This document shows positions 1 to 64,000 of a stretch of DNA of 64,000 nucleotides, piece after piece. Positions within the stretch are counted from its first letter, which is position 1; each line of letters opens with the position of its first letter. The notes under the pieces are model-generated. The model did not search any database. It saw only the letters and a program-made list of their open reading frames with translations, and had not been told where the DNA came from. The position numbers were made by a program, and so were the translations under genes. Source of the DNA: an archaeon (GTDB taxonomy: Archaea; Nanobdellota; Nanobdellia; Pacearchaeales; JAPDKA01); assembly GCA_029258825.1 (NCBI GenBank), contig JAPDKA010000003.1, positions 66,065-130,064 of the forward strand, read 5' to 3'.

Positions 1-421
1 TCCTAATGCTTATCTTGATGCCGCATGTGTTGCAGACAAAATAAAACGAGAACTAGAAAGGTTTGGCCCATTAAGTTTCAAAATTGTTGCTTATAGAAAT
101 TTAAGACGTATCAAAGAGGCTGGCGCGCTTGGTGGCGAAATAGTGCTAAGCGGAAAGTTGCCAAGTGAAAGAGCAAGAACTTGGCGATTCAGGTTTGGTT
201 ATATCAAAAAGACAGGAAATTATGCTAAATTACTTGTAGATAAAGCAAAAACAGTTGCTCAAACAAAGCCTGGCACGATCGGCATTAAAGTAGCTATAAT
301 GCCTCCAACAGTAAAGCTTCCAGATAAAATAGAAATACCGGAAAAACAAGAGCAAGCACAAGAACCGGCACAAGAACAAACACAGCAACAAATAAACGAA
401 CAAAAAAATCAAACAAAATAA
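1..421 (+). CDS. rps3: 30S ribosomal protein uS3, C-terminal part (5' end lies outside the window)
   Basis: The reading frame is open from base 2 with no upstream start. It carries the GIKVxIM-type motif of the uS3 C-terminal domain and a lysine/glutamine-rich tail. It sits immediately upstream of uL29, as in archaeal operons. Confidence 0.8.
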   Translation, partial: PNAYLDAACVADKIKRELERFGPLSFKIVAYRNLRRIKEAGALGGEIVLSGKLPSERARTWRFRFGYIKKTGNYAKLLVDKAKTVAQTKPGTIGIKVAIMPPTVKLPDKIEIPEKQEQAQEPAQEQTQQQINEQKNQTK

Positions 422-435
422 AATAAAAAATAAAG

Positions 436-687
436 ATGGCTATCCTAAAAGCAAGAGAGATTAGGCAACAAAGCGATGCTGAACTAAGAAAAAAGTTGAA
501 CGAGCTAAAACTAGAACTATTAAGACAGCGCGCACAAAAAAGTCAAGCCCAAGCTAAATTAAAGATTAGAGAAATAAAAAGAACTATTGCAAGAATTAAG
601 ACAATATTGCATGAAAGAAAAATGCAAGAATCAAAAAAGCAAGAAAACAAAAATAAAACTAATGCTCAAACCAAATCAAAAGCCTAA
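436..687 (+). CDS. rpl29: 50S ribosomal protein uL29
   Basis: 83-aa helical protein beginning MAILKAREIRQQSDAELRKKLNELKLELLRQR, the typical uL29 N-terminus. Its position between uS3 and SUI1 matches archaeal operons. Confidence 0.85.
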   Translation: MAILKAREIRQQSDAELRKKLNELKLELLRQRAQKSQAQAKLKIREIKRTIARIKTILHERKMQESKKQENKNKTNAQTKSKA

Positions 688-690
688 ACC

Positions 691-993
691 ATGGAAATTT
701 GTCCAAAGTGCGGATTGCCTAAAGAAGCATGCATTTGTGAAACACTGGCAAAAGAACAGGAAAAAATAGTAGTGAGGAAAGAAAAGCGAAAATTTGGCAA
801 AATAGTGACAGTAGTGAACTTTAACAATAAAATAAACCTTAAAGAGATAGCAAAAGAACTAAAAAAGAAACTCGCGTGTGGCGGCACTGTTAAAGACAAT
901 GAAATAGAATTGCAGGGAGATCACGCAGCGAAAATAAAGGAAAAGCTTGTTGAGCTGGGCTTTAACGCAGAGAACATAGAGATAGTAGAATAG
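691..993 (+). CDS. translation initiation factor aSUI1 (eIF1 homolog)
   Basis: 100-aa protein with an N-terminal CPKCG...C zinc motif followed by a SUI1 fold (KIVTVV...LACGGTVKD). Placement follows the conserved archaeal S3-L29-SUI1-Rpp29-S17 order. Confidence 0.8.
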   Translation: MEICPKCGLPKEACICETLAKEQEKIVVRKEKRKFGKIVTVVNFNNKINLKEIAKELKKKLACGGTVKDNEIELQGDHAAKIKEKLVELGFNAENIEIVE

Positions 994-1033
994 CATAGAT
1001 GAAGCATAAACGCATAAACAAACCAAAGCAAAA

Positions 1034-1312
1034 ATGAACATAAAAATAAAGCCAGAAGACATACTCACAAAAGTAACGTTGATCGGTGACAGCGTTGAGG
1101 TAATTGAAGCAAGCAATAAATTGCTTGTTGGCATTAAAGGCACTGTTATTGATGAGAGCAAAGAAATGTTAATACTTAAAGTTAACAAAGGCATAAAAAA
1201 ACTGCTGAAATCGCAAGTAACGTTGAAAGTGAAAAGCAAGGAATTGGGCAAAACTTATATAGTGGACGGAAAACTTTTAAGAGGAAGAATCGAAAAAAGA
1301 ATAAAAAAATAA
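1034..1312 (+). CDS. rnp1: RNase P protein component 1 (Rpp29/Pop4 homolog)
   Basis: 92-aa Sm-like protein (LIGDSVEVIEASNKLLVGIKGTVIDESKEMLILK). It lies between SUI1 and S17, as in other archaea. Confidence 0.7.
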   Translation: MNIKIKPEDILTKVTLIGDSVEVIEASNKLLVGIKGTVIDESKEMLILKVNKGIKKLLKSQVTLKVKSKELGKTYIVDGKLLRGRIEKRIKK

Positions 1313-1323
1313 AAAACATTAAA

Positions 1324-1698
1324 ATGGCAAAAGAAAGAGCAAAAGAAAAACAAAAAGAAAAAGAAACAAAACAAAAGGAAAACCAAAAGCAGAAAATTTG
1401 CAATGATAAAAACTGCCCTATTCATGGTAGTATAGCTTTAAGAGGTAGAAAGTTTAAAGGCATAGTAACAAGAAAGCACATCAAACAAAAAAAAGTAACC
1501 ATAGAGTTTGAACGTATGGTTTTCATTCGGAAATATGAAAGATTTGCAAAAAAGATAACACGTATTCATGCTCATTTGCCAGATTGCATGCAAGATGAAA
1601 TAGCAGTTGGTGATGTTGTTGAAGTGCATGAAACAAGACCAATAAGCAAGATGATACATTTTGTTGTAACAAGAAAAATAAAATCTAAAGCAAAATGA
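1324..1698 (+). CDS. rps17: 30S ribosomal protein uS17
   Basis: Core matches uS17 (KGIVTRKHIKQKKVTIEFERMVFIRKYERFAKKITRIHAHLP...VGDVVEVHETRPISK). It has a Lys/Glu-rich N-terminal extension. It overlaps the uL14 start by 4 nt. Confidence 0.9.
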   Translation: MAKERAKEKQKEKETKQKENQKQKICNDKNCPIHGSIALRGRKFKGIVTRKHIKQKKVTIEFERMVFIRKYERFAKKITRIHAHLPDCMQDEIAVGDVVEVHETRPISKMIHFVVTRKIKSKAK

Positions 1699-2096
1699 AA
1701 GCTGTAGCAGCACGAATTAACAAAGGGCTACACATAGGCAGCCTTGTGAATGTAGCAGACAATAGCGGCGCAAAACTAGTCAAAATCGTAGCAGTTAAGA
1801 AAGCAAAAAGTGTAAAAGGCAGACAAATCAGCTGTGGCGTTGCAGACCTTGTAAGAGTAAGTGTAAGAAAAGGTAACATAGAATTGAAAAAGCAAACACA
1901 TTGGGCAGTCATAGTCAGGCAGAGACGCCCTTACAGAAGAAAAACAGGCGAGCGTATATGTTTTGAAGACAATGCAGTAGTTTTGCTTAAAGATGAAAAA
2001 GGTAATCCAAAAGGAACACAAATAAAAGGACCTATAGCAAGAGAGGCCGCTGAAAGATGGCCTTTTGTTGCTAAAATAGCAAGCGTTGTTGTTTAA
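1695..2096 (+). CDS. rpl14: 50S ribosomal protein uL14
   Basis: MKAVAARINKGLHIGSLVNVADNSGAKLVKIVAVKK is a classic uL14 signature. Confidence 0.95.
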   Translation: MKAVAARINKGLHIGSLVNVADNSGAKLVKIVAVKKAKSVKGRQISCGVADLVRVSVRKGNIELKKQTHWAVIVRQRRPYRRKTGERICFEDNAVVLLKDEKGNPKGTQIKGPIAREAAERWPFVAKIASVVV

Positions 2097-2097
2097 A

Positions 2098-2520
2098 ATG
2101 GCTGCTAAATGGAGTAAAAGCTGGAAATCAAGCAAACAACCAAGAAAGCAACGCAAATATAGACGGAATGCTCCGCTACATGTAAGGCACAAATTTTTAG
2201 CAGCGAACCTAAGCAAAGAACTAAGAAAGAAATATGGCATTAGAGCATTGCCATTACGCAAAGGCGATACAGTAAAAATTATGCGTGGTAGTTTTAAAGG
2301 TAAGACAGGAAAAATAAGCAGGATAGATTTAAAAAAACTCAAAGTTTATGTTGAAAACATTACAATGCTTAAGCAAGACGGGAGAAAAGTACCGATGCCT
2401 TTAGAACCATCAAACTTACAAATTATAGCGCTGAATCTTGATGATAAAAAACGTCTCAAAGCAATAGAAAGAAAACAGAAAGCAAAAGAAAAAGAAAAAA
2501 GTAAAGCTAAACAGAAATAA
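2098..2520 (+). CDS. rpl24: 50S ribosomal protein uL24
   Basis: KOW motif KGDTVKIMRGSFKGKTGKISRIDLKKLKVYVENI. The start is chosen at MAAKW, just after the uL14 stop. It has a lysine-rich C-terminal tail. Confidence 0.9.
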   Translation: MAAKWSKSWKSSKQPRKQRKYRRNAPLHVRHKFLAANLSKELRKKYGIRALPLRKGDTVKIMRGSFKGKTGKISRIDLKKLKVYVENITMLKQDGRKVPMPLEPSNLQIIALNLDDKKRLKAIERKQKAKEKEKSKAKQK

Positions 2521-2528
2521 TTAGCAAA

Positions 2529-3224
2529 ATGTCAAGACACTTAAAAAGGTTGAGCATGCCGAAAACATGGCCCCTAGCAAGAAAAGGAACTAAATTCATA
2601 ACCAAACCCAGTCCTGGTTCTCATAGTTTAGAATATGGTTTGCCTCTAGTAATAGTATTGAGAGACATACTAAAGCTTGCAACTACAAGCAGAGAAGCAA
2701 AAAAAATTGTTAAGCATAAAACAGTAATCATTGATGGAAGGCAAATAAAAGATGAGAAATTTCCTTTCGGATTGTTTGACAGGATGTACATACCTGAAAT
2801 AGACAAAGCATATACTGTAGTGCTTAATAAAAAAGGAAAGCTACAAATTATCGAGATATCAAAAGACAAGGTTGACTTAAAGCCATTAAAAGTTATAGGC
2901 AAAAGAACTGTAAAGAAAGGACTAGTGCAGATAAACTGCTATGATGGAAAAAATATATTGTTAAAGCCTGATGAAGCTAAAAACATTAAGCCTCATGATT
3001 CTATTGTTTATGATCTAAAAAACAAAAAAATAGTTAAGCATTTGCCATTAAAGCAAAACGCCGATCTTGTTGTTATCAAAGGAAAACACACATGGGAATT
3101 CGGCAAAGTAAAAGAAATAACAAGAAAAGGTAACAAGAGATTTGTAGCAATACAAACTGAAAGGGGAGTGATTGAAACGCCTATCGAGCATGTTTTCGTA
3201 ATAGAAAAAAACTTAATACAATAA
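2529..3224 (+). CDS. rps4e: 30S ribosomal protein eS4
   Basis: N-terminus MSRHLKRLSMPKTWPLARKGTKFITKPSPGSH is diagnostic for S4e. It is 231 aa long. Confidence 0.95.
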   Translation: MSRHLKRLSMPKTWPLARKGTKFITKPSPGSHSLEYGLPLVIVLRDILKLATTSREAKKIVKHKTVIIDGRQIKDEKFPFGLFDRMYIPEIDKAYTVVLNKKGKLQIIEISKDKVDLKPLKVIGKRTVKKGLVQINCYDGKNILLKPDEAKNIKPHDSIVYDLKNKKIVKHLPLKQNADLVVIKGKHTWEFGKVKEITRKGNKRFVAIQTERGVIETPIEHVFVIEKNLIQ

Positions 3225-3225
3225 A

Positions 3226-3723
3226 ATGAATATGCGCGAAGTCAGGTTTGAGAAAGTTGTGCTTCATGCAACAACAGCCGATCAGGCAAAGCTGGAAAAG
3301 TACAAGAAATTGCTAAACGTAATTACAAACAGAAAGCCAGCTGTAACAAAAGCAAAACGCAGAATTGCAGCATTCAAGATTAGGCGGGGGCTCGTTATAG
3401 GTTGTAAAGTTACTGTTAGAGGCAAGCAAGGCGAAGAGCTTGCGAAAAGATTATTGAAAGCAATAGACAACACATTAAGTAAAAAACAGGTTGGGCCTGG
3501 CTTTGTCAGCTTTGGTATTAAAGAATATATTGAGATTCCAGGTGTTGAGTATATGCGTGATGTAGGCATAGTGGGCTTTGATGTTACGATATGCTTAACA
3601 AAACCTGGCAAAAGAGTAAAGCTAAGAAAAATTAAAAAAAGCAAAATAGGAAAAAAACAAACTGTAAGCAAAGAAGAAACAATTGAATTTTTAAAAAATA
3701 AATTTGGAGTAAAATTCAAGTAA
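3226..3723 (+). CDS. rpl5: 50S ribosomal protein uL5
   Basis: uL5 core ([33 protein letters not shown]...). The gene is tightly packed after S4e. Confidence 0.95.
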
Positions 3724-3724
3724 A

Positions 3725-3955
3725 ATGACGGCAAGCGACTGGAGGAAATTGTTAACGCAACTTAAAGCAAAACCGCAACTGCTAAAGAGATTTTTCAAGT
3801 ACAACAAACCGAAAGAAAGAAAATTCGGCGTAGCAGCATTCAAATGTGAAAGATGCGGAAGATTCGGCGCGCATATTCATAAATACGGACTGCATTTATG
3901 CAGGCAGTGTTTCAGAGAAATAGCTGAAAAATTAGGATTTAAAAAATATAATTAA
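3725..3955 (+). CDS. rps14: 30S ribosomal protein uS14 (type Z, zinc-binding)
   Basis: C-terminal [25 protein letters not shown] is the Cys4 zinc-ribbon S14 signature. Confidence 0.95.
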
Positions 3956-3991
3956 ATCGATATAATTAAATAAGCAAAATAAAAAAATAAA

Positions 3992-4378
3992 ATGGTCGTT
4001 AGAGATTGGTTAAGCAATGCATTGAACGATTTTATGAATTGCAAAAAGGTTGGAAAAACAGAGACAGTAATCTGCCCTGTATCCAATCTAATGCTTAGAG
4101 TGTTTGAAATAATGAAACAACACGGCTATCTTGAAGATGTTAAAGTTGAGCAGGACAAGTTCAGAAAAGCAATCGTAAAGCTAGGAAAATTAAACTATTG
4201 TAAAGCAATAAAGCCGCGATTTGTAGTAAAAAAGGACCAGTATGATAAATATATTAGACGTTACTTGCCGGCTAGACAACTTGGTATAATCATTGTTTCA
4301 ACAAATAAAGGTTTAATGACTCATAGAGAGGCAATGGAAAAAGGACTTGGTGGTGTGTTAATTGCTTATTGCTATTAA
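3992..4378 (+). CDS. rps8: 30S ribosomal protein uS8
   Basis: 128 aa. The fold signature (...GIIIVSTNKGLMTHREAMEKGLGGVLIAYCY at the C-terminus) and its position match uS8. Confidence 0.9.
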   Translation: MVVRDWLSNALNDFMNCKKVGKTETVICPVSNLMLRVFEIMKQHGYLEDVKVEQDKFRKAIVKLGKLNYCKAIKPRFVVKKDQYDKYIRRYLPARQLGIIIVSTNKGLMTHREAMEKGLGGVLIAYCY

Positions 4379-4423
4379 ATATAAGCTATTAATGTTAAAC
4401 TTGTAAAGTTAAAAAAAGTTAAA

Positions 4424-4981
4424 ATGAAAAAAGACATAAAAGAAAAGGTAGAATTGCCCCAGGGCATTAATGCAGAAGTAGACGACAATGCCAAGCACGT
4501 TAAAGTTAGTGGCAATGCTGGACAGCTTGAAAAAAGCTTCAAAGTAGTTGATAAAGTGCATTTGAAATTGGAAGGCAATAGCATAGTCATTTATGCTAAC
4601 AAAGCCACAAAAAGAGAAAAGAAAATGATAAAGACAATAAAGGCACACATAAAAAATATGATTAAAGGATTAATGCAACCTTGGGTTTACAAATTGCAAA
4701 TATGTTCTTCGCACTTTCCGATGAGTGTAAGCGTTGATAAGGAAAAAGGTTTAGTTATTATTAAGAACTTTCTTGGAGAAAATAAAGAAAGAACAGCAAA
4801 AATTTTGCCAGGCGTTGATGTTCAAGTTAAAGGCGATATTATTGAAGTCAAAAGTATAGATAAAGAAAAAGCTGGTCAAACTGCAGCAAACATAGAACAG
4901 GCAACAAGAATAACAAAACTTGACAGGCGTATATTCCAAGACGGCATTTGGATTATTGAAAAAGCTGGAAAACCTGTGTAA
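4424..4981 (+). CDS. rpl6: 50S ribosomal protein uL6
   Basis: 185 aa with the two-repeat uL6 architecture (VKVSGNAGQLEKSF...; VQVKGDIIEVKSIDKEKAGQTAANIEQATRI). Confidence 0.9.
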   Translation: MKKDIKEKVELPQGINAEVDDNAKHVKVSGNAGQLEKSFKVVDKVHLKLEGNSIVIYANKATKREKKMIKTIKAHIKNMIKGLMQPWVYKLQICSSHFPMSVSVDKEKGLVIIKNFLGENKERTAKILPGVDVQVKGDIIEVKSIDKEKAGQTAANIEQATRITKLDRRIFQDGIWIIEKAGKPV

Positions 4982-5015
4982 TTGCATAATAAAACAAACA
5001 AAGCAAAAAGAAAAA

Positions 5016-5702
5016 ATGACAAATACGAAAGAAGCAAAAAACGAAATGCAGAAACTGCTTGAAGAAAGAAAACGCATAAAGAAGAGAAAGCCTGACTATG
5101 TTAGACAAGATTCTCATAAAAAATCAAGGCTTGGAAGGGGCAGAAAGAAAAAACAAAAATGGAGAAGGCCAAAAGGCAGACACAGCAAGGTTAGAAAACG
5201 CATAAAAGGACATCTGCCACGCGTCGAAATAGGCTATGGTTCACCAAAAAAAGTTAAAGGCACTATTAATGGTTTAAAACCTGTAATTGTTACCTCACCA
5301 CAAGACATAGAAAAAATAAAACCAGATCAGATAGCATTTGTTGCTTCAACAGTTGGAAAAAAGAAAAAGCTAGAAATTGTTAAGAAAGCTCTCTCACTTA
5401 ATGTTCAGCTTGCAAATGTTGATGCAAGTTTTATTGAGTGTGTTGAAGCTGAAATGAAACAAAGAAAAGAAAAGCGTAAGGCTTATGAAAAAGCAAGAGC
5501 TGAGAAGGAAAAAAGAAAAGAAAAAGCAAAAGTGAAGGAAGAAGAGGTGAAAAAGAAAGAGATGGAAAAAGCAGAAGAAAAAGAAAAGCAAGAAGCAAAA
5601 AAGTTAACTGAGCGCATTGAAGCAGAAGCTGAAATGCATGCAAAAGAAAAATTTGAAAAACCAAAAAAAGTCGAAGCACATAGAAAAGCATTACAAAAAT
5701 AA
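5016..5702 (+). CDS. rpl32e: 50S ribosomal protein eL32, with a long K/E-rich C-terminal extension
   Basis: Core RLGRGRKKKQKWRRPKGRHSKVRKRIKGHLPRVEIGYGSPKKVKG matches eL32. An acidic-basic low-complexity tail of about 90 aa follows. The start is taken at MTNTKEAK, downstream of the uL6 stop. Confidence 0.85.
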   Translation: MTNTKEAKNEMQKLLEERKRIKKRKPDYVRQDSHKKSRLGRGRKKKQKWRRPKGRHSKVRKRIKGHLPRVEIGYGSPKKVKGTINGLKPVIVTSPQDIEKIKPDQIAFVASTVGKKKKLEIVKKALSLNVQLANVDASFIECVEAEMKQRKEKRKAYEKARAEKEKRKEKAKVKEEEVKKKEMEKAEEKEKQEAKKLTERIEAEAEMHAKEKFEKPKKVEAHRKALQK

Positions 5703-5724
5703 AATACTATGATAAGTTCACAAA

Positions 5725-6168
5725 ATGCCTGCCTTTAAAACACAAAAAAGAATCGCAGCGCAACTACTTGGTGTAGGCGTAAACAGGATTTGGCTAGATC
5801 CGAATAGGCTTGACGAGATAAAGCAAGCAATAACAAGAAAAGACATAGAAGAATTAATAAAAGAAAAAGCAATCAAGGCAAAACCTGTACATGGTGTAAA
5901 AAGAAGGGCAGGCAAAAAGCATGATGCAAGACGCAAGAAAGGACGCAAACGTGGGCCTGGTAAAAGAAAAAAAATTGTAAAGCAAAGAAAACGAGAATAT
6001 GTCATGCTTATAAGACGCTTACGAAGTTACCTTCGCGCATTAAAAAATAAAGGCGTGATAACAACAAACCAGTATCAAAAATTAAGGAGACTTGCAAAAG
6101 CTGGAATGTTTCCAAGCAAAAAAAGTGTTGATGAGTATATAAAATTAAAGTTAAAACAAGCTGAATAA
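5725..6168 (+). CDS. rpl19e: 50S ribosomal protein eL19
   Basis: N-terminus MPAFKTQKRIAAQLLGVGVNRIWLDPNRLDEI is diagnostic for L19e. Confidence 0.95.
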   Translation: MPAFKTQKRIAAQLLGVGVNRIWLDPNRLDEIKQAITRKDIEELIKEKAIKAKPVHGVKRRAGKKHDARRKKGRKRGPGKRKKIVKQRKREYVMLIRRLRSYLRALKNKGVITTNQYQKLRRLAKAGMFPSKKSVDEYIKLKLKQAE

Positions 6169-6169
6169 A

Positions 6170-6703
6170 ATGGGAAAATTGTTAGTGGTTAAAAAAAGAA
6201 GACGCAGAGAAGGAAAGACAAACTACAAAAAGCGCTTAGCTTTACTTAAATCAGAAAAGCCTCGGCTAGTTGTAAGAAAAACAAACAAGTATGTGATAGC
6301 TCAACTAGTAATTAGTGAAGAAGCTCAAGATAAAGTTGTTGTTGGTGTAACATCTAAAGTACTGGCAAAGTTCGGCTGGCAAAATAGTTTTAAAAATATT
6401 CCTGCATGCTACTTAACTGGAATAATTATTGGCAAGCTAGGACTAAGTAAAGGCATAAATGAAGCAATAGTTGATATCGGGCTGCATAGAGCAACAAAAG
6501 GCAATAGGCTGTTTGCTGTGGTTAAAGGTTGTATTGATGCTGGCATGCAAATAAAAGCTAATGCTGTATTTCCTGATGCTGAACGCATCAAAGGAAAACA
6601 CATTAATGATGCTGTACAAAGAACATTTGAAGAGATTTATGAAAAACTAAAGCAGGTTGATGATGTTGAAAAAATTATAAAAACAAAATCAAATAAAAAA
6701 TAA
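6170..6703 (+). CDS. rpl18: 50S ribosomal protein uL18
   Basis: KRRRREGKTNYKKRLALLKSEKPRLVVRKTNKYVIAQLV is the uL18 signature. Confidence 0.95.
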   Translation: MGKLLVVKKRRRREGKTNYKKRLALLKSEKPRLVVRKTNKYVIAQLVISEEAQDKVVVGVTSKVLAKFGWQNSFKNIPACYLTGIIIGKLGLSKGINEAIVDIGLHRATKGNRLFAVVKGCIDAGMQIKANAVFPDAERIKGKHINDAVQRTFEEIYEKLKQVDDVEKIIKTKSNKK

Positions 6704-6744
6704 ATAAAATAATAAAAAAATTAAAGAAAAAATCAAAAAACAAA

Positions 6745-7533
6745 ATGACAAAAGGAACGTCAAGGAAAAAGCAAGAACCTGAAGCAGTAAAAAAAGCAAT
6801 GAAAAGAGAAGGTACAGAAATGAAAGTTGAAGAAAAAGCTGAAGAACAAGCAAAGCAAGAAGCAAAACAAGTAAAGCAACAAAGCGAGGAGAAACTTGCA
6901 CAATGGAAACCAAAGACAGAACTAGGCAAGCTCGTTAAGCAAGGAAAAATAACAAATATTGATGAAGTATTCGAGAAAGGCTACAAAATTTTAGAGCCAG
7001 AAATTGTCGATGCTTTATTGCCTAATCTAGAGTATGACCTAATACTAATCGGCCAGGCAAAAGGTAAGTTTGGAGGTGGCAAAAGACGTGCATGGCGTCA
7101 AACACAGAAAAAAACTGCTGAAGGAAACGTACCAAAATTTGCAGCCCTTGCAGTTGTAGGCGATAGAAACGGTCATGTTGGTATAGGCTATGGGAAAGCT
7201 AAAGAAACATTACCAGCAAGAGAAAAAGCAATAAGAAAAGCCAAACTTAACATATTCAAAGTTAATAGAGGTTGTGGCAGCTTTGATTGTATATGCAATG
7301 ATCCACACTCCATTCCAGCTAAAACTGAAGGAAAAGAAGGTAGTGTAAGGATTATACTAATGCCTGCTCCAAGAGGTACCGGATTAGTAATTGAAGATGA
7401 ATGTAAAAAAATCATGAGGCTTGCTGGCATAAAAGACATATACAGTAGAACTTTCGGTAAAACAAGAACGAAATTCAACTTGATTAAGGCTTGCATAAAA
7501 GCACTAAAAAAACTAAACGATCTACACTTATAA
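6745..7533 (+). CDS. rps5: 30S ribosomal protein uS5, with a K/E-rich N-terminal extension
   Basis: uS5 core (VVGDRNGHVGIGYGKAKETLPAREKAIRKAKLNIF...RIILMPAPRGTGLV). It is preceded by a low-complexity extension of about 55 aa. Confidence 0.95.
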   Translation: MTKGTSRKKQEPEAVKKAMKREGTEMKVEEKAEEQAKQEAKQVKQQSEEKLAQWKPKTELGKLVKQGKITNIDEVFEKGYKILEPEIVDALLPNLEYDLILIGQAKGKFGGGKRRAWRQTQKKTAEGNVPKFAALAVVGDRNGHVGIGYGKAKETLPAREKAIRKAKLNIFKVNRGCGSFDCICNDPHSIPAKTEGKEGSVRIILMPAPRGTGLVIEDECKKIMRLAGIKDIYSRTFGKTRTKFNLIKACIKALKKLNDLHL

Positions 7534-7534
7534 A

Positions 7535-7999
7535 ATGTTATACGCTGCAATACGCATTCGAGGCCTTGTAGGAGTTCCTAAAATCATACAGCAAACATTA
7601 TTCATGCTTAGACTTAGACAGAAACATGCTTGTGTATTGTTACAGCCTACATCACAAAATTTGGGAATGTTAAAGAAAGCAAAATCATATATCGCATATG
7701 GACCTATAAACAAAGAAACGCTTATTGAATTGTTAAAAAAACGAGGAAAGCTAGTAGGCGACAAAAAGCTGAGCGATGACGCAATAGCAAAATATAAGCT
7801 TAACATTGAGAAACTTGCTGATATGTTGATTAAAAATGAGCTTAAACCAAAAGAACTTGTAAAATACAGCATAAAACCATTTTTTAGATTGCATCCTCCT
7901 AAAGGTGGTTTTAAAAAGTCCATAAAGCTTGAATGGCCTAAAGGTGTGCTTGGCAATGTTGGTGAATACATCAACGAGCTAATTAAAAAAATGTTGTAA
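7535..7999 (+). CDS. rpl30: 50S ribosomal protein uL30
   Basis: MLYAAIRIRGLVGVPKIIQQTLFMLRLRQKHACVLL is the uL30 signature. Confidence 0.9.
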   Translation: MLYAAIRIRGLVGVPKIIQQTLFMLRLRQKHACVLLQPTSQNLGMLKKAKSYIAYGPINKETLIELLKKRGKLVGDKKLSDDAIAKYKLNIEKLADMLIKNELKPKELVKYSIKPFFRLHPPKGGFKKSIKLEWPKGVLGNVGEYINELIKKML

Positions 8000-8009
8000 G
8001 AGCTAAAAA

Positions 8010-8444
8010 ATGGTAAAGATAAAGAAACGTGATAAACGCAGCAGATTGCGTGGAAAGCGCACATGTGGACATGGAAGTAGAAAAAAGGCAAGAGGTAAAG
8101 GAAGTAAAGGTGGTAAAGGTAAAGCTGGAACTGGAAAAAGAGCTGGCCAAAAATTGACTGCATTGCTAAAGCATAAGCAAAAATTAGGCAAGAAAGGCTT
8201 CACAAGCCATAAAAAATTGAAAAGACTTAAACAAGTTACGCTTAACATTAAGCATATTGCTGATAACCTTGAGAATTATGCTGAAAATAATGCTATAAAA
8301 CTAAATGCAAGACTGCTTGGGTTTGATGAATTAAGCATAAAACAGATAGCAAGCAAAATAAAAACAATAAAGTGTAAAAGCATAACAAAAAAACTTAAAG
8401 AAGCTTTAGAGCAAGCTGGAGTTAGTGTTGAAACAAATGAATAA
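8010..8444 (+). CDS. rpl15: 50S ribosomal protein uL15
   Basis: Gly/Lys-rich N-terminus (GHGSRKKARGKGSKGGKGKAGTGKRAG) is typical of uL15. It lies upstream of secY. Confidence 0.9.
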   Translation: MVKIKKRDKRSRLRGKRTCGHGSRKKARGKGSKGGKGKAGTGKRAGQKLTALLKHKQKLGKKGFTSHKKLKRLKQVTLNIKHIADNLENYAENNAIKLNARLLGFDELSIKQIASKIKTIKCKSITKKLKEALEQAGVSVETNE

Positions 8445-8458
8445 ACTAACAAAACAAA

Positions 8459-9817
8459 ATGAACATTAAGCAGTTGATTCTTGCCTTGCCGGAAGTGAAG
8501 AAACCACATTACAGAGTAAGTTTTAGAGAAAAGATAAAGTGGACGTTGATTGTTCTTATTGCTTTTTTTGTTATGTCAAACATAGCTTTGGTTGGACTCA
8601 GCGAGAATGCATTAACACGTTTTGAATATCTTGCAATTATCCTTGGTGCTAAGTTTGGCAGTTTGATGTCTCTTGGTATAGGTCCTATCGTTACAGCAAG
8701 CATTGTTTTGCAATTGTTGGTTGGAGCTAAAATACTAAACATTGATTTGCACACGCATGAAGGGAAAGCATATTTTCAAGGATTGCAGAAATTGCTTGCG
8801 ATTTTTTTTACACTACTTGAAGCAGCCATATATGTATTGATGGGAGGTCTACAGGCAATGCCTGGTCTTGCTTGGCTTGTTATAGCACAGTTGTTTATTG
8901 CAGGTTTGTTTGTTATTCTAATGGATGAAATAGTAAGCAAATATGGGTTTGGAAGTGGTATCAGCTTGTTCATTCTTGCCGGTGTTGCATCACAGCTATT
9001 CATAAGAAGCTTTAGTTTTATTGGGCCAACCGGTATTGCTCCAGTAGGTAAAGTGTTGCTGTTCTTTTATAGCTTAACACAAGGTAACCAGGTTGAGATG
9101 ACAGCAGCATTGTTAAGCATTATTGCAACAATAATTGTATTTTTGCTTGTTGTTTATGTACAATCGATCCGTGTTGAAGTTCCGCTAACATATGCCAGAA
9201 TACGTGGCTTAAGCTTAAGATGGCCTCTTGCGTTTCTTTATACTAGCAACATACCTGTTATACTTACTGCTGCTCTTGCCGCAAACATACAACTTTTTGC
9301 AACATTAATGGAAAGGTTTTTGGGCCATCCGACATGGCTAGGAACTTTCGCTAATGGTGTACCAATTAGAGGGCTTGCATTTTGGATAAATGCACCACAT
9401 TTGATGGAAGCAATTGTTAGAGGAAGTGTAACCCCAATAATGATTTTGCAAGCTATAACATTTACTTTATTCATGTGCACATTCGCAGTAATTTTCAGTG
9501 TGTTCTGGGTTCAGACAAGCGGTATGGATGCAAGAAGTCAAGCTGAAAATCTAATTGCATCTGGTTTGCATATGCCTGGATTTAGGCAGGATGTTAGAGT
9601 ACTTGAAAGTGTGCTTTCCCGTTATATAATGCCGCTTGCAGTAATGGGCGGGCTTGCTGTAGGTTTGCTTGCAAGTATTGCAGATTTGATGGGTGCTTTA
9701 GTTAGAGGAACAGCGTTGTTGCTAGCTGTGATGATAGCATATCGTCTTTATCAAGATATAGCCCAACACCATTTGTACGAGCTTAATCCAGCAGCAAGAA
9801 GATTTATTGGTGGTTAA
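8459..9817 (+). CDS. secY: preprotein translocase subunit SecY
   Basis: 452-aa polytopic membrane protein at the end of the ribosomal operon, with 10 predicted TM helices. A T-rich tract follows the stop. Confidence 0.95.
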   Translation: MNIKQLILALPEVKKPHYRVSFREKIKWTLIVLIAFFVMSNIALVGLSENALTRFEYLAIILGAKFGSLMSLGIGPIVTASIVLQLLVGAKILNIDLHTHEGKAYFQGLQKLLAIFFTLLEAAIYVLMGGLQAMPGLAWLVIAQLFIAGLFVILMDEIVSKYGFGSGISLFILAGVASQLFIRSFSFIGPTGIAPVGKVLLFFYSLTQGNQVEMTAALLSIIATIIVFLLVVYVQSIRVEVPLTYARIRGLSLRWPLAFLYTSNIPVILTAALAANIQLFATLMERFLGHPTWLGTFANGVPIRGLAFWINAPHLMEAIVRGSVTPIMILQAITFTLFMCTFAVIFSVFWVQTSGMDARSQAENLIASGLHMPGFRQDVRVLESVLSRYIMPLAVMGGLAVGLLASIADLMGALVRGTALLLAVMIAYRLYQDIAQHHLYELNPAARRFIGG

Positions 9818-9833
9818 GATTGTAAACCTAATA

Positions 9834-10196
9834 TCAAGCTAGTTTTTTAATTTTATTTATTGTTACTAAAATTGCTCCCTTACAAGGCTCAGATTCGTTT
9901 TCAGGAATTCGTTTTACTATTTCATACCACTTTCCTTCGGTAATATACTCAGCTGTTCCTCTTAATTCATAACCCACACAGTTCTTTTTTCAATCTTTAT
10001 TCCAAACAGTTAATGCAACATTTGGATTTTGTCGAATATTTTTCGTTGTTTCAACCATATAATTTTGATTTTTAGAAACAACTTTTACAAATGCCACAGC
10101 AATACAGTGAGGGTTTCCATTTTCATCCACAGTTGCAAACGTAGCAATAAAAAATCTTGGATGGGTGAGCGATTGAATATATGCATTTAATAAAGT
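9834..10196 (-). pseudogene. pyridoxamine 5'-phosphate oxidase-like (FMN-binding split-barrel) gene remnant
   Basis: Minus-strand translation gives ...RFFIATFATVDENGNPHCIAVAFVKVVSKNQNYMVETTKNIRQNPNVALTVWNKD*KKNCVGYELRGTAEYITEGKWYEIVKR..., which is PNPOx-like. It has no ATG/GTG/TTG start after the upstream TAG. There is an in-frame TGA at 9990-9992. Confidence 0.55.
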
Positions 10197-10263
10197 CTAA
10201 TGAAATGACGATGAGGAAAATTGAATCTGACTTAGTATCTCTGTAAAACATATTTGAAACCTA

Positions 10264-11412
10264 ATGGTTGAAAAAGGGCGACGAGAGCGAAAGATTTTAA
10301 TAAATAAAGCTTATTTACTATTTATGAGGAAAGTAAGAAAAGTAATTATTGATTGGCCTAAAGGAGAGGTTCGTTATGTGACAGAGAATGGTATGACAAG
10401 AATATCTTATAAGCATAATTATATAGAATTTCTCCCACATAACTACCGAGATGGTAAAGACACAGGTCCACCTATATATGTAAATGCTATTCTGGAAGAT
10501 TATAATGATGAGATATCTGAATATTTAGAAGATTTAGAGAAAGAAGGGAAGATTGATATTGAAAAAGAGTGGTTGGTTTATGAAATAAAAAAAGGGGAAA
10601 CTATTCGTTTTTCTTTTGAGAGATTAGAGATACATCCACTAGAAGGAGGTATAAAAGATTTTATCCAAAAATATACAGGGAGGTCTTCACCGTGGTTGAT
10701 GTACGAAAAAGAAATAGATCTGCTAGCAAAAATTCCTCCTTCGATTATGGAAATTGCTGTAAAAAAGGCTATAGATTTATATGAAGCAGATGAGTGGGAT
10801 ACTTTTAATAAGATGTTATATGCGTACCATGAATCTCAACCAGGTATAGGACCTCTTTCTAAAGAGGAAGAAGAACTACTTGAGAAACATGGAATAAAAG
10901 AGATTGTAGAGAAATTATTTGAACTAATACCTTGGAGCGCGTGCATTGTATGTGGAGAAATTTTATGGGAACTTAAGTATGGAAACAAAAATCGAATAAA
11001 AAGTCCGAAAGATGTCATAGATATAGCCTTGAAAGGTGAAGCTTCAAACTTATATTGCATTATTGGGCCTTGTTTAGGACTTGCCCGATACGAGAGATAC
11101 AAAGAATTAGATCGCCATGTTATTGTAATAGACGTAAGGAAAGATCCTACAGAGAAATACGGGTGGGAAGGGATACACCCTTTAGATCTACAAGAATTGG
11201 GTATCACAAGACTGTTAATTTATAAAAAATTAATGGAACTTGGAGAGGAAGAAATTTATGAAAAAGCAAAACGTATTTTTAGACCAGGAGCTTTACTTTA
11301 TTTTTTAATTGAATATATAAAGTGGAAAGAAAGAGAAAAGAAAGAAAAGAAAGCTCTTCCCCCTTCAAATTTAAAAAAGTTATTGAATTTTTTAGACAAG
11401 GACAGTAATTAA
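10264..11412 (+). CDS. hypothetical protein, 382 aa, Glu/Lys-rich; composition atypical for this window
   Basis: Long ORF with no motif I recognise. Its codon and amino-acid usage (many GGA/GGG, AGA/AGG, Glu-rich) differs from the flanking core genes. Confidence 0.5.
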   Translation: MVEKGRRERKILINKAYLLFMRKVRKVIIDWPKGEVRYVTENGMTRISYKHNYIEFLPHNYRDGKDTGPPIYVNAILEDYNDEISEYLEDLEKEGKIDIEKEWLVYEIKKGETIRFSFERLEIHPLEGGIKDFIQKYTGRSSPWLMYEKEIDLLAKIPPSIMEIAVKKAIDLYEADEWDTFNKMLYAYHESQPGIGPLSKEEEELLEKHGIKEIVEKLFELIPWSACIVCGEILWELKYGNKNRIKSPKDVIDIALKGEASNLYCIIGPCLGLARYERYKELDRHVIVIDVRKDPTEKYGWEGIHPLDLQELGITRLLIYKKLMELGEEEIYEKAKRIFRPGALLYFLIEYIKWKEREKKEKKALPPSNLKKLLNFLDKDSN

Positions 11413-11565
11413 ATTTACATGTTCGAGAAATTTTGTAGGGTACCGGATTATAGATTGGAGCTGAATGATTCTTCACCCAATAACTGTATCTCTCTTGAGC
11501 GAAGCGAGAGCCAGAATGACTTAGGAGTAGAAGTATCTTTAAGAATGCAAACATTGTTTAGCAAG

Positions 11566-11925
11566 TTACATCCTACCAAACCTTCGTCTTGCGCGTCTGC
11601 CCAATGGTTTGCCAATTGCTTTTTGCATTATCTTTATCCATTCAGGCTGACTTATGCGTATCGCTTTACCATTAACCAAAGCGTCAACAATTTTCTTTCT
11701 TGCTTCTATCAATAATCTATGCATTGTTGGTTGGGACACAGCCATCCTACTTGCAGCTTCTTCCTGGGTTAAACCAAGATAATCAACAAGTCTTAATGCT
11801 TCTAGTTCATCCATACCTAAAGCTACTTCACTAAGTTGTGCAAGAGCAACGCCAGCAGGCTTAAAATAAGCGACAGTTGGTTGAAACATAACAAACCTGC
11901 ATCGTCGCGGCCTAGCCATTTTCAA
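11566..11925 (-). CDS. DUF134 (UPF0251) family predicted DNA-binding protein
   Basis: N-terminus MARPRRCRFVMFQPTVAYFKPAGV and ...LGLTQEEAASRMAVSQPTMHRLLIEARKKIVDAL match the DUF134 / sigma70-region-4-like HTH family. A TATA-like atttttaaat lies about 27 bp upstream on the minus strand. Confidence 0.7.
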   Translation of the reverse strand: MKMARPRRCRFVMFQPTVAYFKPAGVALAQLSEVALGMDELEALRLVDYLGLTQEEAASRMAVSQPTMHRLLIEARKKIVDALVNGKAIRISQPEWIKIMQKAIGKPLGRRARRRFGRM

Positions 11926-12075
11926 ATTTAAAAAAACTTACATTTAAAAATTTAATGTAGATGTGCAACTTTGCATAGTTTTTTAAACATAAAAACACAT
12001 GGAAATAATAAACCAAAGATAAATAAAAAAGATAAAAAACTAAAATAAAACAAAATAAAAAACAAAAAAAACGAA

Positions 12076-12291
12076 ATGGAAAACGAAAAAACAGAAAATA
12101 GGCAAGATAACATTTCTAAAGAAGAAGAAATAGCATTTCATAAAGGAGCGTTAACAGTATTGGTAAAAGAAAGGCAAGAACTAGCAAGATTGCTTACAAT
12201 TGTACAGCAATTAATAACAGCACATGCAAAAAGGCTTGAACAGCTTGGAGTTAAAATAGAAAAAACTGAACAGGAAGAAAAGAAAGAATAA
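12076..12291 (+). CDS. small hypothetical coiled-coil protein (71 aa)
   Basis: ORF between the two minus-strand DUF genes with a helical, Glu/Lys-rich sequence. No clear promoter was identified. It may be spurious. Confidence 0.25.
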   Translation: MENEKTENRQDNISKEEEIAFHKGALTVLVKERQELARLLTIVQQLITAHAKRLEQLGVKIEKTEQEEKKE

Positions 12292-12412
12292 AATAAAAAA
12301 ATAAAAAGTATACTGAACACACTGCTACACTTAGTTACGCTTTGTTTGTTTTGTTTTTTGCAATTGTTACTTTCTTGATTTTATTTTTTCTGTCTTGCGT
12401 CTTGCTTTGCAC

Positions 12413-12736
12413 TTACTTGATTTTCTTTAGTTGCTCTTCAATTTGTTTTAGCTCTTGTTTTAATGCTTCTATTTCTGCATTTATTTCAGCTTTTTCTTGC
12501 TCTAACAATTCTCTCTGCTCTTCTTTAGTTAATGCTGGTGCTGCTAATGCTCTTGCTTGTGCTTGCTGTAATTGTTGTAATGCTGCTAATCTCCAGTAAC
12601 CAAGGCCTCTGCCGAACCTGCCCATTCCAAAGCGTCCAAATCCAAACCATCCAAAGCCTCTGCCAAATCCCAGTCGTCTTAAACAAACCCAATTGCCATT
12701 GGCCCACCAAGGGCCAGTTCCATCTCCCCAAGGCAT
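12413..12736 (-). CDS. DUF5320 family protein
   Basis: N-terminal MPWGDGTGPWW plus a Gly/Arg/Phe-rich GFGRGFGWFGFGRFGMGRFGRG repeat and a C-terminal coiled coil make the characteristic DUF5320 architecture. Confidence 0.7.
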   Translation of the reverse strand: MPWGDGTGPWWANGNWVCLRRLGFGRGFGWFGFGRFGMGRFGRGLGYWRLAALQQLQQAQARALAAPALTKEEQRELLEQEKAEINAEIEALKQELKQIEEQLKKIK

Positions 12737-12815
12737 TTTACATTTGGTTCTTATTTATTTAGTTTAGTTTTGATTTGATTTTAATTCTGAATTTGTACGC
12801 ATTTACCATCAATAG

Positions 12816-12895
12816 TTTTGAATATATATTCAAAACTCTATTATGAATATATATTCATAATTTAAAAACCTTTCGGTTATGAATATATATTCATA
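12816..12895. promoter_or_regulatory. three copies of the perfect palindrome TGAATATATATTCA bracketing a BRE/TATA element; putative operator array
   Basis: Palindromes at 12819-12832, 12844-12857 and 12880-12893. On the minus strand, CCGAAAGG + TTTTTAAATT (about 12855-12876) lies between copies 3 and 2, roughly 120-130 bp upstream of the DUF5320 ATG. Confidence 0.55.
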
Positions 12896-12938
12896 ACTCA
12901 ATCTTAGAAGCATTCAAGCTAGCAAAGAAAAAAATAAA

Positions 12939-13664
12939 CTAATGCAAGAACAGCTTAAAGCATAAAAGCAGAGCAATACCAAATAAAAACCACAAAAAGC
13001 TTAACCATGTTCTTATGCCTTCTTGCTTATGCAATTCAGGTATTAAATCACTGCTTGCAATATATAAGAAACCGCCAGCTGAGAATGCAAGAAGCACATA
13101 AATAAAAGTAGTAGTATGTACAAAAAACACAATTAAAGCACCAACAATACAAGTTAACTGAACAAGAAAATTGGCTAACAACGCTTTATGTTTTTTCCAA
13201 CCCCCATAAACAAGCACGGCAAAATCGCCCAGCTCTTGGGGTATCTCGTGAAGTATAATAAGAAGTGTGGTAATAAAACCGAAATGTAACGAAACTAAAA
13301 AGCTTGCACCAATGACAACACCATCAATAAAATTATGAACAGCGTCTCCTAACAGCGACAGATACGTAAAAGCGTGAATTTTACATTTAACATTATGGCA
13401 GTGCCTCCATCTTAAAATTTTTTCTAAGAAAAAGAAAAAGATAAAACCAAGCATCAACAAATAAAAAGCATTGCTATTAAGTTGCTCCATAGATTCTGCA
13501 AGCAAATGAAAAAAAGCACCAGCAAGTAACGCGCCTGATGCAAATGCGATCATTGAAAATATAAACTTGTCAAAGACATTGCGCCTTAACAACAATGAAA
13601 AAGCTCCAATTAAAGCGACCAAACTATTAAGGATTGTTGCAGCCAGTACATAAAGCAACAGCAT
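12939..13664 (-). CDS. ZIP family metal (Zn/Fe) transporter
   Basis: 8-TM protein with the HNFIDGVVIG and HEIPQELGDFAVL motifs characteristic of ZIP/ZupT transporters. Confidence 0.8.
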   Translation of the reverse strand: MLLLYVLAATILNSLVALIGAFSLLLRRNVFDKFIFSMIAFASGALLAGAFFHLLAESMEQLNSNAFYLLMLGFIFFFFLEKILRWRHCHNVKCKIHAFTYLSLLGDAVHNFIDGVVIGASFLVSLHFGFITTLLIILHEIPQELGDFAVLVYGGWKKHKALLANFLVQLTCIVGALIVFFVHTTTFIYVLLAFSAGGFLYIASSDLIPELHKQEGIRTWLSFLWFLFGIALLLCFKLFLH

Positions 13665-13715
13665 TTTAATAAAATTTTAAATTTAAAAATAAACAAAACA
13701 AAAAAATTGCGCAAG

Positions 13716-14138
13716 TTACTGCACTTTTATTTTTTTTGCTTGTCGTTTATGCTGTGTCGGCACTGTTATAGTTAATACACCATCTTTATAGGTTGCTTTT
13801 GCTTTTTCAGGCACTACTGGAACTGGCAATGAAAACGATCTATAAAAACCCTTATAACGTCGTTCAAGTTTATATGCATTTTTCGCTTTTGTTTCAGTTT
13901 TGGTTTTCTTTTCTGCTTTTACTGTGAGGCTATCTTTTGTCATTTCTATGCTTATATCTTCTTTACTAACACCAGGCAGTTCCATAGTGATTACTAAATT
14001 GCCGTTGCTTTCATGTATGTCAGCTAAAGGTTCGCGAAAATCGCCGAGCACTTTTGCGATAGGCTTGAACAATTCATCAAATGCTTTATTCATTCGTTCT
14101 TGAAATTTTCTTATTTCAGCATCAATATCAACAATCAT
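13716..14138 (-). CDS. Hsp20/alpha-crystallin family small heat-shock protein
   Basis: Alpha-crystallin domain (DIHESNGNLVITMELPGVSKEDISIEM...LPVPVVPEKAKATYKDGVLTITVP). The start is taken at the ATG, preceded by GAGGTG at appropriate spacing. The ORF track begins 6 nt upstream at a GTG. Confidence 0.85.
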   Translation of the reverse strand: MIVDIDAEIRKFQERMNKAFDELFKPIAKVLGDFREPLADIHESNGNLVITMELPGVSKEDISIEMTKDSLTVKAEKKTKTETKAKNAYKLERRYKGFYRSFSLPVPVVPEKAKATYKDGVLTITVPTQHKRQAKKIKVQ

Positions 14139-14233
14139 TTTCACCTCTTTTTATTTAATTTTAGTTGTTAGTATTAACGGATTAATGGTATTTAAATTTT
14201 CCTCAAGGATGAATCAAAGAATTAATAAAATTA

Positions 14234-14410
14234 CTACTTCGCTGATTTTTGCTTTTTTCTTACCCATTTCAACTTTCTTGGGTTGCGTTTCATAAAAAAA
14301 CTTTTTCTGCACTTGCTGCTGCAGAACCAATACTGTTTAGCATCATTAGTAACATAAAGCAAACCTTTGCCGGGTTTTATTTCAGCATTACAAAAATGGC
14401 ATTTAGGCAT
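14234..14410 (-). CDS. rpl24e: 50S ribosomal protein eL24
   Basis: Hand translation of the minus strand gives MPKCHFCNAEIKPGKGLLYVTNDAKQYWFCSSKCRKSFFMKRNPRKLKWVRKKQKSAK (58 aa). This has the L24e zinc-ribbon signature C..C...G.G..YV.ND.K...FCS.KC. It is below the ORF-track length cutoff. It lies directly downstream of S28e. Confidence 0.85.
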   Translation of the reverse strand: MPKCHFCNAEIKPGKGLLYVTNDAKQYWFCSSKCRKSFFMKRNPRKLKWVRKKQKSAK

Positions 14411-14411
14411 T

Positions 14412-14678
14412 TTATGTATATGTGCCTTTTGTTACTTTACTTGTTATTTTTCTTGCCTCAATTTCAGTTTCGCGCAACATCAAAATATCTTTAAGTCGAA
14501 CAGGGCCTTTAACATTTCTTCTTATAACATTGCCCTTATTCGGCCCACTCATAATGCGTACTCTAACTTGGGTAAGCTCTCCTCTAAAACCTGTCCTGCC
14601 TATAATTTCCTCTACAACAGCAGGATAAACTTCTTTTGCTTCTTTAGTTTGCTTTTTATCTTGCCTCTTCCTTGCCAT
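14412..14678 (-). CDS. rps28e: 30S ribosomal protein eS28
   Basis: [58 protein letters not shown] is the S28e signature. Confidence 0.9.
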
Positions 14679-14696
14679 TTTAGCAACTTTTTAGCA

Positions 14697-15023
14697 TTAC
14701 TTTTTTTCTAGCAATTCTGCAATAAGCTTTTCTGCTTCACCAGGATTAACAATCGCTACTGATGCTGCTGCAACATTCAAACCAGCAGCATTACCAAGCT
14801 TTTGCTTGCTATCAACTTCAACATATGGAATACCTTTTTCTTTGCATAACAATGGTAAATGCTGTACTATTTCTTTTGGTTGCACATCCTGGGCAATCAC
14901 TACAAGCTTGGCCTCATTACGCTCTACTGCTTTTGTTGTTTCATTAGTACCTTTTTTTATCTTTCCCGTTTTTCTTGCGATCTCAACTACTTCATAAGCA
15001 GAAACCATTTTTTCCTCCTTCAT
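14697..15023 (-). CDS. rpl7ae: 50S ribosomal protein L7Ae (eL8; also a box C/D and H/ACA RNP component)
   Basis: K-turn binding fold ([59 protein letters not shown]). It follows the conserved L7Ae-S28e-L24e order. Confidence 0.9.
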
Positions 15024-15085
15024 TTAATTCAGTCATCGTTGATTAAGCCAAGCTAAGTTAGCTTTAAAAAGGTTTCGCTATTTTT

Positions 15086-16096
15086 ATGTTGATGAAACAA
15101 GCCAGTATATTAGAAAAACAAAAAATAATGGGTGGACTAAAGGTGTTCATTACGCTAACAATTGTTTCTATATTAATAATTATGATTGTAACAGCAAATA
15201 AACAGACTATAGACGTTATTAAACAAGTGAACATACTTATTCTTGCTTTTGCTTTTATTTTGCTTTTTATTTATGTTTTGTTTGATGCATTAAAGTTAAA
15301 AGCACTAACGTTAGGCGTGACAAACCAGAACATAAGCGTAAAAACATGTGCTGAAATCATACTTACTGGGAATTTTCTCGCTGCTGTAACACCGTTTCAG
15401 ATGGGTGGCATTCCGATAGAGCTGTACATATTAAAGAAACACAAAGTTGGTTTAGGCAAGGGAAGCTTTATACTTATTGCACGCGGATTATTGTATGCCG
15501 TATTTATCCTGATTTTTACTCCGTTAATATTAAAGTACTATTTTAGTTATGCGAGAAATTTAGCAAAAAATTTAATGGTGTATGCGTTATTTATCTATTT
15601 CATAGCTGGTGTTAGCTTAGTGCTAATTTTATCAAAGCCAGAACCAATAAAGAGGTTCATATTAAGAAGGTTACGTAAAAAACGTTTTAGATTTAAAAAA
15701 GTTATAATAACGCTCATTCGCGAACTAGAAGAAATCAAACACGGTTTTTTACAGTTGATAAAACAAAATAGGGTTGCATTATATAAAGCATGCGCATATA
15801 CGATTGTTTCGCTAATTGCATATTACTTGATAGCACCAACAATCATATATGCATTAGGTTTTCATGTCAACATTATTGAAGTGATTGTAATTCAGTTATT
15901 AATTGTTGTGTTAACATTTTTCTTTCCAACGCCTGGAGCAAGCGGCATGGCAGAATTTGTTTCAGCAGGACTGTTCAGTATTGTGCTTCCTAAATATGCT
16001 TTAGGAATGTTCGTAGTTTTATCACGATTGATTATGTTTTATATAGGAGTAATAATCGGTGGGATACTAACATTAAGATTGGTATACAAAAAATAG
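15086..16096 (+). CDS. UPF0104 / lysylphosphatidylglycerol-synthase-TM-like (flippase-like) membrane protein
   Basis: Polytopic membrane protein with a C-terminal FFFPTPGASGMAEF motif typical of the LPG_synthase_TM/UPF0104 family. Confidence 0.55.
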   Translation: MLMKQASILEKQKIMGGLKVFITLTIVSILIIMIVTANKQTIDVIKQVNILILAFAFILLFIYVLFDALKLKALTLGVTNQNISVKTCAEIILTGNFLAAVTPFQMGGIPIELYILKKHKVGLGKGSFILIARGLLYAVFILIFTPLILKYYFSYARNLAKNLMVYALFIYFIAGVSLVLILSKPEPIKRFILRRLRKKRFRFKKVIITLIRELEEIKHGFLQLIKQNRVALYKACAYTIVSLIAYYLIAPTIIYALGFHVNIIEVIVIQLLIVVLTFFFPTPGASGMAEFVSAGLFSIVLPKYALGMFVVLSRLIMFYIGVIIGGILTLRLVYKK

Positions 16097-16149
16097 ATCA
16101 AAGCAAATAAACCAAACAGCAAAGTAAAAGTTTAAAAAATAAAACGTAT

Positions 16150-16341
16150 ATGCATAATAAAATGAACAAGTGGATAGAGTTGATAATAGGTTTAGTGTTA
16201 CTTGCTGTATCTATAGTTGTTCCTATCTGCTTGCATTTAGGAGAAGCGGTAAAGCAGTTTATAATTGGGGGTCTAGTAGTGTTTGTGTTTTTGCTTGGCT
16301 TATTGTTTCTTGCAATGGCTATCAGTGACATGAGAGAGTAA
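16150..16341 (+). CDS. small hypothetical membrane protein (63 aa, two TM helices)
   Basis: ORF with two hydrophobic helices. No homology recognised. Confidence 0.3.
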   Translation: MHNKMNKWIELIIGLVLLAVSIVVPICLHLGEAVKQFIIGGLVVFVFLLGLLFLAMAISDMRE

Positions 16342-16454
16342 TTTTGTATTTTGTTTTTTGCTTTTTTATTCGATTTTTTAACTTTCATTACGGGTTTTTT
16401 GCTTCCAATTAGCTAAGCATAAAAAATAAAAATAGTTCTGATTGTTAGTAATCA

Positions 16455-17702
16455 ATGAGAAATGCATATGAAGTAAAATGTGAGCCAATTTTATGCAGTA
16501 AATGTAAAGGCAAAGGATTATGTGGTATGCCATGTCCAATTCTCGCTAGACTCAAAGCAATTCATAAAACATTGAGCGATGAGGTATATGGCAATAGCCC
16601 TCCAGAAATATTTGTTGGAAGAATAGGCTATCCTTATGTTTATTCTGGCATATTAAGCCCTAATGAAATTGGAGAAACAAGCATATACAGCAGGCCGGAG
16701 TTATGGTTCAAAAATAATGCTGGCATAACTGATATAATTGAATATAGAACAAAACTTGTGTACTGCAGAGCAAAAGTGAATGTAAAAAATAGCTACTGGA
16801 ATAGGCGTATTATTGAGAGCATACAAGAGATTTCAGCCAGCTATAAACCAGTTGCTGTAGAAATCAAGCTAAAGCATAAACCAAAAGTAAAGCTTAGCTT
16901 CGATGCTGTTACGCCTCTCACAACAAACCCTGCAGAATTGCAAAAGTTAAGGATTGATGAAAACCCCAAAATAAAACCAAAAGTTGAAAAGCTTATTAAT
17001 GATGATGTCAAAGCAAGTGAAGCAGTAATACAGTTATACAATGCTAAAATCGAAATCAGCAGTATATATCAAGTGTTATCGGCAGGTTTGCTCGGCGTAA
17101 AACTCCAAAGACGTCTTGTGCCGACAAGGTGGAGTATAACAGCAACAGACGACATAATAAGTAAGTTTTTACTTAACAAAATAAAATATTACGATACTAT
17201 AGATAAGTTCATGGTGTTTCATTCCGATTATCTTGGCAATCATTATGAATTTATTTTGCTGCCATCAGTTTTTAGGTTTGAAGTGTTAGAAGCAAAGATG
17301 CCTGGTAGCGTTTGGAATCCTGGCAAGGAGTTATTTATCATGCAAGACTATGAGGATGTTTTTGGCAGAAAAACGTATGCAGAAAATGTAACAGGTGCAT
17401 ATTATGCTAATAGGCTTGCTGTTGCAGAATACTTAACACGCATAAGAAGGCAAGCTGCATGCCTTGTGCTGCGTGAAGTTCGTCCAGAGTATTTTGCACC
17501 ATGCGGCGTTGGCATTTTGCGAGAAGCGAGCAGGGATGCTTTCACGAGAAAGCCAGAGGTATTTGAAACATTGGAAGAAGCATTAAAGACAGTTGCATCA
17601 AGGTTAAAACTTAACATAAATGTGTTCATTAAAAAAAGTTGGTTACTAAAACAAATAAAACAACAAAAAACATTGTTCGAGTTTGTTAATAAAAATCACT
17701 AA
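16455..17702 (+). CDS. hypothetical protein, possibly NreA-like (archaeal DNA-repair-associated DUF650/DUF651 family)
   Basis: 415 aa with an N-terminal Cys cluster (CEPILCSKCKGKGLCGMPCP) reminiscent of Nre N-termini. The assignment is tentative. Its last 86 bp are duplicated about 2.9 kb downstream. Confidence 0.35.
   Translation: MRNAYEVKCEPILCSKCKGKGLCGMPCPILARLKAIHKTLSDEVYGNSPPEIFVGRIGYPYVYSGILSPNEIGETSIYSRPELWFKNNAGITDIIEYRTKLVYCRAKVNVKNSYWNRRIIESIQEISASYKPVAVEIKLKHKPKVKLSFDAVTPLTTNPAELQKLRIDENPKIKPKVEKLINDDVKASEAVIQLYNAKIEISSIYQVLSAGLLGVKLQRRLVPTRWSITATDDIISKFLLNKIKYYDTIDKFMVFHSDYLGNHYEFILLPSVFRFEVLEAKMPGSVWNPGKELFIMQDYEDVFGRKTYAENVTGAYYANRLAVAEYLTRIRRQAACLVLREVRPEYFAPCGVGILREASRDAFTRKPEVFETLEEALKTVASRLKLNINVFIKKSWLLKQIKQQKTLFEFVNKNH
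17611..17696. repeat. 86-bp direct repeat, copy 1 (attL-like); it forms the 3' end of the upstream CDS
   Basis: Identical to 20530-20615: ttaacataaatgtgttcattaaaaaaagttggttactaaaacaaataaaacaacaaaaaacattgttcgagtttgttaataaaaat. Confidence 0.9.
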
Positions 17703-17738
17703 ATTAAATTAAAACAAAATCAGGCAACTTGCTAAAAA

Positions 17739-18428
17739 TTAAAAAGACTTTTTCTTACTTCTTTTTTTAGGATTCTCGTACATCCCGAAACATTCTAATG
17801 TTCTTCTTGAATTCTTTTTTTCTTTTTTATACTCCATAATACATCTGAAAGGATATATCAAGCTATATGCCGCTACACCAGGCAAATAAATAACTGCAGA
17901 TGGCACTGCATAAAAAATTCTTTCTAACAATCCTGATAGCCCCGCTATCTCCTCTCTCCATTCTCGTATTATTTTTTTAGGATGATATTTTAGACTTTCT
18001 CTTCCCCGACTTTGAACAAAAGTGAAGAAATTGCCTTTACCAATTTCTTCAGCATATTCTATTTCTTCTTGTAACATTATTCGTAATAATAAACCACCAT
18101 CATAACCATATCCCCCCTCAGGAAATTTAGACCTATTCAAATTAGGCATGAAATAGTAAGGAAATTCGCCAGATTTAATCTTTTTTAAATGTCTCCTATA
18201 ATGCATATACTCGTTAGGCAAAGATAAGACAATTCTTATAACTCTCCCAAGGTTCTTACAATTTTTTGCTACTCGATAAAAAGAATCATGTAAAACCATT
18301 CCAAGTGCTTTTACCTCTTCCTTCAAATTTAAAGGAGTATTGTTTATTTTTTCTTCCTGTATATAGCTAGGTTCTCTAAATCTTTTATTAAGTTCTTTCC
18401 CAGTGAGTATTATATTTTCATTTTTCAT
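17739..18428 (-). CDS. hypothetical protein (229 aa), island gene
   Basis: Lies between the direct repeats and has atypical composition. On the minus strand a BRE/TATA (ATAACCGAAAGATTTAAATAC) sits about 25 bp upstream of the ATG, suggesting a leaderless transcript. No recognised domain. Confidence 0.5.
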   Translation of the reverse strand: MKNENIILTGKELNKRFREPSYIQEEKINNTPLNLKEEVKALGMVLHDSFYRVAKNCKNLGRVIRIVLSLPNEYMHYRRHLKKIKSGEFPYYFMPNLNRSKFPEGGYGYDGGLLLRIMLQEEIEYAEEIGKGNFFTFVQSRGRESLKYHPKKIIREWREEIAGLSGLLERIFYAVPSAVIYLPGVAAYSLIYPFRCIMEYKKEKKNSRRTLECFGMYENPKKRSKKKSF

Positions 18429-18685
18429 TTTATATAAAAAGTAATAACTAGTATTTAAATCTTTCGGTTATTTACCATTTAATAGGTATAACACTACTAA
18501 ATATATCACAAAAAACACTTACCTCCAAAAACGCCCCTAACTACGCTCCTTTACCCATTGCTTCACTTTATTTTTCGTAAAAAGTAAAAACCCTTAGCTA
18601 AAAAGATAAAATTATTATAGCCCTCGTATGACAGATTAGAAAGCAGAACAGAATAATTTATAAAGACTACCTATTATTCACTATT

Positions 18686-19957
18686 ATGTTACAACGAAAA
18701 GAAATAAGATATATTGTTAGTCTCTCTGCTATTGAAGATTTTATAAAAGAAATAAACAAAATTGCTAAAGAAGAAGTTTTTTCAACACCATATAATTGGA
18801 CGATATATTTCAACAATTCAGAACATGAAGTTCCATTTGAAGTCTCAATTAAAGGAAGAAAATATAGTAACCAACCATTTCATGGATCTCTTAATCTTGA
18901 CGAGAAATGGATCTTTGAAATTAAAGAAGACTACATAAACAAAAATTGTCGTTTTCGAAGAAAGAAAAGGAAAGTCCTAACTTTAGAAGAAATTTTAAAT
19001 ACACTTTCTGAAATGACTAATATAAAAACAAATCAAATCACTTCTCCATTGAGACCTTACCTACTTGATAGCTACAGAAGAAGACACTTTTTACTTGATG
19101 AAAATATCAGAATAACAATTGATACCGATTTAACTTATTATTTATTTGAGGACACATTTAACGGAAAGCAGATCGGAAATGAAAATTATGCTCGAATCGA
19201 AATCAAAATACGTTCAGAAAAAATTAATTCTACAAAATTTCATAAAATCGATTCGCTATTAAAAGATTTAGAAGCTGAAGAAACAATATCTAAAAAAGAT
19301 ATGGCTTACAATTTATTATCCAACTACTTAAGAAAGAAATCTGGAAGAAAAGTTGCTACTGGCGATGTAGAAATTGAAGCAAAATTATTATTGTCCAGGG
19401 ATGAGCAATATATATTTCATAAAATAAAGAGAGACTTTTATTATGGGTTAATAAAAGGGTTTACACTTTTAGATAATTTTCCTTATACTTTGGAAGGTGG
19501 AAAATTACATAAATACTTAGTGACTTCGAAAGACGAATTCTTTAGAGTGGGTATAAAAGGAAAATCAAAAACAATCATTCAAAAAGAAGGCTTCAAAGTA
19601 GTAGACGATCCTTACGGATTAAAATGTATTATAAAAAGAAAGGAAATCAGAAGACCATTCGATTCAAATATCGATTTATCTAAACTACAATTTAAGACGA
19701 TTTATCGAAAAAGAAAATACTTCTTAGTGGAAAATGAAAAAGATAAAAAAACTTACTGTATTCTAATAGATAGGTGCACCCATGAAGCCTCAGAATTGTT
19801 TCAAATGGAAATTGAAGGTTTATTAGATAGTCCGCTCAAAAACGAGGAAAGAGAGATTATTAGAGATATAGGATATTTGACATGTTGTCTAATCACAAAA
19901 TATCCTGTTCTTAAGCCAACTACTTTAACAAAATTGGAATGGCTAAGAAAAATATAA
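18686..19957 (+). CDS. hypothetical protein with CYTH/triphosphate-tunnel-metalloenzyme-like motifs (possibly tandem CYTH-like domains)
   Basis: Second half starts GDVEIEAKLLLSRDEQY (the ExExK signature of CYTH) and ends FQMEIEGLLD (the C-terminal acidic CYTH motif). The first half has related RIEIKIR/EIRYIV strings. The assignment is tentative. Confidence 0.4.
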   Translation: MLQRKEIRYIVSLSAIEDFIKEINKIAKEEVFSTPYNWTIYFNNSEHEVPFEVSIKGRKYSNQPFHGSLNLDEKWIFEIKEDYINKNCRFRRKKRKVLTLEEILNTLSEMTNIKTNQITSPLRPYLLDSYRRRHFLLDENIRITIDTDLTYYLFEDTFNGKQIGNENYARIEIKIRSEKINSTKFHKIDSLLKDLEAEETISKKDMAYNLLSNYLRKKSGRKVATGDVEIEAKLLLSRDEQYIFHKIKRDFYYGLIKGFTLLDNFPYTLEGGKLHKYLVTSKDEFFRVGIKGKSKTIIQKEGFKVVDDPYGLKCIIKRKEIRRPFDSNIDLSKLQFKTIYRKRKYFLVENEKDKKTYCILIDRCTHEASELFQMEIEGLLDSPLKNEEREIIRDIGYLTCCLITKYPVLKPTTLTKLEWLRKI

Positions 19958-20138
19958 TTTTAGATCTAGTCACATTTAAATCGTTCGATAGTTCCCCCTA
20001 CTAACGCCACAGCAAAATGTTATACTAACAAATTAAAAATCCTAAAAGTAAGATTTAAAAACAACAATAATTTTTATGCTTTTGCGCGCAACTTTTACTG
20101 CACTCACAAACTAAATTAAATTTTCAATTGTTTTTAAA

Positions 20139-20513
20139 ATGAAAGAGGGAAAACTGACGCACTACGATGTTTTGAAAGGTCTAGAAGGAGTAGTTATAGA
20201 ATGTAAAAAAGATATAGGTCTGTGGATATGTAAAGGTAATCCTTTAACTTTTTCGGATATAGATGGAGAAGTAAAAAGATTAAGAAGACTGGGCTGGCAT
20301 ATATTTTATAGTATAGAATTAAATGGAGAGATAGTTCAACCTGGACATTGGTATAATATAGACGATAGATCAAAAGTAAAATACATCGTTACAATCTACA
20401 ATTATAGAAAAACTGGACAAAGAGAACAAATAGCAAGAATTTTATTCGAGAGAAGAGAAAAAGTGTTAGATCTAATCAAAGAACTAAATCAAGAAGAATT
20501 TTACCAAGCTTAA
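20139..20513 (+). CDS. hypothetical protein (124 aa), island gene
   Basis: ORF with island-like composition. No recognised domain. Confidence 0.4.
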   Translation: MKEGKLTHYDVLKGLEGVVIECKKDIGLWICKGNPLTFSDIDGEVKRLRRLGWHIFYSIELNGEIVQPGHWYNIDDRSKVKYIVTIYNYRKTGQREQIARILFERREKVLDLIKELNQEEFYQA

Positions 20514-20529
20514 TTTTTGTTTGTTTTGT

Positions 20530-20615
20530 TTAACATAAATGTGTTCATTAAAAAAAGTTGGTTACTAAAACAAATAAAACAACAAAAAACATTGTTCGAG
20601 TTTGTTAATAAAAAT
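20530..20615. repeat. 86-bp direct repeat, copy 2 (attR-like), intergenic
   Basis: Perfect copy of 17611-17696. In the gene's frame it would read ...FVNKN-stop, against ...FVNKNH-stop at copy 1. Confidence 0.9.
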
Positions 20616-20623
20616 TAAAACGT

Positions 20624-21094
20624 TTAAACTAAATCGACCATATGATCATATTTAATTTCTTCGATAATGGAAGAAACTTCATAATCTTTTATAATTTTGG
20701 AAAATTTTCTTCTTATTTCCGTTAAAATCTCATCAAAATGTTTTAGGTCTTTTGCAACAATATTGATAGTAAAATCCCATTTTCCAGTTGTTTTAGCTAC
20801 ATAAACTACATTTGAATGTGATTTTAAGAAATTTATAAAAGATTTTTCACAAGTTTCACTCATATTTTGCAAAACAAAATTTACGAATGCGTAAACAGGG
20901 AAACCCAAAGCTACAGGGTCCAAAACAGTATGAAAAAATTTTATTATTCCAAATTTTTTCATCCTTTTTATTCTATAAACAACACTATCTCTTTGGATTC
21001 CTGTTTTTCTTTCTATTTCTGCTACACTTGCTCTAGCATTTTTATCAAGTATTTTTAATATTTTTTTATCTTTCAAATCGAGTTTTATTTTCAT
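20624..21094 (-). CDS. Lrp/AsnC family transcriptional regulator
   Basis: N-terminal HTH (LDKKILKILDKNARASVAEIERKTGIQRDSVVYRIKRM) plus a C-terminal RAM/ACT-like domain. Confidence 0.8.
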   Translation of the reverse strand: MKIKLDLKDKKILKILDKNARASVAEIERKTGIQRDSVVYRIKRMKKFGIIKFFHTVLDPVALGFPVYAFVNFVLQNMSETCEKSFINFLKSHSNVVYVAKTTGKWDFTINIVAKDLKHFDEILTEIRRKFSKIIKDYEVSSIIEEIKYDHMVDLV

Positions 21095-21224
21095 ATTTAT
21101 TAAAATAAGAACGTTAATTTAAAAATTTTTCGTTTTTTACGAAAAAATTTAAAGAAAGTTTTATAAATCTTAAATTTCATAATTTAACCACTATAAAATA
21201 ACTAAATTAAAAATAAAAATAAAA

Positions 21225-21611
21225 ATGGGAAGAGAAAATTTGAGGGTATATAATTTTGCTATTTTAACAACAAGAACAAGGGGGAGAGAGGAAGAGAGCT
21301 ATAGATTTATTAGGGCGGAAGAAAGATCTAGAGGAGAATCCATAGACGACTTAATAAATAGAGGTATAGAAGAAATAGAAAGAGGAAATGTGGAAGCTAT
21401 GAACCCAAAGATAGTAGAAGGATGTACAGGGGGAATAATCGTTATTAACGATGTTTCGAGAGACATTTACATTTTTGGAGAAAATCTAACTGAAGAGGTA
21501 ATAGAATACTTAGCGAATTGGACTTTTAGGAGGTACATCAAGGAATTGCATTACAATCTCCATTCCATCTATAAAGGAGAAATTCGCCATCATAAACCTA
21601 CACTAGTATAG
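21225..21611 (+). CDS. hypothetical protein (128 aa)
   Basis: ORF with Arg/Glu-rich, atypical composition. It is divergent from the Lrp gene. Confidence 0.35.
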   Translation: MGRENLRVYNFAILTTRTRGREEESYRFIRAEERSRGESIDDLINRGIEEIERGNVEAMNPKIVEGCTGGIIVINDVSRDIYIFGENLTEEVIEYLANWTFRRYIKELHYNLHSIYKGEIRHHKPTLV

Positions 21612-21662
21612 ACTTTATTGAGGGAATAGGTGAACTTGAAAATTTTGTTTTTTCTTTATTTT

Positions 21663-22304
21663 TTATTTCAAACCTAGTAAACGGTTAAGCATGATTACTT
21701 TTCTTCTGTATTTTATCCGCAAATAAAAACCAAACAACAATCCTGCAATCAAACCGCCGAGATGTGCTGTATTACCAATAGGCAAACCTGCTGCAGCTGA
21801 AGCAAGCCACAACACACTTAAAGCAATTATTGAAGCGATCCACATTGGCAATGGAAAAGGAAAAGGCATTATGTAAACCTTAAGTTTTGGTGTGAGTACA
21901 GCAATACAACCAGCCAAACCAAAAATTGCACCGCTTGCACCAACAGCAAGAGCATTCATGTCACGTTGAAATACAAATGCAAGCAATACAAACAAAAGAG
22001 AAGCAGAAATGCCACTAATAAAGTACAGCCACAAAAATCTCTTTTTGCCAATAATTTGTTCTAAAAAAGAACCGAGAAAAAACAAACTCATCATGTTAAT
22101 AAACAAATGAAAAAAACCTGCATGCATAAACATACTAGTAACGATCGTCCACAAATATTTTCCATTTATAATGTTTATCGGTTTTATCGCAATAAACTCA
22201 ACAAAATTTCCTGTTAGAAGTAACGGAAACATTGCAGCGAATAAGACACTATTTACAATAATTAACCACAGTGTTGCACTTAATTTGTGCTTGTATGATC
22301 GCAT
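21663..22304 (-). CDS. rhomboid family intramembrane serine protease
   Basis: Catalytic-Ser motif GASGAIFGLAGC and catalytic-His motif NTAHLGGLIAGLLFG, with 6 TM helices. Confidence 0.8.
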   Translation of the reverse strand: MRSYKHKLSATLWLIIVNSVLFAAMFPLLLTGNFVEFIAIKPINIINGKYLWTIVTSMFMHAGFFHLFINMMSLFFLGSFLEQIIGKKRFLWLYFISGISASLLFVLLAFVFQRDMNALAVGASGAIFGLAGCIAVLTPKLKVYIMPFPFPLPMWIASIIALSVLWLASAAAGLPIGNTAHLGGLIAGLLFGFYLRIKYRRKVIMLNRLLGLK

Positions 22305-22310
22305 TTGAAA

Positions 22311-23306
22311 TTACAACTTTAGAAATCTGAAAAATTTTTTTGTTTTCCCTTTCTTTTTGGCTTTTTCTTTACTTTTCCTTTGTTTTTGCTTTGATTTTTG
22401 TTTTTTCTTTTGTTTTTTTGTTTTTGATAATTTTTTGCCTGCTTTGTTTTGCTTGCTTTTCTTTTTCTTTGTCTTTGCCTTTACTGTCTTTACTTTCTTT
22501 ACTTTCGCTTTTCTTGTCTTTACTTTCTTTGCTTTTGTCTTTTTCGCTTTCTTTGCTTGCTTCTCTACTTTCAATTTTTTCTTAACTTTTACTTTTTCTC
22601 CTTTTATCTTTTGTTTTTCTTTTTTCTCTTTTGCTTTAACTTTTGGCTTAACTTCATATTGCTCAAGCAATGATTTGGCTTTCTCAATAATTTGCTCGTG
22701 TTTAGCTATTTCATGTTGCAATTTTTTTATTTCTGTTTCATTAGAGACTGGCTGCAACAACTCACCACAATCAGGACAAAAGAAATCATGCAAAAGCGCT
22801 GTTTCTTCTGTCATCGTTACACATTTATTAGGACAAGCATAATAAGTCTTTGTTTGTTTACTTTTTAATTCGTGTTGTAATCTAAACAATTGTTTATTTT
22901 CTTCAGCAATTAAAAATTCAAAGCAGTTTTTCATTTCAAGTGTCCAATAATAAATGTACCAACCTTTTCGCTTGTCTTTTTTACGTGTGTAACTTACTAA
23001 ACCCCTATCATGAAGCTTATATAACATATTTCTAACCTGATTTACTGTAATGTTAAGTTTTTTTGCAATATCGAACTCACTAATATTTTGTTTGTTGTAC
23101 AGCAAATCGACAATTTGCTTACTGTATTTATCTAACAAATAAGAAACAGTATAATAAAGAAGTTGTTTTTCTTTTTCCATTTCTGCTTTAGATTTTTTCA
23201 TATTAGAAATTGTTTTTTTAGCCCCCTTTTTAGTTTGATTTTTCTGTTTATTTTGTTTTTTGCTTTGCTTTTTGCTTTTCTTTTTTGTTTTTTTCAATTT
23301 AACCAT
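22311..23306 (-). CDS. tfe: transcription factor E (TFE, TFIIE-alpha homolog) with long lysine-rich N- and C-terminal extensions
   Basis: Winged helix (DIAKKLNITVNQVRNMLYKLHDRGLVSYTRKKDKRKGWYIYYW) followed by a zinc ribbon (CPNKC...CPDCG). The remainder is poly-Lys low complexity. Confidence 0.7.
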   Translation of the reverse strand: MVKLKKTKKKSKKQSKKQNKQKNQTKKGAKKTISNMKKSKAEMEKEKQLLYYTVSYLLDKYSKQIVDLLYNKQNISEFDIAKKLNITVNQVRNMLYKLHDRGLVSYTRKKDKRKGWYIYYWTLEMKNCFEFLIAEENKQLFRLQHELKSKQTKTYYACPNKCVTMTEETALLHDFFCPDCGELLQPVSNETEIKKLQHEIAKHEQIIEKAKSLLEQYEVKPKVKAKEKKEKQKIKGEKVKVKKKLKVEKQAKKAKKTKAKKVKTRKAKVKKVKTVKAKTKKKKSKQNKAGKKLSKTKKQKKKQKSKQKQRKSKEKAKKKGKTKKFFRFLKL

Positions 23307-23476
23307 GTTACAAGATAATAGTAAGCATTTTTAAATATTACCAAAGCAAAAGACAAGAAAAAGAACAAGAAGGTTTAATAACAAAAACTGTCTTAACTTT
23401 TTAGTGTTTACAAAAGATATTTAAATTAAATACAGCTTTTGAAATTGAAATAATCAACTAAATAAAAGAGGTTCAA

Positions 23477-23986
23477 ATGGCACTTTTTAAAAAGAAGAAA
23501 AAAGAGGTATCACTTCCTGAACCGCCAATACCTCCTGCAACACCTACAACACCACAAATACAACAAATCGATATAGAAAAATTGAGAACGTTGAAGCTAC
23601 CTGAAGTGCCTTCAATGCCAGAGATGCCAGAGCAACCAGCTCCAGTAAAACCAGAAGTGAAAGATCTAAGTGGACTAAGTTTGCCAGAACCAGAAGTCAC
23701 ACCAGAAAAACAATCAGTAGAAACTACAACAGAAGTCATGCCTACAAGTGAAGAAAAACCAACAGTAAAAGGGCCTATATTTGTGAAGATAGATAGATAC
23801 AAAGAAGCATTAGAGACTATCGAAGGTATAAACAAAAAGCTTGATGAAATAAACAAAGCAATACAAAAGGTAAAAGAAGTAAAGCAGAAGGAGATGGATG
23901 ACATAAGCAAATGGGAAAAAGAAGTTGAAGAAATGAAAAAAAAGCTAAGCAATGTAGAGAAGATTTTGTTTTCAAAACTAGAATAA
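23477..23986 (+). CDS. hypothetical protein, Pro-rich N-terminus and coiled-coil C-terminus
   Basis: The ATG is preceded by AGAGGT. Repetitive P-E-P segments are followed by a helical region. No family recognised. Confidence 0.45.
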   Translation: MALFKKKKKEVSLPEPPIPPATPTTPQIQQIDIEKLRTLKLPEVPSMPEMPEQPAPVKPEVKDLSGLSLPEPEVTPEKQSVETTTEVMPTSEEKPTVKGPIFVKIDRYKEALETIEGINKKLDEINKAIQKVKEVKQKEMDDISKWEKEVEEMKKKLSNVEKILFSKLE

Positions 23987-24022
23987 CTTAATTTTTTATT
24001 TAAATTTTAATTTGCATAAAAA

Positions 24023-24439
24023 ATGAAATTCGAAGAGGCGATTCATGTTAAAATTGATATAGATGAAGCAATGAATATAAGAAGGCAAATTCTAGAAGCA
24101 ATGATGTCTAGCATTAATAGTTTGGAAGTAATTGATGAACTAAAACAAAATACTAAAGAAGAGAAAAAACAATACAGTGAAGTTAAGCAGGCAACTAAAG
24201 AAGCAAAAATGATGGTTGCTGAACTTAACGAAATAATGCCAAAACCAAGAAAAACAGGAAAAACAAGAGCGAAAAAAGTAAAGGCAAAAACTAAAGCTAA
24301 AGCGAAGAAAAAAACAAAGGTAAAACAGAAAAAAGAAAAAACAAAAGCAGAAACAAAGCCGATAGCAATAAGCAAAAAAAGAATGAAATTAAAGGCTGAA
24401 CTAGAAGAAATAAGACGAAAACTGGAAATGCTTGGTTAA
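24023..24439 (+). CDS. hypothetical coiled-coil protein with a Lys-rich tail
   Basis: ORF. No family recognised. Confidence 0.4.
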   Translation: MKFEEAIHVKIDIDEAMNIRRQILEAMMSSINSLEVIDELKQNTKEEKKQYSEVKQATKEAKMMVAELNEIMPKPRKTGKTRAKKVKAKTKAKAKKKTKVKQKKEKTKAETKPIAISKKRMKLKAELEEIRRKLEMLG

Positions 24440-24459
24440 TTTATTTGATTTGTTTTTTA

Positions 24460-25521
24460 TTATTTTTCTGTTTTTTGCACGTCAATATTAAGCCAAGGAT
24501 AAAACATAAACCTCCAGTCTTGCCGCATTAAACAAATAGTATCTGCAAAACACTTTATTGCTTTCACATATGCTTTTTGCTTGTTGTAAGCATACAGTGC
24601 TGAATCAACAGAGTGATTAAAGTTATAAAGCGAAAGATAGCAAGCAACCATTCCAATAGCGTCATGCAAGCTAAAAATATCAAGACCATCGCTATTAACA
24701 TCGCAAAGATCAAGTAAACCTGAATTATAAAGCATTAAAATCGTGCTCGGCAGAAACTGAGCAGGGGTTATTGCACCAGCAAAACTGCAGTTGCAAAAAG
24801 GATTGTTAATTATGCCTTGTTCAAACAAGTTAAACAATGCATCCAGTTGTTTTATTGCAAATTGCTGCTTTCCAGCAAGATATAGCGTGACTAATGTATT
24901 AAACAATTTTTGCTTTCCGCAGTAATTGCCAAAGCATGATTCTAAAGCGAGAATTGCTGTTATAATCTCGATAGGTTTATGTTGCATATCTAATGAAAAT
25001 AAATTCACAGCATTAATTAAATCTTTCTCATAAGTGTTGATAAAATTTAATGCTTTGTTAAACATTTTTGGCGTATAAAAACCGAGCTCTGGTTTTAAGT
25101 AATAATCTTCGCTAATTTTATCGATTTTGTTGTAATGCTTCAATGTTTCTCTTAATTTTGCCACATCATAAATTTGAAAGTCATCGCTTGCAAACAATTT
25201 TTCTGCTAACCCTCCATAACGCGATGTCAAATAAAGCTTTAACTTAGCAAGATCATCAAGCTGTTTTCTTTGATGTTTACAGCCTTGAGCAACTTGTTCT
25301 AGTTTACGCTGGGTAATTTGAGCAGTTTGTTCAGTTACTTGTTGCTCAATCTGACATTGAGCTCGACTTGCTCTGCATTGGTTTTCATAATGGCAAGGAA
25401 AAAGAAAAGGCAAGATAAGTGCAAAATTTAAAGCATTAAACCGTGTCATGCTGTAATTAAAGCAAAGAAATATAAAAAGGTTATTGAAAAATAAAGGAGT
25501 TAACAAATTATAGACATTCAC
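24460..25521 (-). CDS. family-3 (MltB/SLT_2-like) lytic transglycosylase-like protein with an N-terminal hydrophobic segment
   Basis: ILALESCFGNYCG matches the catalytic-Glu ES motif. AGAITPAQFLPSTILMLYNSG matches the GA.GpaQFmPsT motif of MltB-type lytic transglycosylases. The N-terminal hydrophobic segment could be a signal peptide or anchor. Confidence 0.6.
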   Translation of the reverse strand: MNVYNLLTPLFFNNLFIFLCFNYSMTRFNALNFALILPFLFPCHYENQCRASRAQCQIEQQVTEQTAQITQRKLEQVAQGCKHQRKQLDDLAKLKLYLTSRYGGLAEKLFASDDFQIYDVAKLRETLKHYNKIDKISEDYYLKPELGFYTPKMFNKALNFINTYEKDLINAVNLFSLDMQHKPIEIITAILALESCFGNYCGKQKLFNTLVTLYLAGKQQFAIKQLDALFNLFEQGIINNPFCNCSFAGAITPAQFLPSTILMLYNSGLLDLCDVNSDGLDIFSLHDAIGMVACYLSLYNFNHSVDSALYAYNKQKAYVKAIKCFADTICLMRQDWRFMFYPWLNIDVQKTEK

Positions 25522-25803
25522 AAAGGTTTTTTATTCTATTTTTTTGTAAAAGTAAACCAGGCTTGCTGAAACACTTTTACAGATAAAAGAAAAATTTAAA
25601 AACATTATCGTCGAGCCGACCCTAGAAGATTTCAGAAGCTTTAAACCGAAAGATTTAAGTTTTTAAAAATATATGTTACATACATACTATACTCATTAAA
25701 AAGAAGAATTAAATATGCTATTCAAAGATAAACATATGCTTCATTCAATTGTATTTCATCGAGCTAATATTAAATCTAATATTAAATTAAATTTATCAGA
25801 TTA

Positions 25804-26151
25804 ATGCATAAGATGAAAATAGCTGTAAGTTCGATAGGAAAAAATCTTGAAAGCCAAATTAGTAATGTATTCGGGAGATGCCCGTATTTTATTATTGCTG
25901 AAATTGAAAACAAAAGAATTGTAAAAACTAAAACAATTAAAAACACAAGTGCTAATCAAATGGGCGGAGCAGGAATCTCTGCTGCTCAAATAATTGCAGA
26001 AGAAGGTGTAAAAGTTGTAATAACAGGAAATATTGGACCAAAGGCTTCTTCTGTTTTGAAACAATTTGATATTGAAGTTTATAGAGGAAGCGGGTTAGTA
26101 AAAGAGGTATTACAAAAATTTATTGAAGGAAAACTTGAAAGAATTCAATAA
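25804..26151 (+). CDS. NifX/NifB-like (dinitrogenase FeMo-cofactor biosynthesis domain, PF02579-like) protein
   Basis: MKIAVSS...FGRCPYFIIAEIEN...GAGISAAQIIAEEGVKVVITGNIGPKASSVL is the typical NifX_NifB fold pattern. The true start may be the third Met of the ORF (MKIAVSS), 9 nt into it at about 25813. Confidence 0.7.
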   Translation: MHKMKIAVSSIGKNLESQISNVFGRCPYFIIAEIENKRIVKTKTIKNTSANQMGGAGISAAQIIAEEGVKVVITGNIGPKASSVLKQFDIEVYRGSGLVKEVLQKFIEGKLERIQ

Positions 26152-26177
26152 AAGATAATAAAAATTTAAAATAAAAA

Positions 26178-26585
26178 ATGGAAGTAAAGATAGATAAAAA
26201 TAAGTGTATTGGTTGTGGAATCTGTGTTAACATATGTCCAGAAGGTATAGAAATAAGAAACGGAAAGGCTTCTATAAAAGATGAAAATGTGGATTGTTTA
26301 ATACAAGCTGCGAATTCATGCCCTAAACATGCTATTATTTTAGAAGCGAATAAACAACAATCAGAAAGTTTAGAAATCCCGCAGGGTTTTACAAGAATGG
26401 GAGTGGGCCGCAGAATTCATAGTAGAGGGCAAGGAAGGAGAAGAAGAATGGGTGGTTTTGCAGCTGGCCCTGAAGGTTATTGTGTATGCACAAAATGTGG
26501 ATATAAAATTTTACATCAGCGAGGAATTCCCTGCCACCAGCAGAAATGCCCTAAGTGCGGCTCTCCAATGATAAGAGCTAATTAA
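26178..26585 (+). CDS. 4Fe-4S ferredoxin domain fused to a DUF5320-like C-terminal domain
   Basis: N-terminal CIGCGICVNICP ... C..NSCP (a 2x[4Fe-4S] ferredoxin). C-terminal GRRIHSRGQGRRRRMGG ... CVCTKCGYKILHQRGIPCHQQKCPKCGSPM matches the Cys-rich DUF5320 variant. Confidence 0.65.
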   Translation: MEVKIDKNKCIGCGICVNICPEGIEIRNGKASIKDENVDCLIQAANSCPKHAIILEANKQQSESLEIPQGFTRMGVGRRIHSRGQGRRRRMGGFAAGPEGYCVCTKCGYKILHQRGIPCHQQKCPKCGSPMIRAN

Positions 26586-26589
26586 AATA

Positions 26590-26952
26590 TTGAAAATAAT
26601 AAAAGTGAAAATAGCAATTCCCACAGAAAATAAAAAAGGATTAAACGATAAAGTAACAGAACATTTTGGTAGATGCAATACTTTTACTTTTCTTAACGAG
26701 AAAGGAGAACTCATTGAAATAATTGATAATAAAAGTCAGCTAGGCTTATTGCCTCCACAACTTTTGAAAAAGCATGGAGCAAACGTTTTGTTATGCAAAG
26801 CTCTCGGTTTAAAAGCTTTTGATTTATGCAAACAACTTGGCATAGAGGTCTATATTTCAAAAGCAAAAACAGTTAAAGAAATTTTTGAAGAATGGAAAAA
26901 TAAAAAAATCAAAAAAGCTAATTTTGAAAATATTTGCAAACATGGAAAATGA
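26590..26952 (+). CDS. NifX/NifB-like (dinitrogenase FeMo-cofactor biosynthesis domain) protein, second copy
   Basis: KIAIPTENKKGLNDKVTEHFGRCNTFTF...LLKKHGANVLLCKALGLKAF. It overlaps the next gene by ATGA. Confidence 0.7.
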   Translation: MKIIKVKIAIPTENKKGLNDKVTEHFGRCNTFTFLNEKGELIEIIDNKSQLGLLPPQLLKKHGANVLLCKALGLKAFDLCKQLGIEVYISKAKTVKEIFEEWKNKKIKKANFENICKHGK

Positions 26953-27806
26953 AAATTACTTTTATGATTGTTTTTATCGTTATTTTTGTAATTATTTTAA
27001 TATTATTAGCATTAATTTATAAATTTATATTCAATATAAATACAATGAAGGAGAATAAAGAAAATATAACAAAAGATTTAGAAAAAAATTTTCTTTCTAA
27101 TATAACAATTTCTAACATAACAATTATTGATGTTTATGATAATGTTGAATTTAATCCAAAATTCAAAACAGGTTTCGGTTTTGCGTGTGTTGTAAAATTA
27201 AAGAATAATACAATTCTTTTTGATACCGGAAGCGATTCAAAAATACTATTAACAAATTTAGAAATAGCAGGAATCAAACCAGAGGAAATAGGGATTATTG
27301 TTTTATCACACATTCATGGAGACCATACTGGCGGTCTTTTAGGGTTTTTGAGGAGAAATTCCAATGTTAAGGTTTACGTTCCTGTTTCTTTTCCATCTTC
27401 ATTTAAAAAGGAAATAAAAGCAACAGGAGCAAAAGTAGTAAATGTTACTAATTTTATGAAAATAACAGAAGGAATTTATTCGACAGGAGAGCTTGGAACA
27501 TGGATTAAAGAACAATCTTTAGTAATTAATTCTGATAAAGGATTAATTATTATAACTGGTTGCGCCCATCCTGGTATTGTTAACATAGTAAAGAAAGTAA
27601 AGGAATTAACAAATAAAAATATTTATATTGTTATGGGAGGATTTCATCATCCTCCAATTGAAATAGTAAAAGAATTTAAAAAACTTGATGTGAAAAAAGT
27701 AGCACCGAGCCATTGCACAGGAGATGAAGCAATAAATGCTTTCAAAAAAGAATATCAAGAAGATTTTATAAAATCTGGGGTTGGAAAGATTATTGTAATA
27801 AAATAA
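26949..27806 (+). CDS. MBL-fold metallo-hydrolase (COG1237-like) with an N-terminal TM helix
   Basis: LSHIHGDHTGGL (HxHxDH) and a downstream GGFHH motif. The start is chosen at the ATG that overlaps the upstream TGA as ATGA. Confidence 0.7.
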   Translation: MKITFMIVFIVIFVIILILLALIYKFIFNINTMKENKENITKDLEKNFLSNITISNITIIDVYDNVEFNPKFKTGFGFACVVKLKNNTILFDTGSDSKILLTNLEIAGIKPEEIGIIVLSHIHGDHTGGLLGFLRRNSNVKVYVPVSFPSSFKKEIKATGAKVVNVTNFMKITEGIYSTGELGTWIKEQSLVINSDKGLIIITGCAHPGIVNIVKKVKELTNKNIYIVMGGFHHPPIEIVKEFKKLDVKKVAPSHCTGDEAINAFKKEYQEDFIKSGVGKIIVIK

Positions 27807-27835
27807 AACAAAAAATAAAAATCGACAGCAATTAA

Positions 27836-28672
27836 ATGCTAAAGGAAGTGCTTTTTAAAACACTTTTTGAAACACTGAAAATAGTAGGAATAGTAACAAT
27901 TTTAATGATCTTTATTGAGTATTTACAAATAAAGTTCAAGAAAAAAATTGAAAAGTACATCACAAAAAACAAGAAAAATCAAATAATAGGTTCTTCTTTG
28001 CTTGGCGCAATTCCTGGTTGCATAGATGCGTTTTTTATTGTTTCTTTATATTCTCACGGCTTGGTAGGCTTTGGTGCTTTAACAGCAGTTATGCTCTCAA
28101 CAGCAGGTGATGAAGCTTTCGTCATGCTTGCCATGGTTCCAAAGACCGCTTTTTTAATTTTTGCATCATGTGTCATTCTAGGAATTCTTGGTGGTTTTCT
28201 TGCTGATGCTATAGTAAAGAAAACAAAATTAAAAAGGTCGAAACCTTGTATCATAAAAATTCATAAAAAAGAAAAACTTGGACATTTTTTTAAAGAACAT
28301 GTATACAACCATATTATCAAAAAGCATGCATTAAAACTTTTCTTATGGATTTTTTTTACTTTGTTAATAGTTGAATTGTTAATGGAGAAGTTTGATCTCG
28401 CTAGTTTTCTGCCAAAAAATGTTTTGTTAATGATTTTAATTGCTGCATTGGTTGGGATAATTCCTGAATCAGGACCTCATCTGATATTTCTTACTTTGTT
28501 TGCTAAAGGCCTAATTCCTTTTTCAGTTTTGTTGACTTCTTCATTGGTGCAAGACGGTCATGGCCTACTTCCTTTACTTTCCTATTCTGTTAAGGATGCA
28601 ATTAAAGTTAAAATTTTTAATGTTGTTTTTGGACTCATTGTTGGAATAGCTTTATTTTTAGTTGGAATTTAA
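27836..28672 (+). CDS. putative permease (two-repeat polytopic membrane protein), function unknown
   Basis: About 8 TM segments with GAIPGC and IPESGPH motifs in the two halves. It co-operonic with the ATPases. The family assignment is uncertain. Confidence 0.45.
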   Translation: MLKEVLFKTLFETLKIVGIVTILMIFIEYLQIKFKKKIEKYITKNKKNQIIGSSLLGAIPGCIDAFFIVSLYSHGLVGFGALTAVMLSTAGDEAFVMLAMVPKTAFLIFASCVILGILGGFLADAIVKKTKLKRSKPCIIKIHKKEKLGHFFKEHVYNHIIKKHALKLFLWIFFTLLIVELLMEKFDLASFLPKNVLLMILIAALVGIIPESGPHLIFLTLFAKGLIPFSVLLTSSLVQDGHGLLPLLSYSVKDAIKVKIFNVVFGLIVGIALFLVGI

Positions 28673-28673
28673 A

Positions 28674-29504
28674 ATGAGAATAGCAATTACTGGCGGAAAA
28701 GGAGGAACAGGAAAATCAACAATAGCAACAGCTTTGGCTTACAAATTAGCAAAAACAAAAAAAGTCTTACTTCTTGATTTAGATGTTGATTGCCCAAACG
28801 ATGATTTGATTCTTGGAATTAAAACAAAAAAAGTAAAAGATGTTGAAAGCATGATTCCAAAATTTGATTATAAAAAATGTAAAAAATGTGGTTTGTGTTC
28901 TAAAATCTGTAAAGAACATGCAATCGTTTTTGTTAAAGGAAATTTTCCCTTTGTAATTCCTGAGCAATGCATTGGTTGCAAAGCTTGTAAGATTGTATGC
29001 CCTTTCCATGCTATAACAGAAGAAAAACAAAAAATAGGTGAAATTTTTATCGGCAAAAAAGGAAACCTCACTTTAATAGGCGGAAAAATGAAACCTGTGA
29101 TTGAAGAATCAAGTTTGGTTGTAAATGCGGTAAAAAAATTTTCACAGGAATATGAGAAAAAGTATGATTATGTAATTGTTGATACTGCGGCAGGAACACA
29201 TTGTCCTGTTATTTCTGCCTTACTTAATTGTGATATCGCTTTTGCTGTAACAGAGCCAACACCTCTTGGCCAGCATGATTTAGAATTAATTTTAAAATTA
29301 ACAAAAAAATTGAAAATTAAATCTTATGTTATTTTAAACAGATCTGACATTGCTAATAAAAAAATGATTGAGAACATTGCAAGAAAATACAAAACAAAAA
29401 TTATTGCAGAAATCCCTTACAGTAAGGAAATTGAAAAAAATTATTCAGTTGGAAAACCAATTGAGCATGAAGCTATAGATCAGATTATAAACATGGTAAA
29501 ATGA
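28674..29504 (+). CDS. MinD/ParA-superfamily P-loop ATPase with an inserted 4Fe-4S ferredoxin domain (COG1149-like)
   Basis: Walker A ITGGKGGTGKST, two CxxCxxCxxxCP ferredoxin motifs (CKKCGLCSKICKEHA; CIGCKACKIVCP), then the ParA core (VIVDTAAGTHCP). Confidence 0.8.
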   Translation: MRIAITGGKGGTGKSTIATALAYKLAKTKKVLLLDLDVDCPNDDLILGIKTKKVKDVESMIPKFDYKKCKKCGLCSKICKEHAIVFVKGNFPFVIPEQCIGCKACKIVCPFHAITEEKQKIGEIFIGKKGNLTLIGGKMKPVIEESSLVVNAVKKFSQEYEKKYDYVIVDTAAGTHCPVISALLNCDIAFAVTEPTPLGQHDLELILKLTKKLKIKSYVILNRSDIANKKMIENIARKYKTKIIAEIPYSKEIEKNYSVGKPIEHEAIDQIINMVK

Positions 29505-30412
29505 AAACAATAACAATTTTATCTGGTAAAGGAGGTGTTGGAAAAAGTTCCATTACTGCTTCTTTAGCTGTGTTGTTAGCAAGAAAATATAAAATTGTTA
29601 CAGCCGATTGTGATGTTGATACACCAAATCTTGGTTTGTTGTTTGGCATTAAAAATTTTAAAAATTTGAAGAAAGTATCAACAAACTATAAAGCATTTGT
29701 AAATAAAAAGGTTAAAAAATGCCCTAATGTAAAAAAATTATCTGATGTATGCACTTTTTTTGCCATTTCTTGGAATGAAAAAATGAATATACCAATAATA
29801 AACAGATTTTTGTGCGAAGGTTGTGGTGCGTGTAAATTATTATGTCCGGAAGGAATAGAATTGAAGAGAGTGAAAAATGCTGTTATTGGCCAAACAAAAA
29901 CAAAATACGGTTTTTATATTGTTTTTGGCCAGCTAAAAGTTGGGGAATCAGGAAGTGGGAACATTGTTGAAATTATTAAAGAAAGAACAAGAAAAATCGC
30001 TGAAAATGTTAAAGCAGATTTCATCATTATTGATTCGTCTGCAGGAATTGGTTGTCCTGTTATTGCCTCAATCAGAGATTCTGATTTTGTTATCGCAGTT
30101 ACAGAACCAACTCCTTCTGCTTTACGTGACTTAAAGAGAGCACTAAAGGTTGTTGAACATTTCAAAATACCTTACGGGGTTATTATTAATAAATATGATC
30201 TTAACAAAAAATTCACAAAAAAAATAGAAAATTTTGCAAATAACCATGGAATTCCAATATTTGGAAAATTACCTTATGACAAATCATTTGTTGAATCAAT
30301 AGTGAATCTTATGCCAGTTGTTGTTTATGATAAAAGATTTGAAAGATTATTTTTAAGTATTTTAAATAATGTCAAAAATAATCTCGATAAAATTTACAAT
30401 AAAAATTTATGA
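29501..30412 (+). CDS. MinD/ParA-superfamily P-loop ATPase with an inserted 4Fe-4S ferredoxin domain (COG1149-like), paralog 2
   Basis: Walker A LSGKGGVGKSS, CEGCGACKLLCP, and IIIDSSAGIGCPV. The start overlaps the upstream stop as ATGA. Confidence 0.8.
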   Translation: MKTITILSGKGGVGKSSITASLAVLLARKYKIVTADCDVDTPNLGLLFGIKNFKNLKKVSTNYKAFVNKKVKKCPNVKKLSDVCTFFAISWNEKMNIPIINRFLCEGCGACKLLCPEGIELKRVKNAVIGQTKTKYGFYIVFGQLKVGESGSGNIVEIIKERTRKIAENVKADFIIIDSSAGIGCPVIASIRDSDFVIAVTEPTPSALRDLKRALKVVEHFKIPYGVIINKYDLNKKFTKKIENFANNHGIPIFGKLPYDKSFVESIVNLMPVVVYDKRFERLFLSILNNVKNNLDKIYNKNL

Positions 30413-30451
30413 AAATTTTTCTAATTTGAGTAGAAACAGCTATTTTAATAG

Positions 30452-32344
30452 CTACCTTAACCGCACTACTTCTAGGTTGCGCGGCACAGTAGTTTCTATC
30501 TTGAAAAATTTATGAAGTGTCGATGCTAAATCAAGACTTTTACTTTGTTCACCATGGTTAATAATTATTCGTCGTGGTGTAGGTTTGAGATTGTTAACAA
30601 AATTAATAAGCTGATTTCTATCGCTGTGTCCGCTTAAACCTTCAATGCTAACAACTTCTAACTTTATAGGAACTTTTTCTTCTTTACCTTCAACCACAAA
30701 CCTTGCTTCTTTCAAACCTTCTTGCACTTGTCGACCAAGACTATTTACACCCTGATAGCTAACAAATATGATCATGTTTTTCTTATTGTCGGCAAGTTCT
30801 CTAAAGTACTCTACACTTGCGCCTCCAACAAGCATACCGCTTGTCGCAAGAATAATGCATGGACCACTATTAATAACTTCCTCTCGCTCGGTTGGAGAAC
30901 CAACACGCTTAAACGTTTCACTTAAGAAAGGATTTTCACCAGCTATAATTTGCTTTCTCACATTAACACCAAGGAACTCTGGATAAGCTGTATGGATAGT
31001 TGTTACATCCCAGACCATACCATCTATGTACACCGGTACGTTCTGCAATAAGCCCTGCTTTATTGCATCATCAATGATAAGCATTACTTCTTGACTGCGG
31101 CCGACTCCTAAAACAGGAATAAGCACTTTACCTTTTCTTTTGATAGTCCTGGCTATATTTTCAATGAGTGCTTTCTCACTCTGTTTTCTTGGAGGCATAA
31201 CATCGTTTCTACCGCCATAAGTTGATTCCATGATTAATGTTTCTACTCTCGCATATTTTGTGCGAGGAGGATCAAACAATCTTGTTTTGCTGTATTTAAA
31301 ATCACCTGTATAAAGTACATTATGCAAGCCATTACCAATATTAAGGTGTACTAAACTGCTACCAAGCGCGTGACCTGCATTAAAAAAGGTTAATCTAACA
31401 TCTGGCGCTATATCAGTAACTTCACCATAGTTCAATGTTATAGTGTGCTTTACCATTTCCTTTATATCGCTAACAGAAAAAATTGGTTGTGCTGCTTGTT
31501 TGTAGCTAACACCAATATAATCTAATGCAAGTAATGCTGCTATATCTCTTGTTGGAGCCGTCATGTATACAGGCCCCCTATAACCAAGCTTAAACAAGTA
31601 TGGCACTAAACCGGAATGATCGAGATGTGCGTGACTAATTATTACAGCATCAATATCTTTTATGTCAAATTCAGGAACATTCAAATATGGAAACTTTTCA
31701 CTGTTAGTTGCAGCAACATCAATGCCACAATCAATAATAATTTTACTTTCTGGCGTTTGCAACAATAAGCAACTTCTGCCAACTTGTCTGGCACCGCCAA
31801 GAAAACTAACACGTATCCATTCTTGTTTTTTTTCAGCTGTCCAACCTTTATAAATTGCTTTTCCAACTTTATTAAGGAATTTTTTTCTGTATTCGCTGCT
31901 GGCGTATAAAACATGAATGATAGCTTCAGTAATGCGGCTCCTTACAGCAGGGCTTCGTTTGACTTGTGGCGTCCAGCATGTTTGTTTTTTTATTTCTTTA
32001 AGTATGCTCGCATTTTCACCAATAGCCATAGAAGGGTTTTTCACATTCAACACAACAATACTGCGTTGCTCATCAAATTCAATGTTATCAAGACCTGCTT
32101 CTTTAGGTAGTAACATTTTTATAATTTTTTCAGTTTCCTCTTTATTCACAAGAATTTCTGGCACAGCTCTAAGTTCTATCCGTTTTTTTATTTCATTAAC
32201 TATTTGCTTTATTATTGGCTCACCTTCAACAAGAAATTTCTTATCATGAGTATAAAGAATAATGTTTGCACCTTCAAAATATGCAGAATCGATTAGTTTT
32301 GCATCTGGCAATTTACTTAAGATTGTTTTTATGATGTCTGCCAT
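30452..32344 (-). CDS. aCPSF1/FttA (KH-domain beta-CASP metallo-beta-lactamase ribonuclease, archaeal transcription termination factor)
   Basis: N-terminal KH domains, an MBL motif (ISHAHLDHSG) and a beta-CASP region. About 630 aa. The start is taken at MADIIK. It lies downstream of psmB, as is commonly seen. Confidence 0.85.
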   Translation of the reverse strand: MADIIKTILSKLPDAKLIDSAYFEGANIILYTHDKKFLVEGEPIIKQIVNEIKKRIELRAVPEILVNKEETEKIIKMLLPKEAGLDNIEFDEQRSIVVLNVKNPSMAIGENASILKEIKKQTCWTPQVKRSPAVRSRITEAIIHVLYASSEYRKKFLNKVGKAIYKGWTAEKKQEWIRVSFLGGARQVGRSCLLLQTPESKIIIDCGIDVAATNSEKFPYLNVPEFDIKDIDAVIISHAHLDHSGLVPYLFKLGYRGPVYMTAPTRDIAALLALDYIGVSYKQAAQPIFSVSDIKEMVKHTITLNYGEVTDIAPDVRLTFFNAGHALGSSLVHLNIGNGLHNVLYTGDFKYSKTRLFDPPRTKYARVETLIMESTYGGRNDVMPPRKQSEKALIENIARTIKRKGKVLIPVLGVGRSQEVMLIIDDAIKQGLLQNVPVYIDGMVWDVTTIHTAYPEFLGVNVRKQIIAGENPFLSETFKRVGSPTEREEVINSGPCIILATSGMLVGGASVEYFRELADNKKNMIIFVSYQGVNSLGRQVQEGLKEARFVVEGKEEKVPIKLEVVSIEGLSGHSDRNQLINFVNNLKPTPRRIIINHGEQSKSLDLASTLHKFFKIETTVPRNLEVVRLR

Positions 32345-32482
32345 TTTAACAAAAACAAATTTCAAATTTAACTTCAAACTAAATTTAATTAAATTTCAAT
32401 TAAACCCATCCAAGCTATTCAATTAACATTACCAAATTTCAAATTTGCCCGGGTTTGCCAGGTAAAATAAAAGAGATATACT

Positions 32483-33202
32483 TTATTTTTTGATTTCCTT
32501 GAGCACGATTTCAGCTTTACCTTCAAGCACTTTTTTTGCACCATCTTTAGTAATAACCACAACATCGAAACCGCTTCCTGTAGGTGTATCTCTCTGCATT
32601 GCAGCATTTAAAGCATCAACAACAAGTTTTACGCCCTGCTCAACATTGATATCTTGCTTGTATTTGCTTTCAAGCACGCCGTAAGCCATAACCATACCAC
32701 TACCTACGGCAACATAATCATCGTGCAATGCTACAGATCCATCTGGAGATACTTCATAAAGCCAAAAACCTTTGCTGTCTTTACCGCCAACAAGAAATGC
32801 TGCGATACTCATTAAAGGTGAAAAATTTCTTATGCTTTGATAGGCTAATGATGCCAACAGATTAGCAGCTTGTTTTACTGTTGGTTCTATTTTCGAGCGC
32901 AATTGTTTTAACTTTAACTCAGCTTTTGTAATTTTCAAAAACAGTTGAATATCTGAAACATTGCCTGCTGTCGCAACAACAACATTCGGCATTAAAAAAA
33001 CTACCTTCTGCATCTTCTTGTGGGCAATAAACGTGCCCCCAAGAGTAGCACGCCTATCTGCTCCTATCACAATTCCATCTTTACAGACAACACCAACAAC
33101 AGTGGTTCCAGTTTTCATCACTTGATCTTTTAGCTCCATTTTAGAAACTAAAGCACTAAGCAATCTTGCATTTATAAAGGTTTCGATAGACAATAACAGC
33201 AT
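32483..33202 (-). CDS. psmB: proteasome subunit beta
   Basis: A propeptide is followed by the mature N-terminus TTVVGVVCKDGIVIGADRRAT... (Ntn-hydrolase Thr1). The start may be at the internal Met (MELKD, 33139). Confidence 0.9.
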   Translation of the reverse strand: MLLLSIETFINARLLSALVSKMELKDQVMKTGTTVVGVVCKDGIVIGADRRATLGGTFIAHKKMQKVVFLMPNVVVATAGNVSDIQLFLKITKAELKLKQLRSKIEPTVKQAANLLASLAYQSIRNFSPLMSIAAFLVGGKDSKGFWLYEVSPDGSVALHDDYVAVGSGMVMAYGVLESKYKQDINVEQGVKLVVDALNAAMQRDTPTGSGFDVVVITKDGAKKVLEGKAEIVLKEIKK

Positions 33203-33261
33203 AACAAAATAATAAACTGTGATACACTATAGACACAGTATATAATATGTAGGTTGGTAGC

Positions 33262-33834
33262 CTATTTTTTTCTCATTCCTAGCTTATTCAGTAAAGGTTC
33301 TGCTTTCTCGGATGAAAAATAATCATATACATACTCAAATGTCCAAATAGTTAAAACTGGATAAATGTTCCATGAATATAAAGAGTAACCTAAAGCAATT
33401 ATGTACCAATATAGTTTAAAATCAATAAAAAAGAATTTCATTATTCCTCTAATATTTTGATTTTTATACTGAAAATAATCGTGGATTAATCCAGTTATGG
33501 TAAATAATGAAGCAAAATATATAAAAGGAATCAAGTTATCCCATAAACTATAATTTATATAAAGCATAGCAATAAACCAAATTCCGGCGGCAATTCCATG
33601 GTTAAGATAATCCAACCTGTACCTAACTATAAAACAAAACAATACAGATATCCAAATAGTTGCAAGAATTTGGTTTATAGTAATCAAATATGCTCCTGAA
33701 ATTCCCCATAACAAACCAAACAATAAATCAGAATATTTGAACCACCTATAATTATGTTCGTCTAATAAATCTGCAATTTTCATGGTTGCTCCTAAGAAAG
33801 CAGATACCAAAACCACAATTATGTAATCAATCAT
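33262..33834 (-). CDS. hypothetical polytopic membrane protein (190 aa)
   Basis: ORF with about 6 TM helices. No family recognised. Confidence 0.45.
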   Translation of the reverse strand: MIDYIIVVLVSAFLGATMKIADLLDEHNYRWFKYSDLLFGLLWGISGAYLITINQILATIWISVLFCFIVRYRLDYLNHGIAAGIWFIAMLYINYSLWDNLIPFIYFASLFTITGLIHDYFQYKNQNIRGIMKFFFIDFKLYWYIIALGYSLYSWNIYPVLTIWTFEYVYDYFSSEKAEPLLNKLGMRKK

Positions 33835-34002
33835 AAAATGAATAGTTGGGAACAGTATATATATTAATTTTTCGGTTCCAATTGAGTAATGTCAATGATA
33901 AGAAATCTATTTGCTTTGAAGTTTTTTTACCAAAATATGTTAGCCATAACAAAATAATAAAAACTAAACATTTAAATAAATACAAACAACTTTCAAATAC
34001 AT

Positions 34003-34087
34003 AAACTGCAATGCCCGGGTGGCGGAATTTTGGTAGACGCGCACGCCTGGAGAGCGTGTGGGCTTTGCCCATGTGGGTTCGAGTCCC
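34003..34087 (+). tRNA. tRNA-Ser (anticodon GGA)
   Basis: Acceptor stem GCCCGGG/CCCGGGC; anticodon loop CTGGAGA; long variable arm; T-loop TTCGAGT. The CCA is not encoded. Confidence 0.85.
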
Positions 34088-34226
34088 ACCCCGGGCGTTT
34101 CGATTCGGCTTTTGATTGTTTGTGTTTGTTGTTTACGAGTTATTTAAGAATTAAATTGTAGCTATTGTATAAACAAAATAACACGCAAAGAAAAACAATT
34201 ACAAAGAATACGAAAAAACAAAACAA

Positions 34227-36395
34227 TTATATTTGTCCTTCTTTCAAACCTTTTCTTTCTCTAATTTGCTTGATTAATTTGTCTTGCAGTTCTTTTGGCA
34301 CTTGTTCAAACAGCTGATCAACAACGAAAAATGTTGCACGGCCTTCTGTTGCTGAACGCAAGTCATTGCTTAGACCAAACATCTCTGCTACAGGTATTTT
34401 TGCTTTAATACTCACATGCTCGCCTTCTTGATCCACATTGAGTAATTGTCCTCTTTTGCTTTGTATTATCTTGGTCATTTCTCCCATGAAACGCATTGGC
34501 CCTTCTATTTGAATGACTTGTACTGGTTCAAATAAAACAGGCTGAGCATCCATGATAGCATTTATTAGAGCTTCTCTCACAGCAGGAATAACTTGGGATG
34601 GACCTCTATGAATAGCATCCTCATGCAGTTTACAGTCCATCAAGCTAACCTTGAGTTTCATACAAGGTTCTCTGGCAAGAGCACCAGCATCGACGATTTG
34701 CTCGAATGCTTGCATAACTAGTTCGATAACTTCACCTATGTGCACAATACCCCTTGTTTTATCAAGGAAAACACAATCTTTGTAAATCTCTCTGTACTGT
34801 CTTGCTTCTTCATTGCTTACACCAAGTTCTGCCAGTTTTTTCCACAATTCTTCATTTTTCTTCTTGATTTTTCCTTCTGGTATTTCACCAGATTTAATTG
34901 CTTTATACACTGCATCTTCAAGAGGTTCAACCTTTAACCAGAAAATATTATGCTTGTTAGGGCTTCTACCCTCGAACACTCTCGACGGTTTTAGTACAGT
35001 TTCACGATAAACAACAATCGGCTTACTTGCTATAACATCAACACCTTTTTCAGTTTTTATTCTGTTAGTTATAACTTCAAGGTGCAATTCACCCATACCG
35101 CTTAGCAAGTGCTGGCCAGTTTCCTCATTAATTTCTACTTTTACTGTTGGGTCTTCTTTTGCAACAACACGCAATACTTCTATAAGCTTTGGTAAATCAA
35201 CTGGTCTCTTTGCTTCAATGCTGCAAGTAACGACTGGCTCAAAAATGTGTTTTATCGCTTCAAATGGCTCAATAGGTTTACTACTTACAGTTTCACCAGC
35301 AAAAACATCTGTAAGGCCAACAATACCAATTATATTGCCAGCAGGAACTTCATCAATAACAAGTCTTTGCGGACCTTTGTAAACATTCACCTGCTGTACT
35401 TTCACCCATCTTTTAGCTTGGTTTAAGTAAAGCTCTTGACCTTTTTTTACAGTACCGCTAAATAATCTACCACCAGCAACTTCACCAGCATGTTTATCAT
35501 AAACAATTTTTGTCGGCACAAATACAACAGGACCGTTAGGATCACAATTAAGCAGTGCTTTTCCTTCTTCACTATCCAAATCACCGTGCCACAATCGAGG
35601 AATACGGTATTTTTGCGCTTCAACAGGATTTGGCAAATGCTTAACAACCATATCAAGAACTGCAACATAAAGCGGAACTGTTTTTGCAAGCTCGTCAACT
35701 TTATTTTGCTCGTATGCTTTAATTACATCGGCAAATGTTATGTTTTTCTTTTGCATTACAGGAAAGCTTAAGGCCCACCTGTCTTTTGCAGAACCAAACG
35801 CAACACTACCATTTTTAACATCCACTTTCCATGCCTGTTTGAATTGTTCAGGCGCTACAGTTTCTATAAATTTGTTTATATCAGAAATAATCTTTGCCAG
35901 TCTTTGCTGCATTTCTTGTGGTGTTAACTTCAACTCTTTTATGAGTCTATCAACCTTGTTAATAAATAAAACAGGCTTAACATATTCCCTAAGCGCTTGT
36001 TTTAGCACAGTTTCTGTTTGAGGCATCATGCCTTCAGCAGCATCAACAAGCACTACAGCACCATCGCACGCACGCATCGCTCTTGTTACTTCACCACCAA
36101 AATCAACGTGTCCTGGCGTATCTATAAGATTAATTAAATAATCTTTACCATCAACATTGTGGACCATATTAACATTAGCAGAATCAATAGTAATTCCTCT
36201 TTGCTTCTCATCTTCGTGAAAATCCATAACAAGAAGTTTGCCTGCAAGTTCTTCACTTATCATTCCAGCACCAGCCAGCAAAGAATCAGTCATAGTTGTT
36301 TTTCCATGATCGATATGGGCCGCTATACCGATGTTGCGTATTCTTTCTGGTTTAAGCATAAGTTCTTTAATTTTTGCTATCTTGTCCTCGGCCAT
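34227..36395 (-). CDS. fusA: elongation factor 2 (aEF-2)
   Basis: G-domain NIGIAAHIDHGKTT, DTPGHVDF, NKVDR, and full-length five-domain EF-2 architecture (722 aa). Confidence 0.95.
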   Translation of the reverse strand: MAEDKIAKIKELMLKPERIRNIGIAAHIDHGKTTMTDSLLAGAGMISEELAGKLLVMDFHEDEKQRGITIDSANVNMVHNVDGKDYLINLIDTPGHVDFGGEVTRAMRACDGAVVLVDAAEGMMPQTETVLKQALREYVKPVLFINKVDRLIKELKLTPQEMQQRLAKIISDINKFIETVAPEQFKQAWKVDVKNGSVAFGSAKDRWALSFPVMQKKNITFADVIKAYEQNKVDELAKTVPLYVAVLDMVVKHLPNPVEAQKYRIPRLWHGDLDSEEGKALLNCDPNGPVVFVPTKIVYDKHAGEVAGGRLFSGTVKKGQELYLNQAKRWVKVQQVNVYKGPQRLVIDEVPAGNIIGIVGLTDVFAGETVSSKPIEPFEAIKHIFEPVVTCSIEAKRPVDLPKLIEVLRVVAKEDPTVKVEINEETGQHLLSGMGELHLEVITNRIKTEKGVDVIASKPIVVYRETVLKPSRVFEGRSPNKHNIFWLKVEPLEDAVYKAIKSGEIPEGKIKKKNEELWKKLAELGVSNEEARQYREIYKDCVFLDKTRGIVHIGEVIELVMQAFEQIVDAGALAREPCMKLKVSLMDCKLHEDAIHRGPSQVIPAVREALINAIMDAQPVLFEPVQVIQIEGPMRFMGEMTKIIQSKRGQLLNVDQEGEHVSIKAKIPVAEMFGLSNDLRSATEGRATFFVVDQLFEQVPKELQDKLIKQIRERKGLKEGQI

Positions 36396-36473
36396 GTTAA
36401 ATTTGTTCTAGCATGCTTTTTAAATCTTTTGTCATAAAGCAAGCACAAAAACAACAAGCCCAACACAAAGCAA

Positions 36474-37490
36474 TTAAATTAGCAATAACGCAAGCATTAA
36501 GCCAGATAAACAACCAACAGTGATCGGAGGCATAGCAGGATATGGTTTATCATCACTAAACAACATGAGCAGCAATAAAGCAAGAGTTGAGCATAAAGTA
36601 ACAATCAACGCATATAACCAACCAAAATAAACTAAAACCACAGAGGCAAACATTAAGCTGAATGCGAGATCACCTCCGCCAAGAATTGCAACAGCAACCT
36701 TAAGTTTTTTTTGCTTTGCTTTCTTTTTTATGCGCGCTAAGTATTTTGATTTTAGTAATTGTAATTGCTTTTTACTCAAATAAGGAATCAATAATCCTGC
36801 AATAATGCCTAGTTTCTGTATTTGAAATTTTGCCATCTCAACCATATGGCCTGTTTTAAATACAGCTATCACATCATAAAGCGAAATGAGCAACAATAAA
36901 GCAATGATTATTTGCAGGTTTAGTAATGGTAAAAAAATCACTGCAATGCCGGCATAAACAAACAACTCACTAAGATTATGCGCTATAATATCACGTTTAA
37001 ATACTTTAAGGTATGTGAAAAATAAAGCAAGTAAAACGCCTAATAATTCTGCAAGATTAGTAAAAGCAAAGCTAAAGCGTGAAAGTAGCGGGTAAAGCAA
37101 TAAACTAAAACTTATTGTTAACGCGATAAATATTACAAAAGCAAACCAAAGTTTAATTGCTTTTAGGCTTTTTATTCTTGTAAAAAATAAAAAAATGATT
37201 GTAGCAATAACAATAGCCATAATAAGGTTAGTAAGCAAAACCAAAGCATCAATCGTTTGTTTTATTTCAACTTTTTCTGGAACAAGTTGACTGATCAGAG
37301 TTAGGTTTTGCTTTTGTGAAATCTGACTTGGTTGGGTTATCTGCTTTAATGTTTTATTTTCAAACACTGGAAAAAAAGTCACAGGAGTAGCAAAATATTT
37401 TTGGTAATTTGCAACAACAAATAAGCCTATAATATGGGTTAGAAGAAACATGCACAACAACAAAGCAACAATCTTTGGTGTGTGTTTCAT
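36474..37490 (-). CDS. presenilin/signal-peptide-peptidase-like (A22 family) intramembrane aspartyl protease
   Basis: Polytopic protein with a YD motif (LYDVIAVFKTG), a GxGD motif (AILGGGDLAF) and a PAL-like motif (YPAMPPI) in the canonical order. Confidence 0.55.
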   Translation of the reverse strand: MKHTPKIVALLLCMFLLTHIIGLFVVANYQKYFATPVTFFPVFENKTLKQITQPSQISQKQNLTLISQLVPEKVEIKQTIDALVLLTNLIMAIVIATIIFLFFTRIKSLKAIKLWFAFVIFIALTISFSLLLYPLLSRFSFAFTNLAELLGVLLALFFTYLKVFKRDIIAHNLSELFVYAGIAVIFLPLLNLQIIIALLLLISLYDVIAVFKTGHMVEMAKFQIQKLGIIAGLLIPYLSKKQLQLLKSKYLARIKKKAKQKKLKVAVAILGGGDLAFSLMFASVVLVYFGWLYALIVTLCSTLALLLLMLFSDDKPYPAMPPITVGCLSGLMLALLLI

Positions 37491-37521
37491 TTTATTATAA
37501 AATTTATTTATTATAATTTAC

Positions 37522-38481
37522 CTATAATTTTGATTGTAAATGTTTTATTCTTGTCCGCACATCAGCAATTTTTGATTTTATCTTTTTTAACTCTTCTTGT
37601 AAAACACCGTTTTGAGTGTATTGTCTATACCATGCTTTATAAAGTTGTCTCCCCTTTTCTGTTTTTGTCCATCCTGCCCTTGTTGCTTCTGCATGTAGTT
37701 TAGCTGCTTTTTTGTAGCCCTCCTGCAATTTTTTGTAAGTTTCTCTATACAATTCAGCAAGTTGTTTCAGTTCTCTTTGTAAATTCGCAAGACCAATGCG
37801 CCTTGCTAAAGCTAAAGCTCTTTTTGTGTCTGCTGGTGGAAAAGGTTTAGAAGGTTGAGGTCCAACAGGCTGTTTTACAGGTAATTTTGGCTCTCGTATA
37901 GGGTTTGGCAAAGTAAACATTTTCCGAATAAGTAAAAATAATAACCAAAAAACTAAAAGCAAAATAAATATAAAAAGCAAGGATAGAGAAATAGATTTGA
38001 CAACATCACAGATCGAAACATAAGGTGGACAAACAAAAAAAGCTGCAAATAAACCAAGTAATGCCAGCACAAACAACACTACAAGAAAAAGCTTTCCACC
38101 AAATCTGAATATAAGACTAAAAATCCAAGCGATAACTAAGATAATCATACCAATAACTACATACTTATTAGTGAGAATGTTTCCATAAGCATAGATTATA
38201 CTAAAAGAAGCGATTAATGCTATTGCCAGACTTGCGATTACTGCACTAGCATAAGGTTTTATAAATTTGTTTAATGCAAATAATATGAAAAGAAAAAAGA
38301 TCACAAACAAAAGTGTAGCATTAAACCACTCGTTATTAACAATGTTTCTAAAGCTAAAATAAGAATAACTTGGGGCTGCACCCACATATAAAGCCCTTGA
38401 TAGAGGCAAATAAAAGATAAACATAGATAAACAAAATATAAAAAAAACAAGTTTTAGTTTGTTTTTTGATATTTTTTTCAT
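37522..38481 (-). CDS. hypothetical membrane protein with a cytoplasmic coiled-coil tail
   Basis: Multiple TM helices are followed by a helical Arg/Lys-rich C-terminal region. Confidence 0.45.
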   Translation of the reverse strand: MKKISKNKLKLVFFIFCLSMFIFYLPLSRALYVGAAPSYSYFSFRNIVNNEWFNATLLFVIFFLFILFALNKFIKPYASAVIASLAIALIASFSIIYAYGNILTNKYVVIGMIILVIAWIFSLIFRFGGKLFLVVLFVLALLGLFAAFFVCPPYVSICDVVKSISLSLLFIFILLLVFWLLFLLIRKMFTLPNPIREPKLPVKQPVGPQPSKPFPPADTKRALALARRIGLANLQRELKQLAELYRETYKKLQEGYKKAAKLHAEATRAGWTKTEKGRQLYKAWYRQYTQNGVLQEELKKIKSKIADVRTRIKHLQSKL

Positions 38482-38591
38482 CCCTCTTTTTTAACTTTTA
38501 ATTGGTTGTATTTGGTTTGTTGTCTTGACTAGATTTCTTTATTTATAAACAACAAGTATTAAAAACTTTTCCAAACATTAAAGATTCTGTG

Positions 38592-39245
38592 TTAACTTTT
38601 ATTTTTAACACCTATTGCTTTCGGAATAACCATTAAACCTTCTCGTTTGTCACCTATGCATTTTGCTTTTCCTTCTACATAAAGTTTAGCCAACCATGCA
38701 CATGTTATAGCATCAAGCTCGTCGTGTGTTGCCGTAACTTTAATATTATTTATGCCAAGTTTTGTTAATGCTTCTCTCAATTTTTTTATGCCGTGCTGTT
38801 TTCTAGGAATGTTCAGCAGGTCTTGCACTGCACCAGGATAAGTCTCGATAACATTAAAGCCCATTCTCGTTAGTGATTGCTTTAATTTTATTCCGCGCAG
38901 CGTTAATTTTCTCATTGGACCTAGTGTTATAGGAAAAAACCTAATACCAAGTTTTCTCAACATTAAATCACACTTTCTAAAATGCCCCTTACTTTTTTCT
39001 TTCTTGCTTAAACTAGTTCTGCCATAAGGTAAACTTAAAGGTGCATCTATTGCTATAACAAGCACTTTTGCTTTTCTTGCAATTCTTTTGCATGCATTAA
39101 CAATATCACGAAACAAAAATAAATTTGACGTTTCAACTTTGTTGTTGTGTAACCACAAAACACAAAACCCTGTTCTACGTTTTTGACTTCCGGCAAGATC
39201 TATGCCTATTACGCATCGCTTTTTAGCTTTGACTGTCTTGACCAT
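38592..39245 (-). CDS. DUF429 family protein (predicted RNase-H-fold nuclease)
   Basis: CVIGIDLAGSQKRRTG...VIAIDAPLSLPYG...THDELDAITCAWLA match the DUF429 motifs. The start is taken at MVKTVKAKK, so the gene is divergent from trpS. Confidence 0.5.
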   Translation of the reverse strand: MVKTVKAKKRCVIGIDLAGSQKRRTGFCVLWLHNNKVETSNLFLFRDIVNACKRIARKAKVLVIAIDAPLSLPYGRTSLSKKEKSKGHFRKCDLMLRKLGIRFFPITLGPMRKLTLRGIKLKQSLTRMGFNVIETYPGAVQDLLNIPRKQHGIKKLREALTKLGINNIKVTATHDELDAITCAWLAKLYVEGKAKCIGDKREGLMVIPKAIGVKNKS

Positions 39246-39303
39246 TTCTTCCATAACATCATAATAACACAAACTTTTAAAATGATTATGCATAAAACAT
39301 AAC

Positions 39304-40428
39304 ATGCAAGTTACGCCATGGAAGGTCGAGCTTGAAAGTTTTAGCGATAAAACATACAGCAAGCTTGCCAAACAATTCGGTGTAAAGTTAATTGATGAAG
39401 AATTGCTAGAGAGGATAAAAAAACATACAAAAGATTTGCACTTTATGTTAACACGTAGGGTTTTTTTCGCTCATCGTGATCTTGATTGGGTTATTGCAAA
39501 ATATGAGCAGAAAGAAAAATTTTTCCTGTATACAGGACGTGCCCCAAGCGGGCCAGTGCATTTAGGGCATTTAATGCCTTGGCTATTAACAAAGTGGTTG
39601 CAAGACAAGTTTGATGTTGAACTATGGTTCCAGTTTCCAGATGAAGAGAAATTTCTATTTAAAAAAGAATTAACACTTAAAGATACAGAAAAGTGGACAT
39701 ATGAAAATATGCTAGATGTAGTCGCGCTTGGTTTCAAAAAAGGAAAAACACACTTTTTAATTGATACAAAGCATGCCGGCATTATGTATAAGCATGCAGT
39801 AAGAGTATCCAAAAGAATAACATTTTCTACAGCTAAAGCTGTATTTGGTTTTACGCACGAGACAAATATTGGAGCAATATTTTACACTGCAATGCAAGCT
39901 GTTCCAGCATTTTTGCCTAGTGTATTAAAAGGCAAAAACATTCCTTGCTTGATTCCTCTTGGCTTAGACCAAGACCCACATTTTAGAGTTGCAAGAGATG
40001 TACTGCCTAAGTTAGGCTATTATAAGCCAGCAATAATGCATTGCAAGTTTTTACCTGCACTAACTGGACAGAGTAAAATGTCGGCATCAAATGCTGTTAC
40101 AGCAATTTATACAACAGACAGTCCTGAAGAAGTGGAAAGAAAAATAATGAAGCATGCGTTTTCTGGAGGGCAACCAACAGTTGAAGAGCATAGAAAAAAA
40201 GGTGGCAATCCTGACATTGATGTTAGTTTCCAATGGCTTTACATGATGTTCGAACCGGACAATAAAAAAATTAGTGAGATTTACCATGCTTATAAAACAG
40301 GAGCAATGCTAACATCTGAATTAAAGCACTATTTAATCGATAAGGTCAATGCTTTCTTAAAAAAACATCAAAAGGCAAGAGAAAAAGCGCGAAAGATAGT
40401 GCACAAATATATTTTGGAAGTTGACTAA
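39304..40428 (+). CDS. trpS: tryptophanyl-tRNA synthetase (archaeal/eukaryotic type)
   Basis: Class I HIGH region (TGRAPSGPVHLGHLMPW) and a KMSAS (KMSKS-like) motif, 374 aa. Confidence 0.85.
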   Translation: MQVTPWKVELESFSDKTYSKLAKQFGVKLIDEELLERIKKHTKDLHFMLTRRVFFAHRDLDWVIAKYEQKEKFFLYTGRAPSGPVHLGHLMPWLLTKWLQDKFDVELWFQFPDEEKFLFKKELTLKDTEKWTYENMLDVVALGFKKGKTHFLIDTKHAGIMYKHAVRVSKRITFSTAKAVFGFTHETNIGAIFYTAMQAVPAFLPSVLKGKNIPCLIPLGLDQDPHFRVARDVLPKLGYYKPAIMHCKFLPALTGQSKMSASNAVTAIYTTDSPEEVERKIMKHAFSGGQPTVEEHRKKGGNPDIDVSFQWLYMMFEPDNKKISEIYHAYKTGAMLTSELKHYLIDKVNAFLKKHQKAREKARKIVHKYILEVD

Positions 40429-40447
40429 ACTCTAAAGTGATAAAAAC

Positions 40448-40463
40448 CGAAAGGTTTAAAAAG
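40448..40463 (+). promoter_or_regulatory. BRE/TATA promoter element (ACCGAAAGGTTTAAAAA) upstream of the TrmB gene
   Basis: A purine-rich BRE (CGAAA) is followed immediately by TTTAAAAA, about 55 bp before the ATG. The same oriented motif recurs at 12855-12876(-), 18449-18470(-), 25607-25630(+) and 56728-56750(-). Confidence 0.5.
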
Positions 40464-40518
40464 GGCAAAAACATTATTCTTTAGTGATAAAAATTGAATT
40501 AAATTGTAAAAACAAAAA

Positions 40519-41316
40519 ATGAAAAAAACAAGCACAGTGTTTGATGAAAACCTAATTAATAAGGTTCGTGCCCAGTTTGGCTTGAATGTTTATGAAACTA
40601 AAGTGTGGCTTTCATTACTTGCTAAAGGACAAGCAACAATAGGTGAAATAGCCGAAATAAGCGGCGTGCCTAGAAGCAGAATATATGATGTTCTTGAAAG
40701 TTTGGAAAAAGAAGGATTTGTTGTTGCTCATCTAGGAAAGCCTATGAAGTACATGGCAATCAAGCCAGAATTGGTTATAGAAAGGTTAAAAACAAAAGTA
40801 CTAAAAAAAGCTGAAGAAAAGGCAAAAATATTAAACAAGGTTAAAGAAACAGCAGAATATAAACAACTTGAATTGTTACATAAACAAGGAATAAAACCAG
40901 TACAACCTGAAGAGATTGCTGTTTCTATTAAAGGAAGGCTTAATATTTATACTCAACTTAAACAAATTATGGGCAATGCTAAAAAGGAAGTGGTGCTTGT
41001 AACAAACATAAATGCATTAAAAAGAAAGGCAAGGCACTTAAAGCAGGTGCTGCCTAAACTAAAAAAACAAAAAGTATCAATCGTACTCGCTGCAAGTGGT
41101 GAGCCAGAAGAAAAAACAAATATTTCTGAACAACTCGGTGTAAAGGTAAGAAAAATAAACCTCGATGCGAGATTTTGTGTTGTAGATGGTAAAGAAGCCT
41201 TAATAATAACAACACCGTTTTCAAAGCAAAACGAAGACATTGCAATACATATAAAAAGCGAATTCGTAGCTAGAGCATTACTTAATTTATTTAAAAATAC
41301 ACTAAAAAACGAATAA
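40519..41316 (+). CDS. TrmB family transcriptional regulator
   Basis: N-terminal wHTH (YETKVWLSLLAKGQATIGEIAEISGVPRSRIYDVLESLEKEGFVV) plus a C-terminal TrmB-like domain. Confidence 0.8.
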   Translation: MKKTSTVFDENLINKVRAQFGLNVYETKVWLSLLAKGQATIGEIAEISGVPRSRIYDVLESLEKEGFVVAHLGKPMKYMAIKPELVIERLKTKVLKKAEEKAKILNKVKETAEYKQLELLHKQGIKPVQPEEIAVSIKGRLNIYTQLKQIMGNAKKEVVLVTNINALKRKARHLKQVLPKLKKQKVSIVLAASGEPEEKTNISEQLGVKVRKINLDARFCVVDGKEALIITTPFSKQNEDIAIHIKSEFVARALLNLFKNTLKNE

Positions 41317-41376
41317 CCAGCGAATTCGTTTTTTACAAAATATTTAACGCACTACAATTAAGTTTTTAATATATTA

Positions 41377-42129
41377 ATGCCTGCTAGTTACATGCTGTAC
41401 CAACACGCTAAGGAACTTCTCAATGTGTTAGCTAAGTTAAAAGCTTTGAATGAAAAAATAAAAAACAAAAGAATTTTGCAGAACGATTTTGAAAAACACC
41501 AGCAAGAGTATTATGAGAGAGTTATCAATGCAAAAATAAAAATAATAACGAATGCGATTGAAGAAGTAAAAAGAGTATCAAAAAGAAAAGCAGATGAATT
41601 AAGTGAGTATACAGCAAGACTGAAGCAAGAGTTAAACAAGCAAGAATTAGAAAAAGCGATAATAACTGCTGAACAATTGGTTGATGTTTGTTTTGCATTA
41701 AAAGAAAGCATGCCTAAACAACAACACTATAGATTCGCGTTAAATGTACAACTTCCTGAAGCGATAAAGCACGAGCTTCTCGCAGATCTCGAAGAGATAA
41801 AAAAATGTTTTGCTAATCAATGCTACAGAAGTTGTGTCATTATGGCAGGCCGTATGTTAGAAACAGCATTACATAGAAAGTATTATGAGATTACTGGTAA
41901 CGATTTATTGGAAAAAGCGCCAGGCATAGGATTAGGCAATCTTGTTGCAAGACTTGCTGAGCTGAAAGTAAAGCTTGATCCTGCAATAATGCAACAAATC
42001 CATTTAATAAACCAAGTCAGAATTTTTTCAGTACATAAAAAAAGGCAACCATTCAAACCAAGTAAAGAACAAACCTTAGCAATAATACTTTATACTCTTG
42101 ACATAATAAAAAAGTTATTTGAAAAATAA
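41377..42129 (+). CDS. DUF4145/HEPN-like domain protein (C-terminal), N-terminal coiled coil
   Basis: C-terminal CYRSCVIMAGRMLETALHRKYYEI ... LGNLVARLAELKVKLDPAIMQQIHLINQVRIFSVH matches the DUF4145 pattern, including an Rx4H HEPN-type motif. Confidence 0.5.
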   Translation: MPASYMLYQHAKELLNVLAKLKALNEKIKNKRILQNDFEKHQQEYYERVINAKIKIITNAIEEVKRVSKRKADELSEYTARLKQELNKQELEKAIITAEQLVDVCFALKESMPKQQHYRFALNVQLPEAIKHELLADLEEIKKCFANQCYRSCVIMAGRMLETALHRKYYEITGNDLLEKAPGIGLGNLVARLAELKVKLDPAIMQQIHLINQVRIFSVHKKRQPFKPSKEQTLAIILYTLDIIKKLFEK

Positions 42130-42235
42130 TTACTAAGATTAGGACTAATTGTAAATTTTGTGTAGTACTTCTAAAGTGATTAAACGAAAGATTTATAAAG
42201 ATCTCAAAAAGTATTAAAAGATTAAAACAAACAAA

Positions 42236-43720
42236 ATGGGAAAGAAGAAAACACGGTCAAAAAAAGAAAATAAAGAAAAGAAACTCGAACGATTGATAAA
42301 GAAATGTGTTGATTTAAAAAACGGAAATCGTGTAAGACAGATAGTAAGGATTGTAACGAAGGCTTATGAGAAAAATCCTGAAAAATTAAGAAAGTATTTT
42401 AACCACAGAAACGAATTAATAGCAGGAATTGCTACATCGGCATACTATTCTTTAACAGGAAATATTAAGCCAATCCGAAACATCGAGTATGGAGGGTTAG
42501 GAGCAATAATAGAAGAGAGTAAAGAAGGATTAAAGTTTGAAAGAAAGCAGTTGTGGTTTGCAAAATTGAGTGGAGAAGCATTAAAAAGATCTAAAAATTC
42601 TGGAAAAGCATTATGGTATTCAGAAAATTCGGGAAGGGCTTTAGAATTGTCAGTAAATTGTGGACAAGCTTTACGGTATTCTAAGAATTTTGGAGGGGCA
42701 TTAAACCATTCTAAAAATTCGGAACAAGCTTTATGGTACTCTATAAACTATGAAGGGGCGTTGGATCGTTCTGAGAATTGTGGTAGAGCACTAAAAGAAT
42801 CTAGAAATTCCGGGTATGCATTATGGTATTCTAAGAATTATGGTAAAGCACTGGAAAATTCTAAAAATTTGGAAGAGGCATTAAAGAACTCTAAAAATTT
42901 TGAGCAGGCATTACGGAATTCTGAGAATTCAGGAGAGGCGTTACAGAGTTCTATGAATTCTGGGCAAGCATTACAGTATTCTAGGAATTTGGGAGAAGCC
43001 TTAAAATATTCTAGAAATTGTGGAGAAGCCCTCTACGGTTCAGACAATTGGGACGAAGCGTTACAGAATTCTGAGAATTGGGGAAGGGCGTTACAGAGTT
43101 CCGATAATTGGGGAAAGGCGTTACAGAATTCAGAAAATTCTGGGCAAGCATTATGGTATTCTGGGAACCAACGAGAAGCGTTACAAGGTTCTAGAAATTC
43201 GGAATCTGCCCTAAGGTATTCTATAAATGTGGGGTCAGCATTACAAAATTCTAAGAATTCTGGGCAAGCATTATGGTATTCTAGGAATTTCAATCATGCA
43301 TTACAGTTCTCAGAGAACTCGGACGAATCTTTACATTATTCTGAAAATGTTGGGGTGGTATTAAGGTATTCAAAAAACTTCGGAAAGACACTACACCACT
43401 CTAGGAATAGTGAACGTGCACTTCAATATTCTAAAAATCTAGAAGAAGCATTACAGGATTCTGAGAATCGAGAAAAAGCATTGCAATATTCTGAGAATTC
43501 AGGAAAAACTTTACAGCATTCTAAAAACTATGGGGAGGCCTTACAACATTCCAAAAACTCAGAATATGCTCTATGGTATTCTAAAAATTGTGAAGATGCA
43601 TTAAAATATTCTAAGAATTCAGGACAAGCATTAAAACACTCTCAAAATTCAGAAAATGCCTTAAAAAAATCTAAAAATTCTGTTAGAGTGTTATGGTATA
43701 TAAAAAGAGGAATAAGGTAA
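42236..43720 (+). CDS. tandem decapeptide-repeat protein (about 38 copies of ALxYSxNSGx) with a roughly 100-aa non-repeat N-terminal domain
   Basis: One continuous ORF. The repeat consensus is A-L-[QWK]-[YN]-S-[KE]-N-S-G-[QE], encoded by near-identical 30-bp DNA repeats. Composition is atypical. Confidence 0.7.
   Translation: MGKKKTRSKKENKEKKLERLIKKCVDLKNGNRVRQIVRIVTKAYEKNPEKLRKYFNHRNELIAGIATSAYYSLTGNIKPIRNIEYGGLGAIIEESKEGLKFERKQLWFAKLSGEALKRSKNSGKALWYSENSGRALELSVNCGQALRYSKNFGGALNHSKNSEQALWYSINYEGALDRSENCGRALKESRNSGYALWYSKNYGKALENSKNLEEALKNSKNFEQALRNSENSGEALQSSMNSGQALQYSRNLGEALKYSRNCGEALYGSDNWDEALQNSENWGRALQSSDNWGKALQNSENSGQALWYSGNQREALQGSRNSESALRYSINVGSALQNSKNSGQALWYSRNFNHALQFSENSDESLHYSENVGVVLRYSKNFGKTLHHSRNSERALQYSKNLEEALQDSENREKALQYSENSGKTLQHSKNYGEALQHSKNSEYALWYSKNCEDALKYSKNSGQALKHSQNSENALKKSKNSVRVLWYIKRGIR
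42548..43690 (+). repeat. 30-bp tandem DNA repeat array (coding), about 38 units
   Basis: Period-30 repeats (consensus about GCATTACAGAATTCTGAGAATTCTGGGCAA) visible across the whole span. They lie inside the CDS 42236-43720. Confidence 0.85.
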
Positions 43721-43751
43721 GTGTTACTAAAGGTTAGATTTAATTAGGGTG

Positions 43752-45977
43752 TTATTCAACAATTGTCTCTGAATTTTCTTTTCTTAACCTTATAATGTTA
43801 TCCACAAAACCTTCTATTTTAGGTTCATGACTAACAATAATCAATTGCTCAGCATTAATTTCTTGAAGCACATCTCTGATTTTATCAAGCTGCTTGTCAG
43901 AAAATCCATCGGTAGGCTCGTCAAGAATAATTAACCCTTTTGTATTTATATTACCCAATAAACAATTGATTGTTTGATTTAAGGCTAGCCTATATGCTAG
44001 TGCCAAAGCTGTACGCTCGCCTCCAGAAAGATACTCATAGCTTGTTTCGTAGCCGTTCTGCTCTATTATCGGGGTAAAATCTATATCAACTTTAACAGAG
44101 ATTGTATCATCATCGATAAGCATGTTAAACCATCGTTGAAAAAATGCATTAAACTCTCTATTTATTGTTACCATAACCTGCTTCTCAATTTCGTCAACTG
44201 CTTTAATAAACTCTGTCGTTAAGAAATCATCAAACAGTTTAAGTTGTCTCATTTTTTCTAACTCTTCTTGTTTTTGTTTTACTTCAAGTTTTACTGCTAG
44301 AAGCTCATCAGAAAGAGATTTGACAATGCCATCAACATTTGCTTTCTGCTTAACAAGATTAAGTTCTCTTGCGTCAATTTCTAGTTTTAGTTGTTTTAGT
44401 TTATTTAGCTCTGATTCAACATTAGCAAGCTGTTGTCTAATTTTTGAATCGTCCTTAAGCTTTAACGACAGTTCATTAATCTCCTTATCCAATTTATTTA
44501 TAGCTTCTCTCTTTTCTTGTTGTTGTTTTATGGCATCGATAACAGCCCTAGCATGTAATGAGGCTTTATCTACTACATGGATTAAGTTGTCGATAGCTTC
44601 GATATAAGTTTTTATGCTGTTCTTGTCATTTTTCAAGCAATCAAGTTTTTGTTGCATAGAAAGTATAAGCTTATTAATAGCTTCAATTTTTTGTTTTTGC
44701 TCATTTTGAATAGATTCTTTATGTTGTTGCGGCACTATTTGTTTACACTTTGGACATTTATTAAGGTTTAAAATATCATTAAGTTCTTTTTCTAGATCTC
44801 GCTTTTTAGTATTTAACGAGTATAATTTTGCTGTTATGGTATTTATATTTTCTTCAAGTTTGTCTCTCACTTCTTTTGCTAATTTTAGATGGTCTCGTAA
44901 TTGATATTCTCTTAATTGATGTGCTATATTTAATTCATGTTCAGCACTAGCATTAAGTTGTTCGAGCAGCGTTAATAACTGCATAATCCTTGGAGTAATA
45001 GAAACAGCAGCATCAGTTAGCTTAATACAGTTTTCATCATTGCTGCATAGATTTAGATGAAATACATCTTTATCAATGCTAGAAGTAATTGAGCATATCT
45101 CTTCTATAGCTCTATTTTTTCTTTCCTCATACAACCTAAGCTCTTGCTGATAATCTTGCTTTAATTTTTGCTTTTCCCTTATTATTTCCGATAATGCTGC
45201 ATAGCTATTAACAAGCTCGTTAAGTTGCTTGTATTGTTTTTCTAATTGCTCTATATTAGCCTGTAATGCTTGTTTTTGTTGTTTAACGCGCTCTATTTCG
45301 CTACTAAGTTGTTCGGCTTGTTGTTTATATTGTGTCATTTGCTGGTCGATCTGCTTTAACCTTTGTAATTTTTCATCGATATCAGCAGTAAAACCTTGTT
45401 TTTCCTTAATAACGTTCTTAAGAAAATCGTGCAATATCTTAGCATTTTCTTTTATGCGATTATATTTTTCTATGTCGAACAGCTTTCTAAGCACTTCTAT
45501 ACGTGTTTCTGCTTTATCTTGGATAATTCTCTTCATCTCTTCTTGAGGTGTATAAACAGTAAACCTGTAAATGAGAGATTTCTTATTGAGATATTGCTTA
45601 GGATAATTCAACAATTCAAATACTCTAGCTTTAAGTTCAGTGGCACTTAAGCTAGCTTTACTGCCATCAATAACAATACTACCAGAATCTTGCGCAACGC
45701 TTGATTTAGTTCGTTTTAATGTTCGCATTATAATTACGTCTTTACCGTTAATATCAAGATGTAATTCGACACTGCCGCTCGATTGTCCATGTCTCAATAG
45801 ACTCGCGCCATCTATTTCACCTTTCTGTAAACCGAATAAAGCAAATTCTATTGCATAAAGAATACTACTTTTGCCAGTTCCTATGTCTCCAGCAAGCAAT
45901 ACCGAACCGGTCGGAAATTCGATTGAAGCGTTTGTATAGCTCCTAATATTGCGCAGTTTTACTTTTTTTATTCTCAT
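43752..45977 (-). CDS. rad50: Rad50/SbcC-family DNA double-strand-break repair ATPase
   Basis: Walker A GDIGTGKSS, a long coiled coil with a central CPKC zinc hook, the signature motif LSGGERTALALA and Walker B LIILDEPTDGFS. At 741 aa it is short for Rad50. Confidence 0.85.
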   Translation of the reverse strand: MRIKKVKLRNIRSYTNASIEFPTGSVLLAGDIGTGKSSILYAIEFALFGLQKGEIDGASLLRHGQSSGSVELHLDINGKDVIIMRTLKRTKSSVAQDSGSIVIDGSKASLSATELKARVFELLNYPKQYLNKKSLIYRFTVYTPQEEMKRIIQDKAETRIEVLRKLFDIEKYNRIKENAKILHDFLKNVIKEKQGFTADIDEKLQRLKQIDQQMTQYKQQAEQLSSEIERVKQQKQALQANIEQLEKQYKQLNELVNSYAALSEIIREKQKLKQDYQQELRLYEERKNRAIEEICSITSSIDKDVFHLNLCSNDENCIKLTDAAVSITPRIMQLLTLLEQLNASAEHELNIAHQLREYQLRDHLKLAKEVRDKLEENINTITAKLYSLNTKKRDLEKELNDILNLNKCPKCKQIVPQQHKESIQNEQKQKIEAINKLILSMQQKLDCLKNDKNSIKTYIEAIDNLIHVVDKASLHARAVIDAIKQQQEKREAINKLDKEINELSLKLKDDSKIRQQLANVESELNKLKQLKLEIDARELNLVKQKANVDGIVKSLSDELLAVKLEVKQKQEELEKMRQLKLFDDFLTTEFIKAVDEIEKQVMVTINREFNAFFQRWFNMLIDDDTISVKVDIDFTPIIEQNGYETSYEYLSGGERTALALAYRLALNQTINCLLGNINTKGLIILDEPTDGFSDKQLDKIRDVLQEINAEQLIIVSHEPKIEGFVDNIIRLRKENSETIVE

Positions 45978-47176
45978 TCTACGAGTTGCTTAAGCAATTT
46001 ATTATCAATTTTTAAACCATTCAAACAAGACTGCAATAAACGTTGATTAAACACAGCAGTAATTTCGCCTTCTTGTTTCTCAATGTTAAGCAAATTAAAA
46101 AGTGTAAAAACATCAAACTGTTTAAGCTTAGCCAATAGTTTATTTTCTATCTCTTCTACATTGCTAGCCTGTATTTCTGTTGCTGTTTCAAATTCCTTAG
46201 TCGTAAGTTTCGAGAAATTACGTAATAAACAAAAAACACGCTTCTCGTTTGCGATTTTTTGCACAGCCTTAAGATCTATTTCAGAAGGTTTGCCAGACTT
46301 TAACACACCACTTGCCTTAAGCAAAACAATTTTATCTTGCACATCTCTACTTTCAAATTGCTTCACAATTTGTTGAGTGATTTCGTATGGTGTTAAATTG
46401 TTTGCATCAATATTAATGCATTCCACATCTTTTACAACAATAGGCAACAACTCAATTTTAGTATTGCTGTTTAACTCTACAATACAACAAGAACCATGTT
46501 TTATTTTTTCTAATTCATCAAAAGAGTTCGGAAATAAACAGCCAGGATAACAACAATTGTTAAATACTTTAGCTATATGAATATGGCCTAAAGCATAATA
46601 ATCTGCTTCAGGCAATGAAGAGAGCTTAACTTTGTTTACAAAGTTTGTTAGACTTTCATCAACGCATTCAGCAACATTTGTGTGCAGAACAAGGATAAGC
46701 TTTTTGTCAGGCCATAACTCTTTAATGGCATTAACTTTGTTGTTAAATTCATCTATGTTTTCAAGCTCCAAATTTCGTTTTTTTCCTTGTAGCCCTACAA
46801 TCACATAAGGCTTATCATTAAACATTGATTCAAGCTTATCATCATCAAGAGTGTCAAATGCTACATTGTAGCATAAACCTGCTGAAGACAGAACATCTAT
46901 GATACTAACACCACTTAAACTTGAATCATGACTACCAGCAATAACATAACAAGGAATCTTTGCTTCATTCAATTGTTTTAATTTTTCTGCAACATGCTTT
47001 ACAACCTTCATGTTGGGAACAGCAACGTCAAATAGGTCGCCTGCTATAATGACAAAATCAACATGCTTACTTAGAGCTATGTCTATGGCTTTATCAAATG
47101 CTTGCAAATTAAGTTGCATTAATCTTTCGTCACGCCAACCGCCAAGATGGCAGTCTGCAATATGTAAAAATTTCAT
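45974..47176 (-). CDS. mre11: Mre11/SbcD-family nuclease
   Basis: Phosphoesterase motifs MKFLHIADCHLGG, ...GDLFD..., ...GNHD-like..., GHIH. It is co-operonic with rad50, overlapping by 4 nt. Confidence 0.85.
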   Translation of the reverse strand: MKFLHIADCHLGGWRDERLMQLNLQAFDKAIDIALSKHVDFVIIAGDLFDVAVPNMKVVKHVAEKLKQLNEAKIPCYVIAGSHDSSLSGVSIIDVLSSAGLCYNVAFDTLDDDKLESMFNDKPYVIVGLQGKKRNLELENIDEFNNKVNAIKELWPDKKLILVLHTNVAECVDESLTNFVNKVKLSSLPEADYYALGHIHIAKVFNNCCYPGCLFPNSFDELEKIKHGSCCIVELNSNTKIELLPIVVKDVECINIDANNLTPYEITQQIVKQFESRDVQDKIVLLKASGVLKSGKPSEIDLKAVQKIANEKRVFCLLRNFSKLTTKEFETATEIQASNVEEIENKLLAKLKQFDVFTLFNLLNIEKQEGEITAVFNQRLLQSCLNGLKIDNKLLKQLVE

Positions 47177-47325
47177 GATAATTCCAAAATTATTGATTTT
47201 TAAATGTTTTATGCAAACAAGATTGTTGTATTAAAATTGATAGATTAGAGTATATGGATAAGTATATGGACAAGCAAAGAAAGCAGTTTGGTTAAGTTTT
47301 TAAAGCATAAATGCTGTAGAAGCGT

Positions 47326-47733
47326 ATGCAATTACCAAGCTATGACGAGATGCTTGAACAGGCTTTTAAAGAAGTAAAACCAGTCGAAGTAGGTGAGCGT
47401 TTTGAAGTGCCAAAAGCAAAAGTGTATAATGAAGGCATAAAAACAATTATAATAAACTTTAGTCAGATATGCTCACTCTTGAACAGAAAGCCTGAACACG
47501 TTGCAAAGTTTTTAATGCGTGAACTAGCTGTTTCTGCCACCATAGACGGGCAAAGGCTTGTACTTAATAGACGTGTTAGAGTTGATAAGATAAATGAAAA
47601 AATAGAAGCATATGTCAAAAAATATGTGCTATGTCCAGAGTGTAAAAAACCTGACACAAAACTAATTAAGCAAGATCGCTTTACATTTATTCAATGTCTT
47701 GCATGTGGTGCAAAGCATGCTGTGGCCGAATAA
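47326..47733 (+). CDS. translation initiation factor 2 subunit beta (aIF2-beta)
   Basis: Conserved core with a C-terminal C4 zinc ribbon (CPECKKPDTKLIKQDRFTFIQCLACG). Confidence 0.8.
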   Translation: MQLPSYDEMLEQAFKEVKPVEVGERFEVPKAKVYNEGIKTIIINFSQICSLLNRKPEHVAKFLMRELAVSATIDGQRLVLNRRVRVDKINEKIEAYVKKYVLCPECKKPDTKLIKQDRFTFIQCLACGAKHAVAE

Positions 47734-47766
47734 ACAAAATAAAAGCTACAAAAAAAGTTAAACAAA

Positions 47767-48072
47767 ATGATAAAAATTAAATTGCATAAATCTATGCATA
47801 ATGTTGTTGTTGCTATAGCTGATGCCGAACTTATTGGAAAAAAGTTTGAAACAGAAAAATTACAGCTTGAAGTTAACAGCATATTTTATGATGGGGAAAC
47901 ATTAACTGAAGCACAAGCAGAAGAAAAAATGAAGCAACTAAAGGAAAGGCCTTGCAGTTTTAACATAGTAGGGGAAAGGGCAGTGCAGCTTGCAATAAAG
48001 TTAAAAATTATTGACGAACAAAACGTGATTAAGATCGGTGGTGTGCCGCACGCTTTATCATTTTCTATATGA
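47767..48072 (+). CDS. small conserved hypothetical protein (about 100 aa), possibly the DUF424-like partner of aIF2-beta
   Basis: ORF immediately after aIF2-beta. The family assignment is from memory of the archaeal neighbourhood and is tentative. Confidence 0.3.
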   Translation: MIKIKLHKSMHNVVVAIADAELIGKKFETEKLQLEVNSIFYDGETLTEAQAEEKMKQLKERPCSFNIVGERAVQLAIKLKIIDEQNVIKIGGVPHALSFSI

Positions 48073-48124
48073 TGCTTTTGCTCGAGAAATTTCGACACAT
48101 TTTTAAATCCTACTTATATTTAGT

Positions 48125-48457
48125 ATGGTTATGGAATACGAAGAAAAATACCAAAATGTGAAAAGTAAAACTGGCGAGGTAATTAGAGTTAGATTGCCGC
48201 AGGGAAGACAAGTTATAGGCATAGTAGAAACAAGACTTGGAGCCAATAAAATGCTTGTAAGATGTTTTGATGGCAACTCTAGAGTATGTCGTGTCCCTGG
48301 TAAATACAACAAAAGATTATGGATAAGACCAAACGACGTTGTGCTAGTTGAACCGTGGGAGTTCCAATCAGATAAAAAAGGGGATATAATTTACAAATAT
48401 AGTCATGCTGCTGTTGAATGGTTAAAACAAAACGGTTATATTAAGGTTGAATTTTAA
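48125..48457 (+). CDS. translation initiation factor 1A (aIF-1A)
   Basis: S1-like OB fold (IGIVETRLGANKMLVRCFDGNSRVCRVPGKYNKRLWIRPNDVVLVEPWEFQ). Confidence 0.85.
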   Translation: MVMEYEEKYQNVKSKTGEVIRVRLPQGRQVIGIVETRLGANKMLVRCFDGNSRVCRVPGKYNKRLWIRPNDVVLVEPWEFQSDKKGDIIYKYSHAAVEWLKQNGYIKVEF

Positions 48458-48462
48458 TTAAC

Positions 48463-49242
48463 ATGAGAAAACCCAAGAGAGAAAAATTTAAGGTGTATAA
48501 AGATGTGTTTGATGCTTCTACCAGCAAAGTTATATTCGATTTAATGGCTAAACATATCATAGAAGGTCTAGAAGCACCGATAAAGATAGGAAAAGAAAGT
48601 AATGTGTTTTCTGCTCTAAAAAAGAAAAAAAAGCGAATCGAGAGGGTCGCTGTAAAGATATACAGAGTAATGACGTGTGATTTTAGAAGGATGAATAAAT
48701 ATCTAACAATAGACCCAAGATTCATTGTTAGAAAAAGTAGAAAAGCAACGGTTAGTGCTTGGGCTAAACGAGAATTCACCAACTTGAACAAAGCGTATAA
48801 GGCAGGCGTCGTATGTCCTAAACCAATCGCAGTAAAAGAAAACGTACTAGTGATGGAGTTTATAGGTAGCAAGTATGGAAAAATGCCGACTCCGGCGCCT
48901 TTACTCAAAGATGTATTGCCTAACAACATGAAACAATTCTTTTTACTGCTAGCAGAACAAACAGCAATACTATTTCAAAAAGCAAAACTTGTTCATGGTG
49001 ATTTATCAGAATTTAACATCATGAACTATAAAGAAAAACCTATCATTATAGATTTATCTCACGCACTGCCTGTAAGTTTTGCGACACTGCATTACAGAGA
49101 ATTTTTACAGAGGGACATAAACAACTTAGCCAGGTTTTTCACCAAGCATGGATTAAACATAAACAAGCAAGCACTGTATAATTACATTGTTGGAAAAATA
49201 ACAAAACAAGAGTTTAGTAGCAAGGTTTTTAATGATAAATAG
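48463..49242 (+). CDS. RIO-type serine/threonine protein kinase (RIO1)
   Basis: Kinase catalytic motif LVHGDLSEFNIM and a RIO-specific flexible loop. The aIF1A-RIO1-KH neighbourhood is conserved in archaea. Confidence 0.8.
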   Translation: MRKPKREKFKVYKDVFDASTSKVIFDLMAKHIIEGLEAPIKIGKESNVFSALKKKKKRIERVAVKIYRVMTCDFRRMNKYLTIDPRFIVRKSRKATVSAWAKREFTNLNKAYKAGVVCPKPIAVKENVLVMEFIGSKYGKMPTPAPLLKDVLPNNMKQFFLLLAEQTAILFQKAKLVHGDLSEFNIMNYKEKPIIIDLSHALPVSFATLHYREFLQRDINNLARFFTKHGLNINKQALYNYIVGKITKQEFSSKVFNDK

Positions 49243-49281
49243 CAATAGCAATAAAACTAAAAAACAAAACACAAAAACAAC

Positions 49282-49839
49282 TTGACAAAAATGCAACTTG
49301 AGATTCCTGCTACAACCGAAGAAATTGCAAACATTGTAGGCAGGAAAGGAAGGAAAAAAAGAAAAATTGAAAGACTGTTAAAAGTAAAACTAAAAGTAGA
49401 ACCAAACAAGATTATTGTTATAACAAAAGAAGCGCCCCTTCAAGAATATTTGCTAAGACAAGTATTTGATGCTTTGTTGCTTGGTTTTGAACCAGAAACA
49501 GCTAGGTTATTGCTTGATCCAGAATATATCTTTAGAAAAATTTACATAAAGAATGTTGTCCGTCGTTCGAGATTGCATGATACTTTGGCTAGGCTGATAG
49601 GTAGACAAGGAAAAACCATAAGAAAAATTGAGGAAACTGCAGAGTGCTTTATGCGTATTAAGGGTTATGAAGTTGGTCTTATAGGAAAAGCAGAAAATGT
49701 ACAACTTGCAATAAATGCACTCAATGCTTTGTTTAGAGGTAAACCTCTTGCCAGCATTTACAGAATGCTCGAACACGGAAGAACAAGACTAAAGCACATG
49801 AAAGAACTTACAGCTGAACAACTTGCTGAACTTGAGTAA
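49282..49839 (+). CDS. KH-domain RNA-binding protein (archaeal Dim2/Pno1-like)
   Basis: Two KH-like segments (IVGRKGRKKRKIE...; LIGRQGKTIRKIEE). It lies downstream of RIO1. Confidence 0.6.
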   Translation: MTKMQLEIPATTEEIANIVGRKGRKKRKIERLLKVKLKVEPNKIIVITKEAPLQEYLLRQVFDALLLGFEPETARLLLDPEYIFRKIYIKNVVRRSRLHDTLARLIGRQGKTIRKIEETAECFMRIKGYEVGLIGKAENVQLAINALNALFRGKPLASIYRMLEHGRTRLKHMKELTAEQLAELE

Positions 49840-49888
49840 AGCTGACTATTGGAAAGTTTTTTAAATTTGTTTCTGTTTGTGCAATTGT

Positions 49889-49962
49889 GCCCCGGTAGCT
49901 CAGTTGGTTAGAGCACACGGCTGTTAACCGTGGGGTCGGAGGTTCGAGTCCTCCCCGGGGCG
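49889..49962 (+). tRNA. tRNA-Asn (anticodon GUU)
   Basis: Acceptor stem GCCCCGG/CCGGGGC; D-loop AGTTGGTTAGAG; anticodon loop CTGTTAA; T-loop TTCGAGT. CCA is not encoded. Confidence 0.85.
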
Positions 49963-50036
49963 TTTTGATTAATGATCACCAAACCAATTCTAAAGAGTTC
50001 ATTCAAAGCATTATTCAGAAAAAACATTAAACATAG

Positions 50037-51596
50037 CTAAATAGTTGCGCTAAGTCCTTCAAACATTATTCGCTTTACTAATTCTTTCGGATTCTGCATT
50101 AAGAAAATTTTGCTGTCAAATGCGCGTTTAAGCAATTGCTCATAATAGTGCTGTATATGCTTGTTAGACTCAAACATAAAAGGAAAACCAAAATGGACGT
50201 CAACACCAAGTGCAGCAAAGAAATGACCGATGGCAATACTTTTTTCAGTTATCGGCATTGGTGCAGAAACAAGAAATGGCATATCTGTAATTTTGCGACG
50301 CGCTTTAGCAGCAATACGCTTGAATATTTCTGCTATTCTTGCATTGTTAACACAACTACCAAGATGAAAGAAACGTTTACCATCAAGCAATCCTGCTTTA
50401 CCAAACTCGAAAGCCATACAACCAGTAGTTAATATAATATATCGTTTACTCAATGTTTTATATGCATTAATCCATTGTTTACGTGTTGCTTCATCAATGC
50501 GAGGGTTAACACAACCTATAACTGCAATAATGCCATCAATATCTTTACATAGTATGCGTTCTGTCAATTGCTTAACGCCAATGTTATACTCGCTAAATCC
50601 GACTACAGCATTTACTGGCTTTGATTTGTTTATGTTAACGCTTGTATTCAAAATTCTATTTGCATGATTTTTTCTTGCTATCTCAACAATTTGCTTAGCT
50701 ATTTTTATTGCATCAGCTTTATTATGCACTGGCAAGTGAATTGCATTAGGCATTCTGCAAAGTTTATTTGTGGTTATTATACGTGTATGATAGCATTCTG
50801 CCAGATCAGCAAGAGAAGGCATAATACATTGAACATCAACAACGAATGCATCAATTAAACCTGTAGCAATGACTGCTTCTTGCATCAATACATGTCCTGC
50901 CATTGGTATGCCATGCCTAGCCAATATACTTGCTCCACTACAGCAAACACCAACGAGATTAATGTCATTCTTCATGCATATTTTTGCGAGAGCTTCTGCA
51001 AGCATAGGTTCATGACCATGAACAGCTATGTTAATCTTATCTGGTTTTATTACACCAAGATTTAGCTTGGCTTGCTGAATTTTAGGCTTTCCGTAGCATA
51101 AATCTTCTAATTCTGTAGCGAGATACATACCATAGTAACCGTCAACTATACCAAGCTCAACAGCCCTGTTAAGCAAAATTTTATAGTCAGCATTAACACC
51201 CATAGTTGTTTCATGCAATGCTTCACTAATATGCTTGAAATGTTCAAACTTTATTTTTGGCAATATCTGCAATTTATCCCATAATTTATACAAGTATGCA
51301 GGGGCTTTTTTCTTTATGTAATTTGTTGGAAATTGCTTATGCAAGAATTTTAAAAAGTGATATGCATGTCCGCAATGTGCCGCTGCTCCTCCAGCGACAA
51401 ATCTTACTATGTTTTTTGCTATAACCAATTCCTGCGTAGCACCGCATGCACTTCTTGAATTGTCTACAACCATGCAAGGCCCCATTAAGCATGCCCTACA
51501 ACATATACCAGAAAGGCCTAATTTGCATTGTGGCCTCTTAAGTCTTGCGTCAAGCAATTCAATGCCATTGCTTTTATTTTTTTGTTGTTTTGGCAT
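50037..51596 (-). CDS. CooS-like prismane-family protein (Ni-CODH catalytic-subunit-like; short form)
   Basis: N-terminal CKLGLSGICCRACLMGPCM matches the B/D-cluster Cys pattern of CooS. VHGHEP, VGVCCSGASILARHG and HLGSCVNNARI match CODH C-cluster regions. At about 520 aa it is shorter than a canonical CooS. Confidence 0.6.
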   Translation of the reverse strand: MPKQQKNKSNGIELLDARLKRPQCKLGLSGICCRACLMGPCMVVDNSRSACGATQELVIAKNIVRFVAGGAAAHCGHAYHFLKFLHKQFPTNYIKKKAPAYLYKLWDKLQILPKIKFEHFKHISEALHETTMGVNADYKILLNRAVELGIVDGYYGMYLATELEDLCYGKPKIQQAKLNLGVIKPDKINIAVHGHEPMLAEALAKICMKNDINLVGVCCSGASILARHGIPMAGHVLMQEAVIATGLIDAFVVDVQCIMPSLADLAECYHTRIITTNKLCRMPNAIHLPVHNKADAIKIAKQIVEIARKNHANRILNTSVNINKSKPVNAVVGFSEYNIGVKQLTERILCKDIDGIIAVIGCVNPRIDEATRKQWINAYKTLSKRYIILTTGCMAFEFGKAGLLDGKRFFHLGSCVNNARIAEIFKRIAAKARRKITDMPFLVSAPMPITEKSIAIGHFFAALGVDVHFGFPFMFESNKHIQHYYEQLLKRAFDSKIFLMQNPKELVKRIMFEGLSATI

Positions 51597-51873
51597 TTGT
51601 AGTTTTGGATTTATTAAGCAAATTGTAAATATCATGTGCTAATTCATCTGCATCAATTCCATGAGCAACAGCTGCCTGTTCTAAAGTTTCGTTCATTGCA
51701 AGAGGACATGCGATACATAACATACCTTTGCTAAATAAATACTGCGCTATACTTTCATGCTTAACTAGCTCATAAATTTTCATATGCTTTATCATGTTAA
51801 TATCATGCTTGATTATTTTGTTTTTACTAGCTAGCTTTTTTGTTTTATTTTTGCTCGGAGTTTTGCTTTTCAT
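51574..51873 (-). CDS. DUF1858 (hybrid-cluster/prismane-associated redox-disulfide domain) protein
   Basis: MLCIACPLAMNETLEQAAVAHGIDADELAHDIYNLL matches the DUF1858 pattern. The N-terminal Lys-rich portion may not be translated. Confidence 0.55.
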   Translation of the reverse strand: MKSKTPSKNKTKKLASKNKIIKHDINMIKHMKIYELVKHESIAQYLFSKGMLCIACPLAMNETLEQAAVAHGIDADELAHDIYNLLNKSKTTNAKTTKK

Positions 51874-52075
51874 TTTCCTGCTTTAGCTGTTTAACAAAAT
51901 TTTCAAAACTTCTATCGTAACTTGCCTCAAATTTAGTGTTGAAAAAACATGCTGGCAATTCATTTCTGCTTAGATGATAGGCAAGACATTCACAGCATAT
52001 ACCTTTACGTGGACAAGAAGGCCATGTACAATTACACCTCTGCAAGTTTTGCTTGTAATTCTTGCATTTCTGCAT
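51845..52075 (-). CDS. small Cys-rich hypothetical protein (76 aa)
   Basis: CNCTWPSCPRKGICCECLAYH ... C cluster suggests a metal- or Fe-S-binding protein. It may be co-transcribed with the CooS-like gene. Confidence 0.4.
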   Translation of the reverse strand: MQKCKNYKQNLQRCNCTWPSCPRKGICCECLAYHLSRNELPACFFNTKFEASYDRSFENFVKQLKQENEKQNSEQK

Positions 52076-52100
52076 GTTAGTTAAGCCAAAACAATCAATT

Positions 52101-53267
52101 TTAAATATTTTTTGTTAAAAGTAAAGCAAGAAAAAACAAAAAGGCAGAAACGAATAGCACATAATGAAGAGGAATCACAAAAGCAAGAATAAGCACAAAC
52201 AACCTTCCAACAGTTAAAAATAACTCTCTAAACACCATTATGCTTGCGTTATGTTTTGCTATTCTACAGCTTAAAGCAAAAATAGGAATGTCAAAAGGAT
52301 AAGCAACGAGTCCGAGCAGTATCGAAAACAAAAATACAAAAAATGCGTTAAAGTGGAAGTATTCATAAAGCAAAAACAATAAGATAAGCAATGCAGCATT
52401 AGAAATACAACCAAAAACAAAAACATTTCTGTTGCCATGTTTATCTATCAACCAACCGATAAACAAACTAACAAGAGCAGATGCAAGATAAACGACGCTC
52501 ATTGCGCTTCCTATGCTAAAATAGGTGTGAAGTATCGTATAAATGAATATTAACCAAATCCATCCAGATGAGTAAAATGCGCCTTGTACAATGTAAAGCA
52601 ATCCAAGATTCAAATTTTTTTTAATTATGTATTTATTAATGTAAAACGCGCTACCTTTAATCACATCCTGTCTGCTAAAGAAAAACGGCACTATAGAAAA
52701 AACTATTAGGATGCATGACAAGAGGAAAAGCATCCTAGCATTTAACGTAGCAATTATGCCACCAAAAAAAGGAGCGATAGCTGCTGTAAAACTTGGCAAT
52801 GCTGCAAGAATGCCGATCTTTACACCTAAGTTATGACCAGCATGCCTCGCAAATAGGATGTTTATGCTAACCCAATATAACGCATTGTATATACCTGCAG
52901 TTAAGCCTGTAAAAAACACAAATAAGTGTTTCTGTAACTGGGTAAATGCATAAAAGTGAAAAGGAAATATAAAAAACAACAGATGTAATATAAGGAAAGG
53001 TGTGCTAAGCATAATGCATTTCTTTATACCAATTTTTTCTTGTAATATGCCAACATAAAATGAAGCAATGCCAAACACTAAATACATGTAAAAAATATAT
53101 GCTATTGCAAGATTAAGCGAGAAATTGTTCTTAAGCAAGAATATTGGAACAAAAATAGAAAATAGTGCTAAAGCAAATGTTTGGATAGCCCTGTTTAAGT
53201 AAATTTCATCTGTTTCATCTTTTAACTTCCTTAATGCAATTCGTATCAGCGATGCCATAACAAACAT
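52101..53267 (-). CDS. MFS-type transporter
   Basis: 388 aa with about 12 TM helices and a two-fold repeat architecture. Confidence 0.6.
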   Translation of the reverse strand: MFVMASLIRIALRKLKDETDEIYLNRAIQTFALALFSIFVPIFLLKNNFSLNLAIAYIFYMYLVFGIASFYVGILQEKIGIKKCIMLSTPFLILHLLFFIFPFHFYAFTQLQKHLFVFFTGLTAGIYNALYWVSINILFARHAGHNLGVKIGILAALPSFTAAIAPFFGGIIATLNARMLFLLSCILIVFSIVPFFFSRQDVIKGSAFYINKYIIKKNLNLGLLYIVQGAFYSSGWIWLIFIYTILHTYFSIGSAMSVVYLASALVSLFIGWLIDKHGNRNVFVFGCISNAALLILLFLLYEYFHFNAFFVFLFSILLGLVAYPFDIPIFALSCRIAKHNASIMVFRELFLTVGRLFVLILAFVIPLHYVLFVSAFLFFLALLLTKNI

Positions 53268-53280
53268 AAATTTTTATTTT

Positions 53281-55353
53281 TTAAGTTTGCCTACTTTTTA
53301 ACTTTTTCAAAAAATGATGTTTACAGTTTGGATTAAAACAAAATTCAATACTTTTACGCTTTAGAGTCAACTTTAATAGTGGAAATCCACATTCGCACTG
53401 TTTTTTTGTAACATTGATTTTTCCTTTTTGTGGTATTGTATACGCTACTTTACATTCTGGATAGTTGCTACATGCAATAAATCGTTTTCCATTTTTAGTT
53501 TTCTTTATACACAACATTCCCTTGTTGCATGTAGGACAATTGCATATAGCATTTTCTGTTTTTCTTCTTGTTATTTCACCATCGGCAAGAATTACTGCTA
53601 TATCTTGCTTTACTTTTTCGTACTGCTTGAATATATGGCTTAATACTTGCTTTGCTTTCTCTAAGATTTTTTTCTGTTCCTCTAGTGGTTGTTTACTTGT
53701 TGTAATTGCTTCAAGATGTTTTTCAAATTGTCTTGTTAAGCCTTCATCAGTTATTAAAGTGCTGAACTTATCAAGAGCATTTTCAACAGCACTGCCTAAC
53801 GGGGTTAGCTTTATTGAATTACCTTCTATATAGTTACGCTTGTATAATGTTTCTATTATTAATGCGCGCGTCCCTTTTGTACCTAGATTGCGTTTTGCAA
53901 GTTCTTTAACTAAGCTTGCTGGTGTGTATCGCTTTGGCGGCTGTGTTTGTTTTTGTTCAAAGCATACAGATTTTATTACAGCAAGTTCATTAATGCTTAA
54001 CTTTTCCTCATCGATTTTTGCATTGTATACTTTCAACCATCCTTGTTGCAATATTTGTTTTGCTGTTTTACTAAAAACAAAATTGTTAATGTTAAGTTTT
54101 ATTGTTTTCTGCTGTATTTCCGCATTTTCTGCAAAGCATGCAACAAAACGCCTAACAATCAGCTCATATACATTGCGTTCTTGCTTGTTAAGCTTATCGA
54201 TACCTTGCGTTACGCCTGTTGGGTATATAGCTGGATGTGCAGGATCTGCTGCCTTGCCCTCTATCGGTTTTTGCCTTACAGCGTATTTTACAAAGTTAAA
54301 TGCATTAGCTAACTTTTGTAGAATTTGCTTATACATTATGCTTGCTGGCAATTTTTGACTGCTTGTGCGCGGGTAGCTTATTAAACCATCAAGATATAGC
54401 TTTTGCGCAATTGCCAATAATCTTGCTGGTGTAATGTTAAAAAATTTATATGCTTCAGTTTGCAATGTAGTCAAGTCAAATGGGTGTGGTGGCTCAACAA
54501 CAATTTTTTTTGTTGTTATATCGAGCTTTACTTGTTTTCCTTCTAACTGTTTAAACTGCTGGAGTTTATCTTTTTCTTTAATTTCTTTATTTAGTTCAAG
54601 TTTAACAGTATTTCCTTTACTATCTTGCACAACCACAAAAACCTTCCAATAGGTTTCTGGCTTAAAATTTGCAATTTGTTTTTCTTTAAGCGCAACTAAC
54701 TTTAATGCGGGGCCTTGAACACGGCCTATACTCAATATTTTAAACAACCCTCTTAGCTTTATTGCTCTCATCAAGGCGCGGCTTAGATTTATACCATAAA
54801 ACCAATCTAGTATGTGTCTTGTTTCACCAGCAATGGCTTGACCGAAATCTATATGTTGCATTTTGTTTTCATATGCTTTAACTAACTCTTGCTTCGTTAA
54901 AGTGCTAAACTTCATTCTGTTTGCTTTAGTTGTATTTGCAAGAAACCGTAACACATTATAGCCAATCAGCTCGCCTTCTATATCATAATCGCATGCGATG
55001 GTTATTTCTTTCGCTTTGCTAATCAATTGTTTTAACACATTAATGTAATTACTGACATAATCTGTTTGGCTTTTCCTCCATTCAACATCAAATATGGGAA
55101 GTGAAATAGTGTTGTATTTTGCGCTAAGCGAAAATAAATGACCGACAGCGCTTGCAACAACAATTTTTTTGCTGTTCCTTTCTAGCACAAAGATGGGCAC
55201 ACCATTAACAACAATTTTTTCTGGTTTGCTGTCAGCTAAAGCATCAGCTATCTTTAATGCAGCCTTTGGCTTTTCTGCTATAATCAACTCGTAGTTTAGC
55301 CCAGCTAAATGCTCCAGATGAGTTGCTTTTGCTTGGACAAACTGTTTAGGCAT
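53281..55353 (-). CDS. topA: DNA topoisomerase, type IA (TopA/Topo III-like)
   Basis: N-terminal Toprim (ELIIAEKPKAALKIADAL), active-site Tyr motif DGLISYPRTSSQ, and C-terminal zinc ribbons (CNCPTCNKG; CSNYPECK). Confidence 0.85.
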   Translation of the reverse strand: MPKQFVQAKATHLEHLAGLNYELIIAEKPKAALKIADALADSKPEKIVVNGVPIFVLERNSKKIVVASAVGHLFSLSAKYNTISLPIFDVEWRKSQTDYVSNYINVLKQLISKAKEITIACDYDIEGELIGYNVLRFLANTTKANRMKFSTLTKQELVKAYENKMQHIDFGQAIAGETRHILDWFYGINLSRALMRAIKLRGLFKILSIGRVQGPALKLVALKEKQIANFKPETYWKVFVVVQDSKGNTVKLELNKEIKEKDKLQQFKQLEGKQVKLDITTKKIVVEPPHPFDLTTLQTEAYKFFNITPARLLAIAQKLYLDGLISYPRTSSQKLPASIMYKQILQKLANAFNFVKYAVRQKPIEGKAADPAHPAIYPTGVTQGIDKLNKQERNVYELIVRRFVACFAENAEIQQKTIKLNINNFVFSKTAKQILQQGWLKVYNAKIDEEKLSINELAVIKSVCFEQKQTQPPKRYTPASLVKELAKRNLGTKGTRALIIETLYKRNYIEGNSIKLTPLGSAVENALDKFSTLITDEGLTRQFEKHLEAITTSKQPLEEQKKILEKAKQVLSHIFKQYEKVKQDIAVILADGEITRRKTENAICNCPTCNKGMLCIKKTKNGKRFIACSNYPECKVAYTIPQKGKINVTKKQCECGFPLLKLTLKRKSIEFCFNPNCKHHFLKKLKSRQT

Positions 55354-55534
55354 TTTAGTATATTACAAGATAAAAGAAGGTATTTTAAAGGTATCGAAAC
55401 AAATTAATGAAAATGCAAGTCAAAAAGCAAGTTTAACATTAAGTTTATAAGTTTATAAAATTCAAATAAAGTAAAAAACAAAACAAGACAAAACAAGCTT
55501 AAGTAAACTTAAGTAAAATAAAAATAAACAAAAA

Positions 55535-56050
55535 ATGGAAAAACATACATATATAGCAATATTTTTGATAACATTACTTGCTGGTGTTGCAATAGGTTTA
55601 AGCATAGCAGCATACTACCAAAGCAAAACTACTGCAGTAACAACAATGGCATGGTTTGATTTGTTTAAGAAACAACAAATGCAAAAACAATTACCACCGC
55701 CAGACCATGTTATGCCTTGGGAAGAAACGAGTATGATTGATATCAGTGATTTTAAAGACAAAATAAATGAAACAAGATTGCAAAAGCTTATACAATATAA
55801 TGCAAACTTAACAAATGCAACAAAAAAATTGACAGCAGTAAGCAATGAATATGAACAAGCTCTAAAAGAAGCAATAAAACAAGAGATAATTGCGGCAATG
55901 AATGAAGCTAACGGTAGTTTTGACAAATTTACTTCAGGAGTATTGTGTGGAAGTAACTGTGAGTACATAGGAAAGCACTGTAAATATTGTTGGTGTAAAA
56001 CATGGTTCGGCTATCCAATAGCAGTAGTCAAGTGTACAGATTACTTTTAA
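55535..56050 (+). CDS. hypothetical secreted/membrane-anchored protein with a Cys-rich C-terminus
   Basis: An N-terminal TM helix or signal peptide, and a C-terminal CGSNCEYIGKHCKYCWCK...C segment. Confidence 0.4.
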   Translation: MEKHTYIAIFLITLLAGVAIGLSIAAYYQSKTTAVTTMAWFDLFKKQQMQKQLPPPDHVMPWEETSMIDISDFKDKINETRLQKLIQYNANLTNATKKLTAVSNEYEQALKEAIKQEIIAAMNEANGSFDKFTSGVLCGSNCEYIGKHCKYCWCKTWFGYPIAVVKCTDYF

Positions 56051-56092
56051 TTTGTTTTAAGATAATTATTTATTTTATTCCCTTTTTCTTTT

Positions 56093-56698
56093 TTATTTTC
56101 CCATTAACCACAACTTAATCCAACCAAGTTTTGGTATTCTAGCGATAGCTTTGCCGACAATTGCGTCTTGTGTTATGTTAAACTCAAAAGGCAATTGACC
56201 TTGGTTGTTGTCGCCTTTAGTTTGATAATAGCAATATCCATTAATGCATGTTTTATTTACAATTCTATGAATGACAGGTACTGCATTCTTATTTCCCATA
56301 GGCCAGAAAATGATTACATCTCCAATATTATAAGCATCTTTGTTTATACCTTTAACTATAACAACATCGCCTTTATACAAACCTTGTACAAATGGCCAAC
56401 CCATAAATTGAGCCTTGCTAATATTATGCTTCACATACCATAAACCATAACTAATCCAATAATCATCAAAACCACAGCAATGTTCCATGCTTGTTGATTC
56501 TATGACAACAAAAGGCATTTCTGTATGCAGGATCGCACTTGCGCAAGGAAAAATGACAAACTTCACAAGCAAAAAAGCAAATACAAGCATGAACAAATAA
56601 CTCCAATTGCTCTCCCACAAATAGTATTTAAGCAATTTGCAAAACTTTGCTCGTGTTAATGATCTTGCTTTATCTTTGCTTGATTTAACTTTATTCAT
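56093..56698 (-). CDS. signal peptidase I (archaeal Sec11/S26B type)
   Basis: An N-terminal TM helix, a catalytic Ser region (VVIESTSMEH) and the conserved His region (VIHRIV). A BRE/TATA (CCGAAATATCTTTAAATA) lies about 30 bp upstream. Confidence 0.6.
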   Translation of the reverse strand: MNKVKSSKDKARSLTRAKFCKLLKYYLWESNWSYLFMLVFAFLLVKFVIFPCASAILHTEMPFVVIESTSMEHCCGFDDYWISYGLWYVKHNISKAQFMGWPFVQGLYKGDVVIVKGINKDAYNIGDVIIFWPMGNKNAVPVIHRIVNKTCINGYCYYQTKGDNNQGQLPFEFNITQDAIVGKAIARIPKLGWIKLWLMGK

Positions 56699-56800
56699 GC
56701 CAACCTTAACATTTACCTATTTAAAGATATTTCGGTAATTATAAATAAATATAGAAAAAGCAACGAAAAGTTTAAATACTAAAATAGATTAGTACTAATC

Positions 56801-58195
56801 ATGATTAGGTTTGTTAATAGAAATAGAGAGTTGAACATTTTAAATAGAGATTGGAATAATTTGAATAATGGATTTATAGTTATTTATGGTAGAAGAAGGA
56901 TCGGAAAGACAAAGCTTATAGAGGAATTTGTAAAAGACAAAAAAGGAATAAGTTATACTGCCGAAGATACAAGCAAGAAAATTCAGATAAGAGAATTCAA
57001 AGATGCTATAGCAAGTTTTTTGGATGATGATTTTTTGAAAAACCAAGAGATAGTAAGTTGGTCTTCTTTGTTTGAGTATTTACAAAAAGTGCTAGATAGA
57101 AATAAGCGTTTTTATATATGGATAGACGAATTTTCTTATTTGTTAAAAAATGATAAATCATTACCAAGCATATTACAAAAATTCATTGATAAATTCTTGA
57201 GGAACTCTAAAATTTTCTTTATTGTAAGTGGCTCATTATTTGGTTTAATGAAAGAAAAGGTTTTATCAAATTCTTCCCCCCTTTACGGAAGGAGAACAAG
57301 AGACATATTACTTAGAGAACTAAATTTCGAACATGCAATCAAATTCGTTAATTTTAATTTTGAAGACAAATTAAAAACATTCCTTACAATTGGAGGAATT
57401 CCAGAATATCTTTTAGTAGCTTCAAAATTCAAAACTTATGAAGAATTTATAAAACAAGAATTTTTTACTCATGAAGGATATTTCTACAGAGAGCCTTATT
57501 TCCTACTATCCCAAGAATTTAAAGAGATAAGGATCTATTTTTCTATACTTAATGCGATTGCATATGGTAATACAAAACCAAGCGAGATAGCAAATTTTGT
57601 TGGGATAAAAACAAGGGAAATATACCCTTATCTTGAATTACTTAATGCTTACGGATTCGTTACAAGAGAGAAACATCTATTCAAAGAAAAGCTAGGAATC
57701 TATTTAATCAAAGATTGTTTTTTTGATTTCTGGTTTAATTTTGTACATAAGAATAGAGAGCTTATAGAAAGAGGAGCTTATGAATTAAATAAAAAAAAGA
57801 TAAACACATATCTTGGAAAAAGATTCGAGATTTTCATTAAAGATAACTTCCATTACTTTTTCAAGGATTATACAAAAATCGGCAGATGGTGGCACAAAGA
57901 CAGAGAAATTGATATTGTAGCTATCAACGAAAAAAACAAGCAAATTCTTGCTTGTGAATGCAAATGGCAAAGCAGGGTTAATGCTGAAAAGATAGCTAAA
58001 GAACTAAACGAAAAGCTTGGCTATGTTGATTGGCAAAAAGATAAAAGAAAAGAAAGTTTTGCTATTTTTGCAAAAAGCTTTAGCAAACGCATTAAGGAAT
58101 GGCAAGGCAAGCCTGTTTATTGCTTTGATTTGAAGGATTTAGAGAAAGCAATGAAACACAAAACAAAACACAAAAAATTTTTAAAGAGTAAATGA
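56801..58195 (+). CDS. archaeal AAA-type ATPase fused to a DUF234 domain
   Basis: Walker A IYGRRRIGKTKL, Walker B WIDEFSYL, then a C-terminal DUF234-like region. This is a common archaeal architecture. Confidence 0.6.
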   Translation: MIRFVNRNRELNILNRDWNNLNNGFIVIYGRRRIGKTKLIEEFVKDKKGISYTAEDTSKKIQIREFKDAIASFLDDDFLKNQEIVSWSSLFEYLQKVLDRNKRFYIWIDEFSYLLKNDKSLPSILQKFIDKFLRNSKIFFIVSGSLFGLMKEKVLSNSSPLYGRRTRDILLRELNFEHAIKFVNFNFEDKLKTFLTIGGIPEYLLVASKFKTYEEFIKQEFFTHEGYFYREPYFLLSQEFKEIRIYFSILNAIAYGNTKPSEIANFVGIKTREIYPYLELLNAYGFVTREKHLFKEKLGIYLIKDCFFDFWFNFVHKNRELIERGAYELNKKKINTYLGKRFEIFIKDNFHYFFKDYTKIGRWWHKDREIDIVAINEKNKQILACECKWQSRVNAEKIAKELNEKLGYVDWQKDKRKESFAIFAKSFSKRIKEWQGKPVYCFDLKDLEKAMKHKTKHKKFLKSK

Positions 58196-61100
58196 GTTGG
58201 GTGAGTATGAAGAGGGGTGTAAAATATTTAATTATGTTATTTTTTTTCATGTTATTATTATTTATGAATATCGATCACAACGTTAAAGCGGCAACACAAA
58301 AAAAAGAGCTATTAATATTATTTACGTTGAAATTAAATAGTGATGGGAGTACACACCCACATACTACAAACTTGAAAGGATGGGTAATAGACTTTTCCGA
58401 TCAACAACAACCAACAAAGAGATTAAAGAAAGAAGGGGAAAGCAATAATATTTTTGTTGAGAATGTACCAATAGAGTTTGAAACAGGAGTATGGGATCAC
58501 AATTTTGGATATGGTGTGGGAGCTACTTTGGGTGATTACGATTGTGATAAAAAACCTGATTTGATAATAGCATATGGTACAGGTTGGAACAATAACAAAC
58601 CTCAATGGATAAAATTATTAATATTTGAAAATATAAAACTAGTAGAACGTGGCGGTGTGGTAACATACTATGAACTTCAATATGATAGAGAAAAAGAAAT
58701 TGATTTAACAAGAGATTATGATGGAATAAAATATTTACTTGGTGATCATGTTGGAGGAATAGGAATCACATTTGTAGGATGTAGAGGCGACATTAGTAAA
58801 TTTAGAATAGTAGTATTCGATCCTGAAAAAGACTGTAAAGCTAGAGCAGTCGATGTAGAGTTATGTAACTGTAAATACTATGGAAGTTCAAGTATAAGTT
58901 GGTGGAGTGGTTGGCCAAGCGGAAGTATAGCAAATGAAAGAGGAAGTGGAGTCGGAGTAATTAATAAAACTTATTTTATGATATATACTACTTACTTTAA
59001 GGAAACTGAAAATCTTCTTGATATATTCGAATGTGATGAAAGTTCTGAGAAGTGTACAAAAAAAGAGGGAAAAGATCTTAATTGGAATGTAGCTTCTGGC
59101 ATAGGGGCCACATCAAAATCAAAAGATACGGTAATTATAGCAATTACTTCCTATAAACCAAATGATGATGTTGCAAAAATAAAATTGATGAAGCTAGACA
59201 CTACAAAGTTACACGAATTTGGTGTTTTCAATTCACCAAGATTAAGTGAAGGATTATCGACATTCGGCATTGGTTTAGCACGGGCCGTTATAAACCCTTT
59301 TAGTGGGAAACTTATAGAAGACTGCTCAAATGGCTTAGATGATGATTTCGATGGAAAGATTGATGATAATGATAAAGATTGTGATGAAAGTCAGCATTGT
59401 GGTGATGGAATAGACAATGATGATGATGGTAAGAAAGATTGCGCCGATCCAGACTGCTGGGGAAAAACAGGTCCAAATGGAGTGAGATGTTGTGGTTCAG
59501 ATGATGATTGTGGTAATAAGTGTAAAAATTGTAAGTATTATAAGGGTGAATGTAATAATAACATATGTACATGGGAGGAACATATAGGTACTGACGAGGA
59601 TAATGATGAACACGATGTAGAGTGTGGATATCAATGTGAATGTAATGACAGTGATGATACTATTCATAAAGACGCAACTGAAATCTGCACTGACGAAATA
59701 GACAATGATTGTGATGACCTAATCGACTGCGATGATCCTGATTGTACAAACAACCCTGCGTGTGCTCCTCAAACAGAAACAGACTGTTCAAACGAAATTG
59801 ATGATGATGGAGATGGTTTTATTGATTGTGAGGATCCTGACTGTGCTGGACGTGAAGGTCCAAATGGGAAAATTTGTTGTCAAGAAAGCTGGGACTGTCC
59901 TGGATGGCCAACACAATTTTGTAGTAAACCTACCCACGCATGCACATATTGTAGTAAATCTGGTGAATGTAGCATAGAAAAATGCGATTATAAAATATTC
60001 GGATGTTGTATTTCTCAAGGAAAAGTATGCAAAGATTCTACATGCCAAACAGCATGTCAAGTAGTAAAAAATCGCAAAATTAATTTAAAAGAGTTGGAAG
60101 ATATTCCACAGTGCTTAGTACTTCGAGGAAACGTAACTCTAGATTGTCAAAACCAGATATTAGACGGAAGTCATACTAATTTTCCTGCTGCGATAGTTAT
60201 TTCTAACGAAAATGGAGAGGACGGTCCGATAATAATTAAGAACTGTAAACTACAAAATTGGGTATACGGAATTTTAGCATATTATTCTGCAAACATTATA
60301 TTAGAGAATGTAGAAATAAATAACTCTAAACGACAGTGCGATACAGGAGGTATAGGAGCAGCATTCTACGAAAGTAAAGATATAACAATAATCAATAGCA
60401 AGATTGTTAATAACAGTTGGGATGGTATTGGAATCTACGCTAGACGATATAATGTAAGTAACATAACAATACGTGGTAGCACCATTTACTACAACGGCTG
60501 GCAATCAACAAACGGCGGAGCTGGTATTTCGTTCTATACCCCAAGCAACAACAAGTTAAGTGATATAACGGTAAAAAACAGCCATATTTACAACAATTCA
60601 TTTTCAGGTATATACTTGAAAAATGTTGAGAATGTCAAAATAATAGGCAACAACATACATGATAATAACATAGGTATTAACGTTAATGGAAATAGTAGTG
60701 GTATAACGATAATAGACAACATAATACACAGAAACGTAAATAATACAAACAATTTTCCAGAGAATATTAAAAAAGATGAATATGGTTTAAATGAAGCTGG
60801 ACAAGGAATAAGGCTTAAAACAATTGTTGGAGAAAAAATACGAAATGTAACAATAAAAAATAACGAGATTTACGATAATGATGCAGAAGGTATTGATAGT
60901 TACTGGAGGGATAGTGGAAACTTATTTGATATTCAAATACTACAAAACACATTAAAAGACAATAGACATGGCATTTCTCTGAAGAATGTTGACAGATTCG
61001 TAATAAGAAATAAATTAACTCAAACTAATGTTTTTAAAAATGGAGAGGAACCATTATGGGAGTGGGAGTGCGTCCCAATTGAAAACCATGACTCTGCGAT

Positions 61101-63375
61101 CACAATAGCTAAAAGCAAAAATGGTATTATTAGCGTATGCTCTATTAATAACTGCTTCGGTGAATACGCAAGAGGTATAGGAATAGGCGACTCAGAAAAT
61201 ATTATTATCAGGTATACAAAGGTAACAAACTGTCAAGGCAATGGCACAGTTTTCTGGAGAAGCAGAAATATCACATTTATCAACGATGTTTTCTGCAACA
61301 ATACGGTTGATGTTAATAATTTTACTGGGAATAGCGAGATAACAATAGAGAATGTGACGTGTGATAAGAGTATAAATTTTAAGTGCACAAATAATTGTAC
61401 GCCCGGCAGGGAAGAAGGAAGATATATACTGGCTACTTGTTGGGAAAAGGGAAATTTCAAAAAATGCAATGGAAGCTATGAGGTAAAGGTTGATACTACT
61501 GTGAACGCTAGAGTAGAGGTTAACACATCATTGATAAATGGAAGGAAAGCAAAAGTAAACATAACAATCTATAAACGCACGTGCTGGTCTAGTGGTGTTA
61601 CTTTTGCTGTGTGGAGTGGAATGGCAACTGGAGGGATACCACCAGATGATGGAGAACAAATTTGTGAAGATAAATTAATCGACACAGCGGTTGTAGATGT
61701 AACAGATGGTATAGCAAGACTATCGTTTACGCCTGAAGAGCTGGCCACTCGAGAGGAAGACTCATGGTACTGGTTTAAAGCAAGATTGATAATAGATAAC
61801 AACGTTATAGAAGAAAAAAACAGCTACAGGCTTTATGTTTATAGAGAACTACCAAACCGCCCACCAGTAGCTATAATAACATCGCCAACGCCGGAATGTG
61901 ATCCAAACGTGCATGAATGTATATGCTATGAGAATGGAGTAGCAAAAGAATGTGGTCCTGATAATCCATGTGGCGACAATATAGGCCCATGCTATTACAA
62001 AAATAATACAGCAATCTGGTTTAATCAAACAAGTTATGATCCTGACGGTTACGATGATATTGTTGAATGGTACTGGAACATGAGTGATGGAAAGACATAT
62101 AATGTAGATTGGAGCAATAATAAAAATGTGAATCTAACACATAAATATCAAGCTAATACTGTTCCAGCATTTTATATGCCTTTTGTGTATTTAAAAGATA
62201 AAGCAAAAAATGAATCAATAGCATCTTCTAATATATGGGTAATTACTAAAGACATTACAAATTGGCCACCGATATTAGAAATATTAAGTCCAAAACAAGG
62301 AGAAACTATAAATAAAAATAAAATAGAATTGAAAATACGATTTGAGGATCCTGATAATGATATTTCTGAATATTCATTTTGGTATCTTTTATCCTCATAT
62401 GATGGAAGATATACATACTCTACAATATGTAGTCCAGCACAATCATTAGATTGCCCTAACATAACACTCACACTTCCTATAAATGGAAAATATGGCCTAC
62501 TAGTTTTTGCTTTTAATGGTGAAAGTAATAATAACTGGGCAATATCTTATATAGAATTCGATGTAGAAGGTATTGATGAATGTGTATGCTCAACAAGCAG
62601 CGGGCTAATTCCATGCGGAATGTGTTTCGATAATGGAAAATACTGCAATGATAAAGGGGAGGTGGTTGATAATTGTACAGCGTGTGGATGTAACGATGGT
62701 TATTACTGTGCAGAATCAGGCAAGTGTGTAGAAGGCCACACTACTGAAGAGTGTGCGCAAAAAACAGATATAGAAAGTTGTCATGAATTGGAAGGATGTT
62801 ATTGGGACGATTGTAAAGCATGTGAAGATGTGACAACTCCATCCTGTAGTGTATATACAAATGACACAACATGTTGGCTTGATCCTTGTATATTTAATGA
62901 TGAGGAGGCACAGGCGATAACTTCAAATTTAAATAATGGAGAACAGTTTATAGGCGGAAACTGTGCTTGGGACGAAACGCAGAATAAATGTTATTATAAC
63001 TATACAGTTATTGGGCCTAATGGTGGGTATATTTGTAAGAAAACAACAACTGTAGTACAAGAATGTAGTAATGTTAACAGAAAAAGAATTGTAGAAATAA
63101 AGTACTATAAATGTGATTTGAATGGGGAAAATTGTGTAGAAGATAGTTCAAATGAGTGTCCAGGTCAACCTAGAGGGATAGTCGAATATAACTGCCCACA
63201 AACACCTGGCGAGCAATTGCCAGCAATTAGCACAACAGCTATAGGTCTTGCTATAGCATTAGTCATACTTTACTACATGATTAAAGCGAGCAAGATTGGC
63301 AGTAAGAAGCCAATTAAGAAAAGAGGGAAAAAGAAAAAGAGAAAATCAAAAAAGAGAAAAGTCAAGAAAAAATAG
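58192..63375 (+). CDS. giant (1727 aa) cell-surface protein: signal peptide, MopE-like Cys/Asp putative metal-binding repeats, a right-handed beta-helix (PbH1-like) region, a PKD-like domain, and a C-terminal TM anchor with a poly-Lys tail
   Basis: N-terminal hydrophobic leader. At least 5 C-x-D-x-DDD-DG-x-ID-x-D-DC-x-DPDC repeats (aa about 375-560). NNxIxxN/GIxL beta-helix repeats (aa about 640-900). A DPDGYDDIVEWYWNMSDGK PKD-like motif. The C-terminus is PGEQLPAISTTAIGLAIALVILYYMIKASK + KKRGKKKKRKSKKRKVKKK. Confidence 0.75.
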   Translation: MSWVSMKRGVKYLIMLFFFMLLLFMNIDHNVKAATQKKELLILFTLKLNSDGSTHPHTTNLKGWVIDFSDQQQPTKRLKKEGESNNIFVENVPIEFETGVWDHNFGYGVGATLGDYDCDKKPDLIIAYGTGWNNNKPQWIKLLIFENIKLVERGGVVTYYELQYDREKEIDLTRDYDGIKYLLGDHVGGIGITFVGCRGDISKFRIVVFDPEKDCKARAVDVELCNCKYYGSSSISWWSGWPSGSIANERGSGVGVINKTYFMIYTTYFKETENLLDIFECDESSEKCTKKEGKDLNWNVASGIGATSKSKDTVIIAITSYKPNDDVAKIKLMKLDTTKLHEFGVFNSPRLSEGLSTFGIGLARAVINPFSGKLIEDCSNGLDDDFDGKIDDNDKDCDESQHCGDGIDNDDDGKKDCADPDCWGKTGPNGVRCCGSDDDCGNKCKNCKYYKGECNNNICTWEEHIGTDEDNDEHDVECGYQCECNDSDDTIHKDATEICTDEIDNDCDDLIDCDDPDCTNNPACAPQTETDCSNEIDDDGDGFIDCEDPDCAGREGPNGKICCQESWDCPGWPTQFCSKPTHACTYCSKSGECSIEKCDYKIFGCCISQGKVCKDSTCQTACQVVKNRKINLKELEDIPQCLVLRGNVTLDCQNQILDGSHTNFPAAIVISNENGEDGPIIIKNCKLQNWVYGILAYYSANIILENVEINNSKRQCDTGGIGAAFYESKDITIINSKIVNNSWDGIGIYARRYNVSNITIRGSTIYYNGWQSTNGGAGISFYTPSNNKLSDITVKNSHIYNNSFSGIYLKNVENVKIIGNNIHDNNIGINVNGNSSGITIIDNIIHRNVNNTNNFPENIKKDEYGLNEAGQGIRLKTIVGEKIRNVTIKNNEIYDNDAEGIDSYWRDSGNLFDIQILQNTLKDNRHGISLKNVDRFVIRNKLTQTNVFKNGEEPLWEWECVPIENHDSAITIAKSKNGIISVCSINNCFGEYARGIGIGDSENIIIRYTKVTNCQGNGTVFWRSRNITFINDVFCNNTVDVNNFTGNSEITIENVTCDKSINFKCTNNCTPGREEGRYILATCWEKGNFKKCNGSYEVKVDTTVNARVEVNTSLINGRKAKVNITIYKRTCWSSGVTFAVWSGMATGGIPPDDGEQICEDKLIDTAVVDVTDGIARLSFTPEELATREEDSWYWFKARLIIDNNVIEEKNSYRLYVYRELPNRPPVAIITSPTPECDPNVHECICYENGVAKECGPDNPCGDNIGPCYYKNNTAIWFNQTSYDPDGYDDIVEWYWNMSDGKTYNVDWSNNKNVNLTHKYQANTVPAFYMPFVYLKDKAKNESIASSNIWVITKDITNWPPILEILSPKQGETINKNKIELKIRFEDPDNDISEYSFWYLLSSYDGRYTYSTICSPAQSLDCPNITLTLPINGKYGLLVFAFNGESNNNWAISYIEFDVEGIDECVCSTSSGLIPCGMCFDNGKYCNDKGEVVDNCTACGCNDGYYCAESGKCVEGHTTEECAQKTDIESCHELEGCYWDDCKACEDVTTPSCSVYTNDTTCWLDPCIFNDEEAQAITSNLNNGEQFIGGNCAWDETQNKCYYNYTVIGPNGGYICKKTTTVVQECSNVNRKRIVEIKYYKCDLNGENCVEDSSNECPGQPRGIVEYNCPQTPGEQLPAISTTAIGLAIALVILYYMIKASKIGSKKPIKKRGKKKKRKSKKRKVKKK

Positions 63376-63398
63376 TTATTAAATATTAAAATTAAATT

Positions 63399-63998
63399 TT
63401 ATTTCTTCTTATTAAAATAATCACAAACATCTGTAAGAGGGCAAATATTGCAACGTGGCTTTGCTGTTGTGCATATTTGCTTTCCGAAAAACACAAAACC
63501 TCTGTTAATATATTTAAGTTGATCTGGTTTTATAACGTTTAAAAACAAATCTTGTAATGTTTGTTGTATTTCATCATAGTTTGTGCTGTCAACTAAGCCT
63601 AAACGTCTTGCAATAACTGCAACATGGACGTCAACAGCGATGATAGGCATACCAAAAGCGTCTGCCAAAACAACGTCTGCAATTTTATTACCAACACCCG
63701 GCAACTTCATAAGTTGCTTCTTGTTTGAAGGCACAATTGAATTGAACTGATACTGCAACATTCTAGCAAGTTGTTTAAGCTTTTTCGCTTTCTGTTTATA
63801 AAAGCCTACAGGCTTAATTAGAGAAGCTATTTTTGTTATGCTTAAACGTGCTAGTTTCTCTGGAGTATCAGCAATGCGTAACAATTTTGCTGCTGCCTTT
63901 TCAGTTATTTCTTCTTTAGTTCTCGCGCTTAACACGGCAAACACAAGCACATGAAAAGGTTCACTAAACAAATTAGGCTTGTAATATTGTTTCAACAC
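63399..63998 (-). CDS. nth: endonuclease III (Nth), HhH-GPD family with a 4Fe-4S cluster; N-terminus possibly beyond the window end
   Basis: HhH motif LMKLPGVGNKIADVVL, catalytic Asp region, and a C-terminal CTTAKPRCNICPLTDVC FCL cluster. Confidence 0.8.
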   Translation of the reverse strand: MLKQYYKPNLFSEPFHVLVFAVLSARTKEEITEKAAAKLLRIADTPEKLARLSITKIASLIKPVGFYKQKAKKLKQLARMLQYQFNSIVPSNKKQLMKLPGVGNKIADVVLADAFGMPIIAVDVHVAVIARRLGLVDSTNYDEIQQTLQDLFLNVIKPDQLKYINRGFVFFGKQICTTAKPRCNICPLTDVCDYFNKKK

Positions 63999-64000
63999 AG

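Follow-up and report, generated by a model that had tools for sequence, protein, structure and literature searches.

What kind of system is encoded by seven genes that lie together at positions 25804-30412 of the window, i.e. the whole 64-kb stretch of DNA from a small-genome archaeon analyzed here? An earlier note had described them as a module of unknown function. This description holds in part: on sequence grounds the genes represent a DPANN-archaeal form of the ORP ("orange protein") system of anaerobes, which is poorly understood in its physiological function although parts of it are published.

Organization of the cluster and its proteins

An ORF check recovers the seven ORFs at the stated positions, all on one strand, and an independent gene caller predicts the same seven genes on two independent assemblies (ENA contig of 67,950 bp; Logan contig of 7,330 bp). 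The features of the cluster are as follows.

25764..25787, +: tandem 12-nt repeat CTAATATTAAAT x2 (repeat search), 17 nt 5' of the g1 ATG
25804..26151, +: g1, single-domain NifX/MTH1175-like protein, 115 aa (PF02579, E 1.3e-24)
26178..26369, +: g2, N-terminal half, single [4Fe-4S] ferredoxin domain
26370..26585, +: g2, C-terminal half, Gly/Arg-rich linker and Cys6His knuckle (family alignments)
26605..26952, +: g3, second NifX/MTH1175-like protein (PF02579, E 1.4e-14)
26949..27806, +: g4, Tflp/COG1237-type MBL-fold protein, 285 aa, with N-terminal hydrophobic anchor (PF00753, E 2e-13)
27836..28672, +: g5, ArsP_2 permease, 278 aa (PF11449, E 4e-43)
28674..29504, +: g6 (ATPa), MinD/Mrp-class ATPase with inserted 2x[4Fe-4S] ferredoxin domain (CbiA/ParA and Fer4)
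29501..30412, +: g7 (ATPb), paralogous ATPase (CbiA/ParA P-loop and Fer4, Pfam)

The packing is as tight and operon-like as first described. Both ATGA stop/start overlaps (26949-26952 for g3/g4, 29501-29504 for g6/g7) and the single base 28673 between the TAA stop of g5 and the ATG of g6 are present in the sequence; the remaining intergenic gaps amount to 26, 19 and 29 nt. A T5 run lies 3' of the last stop codon (g7), and the next gene is convergent. From gene spacing alone, we infer co-transcription of the seven genes. An alternative ATG start at 25813 is possible for g1; g3 is 115 aa long if translated from GTG 26605, the start chosen by the gene caller and the more likely one, and 120 aa long if translated from TTG 26590. 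The CTAATATTAAAT repeat is possibly a promoter-proximal or operator element, its single-copy frequency is not above chance, and its membership in the cluster is uncertain.

Profile searches uphold five of the family assignments originally proposed and correct two, namely the DUF5320 half of g2 and the dual Fe-S motif of g7. Among PDB entries, g1 matches MTH1175 (1EO1, E 3e-26) and the ORP of D. gigas (2WFB, E 1.9e-12); we assign it as the counterpart of the orange protein Orp8, presumably a non-covalent carrier of a metal-sulfur cluster. In many relatives NifX is likewise double, either as separate genes or as a tandem NifX-NifX fusion. The ferredoxin part of g2 stands, with matches to Fer4_15, Fer4_6 and Fer4 over residues 3-54 (E 3e-9 to 2e-7), and small stand-alone ferredoxins recur in related clusters. 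Its C-terminal 70 residues, however, show no match to DUF5320 even at E<=1, and a profile-profile comparison by hhalign yields a probability of 7%. They belong to a separate Cys6His domain (CxCxxC-x5-H-x5-C-x4-CxxC) that is covered by no Pfam model and whose family counts 2140 representatives (E<=1e-3), with known fusions to DUF134, CDF transporters and PDZ/NifX/rhodanese proteins.

For g4, the MBL fold is upheld, but the label of hydrolase is doubtful. The protein matches 7DCK (E 1e-45), TM1679 and Tflp (2P4Z, E 4e-19); its motifs TGCAHPG and SHCTG align to TGCSHAG and GHCTG of Tflp, both Tflp-specific Cys are kept, and 12 cluster-linked relatives share the motifs. Because g4 falls in the Tflp/COG1237 clade, it is probably not a hydrolase. 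Reduced Tflp holds an Fe-S centre (PMC7785958), and g4 is probably an Fe or Fe-S centre protein.

The polytopic permease g5 proves to be a member of ArsP_2 (158 bits against NF037962, cut-off 100), consisting of two 4-TM repeats and a His/Cys-rich central loop. Invariant residues of ArsP_2 are PGC62, TAGD92, PxSGPH215, QDGHG243 and, in the loop, H150/H155/H164. An AF2 model (pLDDT 82) finds no match in the PDB with E below 0.3. The names given to ArsP_2 in databases disagree, "manganese transporter" standing against "arsenic efflux protein". We consider g5 a probable transition-metal transporter.

The two ATPases are 37% identical, and the deviant Walker A motif, conserved among relatives, is intact in both. 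They had been described as carrying two [4Fe-4S] sites each, which applies to g6 but not to g7. In g6, both CxxCxxCxxxC motifs are present, C40 and C177 are two further invariant Cys beyond the ferredoxin insert, and across 80 orthologues ten Cys positions are conserved at 97-100%. In g7, the first motif is degenerate and lacks two Cys (V77, L80), at positions where 74-96% of 74 orthologues keep them; the second motif is intact, and the extra Cys C37 and C185 are conserved. The AF2 model of g6 (pLDDT 92.7) has its best PDB matches in archaeal MinD, ATPase-type HypB, ApbC and NifH.

Relatives of the cluster and its associated genes

The presumed recurrence of the gene set in anaerobic archaea and bacteria is borne out; relatives of the ATPase are encoded in at least 496 species-representative genomes. 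ATPb directly follows ATPa in 72 of 74 loci. A NifX-like gene adjoins the pair in 50 of 55 related loci and a DUF134 gene in 44 of 55, of which 26 are fused to a Cys knuckle; the knuckle is present in 38 of the 55, and DUF5320 in 26 of 42 well-flanked relatives. The ATPase-centred survey finds the MBL protein in only 9 of these 42 and ArsP_2 in 2. What is co-conserved is the ATPase pair together with NifX and DUF134, not the seven genes as one unit. The MBL protein and ArsP_2 are accessory but recurrent, and may serve a separate purpose.

Elsewhere in the window, four features are relevant to this association.

11566..11925, -: DUF134 protein, 119 aa (PF02001, E 4.5e-28)
12413..12736, -: DUF5320 protein, 107 aa (PF17253, E 7.5e-10)
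12816..12896, no strand: three 20-bp palindromes TT(A/T)TGAATATATATTCA(T/A)AA, upstream of DUF5320
12939..13664, -: ZIP-family metal transporter (PF02535, E 4.7e-36), immediately 5' of the DUF5320 gene, same strand

Profile searches confirm the stand-alone DUF134 and DUF5320 genes at the E values listed, and the proposal that they share one association with the cluster agrees with the relatives, in which both adjoin the ATPase pair. The DUF134 protein, encoded 14 kb from the cluster, has a sigma-70 region-4-like HTH (Sigma70_r4_2, E 1e-5) and an Arg-rich tail, and is presumably the regulator of the system. The DUF5320 protein combines a Gly/Arg/aromatic-rich N-terminus with a coiled coil. The palindromes upstream of its gene look operator-like: the 14-nt core TGAATATATATTCA is exact in three copies and occurs nowhere else in the window, and none of 100 shuffles reaches this count. 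The ZIP gene possibly belongs to the same functional neighbourhood; of 80 loci with related ATPase clusters, 11 have a ZIP gene inside the cluster, and ZIP genes also occur in loci L085 and L089.

The relationship to ORP clusters is visible at several levels. The NCBIfam model of MrpORP is matched in its C-terminal part by g1 and g3, and in its N-terminal part by g6 and g7. The RefSeq-annotated cluster of P. acidaminophilum has the order DUF134 - NifB/NifX - ATPase - ATPase - MrpORP; g6 is 30% identical to both of its ATPases (E 3e-35 and 1e-31), and g7 is 35% identical to the second one (E 2e-48). DUF134 is found in annotated bacterial ORP clusters as well. We class g6 as an Orp3/Orp4-like subunit.

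Proposed metal-sulfur handling and alternative explanations

Gene neighbourhoods and fusions in relatives tie the ORP system to metal transport and Fe-S handling more than to the cell-division role proposed for it. Some metal-type permease occurs in 27 of 42 well-flanked loci. CDF transporters carry a C-terminal fusion, with NifX in 14 loci and with the knuckle in 9, and in A. ferrooxidans a CDF protein whose C-terminus bears an MTH1175 (NifX-type) signature is encoded behind a predicted Fur box (PMC1874648). Four of six ArsP_2 homologues, from different archaeal lineages, lie directly 3' of the ATPase pair, and each of these four clusters also contains an MBL gene; neighbours of ArsP_2 homologues include ZIP, FeoB, a DtxR-type repressor, NikR, an EncFtn-like protein and DUF364 ("heavy-metal chelation"). 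Furthermore, the knuckle is fused to rhodanese-NifX and PDZ-NifX proteins, and in one Chloroflexota cluster DUF59 comes after the two ATPases. Proteins of the NifX/IssA clade go up when M. voltae grows on FeS2 (PMC8516115).

From these links, the Fe-S or metallocluster trafficking role suggested in the earlier note emerges as the best inference. We give somewhat better than an even chance to the reading that the cluster encodes an ORP-variant, ATP-driven metal-sulfur handling machine coupled to membrane metal transport. According to this model, g6 and g7 would form an ATP-sandwich heterodimer, comparable to the co-purification of Orp3, Orp4 and Orp8 from D. vulgaris (PMC6345978). By analogy with relatives, C40 and C177 of ATPa and C37 and C185 of ATPb would converge at the dimer interface and might hold a labile Fe-S cluster or a metal ion, as in NifH, Mrp/NBP35, CooC and HypB, while the ferredoxin inserts would supply or tune electrons. 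Powered by ATP binding and hydrolysis, the dimer could then assemble or reduce a metal-sulfur species, or pass it to or accept it from the NifX-like carriers, which would hold anionic metal-sulfide clusters non-covalently. The permease would carry metal across the membrane, most likely Fe(II), other thiophilic cations also being possible; CDF, ZIP or ArsP_1-like transporters would stand in for it in relatives. The Cys knuckle and the Gly/Arg-rich segments may serve in the cytosol to dock or sense the cargo, and DUF134 would control transcription. The overall role might be the buffering, storage, delivery or export of Fe-S or metal-sulfide species under sulfidic, low-potential conditions.

Parts of this evidence are open to other interpretations. 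CooC, ATPase-type HypB and NifH belong to the same ATPase class, and the NifX family carries cofactor precursors (PMC5524996), so that the cluster could be a dedicated maturation factor for one metalloenzyme cofactor, in the manner of CooC for CODH, HypB for hydrogenase or NifH/NifX for nitrogenase-type enzymes, rather than a general handling system. Neighbours at L089 and L090 include NikR and CbiM, and a radical SAM gene and DUF1847 follow the cluster in L088 and L089. Yet no candidate client enzyme is conserved beside the cluster in 80 loci, DPANN and CPR genomes with minimal metabolism retain the system, and models for nifH, BchX and CfbC score 21-32 bits against cut-offs of 331-402 bits; we regard this explanation as unlikely. 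Another alternative concerns g4 and g5, which might be an independent membrane unit inserted by chance into an ORP core (g1-g3, g6-g7), without functional coupling. Most ATPase clusters lack both genes, and the order varies: MBL-ArsP_2 precedes the ATPases here, ArsP_2-MBL follows them in L036, L088 and L089. Such chance adjacency is nevertheless rather improbable, given the overlap of g3/g4 and the 1-nt gap of g5/g6 that tie both junctions, the four ArsP_2 homologues (of six) directly after ATPb with an MBL gene in each cluster, and the Fe/Fe-S Tflp type of the MBL protein.

Septum positioning was the first published proposal for the Desulfovibrio ORP complex; an orpR mutant is reported to have morphological defects, and MrpORP to localize to the poles (PMC6345978, PMC3897727). 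The MinD-like pair would accordingly place the septum or another structure, the metal centres serving as redox sensors only. Archaeal and bacterial MinD are indeed the closest solved folds, and TIGR minD models give partial matches; however, at 60-74 bits these fall far short of the required 202-213 bits and lie mainly in the P-loop region, and neither MinC nor MinE is seen. Division genes are not among the invariant partners, which comprise NifX-like carriers, Cys-rich modules and metal transporters. Fusions such as CDF::NifX, CDF::knuckle and rhodanese::NifX would also be pointless in a positioning system, a reading that we judge very unlikely. Detoxification of arsenic, organoarsenicals or another metalloid, with ArsP_2 as exporter, ArsA-like ATPases and an MBL protein that modifies the compound, appears highly improbable. 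NCBIfam calls g5 an "arsenic efflux protein" with a score above the cut-off, PF02374 (ArsA_ATPase) matches the ATPases (E 1e-9 and 3e-7), and the ArsP family has a proven organoarsenical exporter (PMC7176098). But the ArsA matches span only the first 37-63 residues, i.e. the P-loop; none of ArsR, ArsB/Acr3, ArsC and ArsM is among the Pfam-annotated neighbours in the window and related loci; ArsP_2 occurs in just 2 of 42 ATPase clusters; "putative manganese transporter" is another name that sources give the family; its invariant His/Asp and His-rich loop better fit a cation; and the neighbours are iron, nickel and zinc genes.

Comparison with known systems

The proposed metal-sulfur handling by the cluster finds a parallel in IssA, a NifX domain with a cationic Gly-rich tail that binds thioferrate (PMC5524996), which the NifX::DUF5320 fusion present in L089 resembles. 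The comparison with the Desulfovibrio ORP system also reveals differences. MrpORP, the sole ORP component with demonstrated Fe-S transfer activity and a part of the Desulfovibrio system, is absent from the 64-kb archaeal window. Moreover, no cofactor other than a Mo-Cu-S cluster has ever been observed on an orange protein (PMC6345978), which counts against an Fe-S reading of the archaeal genes. Subunit composition of the ORP complex, Fe-S loading by MrpORP and redox-dependent expression are already published (PMC6345978, PMC8359166), orp genes being expressed only at very low redox potential (PMC8359166). Common to both systems is a core of NifX-like carriers and two paired MinD/Mrp-class ATPases that bear ferredoxin inserts; in the archaeal window, DUF134 and DUF5320 are encoded away from this core. 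Orp3 and Orp4 of Desulfovibrio are paralogues with two [4Fe-4S] motifs each that receive Fe-S from MrpORP (PMC6345978), and their published descriptions match the g6/g7 pair.

Organization and surroundings of the gene string

The stretch from 25804 to 30412 is filled by seven ORFs on the + strand, here called g1 to g7 in their order. Two NifX-like proteins (g1 and g3) enclose a ferredoxin fused to a Cys6His domain, the knuckle (g2); they are followed by an MBL-fold protein (g4), an ArsP_2 permease (g5) and two paralogous ATPases of the MinD/Mrp class (g6, ATPa; g7, ATPb). The following features of the window are referred to in the text:

11566-11925: standalone DUF134 gene
12413-12736: standalone DUF5320 gene, directly downstream of a ZIP transporter gene
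12816-12896: three palindromes between the ZIP and DUF5320 genes
18686-19957: gene of a VTC-domain (polyphosphate-related) protein
24460-25521 (-): SLT_2 gene, lytic-transglycosylase-like (PF13406, E 3.5e-18), next to the cluster on its upstream side, in divergent orientation
25764-25787: tandem repeat upstream of g1
25804-30412 (+): g1 to g7
26433-26585 (+): Cys6His knuckle of g2, without a Pfam model
26949-27040 (+): N-terminal hydrophobic anchor of g4
58192-63375: ORF without annotation, 1727 aa

An ATGA overlap joins g3 to g4 (26949) and g6 to g7 (29501), a single base (28673) separates g5 from g6, and the remaining gaps measure 26, 19 and 29 nt. Behind the final stop codon there is a T5 run, and the neighbouring gene is convergent. 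The string, its two overlaps and the one-base gap had been described in the earlier note and are all confirmed in the sequence; the spacing would be compatible with a single operon. An ENA contig (67,950 bp) and a Logan contig (7,330 bp), which are independent assemblies, contain the identical seven genes in identical order, and hence an assembly chimera is unlikely.

The cluster is flanked by archaeal genes, i.e. aCPSF1/FttA, the proteasome beta subunit, TFE and EF-2, and the G+C content is about 30%. The SLT_2 gene stands in this otherwise archaeal contig. Synteny with the closest loci is restricted to EF-2 (51%) and a rhomboid protein (53%, Pacearchaeota). Within the 64-kb window, no homologs of Mrp, MrpORP, CDF, DtxR, FeoB or NikR are found.

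Candidate regulatory elements occur at two places. The region between the ZIP and DUF5320 genes contains three 20-bp palindromes of the form TT(A/T)TGAATATATATTCA(T/A)AA, whose 14-nt core is present in three exact copies there and nowhere else in the window; the observed count was reached in 0 of 100 shuffles. To judge from the sequence, these palindromes look like a candidate operator, possibly for a metal-responsive regulator. The second element is a perfect tandem duplication of CTAATATTAAAT, 17 nt 5' of the g1 start codon, of which a single copy is no rarer than chance in the AT-rich DNA of this region. This repeat is unrelated to the palindromes, and an operator common to the upstream regions of g1 and of DUF134, DUF5320 and ZIP was rejected, as no motif is common to them. 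Rfam predicts no riboswitch or small RNA (E<=1) in the 282-nt leader or within the cluster. A scan for sigma-70 promoters and intrinsic terminators gave chance-level counts with bacterial models, which do not apply to archaea.

Protein families of the cluster

In both g6 and g7 the deviant Walker A motif (GKGGxGKS) is intact and a ferredoxin domain is inserted into the MinD/Mrp-class ATPase. The earlier note had ascribed two [4Fe-4S] motifs to each protein; this holds for g6, but in g7 one motif is intact and the other degenerate, with Val and Leu at residues 77 and 80 in place of first-motif Cys that 74-96% of 74 orthologs keep. Lacking these two Cys, g7 probably holds one ferredoxin cluster and not two, and the substitutions suggest that one cluster was lost in this lineage. 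Archaeal MinD comes closest to the AF2 model of g6 (pLDDT 92.7), with ATPase-type HypB, ApbC and NifH next in rank; none of the solved relatives has the 2x[4Fe-4S] ferredoxin insert.

Outside the ferredoxin domain, Cys residues near switch I and switch II are highly conserved: C40 (DVDCP) and C177 (GTHCP) in ATPa, both 100%, and C37 (97%) and C185 (100%) in ATPb. By analogy with relatives of the class, they may hold a cluster or metal at the dimer interface. Counted from the Walker B Asp, C177 is 7 residues further on, presumably in the manner of NifH C132 relative to D125. The fold and the deviant Walker A motif are common to Mrp/NBP35/ApbC, ATPase-type HypB, CooC and NifH, which likewise have conserved switch I/II Cys and a possible dimer-interface site, whereas the CxxC motif of Mrp is absent from g6 and g7 and the models of these families stay far under their cut-offs. 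The nifH, BchX and CfbC models score only 21-32 bits against the cluster ATPases, with cut-offs of 331-402, and membership in a nitrogenase-like system was not accepted on these scores; the two additional conserved Cys per subunit are nevertheless present and could in principle serve as ligands of a bridging [4Fe-4S] cluster.

The ATPase family comprises 3650 matches at E<=1e-10. The hosts of the top 120 are DPANN archaea, Patescibacteria and Omnitrophica, at 58-85% identity. Taken together, ATPase and ArsP_2 orthologs are 58-86% identical across DPANN phyla and CPR bacteria (loci L003-L082; proteins P0002-P0120 and P0137-P0255). One explanation for these values, which are unusually high for such distant hosts, could be inter-domain transfer, strong constraint, or both.

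Profile searches uphold the earlier assignments of NifX-like, MBL, permease and ATPase genes, and Pfam confirms the standalone DUF134 and DUF5320 genes that had been pointed out elsewhere in the window. The NifX-like proteins match PF02579 at E 1e-24 (g1) and 1e-14 (g3); among solved structures, g1 matches MTH1175 (E 3e-26) and the Desulfovibrio gigas orange protein 2WFB (E 1.9e-12). What had to be abandoned is the assignment of the g2 C-terminus to DUF5320 (PF17253): Pfam gives no match at E<=1, and hhalign of the knuckle family with 15 DUF5320 sequences yields a probability of 7%. The last 70 residues of g2 consist instead of a Gly/Arg-rich linker and the knuckle, in which six Cys and one His are invariant. 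A knuckle profile retrieves 2140 cluster representatives at E<=1e-3, and in proteins of 600-1430 aa the domain is repeated two to five times together with PDZ, NifX, rhodanese or HtrA-type protease domains (P0258-P0263, P0268, P0308).

The solved relatives of g4 are 7DCK (E 1e-45), TM1679 and Tflp of Thermoanaerobacter tengcongensis (2P4Z, COG1237; E 4e-19), with which its motifs HIHGDH, TGCAHPG and SHCTG align. In common with Tflp, g4 has the HxHxDH motif, Cys for Asp at motif 4 and a Cys directly after the motif-5 His, and twelve cluster-linked relatives retain both of these distinguishing Cys. In its reduced state, Tflp is reported to contain an Fe-S centre (PMC7785958); the term "hydrolase", used in the earlier note, is hence probably inappropriate for g4. 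Unlike Tflp, g4 has an N-terminal membrane anchor. Such a hydrophobic anchor is also present in four of twelve related MBL proteins, the others being soluble. For 7DCK, the closest structure, no functional description was found.

The permease g5 belongs to ArsP_2 (PF11449, E 4e-43) and scores above the NCBIfam cut-off for "arsenic efflux protein". The family goes under the names "putative manganese transporter" and "arsenic efflux protein", for neither of which we found an experimental basis; a "selenocysteine protein" label on ArsP_2 homologs was treated as an annotation artefact, as the sequences contain no U. Invariant residues lie in PGC62, TAGD92, PxSGPH215 and QDGHG243, and the central loop is rich in His and Cys. 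On sequence grounds, this set would represent ligands typical of transition-metal cation transporters. No solved structure resembling g5 was found by sequence search, and the best fold match of its confident AF2 model has an E of 0.33.

Conserved core and links to metal transport

In a scan with one genome per species, relatives of the ATPases are present in at least 496 genomes. The best 80 loci, from about 70 DPANN archaea and 9 bacteria, were surveyed by searching their ORFs with the proteins of the window, and unassigned ORFs were clustered into further families.

Gene families around homologs of the cluster ATPases. Counts refer to the 55 loci with at least 4 kb upstream unless another denominator is given.
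ATPb directly after ATPa: 72/74
NifX near ATPa: 50/55
DUF134 near ATPa: 44/55, 26 of them fused to the Cys knuckle
Cys knuckle near ATPa: 38/55
MBL near ATPa: 11/55
ArsP_2 near ATPa: 3/55
Canonical DUF5320: 28 further loci of 80; in all, 26/42 well-flanked loci
Thioredoxin-fused DsbD/CcdA-like membrane protein: 18/80
DUF123: 14/80
ZIP: 11/80
ArsP_1-like half-permeases: 10-12 of 80
Family-4 UDG: 10/80

According to these counts, the conserved unit is DUF134(+knuckle) - NifX - ATPa - ATPb, often with DUF5320. The co-conservation expected in the earlier note thus applies to this core and not to the full string; the seven genes of the window are a lineage-specific arrangement, rich in accessory members.

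In 27 of 42 well-flanked loci, the cluster includes a metal-type permease of some kind. A CDF transporter (PF01545 and ZT_dimer) recurs in related loci with its cytosolic C-terminus fused to NifX (14 loci) or to the knuckle (9 loci); examples of these fusions are L020:7130-8398, L034:8208-9635, L024:4831-5883 and L019:285-1334. At site A (TM2/TM5), the NifX fusions carry D/HxxxD and D/ExxxD, the knuckle fusions HxxxD and HxxxD, some with NxxxD.

Four of six ArsP_2 homologs, from different lineages, follow directly after ATPb, and all four clusters contain an MBL gene. The neighbours are ZIP in L085, an EncFtn-like protein in L086, and a DtxR-type iron-dependent repressor and DUF364 in L088, a Methanocellales genome; a fifth homolog adjoins a NikR-type regulator. 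In L089, where FeoB, ZIP, NikR and CbiM are neighbours, the string reads FeoB, DUF134, Mrp-like ATPase, ferredoxin, DUF5320, NifX, ATPase pair, ArsP_2, MBL, radical SAM, DUF1847, ZIP, NikR, CbiM.

Relationship to the ORP system and other known systems

The cluster is a variant of a known system, the functionally unsolved ORP ("orange protein") system of Desulfovibrio. In the NCBIfam model of MrpORP (Orp9), the C-terminal part is similar to g1 and g3, the N-terminal part to g6 and g7; these partial matches to NF041136 reach 41-70 bits against a cut-off of 450. An MrpORP-containing, RefSeq-annotated cluster of Peptoclostridium acidaminophilum (NZ_CP007453) provides the bridge to the D. vulgaris Orp proteins. 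Its order is DUF134, NifB/NifX, two ATP-binding proteins and "iron-sulfur cluster carrier protein MrpORP", and g6 and g7 are 30-35% identical to its ATPase pair (E 1e-31 to 2e-48). Via this bridge, the adjacent paralogous P-loop ATPases with [4Fe-4S] ferredoxin motifs correspond to Orp3/Orp4; g1 and g3 correspond to the single-domain PF02579 protein Orp8. In Chloroflexota, the order is DUF5320, HTH / NifX, ATPase, ATPase, DUF59 and peroxiredoxin.

In D. vulgaris, Orp3 and Orp4 are paralogs with two [4Fe-4S] motifs each, and further members are Orp5, the PF02579 orange protein Orp8 and MrpORP, which gives Fe-S clusters to the ORP complex in vitro; expression of the complex is confined to very low redox potential, and the complex is "putatively involved in cell division" and maybe archaeal in origin (PMC6345978, PMC8359166). 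Orp3, Orp4 and Orp8 co-purify (PMC6345978), and in view of this and of the adjacency of ATPa and ATPb in 72 of 74 loci the cluster subunits may form a physical complex. The statement that the biochemical role of the gene set was never established is fair, but the system has a name and some biochemistry; the interpretation offered in the earlier note is supported in part and missed the ORP identity.

Our overall reading of the observed cluster composition, core co-conservation, fusions and neighbourhoods, in which we place somewhat more trust than doubt, is an ATP-driven metal-sulfur exchange system coupled to membrane metal transport. In such a system, g6 and g7 would form an ATP-sandwich heterodimer with a labile cluster or metal at the interface and would exchange metal-sulfur species with the NifX carriers; the permease would bring in or take away metal, the knuckle and the Gly/Arg-rich modules could dock or sense cargo, and DUF134 might act as regulator of the system. 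A more specific proposal, to which we assign only a low probability, is that a self-contained route for pre-formed metal-sulfide species between membrane and client proteins is made up of the two paired ATPases, the NifX carriers and an exchangeable permease (CDF, ZIP, ArsP_1 or ArsP_2). Its cargo would be FeS(aq)- or thioferrate-like species, with the knuckle and Gly/Arg-rich modules as cargo adaptors. If true, anaerobes would possess an ancient pathway of their own for the supply or disposal of Fe-S, which works beside SUF/ISC-type machineries or, in some DPANN/CPR organisms, replaces them.

Other explanations have to be weighed against metal-sulfur exchange. A maturation factor dedicated to one enzyme is unlikely; the g6 model does lie near ATPase-type HypB and NifH. 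Distinctly improbable are two unrelated units that happen to adjoin; ArsP_2 is rare near ATPa in the survey, but in separate lineages it directly follows ATPb. A role in cell division, as proposed for ORP in the literature, seems quite improbable to us. The MinD models TIGR01968/TIGR01969 give 60-74 bits against cut-offs of 202-213, and a MinD cell-division ATPase was rejected on these scores; the fold is similar, but MinD does not have such a ferredoxin insert. We attach hardly any weight to arsenic detoxification, to which the NCBIfam name for g5 would point. With the organoarsenical exporter ArsP (PMC7176098) the permease shares the TC family (2.A.119) and an architecture of 4+4 TM repeats, but it belongs to a different Pfam family than the characterized protein, PF03773, to which it has no match. 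ArsP_2 possesses a single invariant Cys, His/Asp ligands and a His-rich loop, whereas characterized ArsP has a vicinal Cys pair; its genomic context consists of iron, zinc and nickel genes, not ars genes. Both the identification of g5 as an ArsP exporter and that of the cluster as an arsenic operon were rejected on these grounds.

Among known systems, IssA of Pyrococcus furiosus has the NifX domain (IPR003731) in common with g1 and g3. IssA is a thioferrate iron-sulfur storage protein whose cationic Gly-rich tail binds thioferrate (PMC5524996). It combines domain and tail in one chain, whereas g1 and g3 stop right after the domain, and segments resembling the tail are present in trans, in the Gly/Arg-rich cationic parts of g2 and the DUF5320 protein. 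The NifX::DUF5320 fusion L089:3150-3728 has a Gly/Arg/Met-rich linker as well as a coiled coil and is like IssA in architecture, and NifX/IssA-clade proteins of Methanococcus voltae have a higher abundance on FeS2. IssA, unlike g1 and g3, is not described with an ATPase pair. The CDF::NifX architecture of 14 related loci corresponds to a CDF of Acidithiobacillus ferrooxidans with C-terminal MTH1175 behind a predicted Fur box, i.e. under predicted iron control (PMC1874648); in the window, ArsP_2 is the membrane partner in place of a CDF.

Knowledge of ORP as an "anaerobe-specific" complex goes back to 2011. Many DPANN archaea and CPR bacteria, with genomes in which little is dispensable, keep it as one of their conserved gene sets. 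The comparison provides a concrete hypothesis, namely that the ORP complex is a cytosolic engine of metal or metal-sulfide trafficking that docks onto membrane metal transporters. This would compete with the published cell-division idea and tie ORP to IssA-type iron-sulfur storage and to the assimilation of FeS(aq) in anaerobes. Furthermore, two curation targets emerge: the widespread Cys6His domain, and ArsP_2 with its contradictory public names.

The agreement with Desulfovibrio lies in the paralogous ATPase pair with ferredoxin motifs and the single-domain PF02579 protein; DUF134 also occurs in annotated bacterial clusters, and the system is restricted to anaerobes. The window differs in having no MrpORP and presumably no redox-dependent sigma-54/OrpR control, the latter a bacterial feature in contrast to an archaeal host, in the degenerate ferredoxin motif of ATPb, and in the displacement of DUF134 and DUF5320 by 14 kb. 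Two divergent operons in Desulfovibrio stand against one operon-like string here, to which a Tflp-type MBL protein, an ArsP_2 permease and the ferredoxin::knuckle fusion are added. The interest of the locus lies less in itself than in what this comparison suggests for ORP in general.

Follow-up and report, generated by a model that had tools for sequence, protein, structure and literature searches.

An archaeal protein of 38 in-register decapeptides likely combines a helical head with a beta-solenoid and represents a rare, unnamed family

A gene at nt 42236-43720 of the 64,000-nt archaeal stretch analysed here (the window) encodes a protein that, beyond its N-terminal part, is made entirely of ten-residue units. 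This raises the questions of whether so regular an array is stable at the DNA level, what fold it would adopt, and what such a protein might do in the cell. In the tiny genomes of DPANN archaea, a large proportion of the genes is without a known function, and the family described below offers a concrete handle on one of these, since it is conserved, has a confident predicted fold and shows clear fusion partners among its relatives.

The gene and its product

The listing of open reading frames confirmed a complete coding sequence for 494 residues on the forward strand. The features of the gene, as we read them, are the following.

42186..42201, + strand: promoter-like element cgaaagATTTATAAAg, a purine-rich BRE-like stretch and a TATA-like box, read directly from the sequence
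42236..43720, + strand: complete coding sequence of the decapeptide-repeat protein (predicted beta-solenoid), 494 aa, from the ORF listing
42236..42325, + strand: Lys-rich N-terminal tail, aa 1-30, net charge +9, lineage-specific and poorly conserved in alignment A1
42326..42520, + strand: helical head domain (predicted), aa ~31-95, family-specific and conserved, with invariant or near-invariant columns in alignments A1 and A3
42521..42577, + strand: first coil of the predicted solenoid, aa 96-114 (KEGLKFER KQLWF AKLSG E), with canonical hydrophobic centres, setting the register of the array
42578..43687, + strand: 37 decapeptide units A-L-x-x-S-x-N-x-(G/E)-x, from the unit table and position counts
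43688..43717, + strand: degenerate final unit VLWYIKRGIR, the C-terminal end of the array, from the unit table

The promoter-like element was called on the basis of the usual archaeal promoter layout and lies about 35-50 nt 5' of the ATG. As this putative BRE/TATA element precedes the gene, the gene would be transcribable on its own.

The N-terminal part outside the array (114 residues) carries a head domain with the motifs GNRxR, AYExNP, AGIATSAY and EYGGLGAII. It is followed, before the decapeptides, by a conserved first coil with the family consensus L-x-F-x-x-x-Q-L-x-F-A-x-L-S-G. No separate C-terminal domain follows the degenerate unit, no signal peptide or membrane segment was found in the protein, and the window contains no paralogue of the gene. 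The preliminary description had spoken of a very basic N-terminal domain of about 100 residues. The existence of such a part was borne out, but its basic character is not distinctive, as the whole local proteome is basic (the pI of the protein is 9.6 against a median of 9.57 for the proteins encoded in the window). Binding of nucleic acid by a basic N-terminus is likewise unsupported as a feature of the family, and several homologues have a neutral or acidic domain in the corresponding position. The composition had also been called atypical. This holds for the amino acids (serine 12.8% versus 5.1%, asparagine 10.9% versus 5.1%) but not for the nucleotides, the GC content being 0.351 for the gene and 0.332 for the window.

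The decapeptide array

We observed that the array begins at residue 115 (nt 42578) and runs through 37 clean units and one degenerate unit of ten residues, in perfect register and with no insertion or deletion. Slicing the protein into 10-mers thus upheld the earlier count of about 38 uninterrupted decapeptides. Leucine at position 2, serine at position 5 and asparagine at position 7 were present in all 37 clean units, while alanine at position 1 was found in 33/37 and glycine or glutamate at position 9 in 32/37. A periodicity of this kind cannot be due to chance.

If the canonical first coil (LKFER | KQLWF | AKLSG | EALKR | SKNSG | KALWY ...) is used to set the pentapeptide register, the unit can be read as two non-equivalent pentapeptides, xALxx and SxNSG. 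We examined 268 units drawn from 30 members of the family. Charged residues made up 0-2% at unit positions 1, 2, 5 and 7, and 20-48% at the other six positions. In the same set, position 7, where it was not asparagine, was isoleucine, leucine or phenylalanine. This pattern of charges fits a core of leucine, alanine, serine and asparagine ladders surrounded by a variable, exposed surface.

Divergence of the DNA units and stability of the array

The array had been described as encoded by near-identical 30-bp DNA repeats, and this turned out not to be so. The mean pairwise identity of the 30-bp units was 60% and the maximum 87%, and Tandem Repeats Finder reported only 60-76% matches. Adjacent units were no more similar than units far apart. 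The search for recent block duplications found none above 74% identity, the value of the best pair of four-unit blocks. The longest exact repeated word in the array was 27 nt, occurring a single time, 120 nt apart. The codons of the invariant residues have also drifted: alanine is encoded by GCA, GCT, GCG and GCC, with a third-position identity of 0.35, and leucine by all six of its codons. Since the synonymous codons have diverged while the residues remained invariant, the array would appear to be old and maintained by selection at the protein level.

Copy number was then compared between assemblies. The Logan contig L001 (SRR22064148) was 100% identical to window positions 42103-43783 and contained 38 units. 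The JGI contig L014 (Ga0180302_10046292), which represents a second strain, also contained 38 units; over 2070 nt it carried 11 SNPs relative to the window. Within the gene, this strain showed 9 SNPs, of which 7 were synonymous and 2 non-synonymous, and no indels. Collapse of the array during assembly, raised earlier as a concern, is not expected, because the longest exact repeat (27 nt) is below assembler k-mer sizes.

These results bear on two explanations that would make the array a peculiarity of the DNA. The preliminary description had proposed a contingency gene, in which slipped-strand mispairing between the 30-bp units would expand or contract the array and so give a protein varying in size or phase within populations. 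The gene does resemble the simple-sequence contingency loci of bacteria in having a long in-frame tandem array (here of 30-bp units) inside a coding sequence. Arrays of distant homologues range from about 5 to 38 units, and the 27-nt exact repeat could mediate a rare in-frame event of four units. However, the bacterial loci consist of identical tandem units, whereas the units here are old, only about 60% identical, and equal in number in two strains and three assemblies, one of which has accumulated SNPs without a single indel. Moreover, the unit is a multiple of three, so slippage could not switch the reading frame. We therefore give the contingency reading very little credence, and conclude that the array keeps a stable length. 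Perfect periodicity over a long stretch of protein is in itself no sign of a hypermutable repeat in the DNA.

It could still be asked whether the reading frame is spurious, lying over a non-coding DNA repeat, or is an artefact of assembly. No name for any family member was obtained from database or cluster look-ups, JGI labels a homologue "hypothetical protein", and the repeats generate open reading frames in other frames as well. Against this, the residues are invariant despite the divergence of the DNA, a conserved, non-repetitive head is common to about 90 representatives, synonymous changes outnumber non-synonymous ones 7:2, and the array agrees across independent assemblies. Coding is further supported by homologues, which occur in MAGs of Nanoarchaeota and Woesearchaeota as well as in metagenomes. 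This is a real gene under purifying selection; the assembly-artefact reading is rejected, and a non-functional locus can be discounted for practical purposes.

Predicted fold

We estimated the structure with AlphaFold2. For the full-length protein, with an alignment of 10 sequences, pLDDT was 90-98 for residues 20-220, and the confidence collapsed past residue 240, where the alignment runs out. When residues 235-494 were modelled with their own alignment, the same solenoid was predicted with pLDDT 90-96 for residues 255-444. With 10-11 sequences, both alignments were shallow, and confidence values of this kind can be inflated by repeats.

The model shows, in order, five helices, a cap resembling a beta-hairpin, and a solenoid with one short strand per ten residues. 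The head helices at residues 30-43, 48-54, 60-74 and 78-82 had pLDDT 94-97. In the first coil, DSSP assigned strands to residues 100-101 and 110-114 (AlphaFold2 model 1). Along the array each strand occupies unit positions 6-7(-8), the centres being F101, L111, N121, N131 and onward. For at least nine units in a row, strands of 2 residues alternated with strands of 3, which suggests a structural period of 20 residues, that is, two units per coil. In known solenoid geometry, a coil of ten residues could not house leucine side chains inside. The coil size and the buried residues given here are those suggested by the DSSP strings together with conservation.

The unfamiliar solenoid guessed at from the sequence thus has its counterpart in the AlphaFold2 prediction of a beta-solenoid, at pLDDT above 90 in the regions with a deep alignment. 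A helical head followed by a beta-solenoid is the likely fold, predicted confidently wherever alignment depth exists, and the whole array probably forms one continuous rod in the models.

Comparison with known repeat families

The repeat had been said to match no recognised class, and our searches agree with this. Scans of the protein against Pfam, NCBIfam, PADLOC and PHROGs gave nothing above the cut-offs, and a sequence-profile search of the PDB gave no significant match. The head domain, too, was without a Pfam or PDB sequence match. Weak matches of the protein to SpoU, TPR_12, PipB2 and connector models were set aside as repeat noise. The viral structure library BFVD gave nothing significant.

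The closest known relatives by structure appear to be the pentapeptide-repeat proteins. These proteins (MfpA, QnrB1, AlbG, HetL) form a right-handed quadrilateral beta-helix with four times five residues per coil. In a Foldseek search of the PDB with the clean solenoid model, the best matches were HetL, MfpA, Qnr and AlbG and the synthetic Beta1 solenoid, which derives from pentapeptide-repeat proteins; the scores to the pentapeptide-type folds were weak (E 0.013-0.1, TM 0.2-0.35, rmsd 8-11 A). The same search with the full-length model matched only its low-confidence helical tail and was uninformative. As the Foldseek similarity is weak, the solenoid may have another cross-section than the quadrilateral one of the pentapeptide helix.

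At the level of sequence profiles, no relation was seen. The Pfam pentapeptide models (PF00805, PF13599, PF13576) did not match the window protein at E <=1, and NCBIfam PipB2 reached 20.6 bits (cutoff 354). In distant relatives, the pentapeptide models stayed below threshold (Pentapeptide_4 at 14 bits, cutoff 38; Pentapeptide_3 at 15.7, cutoff 27), and sub-threshold matches to an MfpA model also occur in the family. We also aligned the family profile A1 with A4, an alignment of QnrB1, QnrD1, QnrA1, QnrS1 and a Nostoc pentapeptide protein, using hhalign (the QnrB1 sequence used was 100% identical to annotated plasmid genes). The probability was 1.2%, with 24 columns aligned, covering the first coil only.

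The comparison of the unit itself shows both likeness and difference. Like the pentapeptide-repeat proteins, the decapeptide protein is predicted to be a tandem short-repeat beta-solenoid with a structural period of 20 residues. It has a canonical first coil (LKFER KQLWF AKLSG), and two of every five residues are never charged. The S-x-N-S-G half matches the pentapeptide template A(D/N)LXX at positions i-2, i+1 and i+2. However, the true period is 10, with two non-equivalent halves, in place of the five-residue period that defines A(D/N)LXX proteins. The SxNSG half has serine at i-2 but an invariant central asparagine at i, where pentapeptides have leucine or phenylalanine. In the xALxx half, adjacent alanine and leucine (i-1 and i) would be buried, whereas the pentapeptides bury i-2 and i, and here i-2 is variable and often charged. 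The surface is basic and not acidic, and the protein has a helical head domain of its own. We classify it as a pentapeptide-type solenoid outside the profiles of that family, namely a double-pentapeptide variant. It would extend the pentapeptide and beta-solenoid repertoire by a strict ten-residue unit with an invariant asparagine that is predicted to be buried, which is of relevance to the classification of repeat proteins and to solenoid design.

The RTX beta-roll was considered as well. It is built from the nonapeptide GGxGxDxUx, with two repeats per coil of 18 residues. The decapeptide protein, in its predicted form, is similar in having one short strand and a turn per repeat, two repeats per coil, and turns rich in glycine and asparagine. 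However, its unit has 10 residues and not 9, it lacks the GGxGxD calcium motif, the glycine pair and the conserved aspartate, and it is cytoplasmic, with no secretion signal. No match to Pfam HemolysinCabind was found in the protein.

The family and its fusions

A word-indexed search of 5.8 billion proteins returned nine relatives. A HMMER profile search of 1.84 billion cluster representatives gave 220 matches at E <=0.001 and 45 at <=1e-30, some of the weak ones being unrelated ten-residue repeats (e.g. P0051, P0075). When 152 proteins were re-scanned with the family profile, the N-terminal domain was present in about 90. The common architecture is a head of about 85 residues and the conserved first coil, followed by the decapeptides. 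Most members are stand-alone proteins, with a median family length of 235 aa, and no other stand-alone array seen is as long as that of the window protein.

The genome loci of the relatives come from Nanoarchaeota and Woesearchaeota MAGs. Every relative context that was read was archaeal or phage-like; in the archaeal metagenomic contexts, genes for S19e, L31e, the exosome, the proteasome, aIF2-gamma, S6e and aIF5B lie nearby. We found no description of such a decapeptide repeat in the literature. The family is rare and unnamed, and here it was met in archaeal contexts of the DPANN type.

Several relatives carry additional domains. P0004 and P0013, a pair of tandem paralogues in L004, are fused to a C-terminal Ser/Thr kinase (Pkinase). 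In P0006 (HATPase_c_3), P0001 and P0010 the fused part is an N-terminal GHKL ATPase containing an HExxH motif; a PDB sequence search with this N-terminal region of P0010 gave no match. A sigma70-region-4 HTH with a conserved tail is found in P0017, P0036 (Sigma70_r4, 8.8e-11), P0048 and P0060. Two proteins, P0033 and P0045, consist of an array lacking the head. The PADLOC defence models matched neither the window protein nor P0001, and their matches were limited to the kinase domain of P0004 (models that contain a kinase).

Genomic neighbourhood

The placement of the gene between a DUF4145 gene and rad50/mre11 was confirmed, and the genes on either side are as follows.

40519..41316, + strand: TrmB-family transcription regulator (Pfam TrmB, 1.6e-22), a recurrent neighbour of the repeat-gene family
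41377..42129, + strand: DUF4145 gene, between the TrmB and repeat genes (Pfam 3.7e-05, 24.1 bits, cutoff 23.1)
43752-45977, - strand: Rad50, neighbour of the repeat gene, tail-to-tail
45974-47176, - strand: Mre11, next to Rad50

A TrmB-like gene adjoins a family gene in 4 of 14 distinct loci, with differing orientations. These four account for 4 of the 5 TrmB-like matches in the 231 kb examined, and the TrmB proteins of the four loci are only 25-32% identical to one another. The adjacency of DUF4145 and of Rad50/Mre11 was seen in this window only and is absent from the neighbourhoods of the other loci.

Possible role of the protein

Together, these data lead us to propose a cytoplasmic protein in which a head and a beta-solenoid rod serve as a partner-binding or sensor module. 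For this proposal as a whole we would put the probability at roughly 55%; its structural part is likely, while its functional part is weak. The conserved helical head (about 85 residues) would nucleate and cap a long beta-solenoid of 38 decapeptides. Two decapeptides (20 residues) would make one coil, giving about 19 coils and a rod of about 9 nm. In the SxNSG half the central asparagine and the preceding serine would point inward, and in the xALxx half the alanine-leucine pair, so that ladders of leucine, asparagine and serine would line the inside. The variable positions 3, 4, 6, 8 and 10, often charged or aromatic, would lie outside.

A partner-binding or sensor function is proposed because relatives are fused to signalling and DNA-binding outputs and because a TrmB-type gene adjoins the repeat gene. 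The output domain would be fused in some relatives (kinase, GHKL ATPase, HTH), and the stand-alone form would act via a separately encoded partner, bound through the conserved head and the variable rod surface. The adjacent TrmB-type regulator would be the best candidate for this partner. There is precedent, in that known pentapeptide-repeat proteins act by binding other proteins. In 10 of the 14 loci no TrmB gene adjoins, and where one does, gene order passed on by descent could be part of the reason; the fused domains are heterogeneous and indicate no single pathway. A broader and more tentative suggestion, which we consider doubtful at present, is that this undescribed beta-solenoid family supplies small archaeal signalling circuits with a module for input or partner recognition, the output being fused or encoded next door. 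If this were true, the rod would bind a transcription factor directly and thereby control its activity, a mechanism reported in cyanobacteria for the pentapeptide protein HetL acting on HetR. Since the function is deduced from fusions and gene neighbours, the practical impact is modest.

Two other roles have to be weighed against a partner-binding or sensor module. The protein might be a plain structural rod or fibre (a spacer, a cytoskeletal filament or a component of an appendage) with no specific signalling role, and the exposed C-terminal end of the solenoid would then permit end-to-end assembly. A rigid rod is indeed predicted, with no C-terminal cap, and array length varies freely between lineages. 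The headless array of P0045 (L013) is encoded directly 3' of a collagen-like phage tail-fibre gene. However, the window protein has no export or membrane signal, the stand-alone proteins are mostly short, and the strong conservation of the head, together with the kinase, ATPase and HTH fusions, favours a regulatory module. We consider a purely structural role unlikely. DNA mimicry of the MfpA/Qnr type, in which the rod would imitate B-form DNA and modulate a topoisomerase or the neighbouring Rad50-Mre11, is far less probable. MfpA, Qnr and AlbG are among the best structural neighbours, the gene stands tail-to-tail with rad50-mre11, and RadA or RadC-like genes adjoin two homologues. Yet the array has a net charge of +11 (pI 9.2; -4 to +11 in the arrays of homologues), so the rod lacks the strongly acidic surface of DNA mimics, which makes this role unlikely. 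The restriction of the Rad50/Mre11 adjacency to this window and the lack of a profile-level relation to Qnr count against it as well. An ice-binding or surface role was also considered and rejected: there is no signal for export, and the conserved serine and asparagine behave as buried residues and not as a flat exposed array.

Other genes in the vicinity

A TrpRS gene lies near the family gene both in the window and in L004, and a TyrRS gene lies near it in L005; this proximity is probably a matter of synteny or chance. Farther neighbours in the window include genes for TrpRS, DUF429, a signal-peptide peptidase, aEF2, aIF2-beta, DUF424 and a hybrid-cluster protein, and the window is a stretch of ordinary housekeeping character in an AT-rich genome of an archaeon.

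Family members fused to output domains

When we examined the loci carrying relatives of the repeat protein (L-numbers), we observed that several members combine the decapeptide array with a further domain. The features concerned are as follows.

L004 8321-12218: two paralogues of 649 and 643 aa, encoded in tandem, both carrying the head domain, a decapeptide array and, at the C-terminus, a Ser/Thr kinase
L029 8001-9323, L030 689-1930, and L012: members in which a sigma70 region 4 HTH of bacterial type occurs together with a conserved tail at the C-terminus
L002 9858-10004 / L003 284-430: ribbon-helix-helix (RHH) gene, 48 aa, weak RHH_1 match

The tail of the sigma70 region 4 members reads SWF..FTSR..WA.RNG, and their neighbourhoods are clearly archaeal (S6e, aIF2-gamma, aIF5B; RadA, EF1-beta). 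There is a 4-nt overlap between the RHH gene and the start of the gene for P0001, a GHKL-ATPase/HExxH/decapeptide protein; this layout is like that of a toxin-antitoxin or autoregulated pair.

Arrays outside the family architecture

The array was also seen without the head domain. At L013 121-5395, the gene for P0045 (574 aa), which has a STNSGxALxx decapeptide array as in the family, comes immediately after a phage tail-fibre gene of collagen-like type (tail fibre in PHROG, 4e-94). This headless array, encoded right after a phage fibre gene, suggests that the decapeptide rod is also in use in viral fibres. Across all loci, the only mobile-element hint was an rve (integrase-core) gene at L022 173-688, located immediately 5' of the gene for a family member.

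The family profile also matched unrelated proteins with 10-residue repeats, namely P0051, P0075 and P0097 (repeats TLEPHINSSQ, GTGxTDSGNR and SLTDSGNTDA). They probably belong to eukaryotes or are secreted, and are to be counted as false positives in the family size.

Neighbouring genes

In three loci, the family gene has a class Ib aminoacyl-tRNA synthetase gene in its vicinity.

Window 39304-40428, plus strand: TrpRS-like gene
L004 4133-5239: synthetase gene
L005 8805-9833: synthetase gene

The window and L004 synthetases (36% identity, full length) are orthologues; the L005 enzyme (~27% identity) is the other paralogue. Their proximity to the family gene may reflect inherited gene order or chance.

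Other genes of the window were as follows.

38592-39371, minus strand: DUF429 ORF, listed from a TTG start
43752-47176, minus strand: rad50 and mre11, adjoining the repeat gene
58192-63375, plus strand: large ORF, 1727 aa (Beta_helix, 7.5e-24), with right-handed beta-helix and NosD-like regions

The rad50 product (741 aa) has a zinc-hook region and the mre11 product is 400 aa; their coding sequences share 4 nt (45974-45977). The pair is convergent with the repeat gene, the stop codons being just 31 nt apart. The 1727-aa product is a second large solenoid protein of the window, unrelated to the repeat protein, and is probably a surface protein. In the form listed, the DUF429 ORF shares 68 nt with the beginning of the TrpRS-like gene, which runs on the other strand; the true DUF429 start is probably further downstream than the TTG.

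Follow-up and report, generated by a model that had tools for sequence, protein, structure and literature searches.

What kind of protein is encoded by the 1,727-residue open reading frame near the end of this 64,000-nucleotide stretch of archaeal DNA (the window), and what might it do at the cell surface? The frame and its layout are real: the coordinates and length given in an earlier note on this DNA (58192-63375, 1727 aa) were reproduced exactly, and the proposal made there, of a multidomain protein that is secreted to the cell surface, fixed by a transmembrane (TM) anchor, and built from metal-binding Cys/Asp repeats, a β-helix, and Ig/PKD-like modules, is supported. Taking the architecture and the mechanism set out below together, we consider it moderately probable that this low-GC, uncultured archaeon makes a type I membrane-anchored cell-surface protein of adhesin-like character, predicted to be glycosylated and stabilized by disulfides and Ca2+. 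As such, it would be an unexceptional member of the adhesin-like group of surface proteins known from archaea.

The gene's first ATG (58192) and the TGA stop of the ATPase gene before it share bases (ATGA), and the two genes may be co-transcribed. A second ATG at 58207, encoding M6, is an alternative start; GGGTGA and a TTTTTAAA box (58178-58185) lie upstream of it, and the database copy of the protein (P0001, 1722 aa) begins there. The window has an archaeal context that includes TFIIE-alpha, FttA, aEF-2, and an archaeal signal peptidase, and the source archaeon possibly belongs to a DPANN-type lineage. SecY has only 39-48% identity to diverse archaea. An SLT_2 lytic transglycosylase and a rhomboid-family protease (21663-22304) are also encoded within the window.

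Table 1. Features of the surface-protein gene and its neighbors, in window coordinates.
Feature	Residues (aa)	Position	Strand	Basis or remark
Archaeal signal peptidase I gene, 1.5 kb upstream		56093..56698	-	TIGR02228, 61.8 bits vs cutoff 51.85
ATPase_2 + DUF234 gene, upstream		56801..58195	+	Stop overlaps first ATG of the large gene
Whole gene, 1727 codons + stop	1-1727	58192..63375	+	ORF confirmed exactly, 1727 aa
Signal-peptide-like N-terminus	1-33	58192..58290	+	Hydropathy; -3/-1 rule by inspection
N-terminal orphan domain, farthest from membrane	34-377	58291..59322	+	Without profile
Cys/Asp-rich region	378-640	59323..60111	+	NF033662, 73.3 bits vs cutoff 41, 4 stretches
Acidic repeat 1, degenerate, CSNGLDDDFDGKIDDNDKDC	378-397	59323..59382	+	D12 copy 59328-59381; 8/9 teneurin Ca-ligand positions
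Acidic repeat 2, CGDGIDNDDDGKKDCADPDC	403-422	59398..59457	+	D12 copy 59403-59456; 8/9 ligand positions
Cysteine knot 1, WGKTGPNGVRCCGSDDDCGNKCKNC...GEC..., directly after repeat 2	423-462	59458..59577	+	GPNG-CC regex
PF11617 'Cu-binding_MopE' motif, CNDSDDTIHKDATEICTDEIDNDCDDLID, overlaps repeat 3	484-512	59641..59727	+	32.6 bits vs cutoff 27, E=9.2e-8
Acidic repeat 3, CTDEIDNDCDDLIDCDDPDC	499-518	59686..59745	+	D12 copy 59691-59744; 8/9 ligand positions, 4/6 Cys
Acidic repeat 4, CSNEIDDDGDGFIDCEDPDC	532-551	59785..59844	+	D12 copy 59790-59843; 9/9 ligand positions
Cysteine knot 2, AGREGPNGKICCQESWDCPG..., directly after repeat 4	552-622	59845..60057	+	GPNG-CC regex
Right-handed parallel β-helix, Asn/Ile/Gly-rich	~654-1056	60151..61359	+	PF13229, E=7.5e-24, 84.6 bits vs cutoff 25.9
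Region without assignment, 10 Cys, 6 sequons	1057-1256	61360..61959	+	No profile match
PKD-like Ig module	~1257-1345	61960..62226	+	PF00801, 19.6 bits, below 23.5 cutoff
Second Ig-like module	~1360-1455	62269..62556	+	Ig-like_KY and Big_7 below threshold
Membrane-proximal Cys-rich stalk, 26 Cys	1461-1672	62572..63207	+	Composition
Single TM helix, AISTTAIGLAIALVILYYMI	1678-1697	63223..63282	+	Hydropathy windows 1675-1702
Polybasic cytoplasmic tail	1698-1727	63283..63372	+	17 Lys + 3 Arg in 30 residues

Hydropathy windows above 1.6 delimit two hydrophobic segments only, at aa ~6-31 and aa ~1675-1702; the signal peptide and TM helix, whose absence the earlier note would have taken as a refutation, are called by hydropathy and inspection. 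The N-terminus resembles a Sec signal peptide, with MKRGVK as n-region, YLIMLFFFMLLLFM as h-region, and NIDHNVKA as c-region, and cleavage is predicted by the -3/-1 rule, on inspection, between A33 and A34 (V-K-A/A). The archaeal signal peptidase I encoded upstream is likely the processing enzyme. Following Sec export and cleavage after VKA33 by this peptidase, the TM helix would retain the protein in the membrane, while the polybasic tail would stay cytoplasmic (positive-inside rule), perhaps against anionic lipids. Outward from the membrane, a stalk rich in disulfides and a pair of Ig-like modules would lift a right-handed β-helix of ~400 residues, beyond which four teneurin/thrombospondin-type Ca2+-binding acidic repeats and two cysteine knots would form a rigid linker, with the orphan N-terminal domain as the distal tip. 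The β-helix, the tip domain, or both would be the putative ligand-binding part, contacting proteins or glycans of a second cell or of some other surface, and Ca2+ and disulfides would stiffen and stabilize the stalk rather than scavenge metal. The contact with a host that the earlier note suggested is a speculative role.

The ectodomain comprises ~1,640 residues. The protein contains 93 cysteines (5.4%) and 29 N-x-S/T sequons, against 19.8 +/- 3.9 in shuffled sequences, and these are concentrated in the β-helix (12 of the 29). No full-length homologue was found among the 5.8 billion proteins searched. All 138 database matches other than the protein itself have the Cys/Asp acidic-repeat region, and only this region, in common, and an exhaustive search of 1.84 billion representatives with the C-terminal 676 residues returned weak PKD/Ig matches only. 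Several domains of the protein are without detectable relatives.

The Asn/Gly/Ile-rich run previously described as right-handed β-helix repeats matched PF13229 far above the cutoff of this profile, and NosD PF05048 matched as well (E=9.4e-10), with a weak β-helix profile continuation to aa 1056. In the AF2 model, aa 641-840 form stacked strands of partial confidence (pLDDT 50-83), and Foldseek gave PL3 pectate lyases as the best plausible, though weak, matches (TM ~0.5, E~0.02). Against our main reading, such a helix could equally be a glycan-cleaving enzyme. The whole protein might then be a surface-anchored polysaccharide-active enzyme, in which a catalytic pectin-lyase-fold β-helix (a lyase, hydrolase, or epimerase) acts on partner-wall or environmental glycans and the remainder serves as a stalk. 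The nearest solved sequences or folds are indeed enzymes (GH120 xylosidase 3vst, E=0.007; mannuronan C5-epimerases; PL3 pectate lyases), the same role has been suggested for the β-helix proteins of Nanobdella (bioRxiv 10.1101/2023.10.27.564410), and wall-active enzymes occur in the genome, because the window encodes the SLT_2 lytic transglycosylase. However, the enzymes match only weakly (E>0.005; Foldseek E>0.01) and through the generic fold, inspection revealed no catalytic signature (the epimerase DPHD, for instance), and PF13229 and NosD-type helices are common in non-catalytic adhesins too. We therefore regard an enzymatic function as rather unlikely and favor an adhesin-like one.

The tip domain (aa 34-377) had no match in Pfam (E<=10), NCBIfam, PHROGs, or PDB sequences, and its AF2 single-sequence model is uninformative (pLDDT 35.5). 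A G-x-G-[AIVL] motif followed by a hydrophobic strand recurs five times (aa 106, 189, 251, 303, and 359), and the segment FGYGVGATLGDYDCDKKPDLIIAYG is FG-GAP-like in look; we tentatively infer a repeat or propeller domain. On the membrane side of the β-helix, aa 1057-1256 matched nothing in any profile library and nothing but the protein itself in the exhaustive 1.84-billion search, and its AF2 model is of low confidence. The PKD-like domain proposed earlier stayed below threshold in Pfam and gained indirect support from the exhaustive search, where P0122, a protein rich in PKD/Big_7 domains, pairs with aa 1266-1368 in 11 stretches (E=1.3e-21). P0126 and P0129 (Ig_Rha78A_N) align to the second Ig-like module. 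The stalk, which had no match in profile libraries, opens with a 'YC..G..hDNC..CGC..G..C' knot that recurs in P0126 and P0131, immediately behind the Ig-like domains of those proteins; most of the stalk has no homologues or confident models.

By analogy, the protein appears best read as one of the same kind as the methanogen adhesin-like proteins (ALPs) and the 'pectin-lyase-like' proteins of Nanobdella. The ALPs of Methanobrevibacter smithii and Methanosphaera stadtmanae are of the same class, being large proteins with a right-handed β-helix, Ig-like domains, and a single N- or C-terminal TM helix as anchor with a Lys-rich cytoplasmic flank (PMC11532034). They differ in that their anchor is mostly N-terminal and in lacking acidic Cys/Asp repeats and cysteine knots, and no sequence homology to them was detected beyond the generic β-helix profile. 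In the DPANN archaeon Nanobdella aerobiophila, likened here by description only, pectin-lyase-like proteins of 908-1320 aa combine a parallel β-helix with Ig-like folds and dozens of N-glycosylation sequons and have a proposed role in partner-cell contact, whereas other surface proteins of this archaeon are the ones reported to have a TM helix at the C-terminus (bioRxiv 10.1101/2023.10.27.564410). The protein studied here is longer, and its 93 cysteines, four Ca2+-type repeats, orphan N-terminal domain, and 30-residue polybasic tail set it apart.

A structural role in the S-layer or cell wall, such as that of a SlaB-like anchoring subunit, would suit a large extracellular protein, and the numerous sequons, the Ig-like modules, and the TM anchor at the C-terminus recall the candidate S-layer anchors of Nanobdella (bioRxiv 10.1101/2023.10.27.564410). 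However, no S-layer family matched in Pfam or NCBIfam, and the absence of a full-length homologue among 5.8 billion proteins amounts to a lack of conservation, yet S-layer proteins diverge fast. A content of 5.4% Cys in a complex mosaic of adhesin-type modules is atypical of S-layer proteins. An S-layer role is improbable, and the description as a major S-layer protein is not retained.

The C-terminus, ...PGEQLPA-ISTTAIGLAIALVILYYMI-KASKIGSKKPIKKRGKKKKRKSKKRKVKKK, is exactly the string that the earlier note had quoted and likened to an archaeosortase-type sorting signal. Were it a cleavable signal, an archaeosortase- or rhombosortase-like enzyme would remove the TM helix and tail and attach the protein to lipid or wall. 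Its tripartite look, a Pro/Gly stretch (TPGEQLPA) followed by a hydrophobic helix and a basic cluster, is suggestive, and the rhomboid-family protease of the window could be invoked as the enzyme. Nevertheless, the last 72 residues matched no NCBIfam sorting-signal model at E<=10 and lack a PGF, PEF, PIP, or GlyGly signature. Known sorting signals finish in just a few basic residues, and the tail here has 30 residues. Moreover, the rhomboid scores 48.6 bits where the rhombosortase model has a cutoff of 84, no archaeosortase is found among the window's multi-TM ORFs, and no second ORF in the window has such a TM helix with a basic tail. We find a sorting signal highly improbable; the C-terminus reads as a plain type I anchor.

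The Cys/Asp-rich region contains 36 Cys and 68 Asp+Glu (18% Asp, 14% Cys). Four acidic double-disulfide repeats lie in it, together with a single MopE-type motif and a pair of GPNG-CC cysteine knots. The NF033662 match (E=8e-21) places the repeats far beyond chance. Instead of the at least five MopE-type copies claimed previously, NF033662 (4 stretches), the DNA repeat family D12 (copies starting at 59328, 59403, 59691, and 59790), and a regex (three canonical and one degenerate) each count four. That these are metal-binding Cys/Asp repeats stands, but the MopE label is better replaced by the NCBIfam term 'acidic double-disulfide repeats'. A single Pfam PF11617 motif passes threshold, which appears when the segment is scanned alone and is absent from the full-length scan.

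The repeats are probably best described as corresponding to the teneurin-type C-rich core. Teneurins make up four of the six PDB chains listed at E<=10; the teneurin-4 C-rich domain 7plp (E=5.7e-4) is the only chain below 0.01, and the three weaker teneurins have E values of 0.42-2.7. In its crystal structure, this domain, the sole solved-structure relative of the repeats, binds three Ca2+ via acidic residues and is calcium-dependent in its stability (PMC9058538). The core C-x-[DN]-x-x-D-[ND]-D-x-D-x-x-x-D-C-x-D-P-[DE]-C is common to both proteins, repeat 3 being the closest of the four, and the teneurin domain is also related to thrombospondin type 3 repeats. Each repeat keeps 8-9 of the 9 teneurin Ca2+ ligand positions; because only 3-4 of 6 teneurin cysteines align, the repeat fold may differ in detail. 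In contrast to teneurins, the archaeal units are in tandem, are paired with GPNG-CC knots, and stand in a prokaryotic context without YD-shell or EGF repeats. Since the teneurin relative binds three Ca2+ and these ligand positions are kept, calcium would be far likelier than MopE-style copper as the metal of the repeats. That the protein is a MopE-like copper scavenger, as the single above-threshold PF11617 'Cu-binding_MopE' motif might imply, is scarcely credible, given that the MopE/CorA copper site is described as two His and a kynurenine (oxidized Trp) inside a β-sandwich, with a separate structural Ca2+ site (PMC3423442, PMC3912023), while conservation in the repeats is confined to Cys, Asp, Asn, and Gly and extends to neither His nor Trp.

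Proteins with NF033662 and PF11617 from Myxococcota and other bacteria have these above-cutoff profile matches in common with the archaeal protein and otherwise differ in architecture, carrying tens of repeats alongside PPC (PF04151) or other domains. A Nanobdellota archaeon encodes P0076, in which LamG domains are combined with a pilin-like (class III-type) N-terminus; this protein lacks the β-helix, C-terminal TM helix, and polybasic tail, but it too contains, several times, the compound module of an acidic repeat plus a G[KR]xGPNGxxCC knot.

We propose that the open reading frame of 1727 codons at 58192..63375 on the forward strand, which lies exactly where the earlier note had placed it, probably encodes an adhesin-like protein that is exported by the Sec pathway and held in the membrane. 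Hydropathy analysis finds only two hydrophobic stretches, at aa ~6-31 and aa ~1675-1702. The first has the n, h and c layout of a Sec signal peptide (MKRGVK, YLIMLFFFMLLLFM and NIDHNVKA/A), and the second is followed by KASKIGSKKPIKKRGKKKKRKSKKRKVKKK, in which Lys and Arg account for 20 of the 30 residues, bearing out the transmembrane anchor and poly-Lys tail described before. The upstream ATPase_2/DUF234 gene ends in a stop codon that overlaps the first ATG (ATGA), an arrangement that suggests co-transcription, with no evident functional link between the two genes. The second ATG, at 58207 (Met6), is preceded by GGGTGA, with a TTTTTAAA box ~26 nt upstream, and P0001, the database entry for this protein (1722 aa; from a 326,575-bp contig in NCBI and ENA), begins at this Met6; whichever start is used, 58192 or 58207, the N-terminus is in practice the same. 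Cys occurs 93 times in the protein and N-x-S/T sequons 29 times (19.8 ± 3.9 in shuffles), with 12 of the sequons in the beta-helix. After export via Sec, the protein would be cleaved by signal peptidase I, for which a gene is present on the opposite strand 1.5 kb upstream, and would stay in the membrane by means of its C-terminal helix and polybasic tail. The Cys-rich stalk and Ig-like modules would then raise the beta-helix, a Ca2+-stabilised linker and an orphan tip domain off the cell, where these domains could bind glycans or proteins of another surface.

The beta-helix was confirmed by two families above threshold, PF13229 (84.6 bits against 25.9, E=7.5e-24) and NosD PF05048 (38.7 bits against 23.6, E=9.4e-10), each matching in three stretches at aa ~654-938, with a weak continuation to aa ~1056. 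In the AF2 single-sequence model of aa 641-1500 (mean pLDDT 43.9), only aa 641-840 are usable, and these form stacked strands (pLDDT 50-83); the model of aa 30-640 is unusable at a pLDDT of 35.5. A Foldseek comparison with the PDB returned nothing at E<=0.001, the best plausible matches being PL3 pectate lyases (TM ~0.5, E ~0.02). The main rival to an adhesin-like role, that the beta-helix is a glycan-cleaving enzyme, draws on the fact that its weak similarities, in sequence and in Foldseek alike, are all to enzymes of this kind. However, no catalytic signature is evident in the beta-helix, and we regard an enzyme as unlikely. PHROGs gave no kinship with phage tailspikes or depolymerases.

Beyond the beta-helix, the PKD profiles stay below threshold (PF00801, 19.6 bits against 23.5; PF18911, 15.5 against 27), as does a second Ig-like module at aa ~1360-1455 (Big_7 / Ig-like_KY) in Pfam. 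With aa 1000-1675 as query, an exhaustive HMMER search of 1.84 billion representatives found, apart from the protein itself, 11 weak partial matches, all at aa ~1257-1531. The best of these, P0122, is full of PKD/Big_7 domains and aligns 11 of its own repeats to aa 1266-1368, and the Ig/PKD-like assignment is therefore reasonable: the PKD-like module claimed previously falls short of the Pfam threshold but gains indirect support from these repeats. The stalk that follows starts with a YC..G..hDNC..CGC..G..C knot, and two of the weak matches carry the same knot after an Ig-like domain.

Three regions, aa 34-377, aa 1057-1256 and most of the stalk at 1461-1672, have no match in Pfam, NCBIfam, PHROGs or PDB sequences. 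In the N-terminal domain, a recurring G-x-G-[AIVL] motif followed by a strand hints at a repeated beta architecture. We also considered an FG-GAP or beta-propeller fold, given one FG-GAP-like segment, but this motif recurrence is visual and lacks profile support, so it is a low-confidence idea. A bolder reading takes the 344-residue N-terminal domain, aa 1057-1256 and most of the stalk as undescribed folds, the distal domain as a lineage-specific receptor-binding tip and the C-terminal tail as one of a new type. In that case, the tip could decide to which partner cell the archaeon attaches, and the tail, unusually long and polybasic, could do more than stop transfer: it might be a new kind of element for docking or retention in the cytoplasm, binding to anionic lipids, to nucleic acid or to a partner in the cytoskeleton. 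Taken together, this combination is doubtful, and we hold it only tentatively. No template/variable repeat of the diversity-generating (DGR) type was found at the gene, its intragenic repeats being the four acidic units only. The suggestion of a major S-layer protein was not supported: the predicted surface protein is large and anchored, but no S-layer family appears among the Pfam and NCBIfam matches at E<=1, and we consider this role improbable.

A further possibility is that the C-terminus is processed by an archaeosortase, as its resemblance to a sorting signal had suggested. No NCBIfam model, PGF-CTERM-type sorting signals included, matches the last 72 residues at E<=10, and the sequence before the helix, TPGEQLPA, is not a PGF, PEF or PIP motif. 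In known archaeosortase-type signals the basic cluster after the helix spans a few residues, whereas the tail here is 30 residues long. No other open reading frame of the window has the same C-terminal arrangement. A search for an archaeosortase gene, covering the multi-TM open reading frames of the 64-kb window, found none: they encode a ZIP transporter, an LPG-synthase-type protein, a rhomboid, ArsP, a presenilin-like protease and one protein of no assigned type. Going by these C-terminal features and the 64-kb window, archaeosortase processing is very improbable. Read most simply, the C-terminus anchors the protein permanently in type I orientation, and its strongly positive tail is predicted to lie in the cytoplasm. 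As a separate observation, two of the window's genes encode intramembrane proteases, the rhomboid (PF01694, 48.6 bits, under the rhombosortase cutoff of 84) and a presenilin/SPP-like aspartyl protease.

The region between the N-terminal domain and the beta-helix contains acidic repeats that match NF033662, the acidic double-disulfide repeat, at ~73 bits (E=8e-21; curated cutoff 41 bits) in four stretches, each repeat having three Cys inside 20 residues and one more shortly downstream. Copies of the DNA repeat family D12 coincide with four acidic units (59328, 59403, 59691 and 59790), and a regular expression recovers three canonical C-x-[DN]-x-I-D-[ND]-D-x-D-x-x-x-D-C-x-D-P-D-C units and one degenerate unit. 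All three approaches give four units, and the earlier count of at least five copies was therefore not reproduced. A G[KR]xGPNGxxCC cysteine knot directly follows repeats 2 and 4.

Among PDB sequences, the sole match to the repeat region with E<0.01 is the C-rich domain of teneurin-4 (7PLP, E=5.7e-4); the others at E<=10 are three weaker teneurin chains and two chance RNase H chains. The 1.5 A structure 7PLP contains three Ca2+ in octahedral coordination by eight acidic residues and one Asn, resembling thrombospondin type 3 repeats and LDL-receptor A modules, and the stability of the domain is calcium-dependent (PMC9058538). At the nine teneurin ligand positions (E835, D840, D843, N844, D845, D847, D851, D854 and D856), a gapless alignment places D, E or N at 8, 8, 8 and 9 positions in repeats 1 to 4, respectively. 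The six-Cys pattern of teneurin (1-3, 2-5 and 4-6 disulfides) is only partly retained, with 3-4 of the 6 Cys positions aligning; therefore, the repeats would work like the teneurin C-rich domain without being strict members of it. Tucker et al. had already pointed out that the teneurin core and the Pfam MopE motif are alike (PMC3278476). In our protein, PF11617 (Cu-binding_MopE) matches one motif at aa 484-512 (32.6 bits against a gathering threshold of 27), which is reported only when aa 378-640 are scanned alone and is absent from the full-length scan at E<=1. In MopE*/CorA, copper is bound by two His and a kynurenine (oxidised Trp) in a beta-sandwich, and a structural Ca2+ site is separate from this site (PMC3912023; PMC3423442). 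In contrast, the four acidic repeats have no conserved His or Trp, and calling them MopE-like, as was done initially, thus stands as a Pfam label but is misleading about mechanism. Copper scavenging, which the Pfam label might invite, is for the same lack of His and Trp extremely improbable. What the evidence supports is a predicted Ca2+-dependent stiffening of the disulfide-rich linker.

The compound of acidic repeat and GPNG-CC knot recurs in several copies in P0076, a 1296-aa protein of a Nanobdellota archaeon with LamG domains, and the module seems, from these sequences, to be shuffled among archaeal surface proteins. At its own N-terminus, P0076 has a class III (pilin-like) signal sequence (MKTRAQTSVELIIIMAV...). 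The remaining database matches have the acidic repeats alone in common with the surface protein; those with a named source are bacterial (Myxococcota, Bacteroidota and relatives), and many contain PPC domains. No full-length relative was found among 5.8 billion clustered proteins besides the protein itself, and the 138 other matches cover <=14% each, all within the Cys/Asp region. Whole-protein scans of GTDB species genomes and JGI metagenome contigs also yielded no relatives. Two word-index searches, one with the N-terminal domain and the other with the beta-helix and the region after it, found nothing and missed the parent protein too; this type of search seems to exclude much longer subjects, so the two fragment searches are weak negatives. 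The window is archaeal, encoding TFIIE-alpha, FttA/aCPSF1, aEF-2, Nre, Mre11-Rad50 and SecY, with a GC content of ~33% and two tRNAs as its only Rfam matches. Its lineage is sparsely sampled: in the GTDB scan, SecY is just 39-48% identical to Aenigmatarchaeota, Methanosphaera and one Archaeoglobi MAG, and housekeeping proteins including EF-2 and SecY are singletons at 90% identity clustering. That the lineage belongs to the DPANN archaea is plausible.

Adhesin-like surface proteins are an architecture class rather than a homology family, and it is in this sense that we compared our protein with those of PMC11532034 and bioRxiv 10.1101/2023.10.27.564410. In methanogens, adhesin-like proteins have a beta-helix together with Ig-like domains, and their TM anchor is flanked by Lys-rich sequence (PMC11532034). 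The surface protein is alike in architecture, having a secretion signal and TM anchor, a beta-helix, Ig-like modules and many sequons. It is set apart by teneurin-type repeats that come with GPNG-CC knots, by a very large share of Cys, by orphan domains and by the length of the polybasic tail. It fits a class already described, holds no surprise for the specialist and leaves current understanding unchanged. The teneurin-type C-rich core was first discussed as a eukaryotic or algal acquisition (PMC3278476); here it is a tandem building block of an archaeal surface protein, fused to the GPNG-CC knot in P0076 as well. If the organism is episymbiotic, large anchored beta-helix proteins are the ones to consider first for recognition of the partner cell. 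Cataloguing such proteins would be useful for picking targets for cryo-ET and binding studies, and this protein is a candidate for studies of cell-cell contact.

Coordinates of further features of the window
Feature	Position	Strand	Details
Nre gene	16455-17702		3' end is the first 86-nt repeat copy
Perfect 86-nt direct repeat	17611-17696 and 20530-20615		flanks a 2.9-kb segment
VTC-domain ORF	18686-19957		within the 2.9-kb segment
Rhomboid	21663-22304	-	intramembrane protease
353-aa ORF, SLT_2 lytic transglycosylase domain	24460-25521	-	66 bits
Presenilin/SPP-like aspartyl protease	36474-37490	-	intramembrane protease
494-aa ORF, largely ~37 tandem decapeptides (~S-x-N-S-G-x-A-L-x-x)	42236-43720	+	repeats at 42574-43620
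171-aa ORF, N-terminal TM/signal segment, Cys-rich C-terminus	55535-56050	+	...CGSNCEYIGKHCKYCWCKTWFGYPIAVVKCTDYF; no family match
Archaeal signal peptidase I	56093-56698	-	TIGR02228, 61.8 bits against cutoff 51.85; no Pfam match at E<=0.001
Archaeal ATPase_2 + DUF234 gene	56801-58195	+	TrmB-like wHTH

Several other features of the window deserve mention. The segment between the two direct repeats contains, besides the VTC-domain ORF, an unassigned 229-aa ORF and a 124-aa ORF. It may have been inserted, or be a small island, with the repeat as a target-site duplication; we found no integrase, and GC falls to 0.29-0.31 across ~18-30 kb of the window. The decapeptide ORF is encoded by at least 33 tandem 30-nt units and has a basic N-terminus without a signal peptide, a sub-threshold SpoU hit being its only match. 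The 171-aa ORF may specify a small secreted disulfide-rich protein. Finally, SLT_2 is a murein-cleaving enzyme type, and its presence in an archaeal genome could point to contact with bacterial cell walls.
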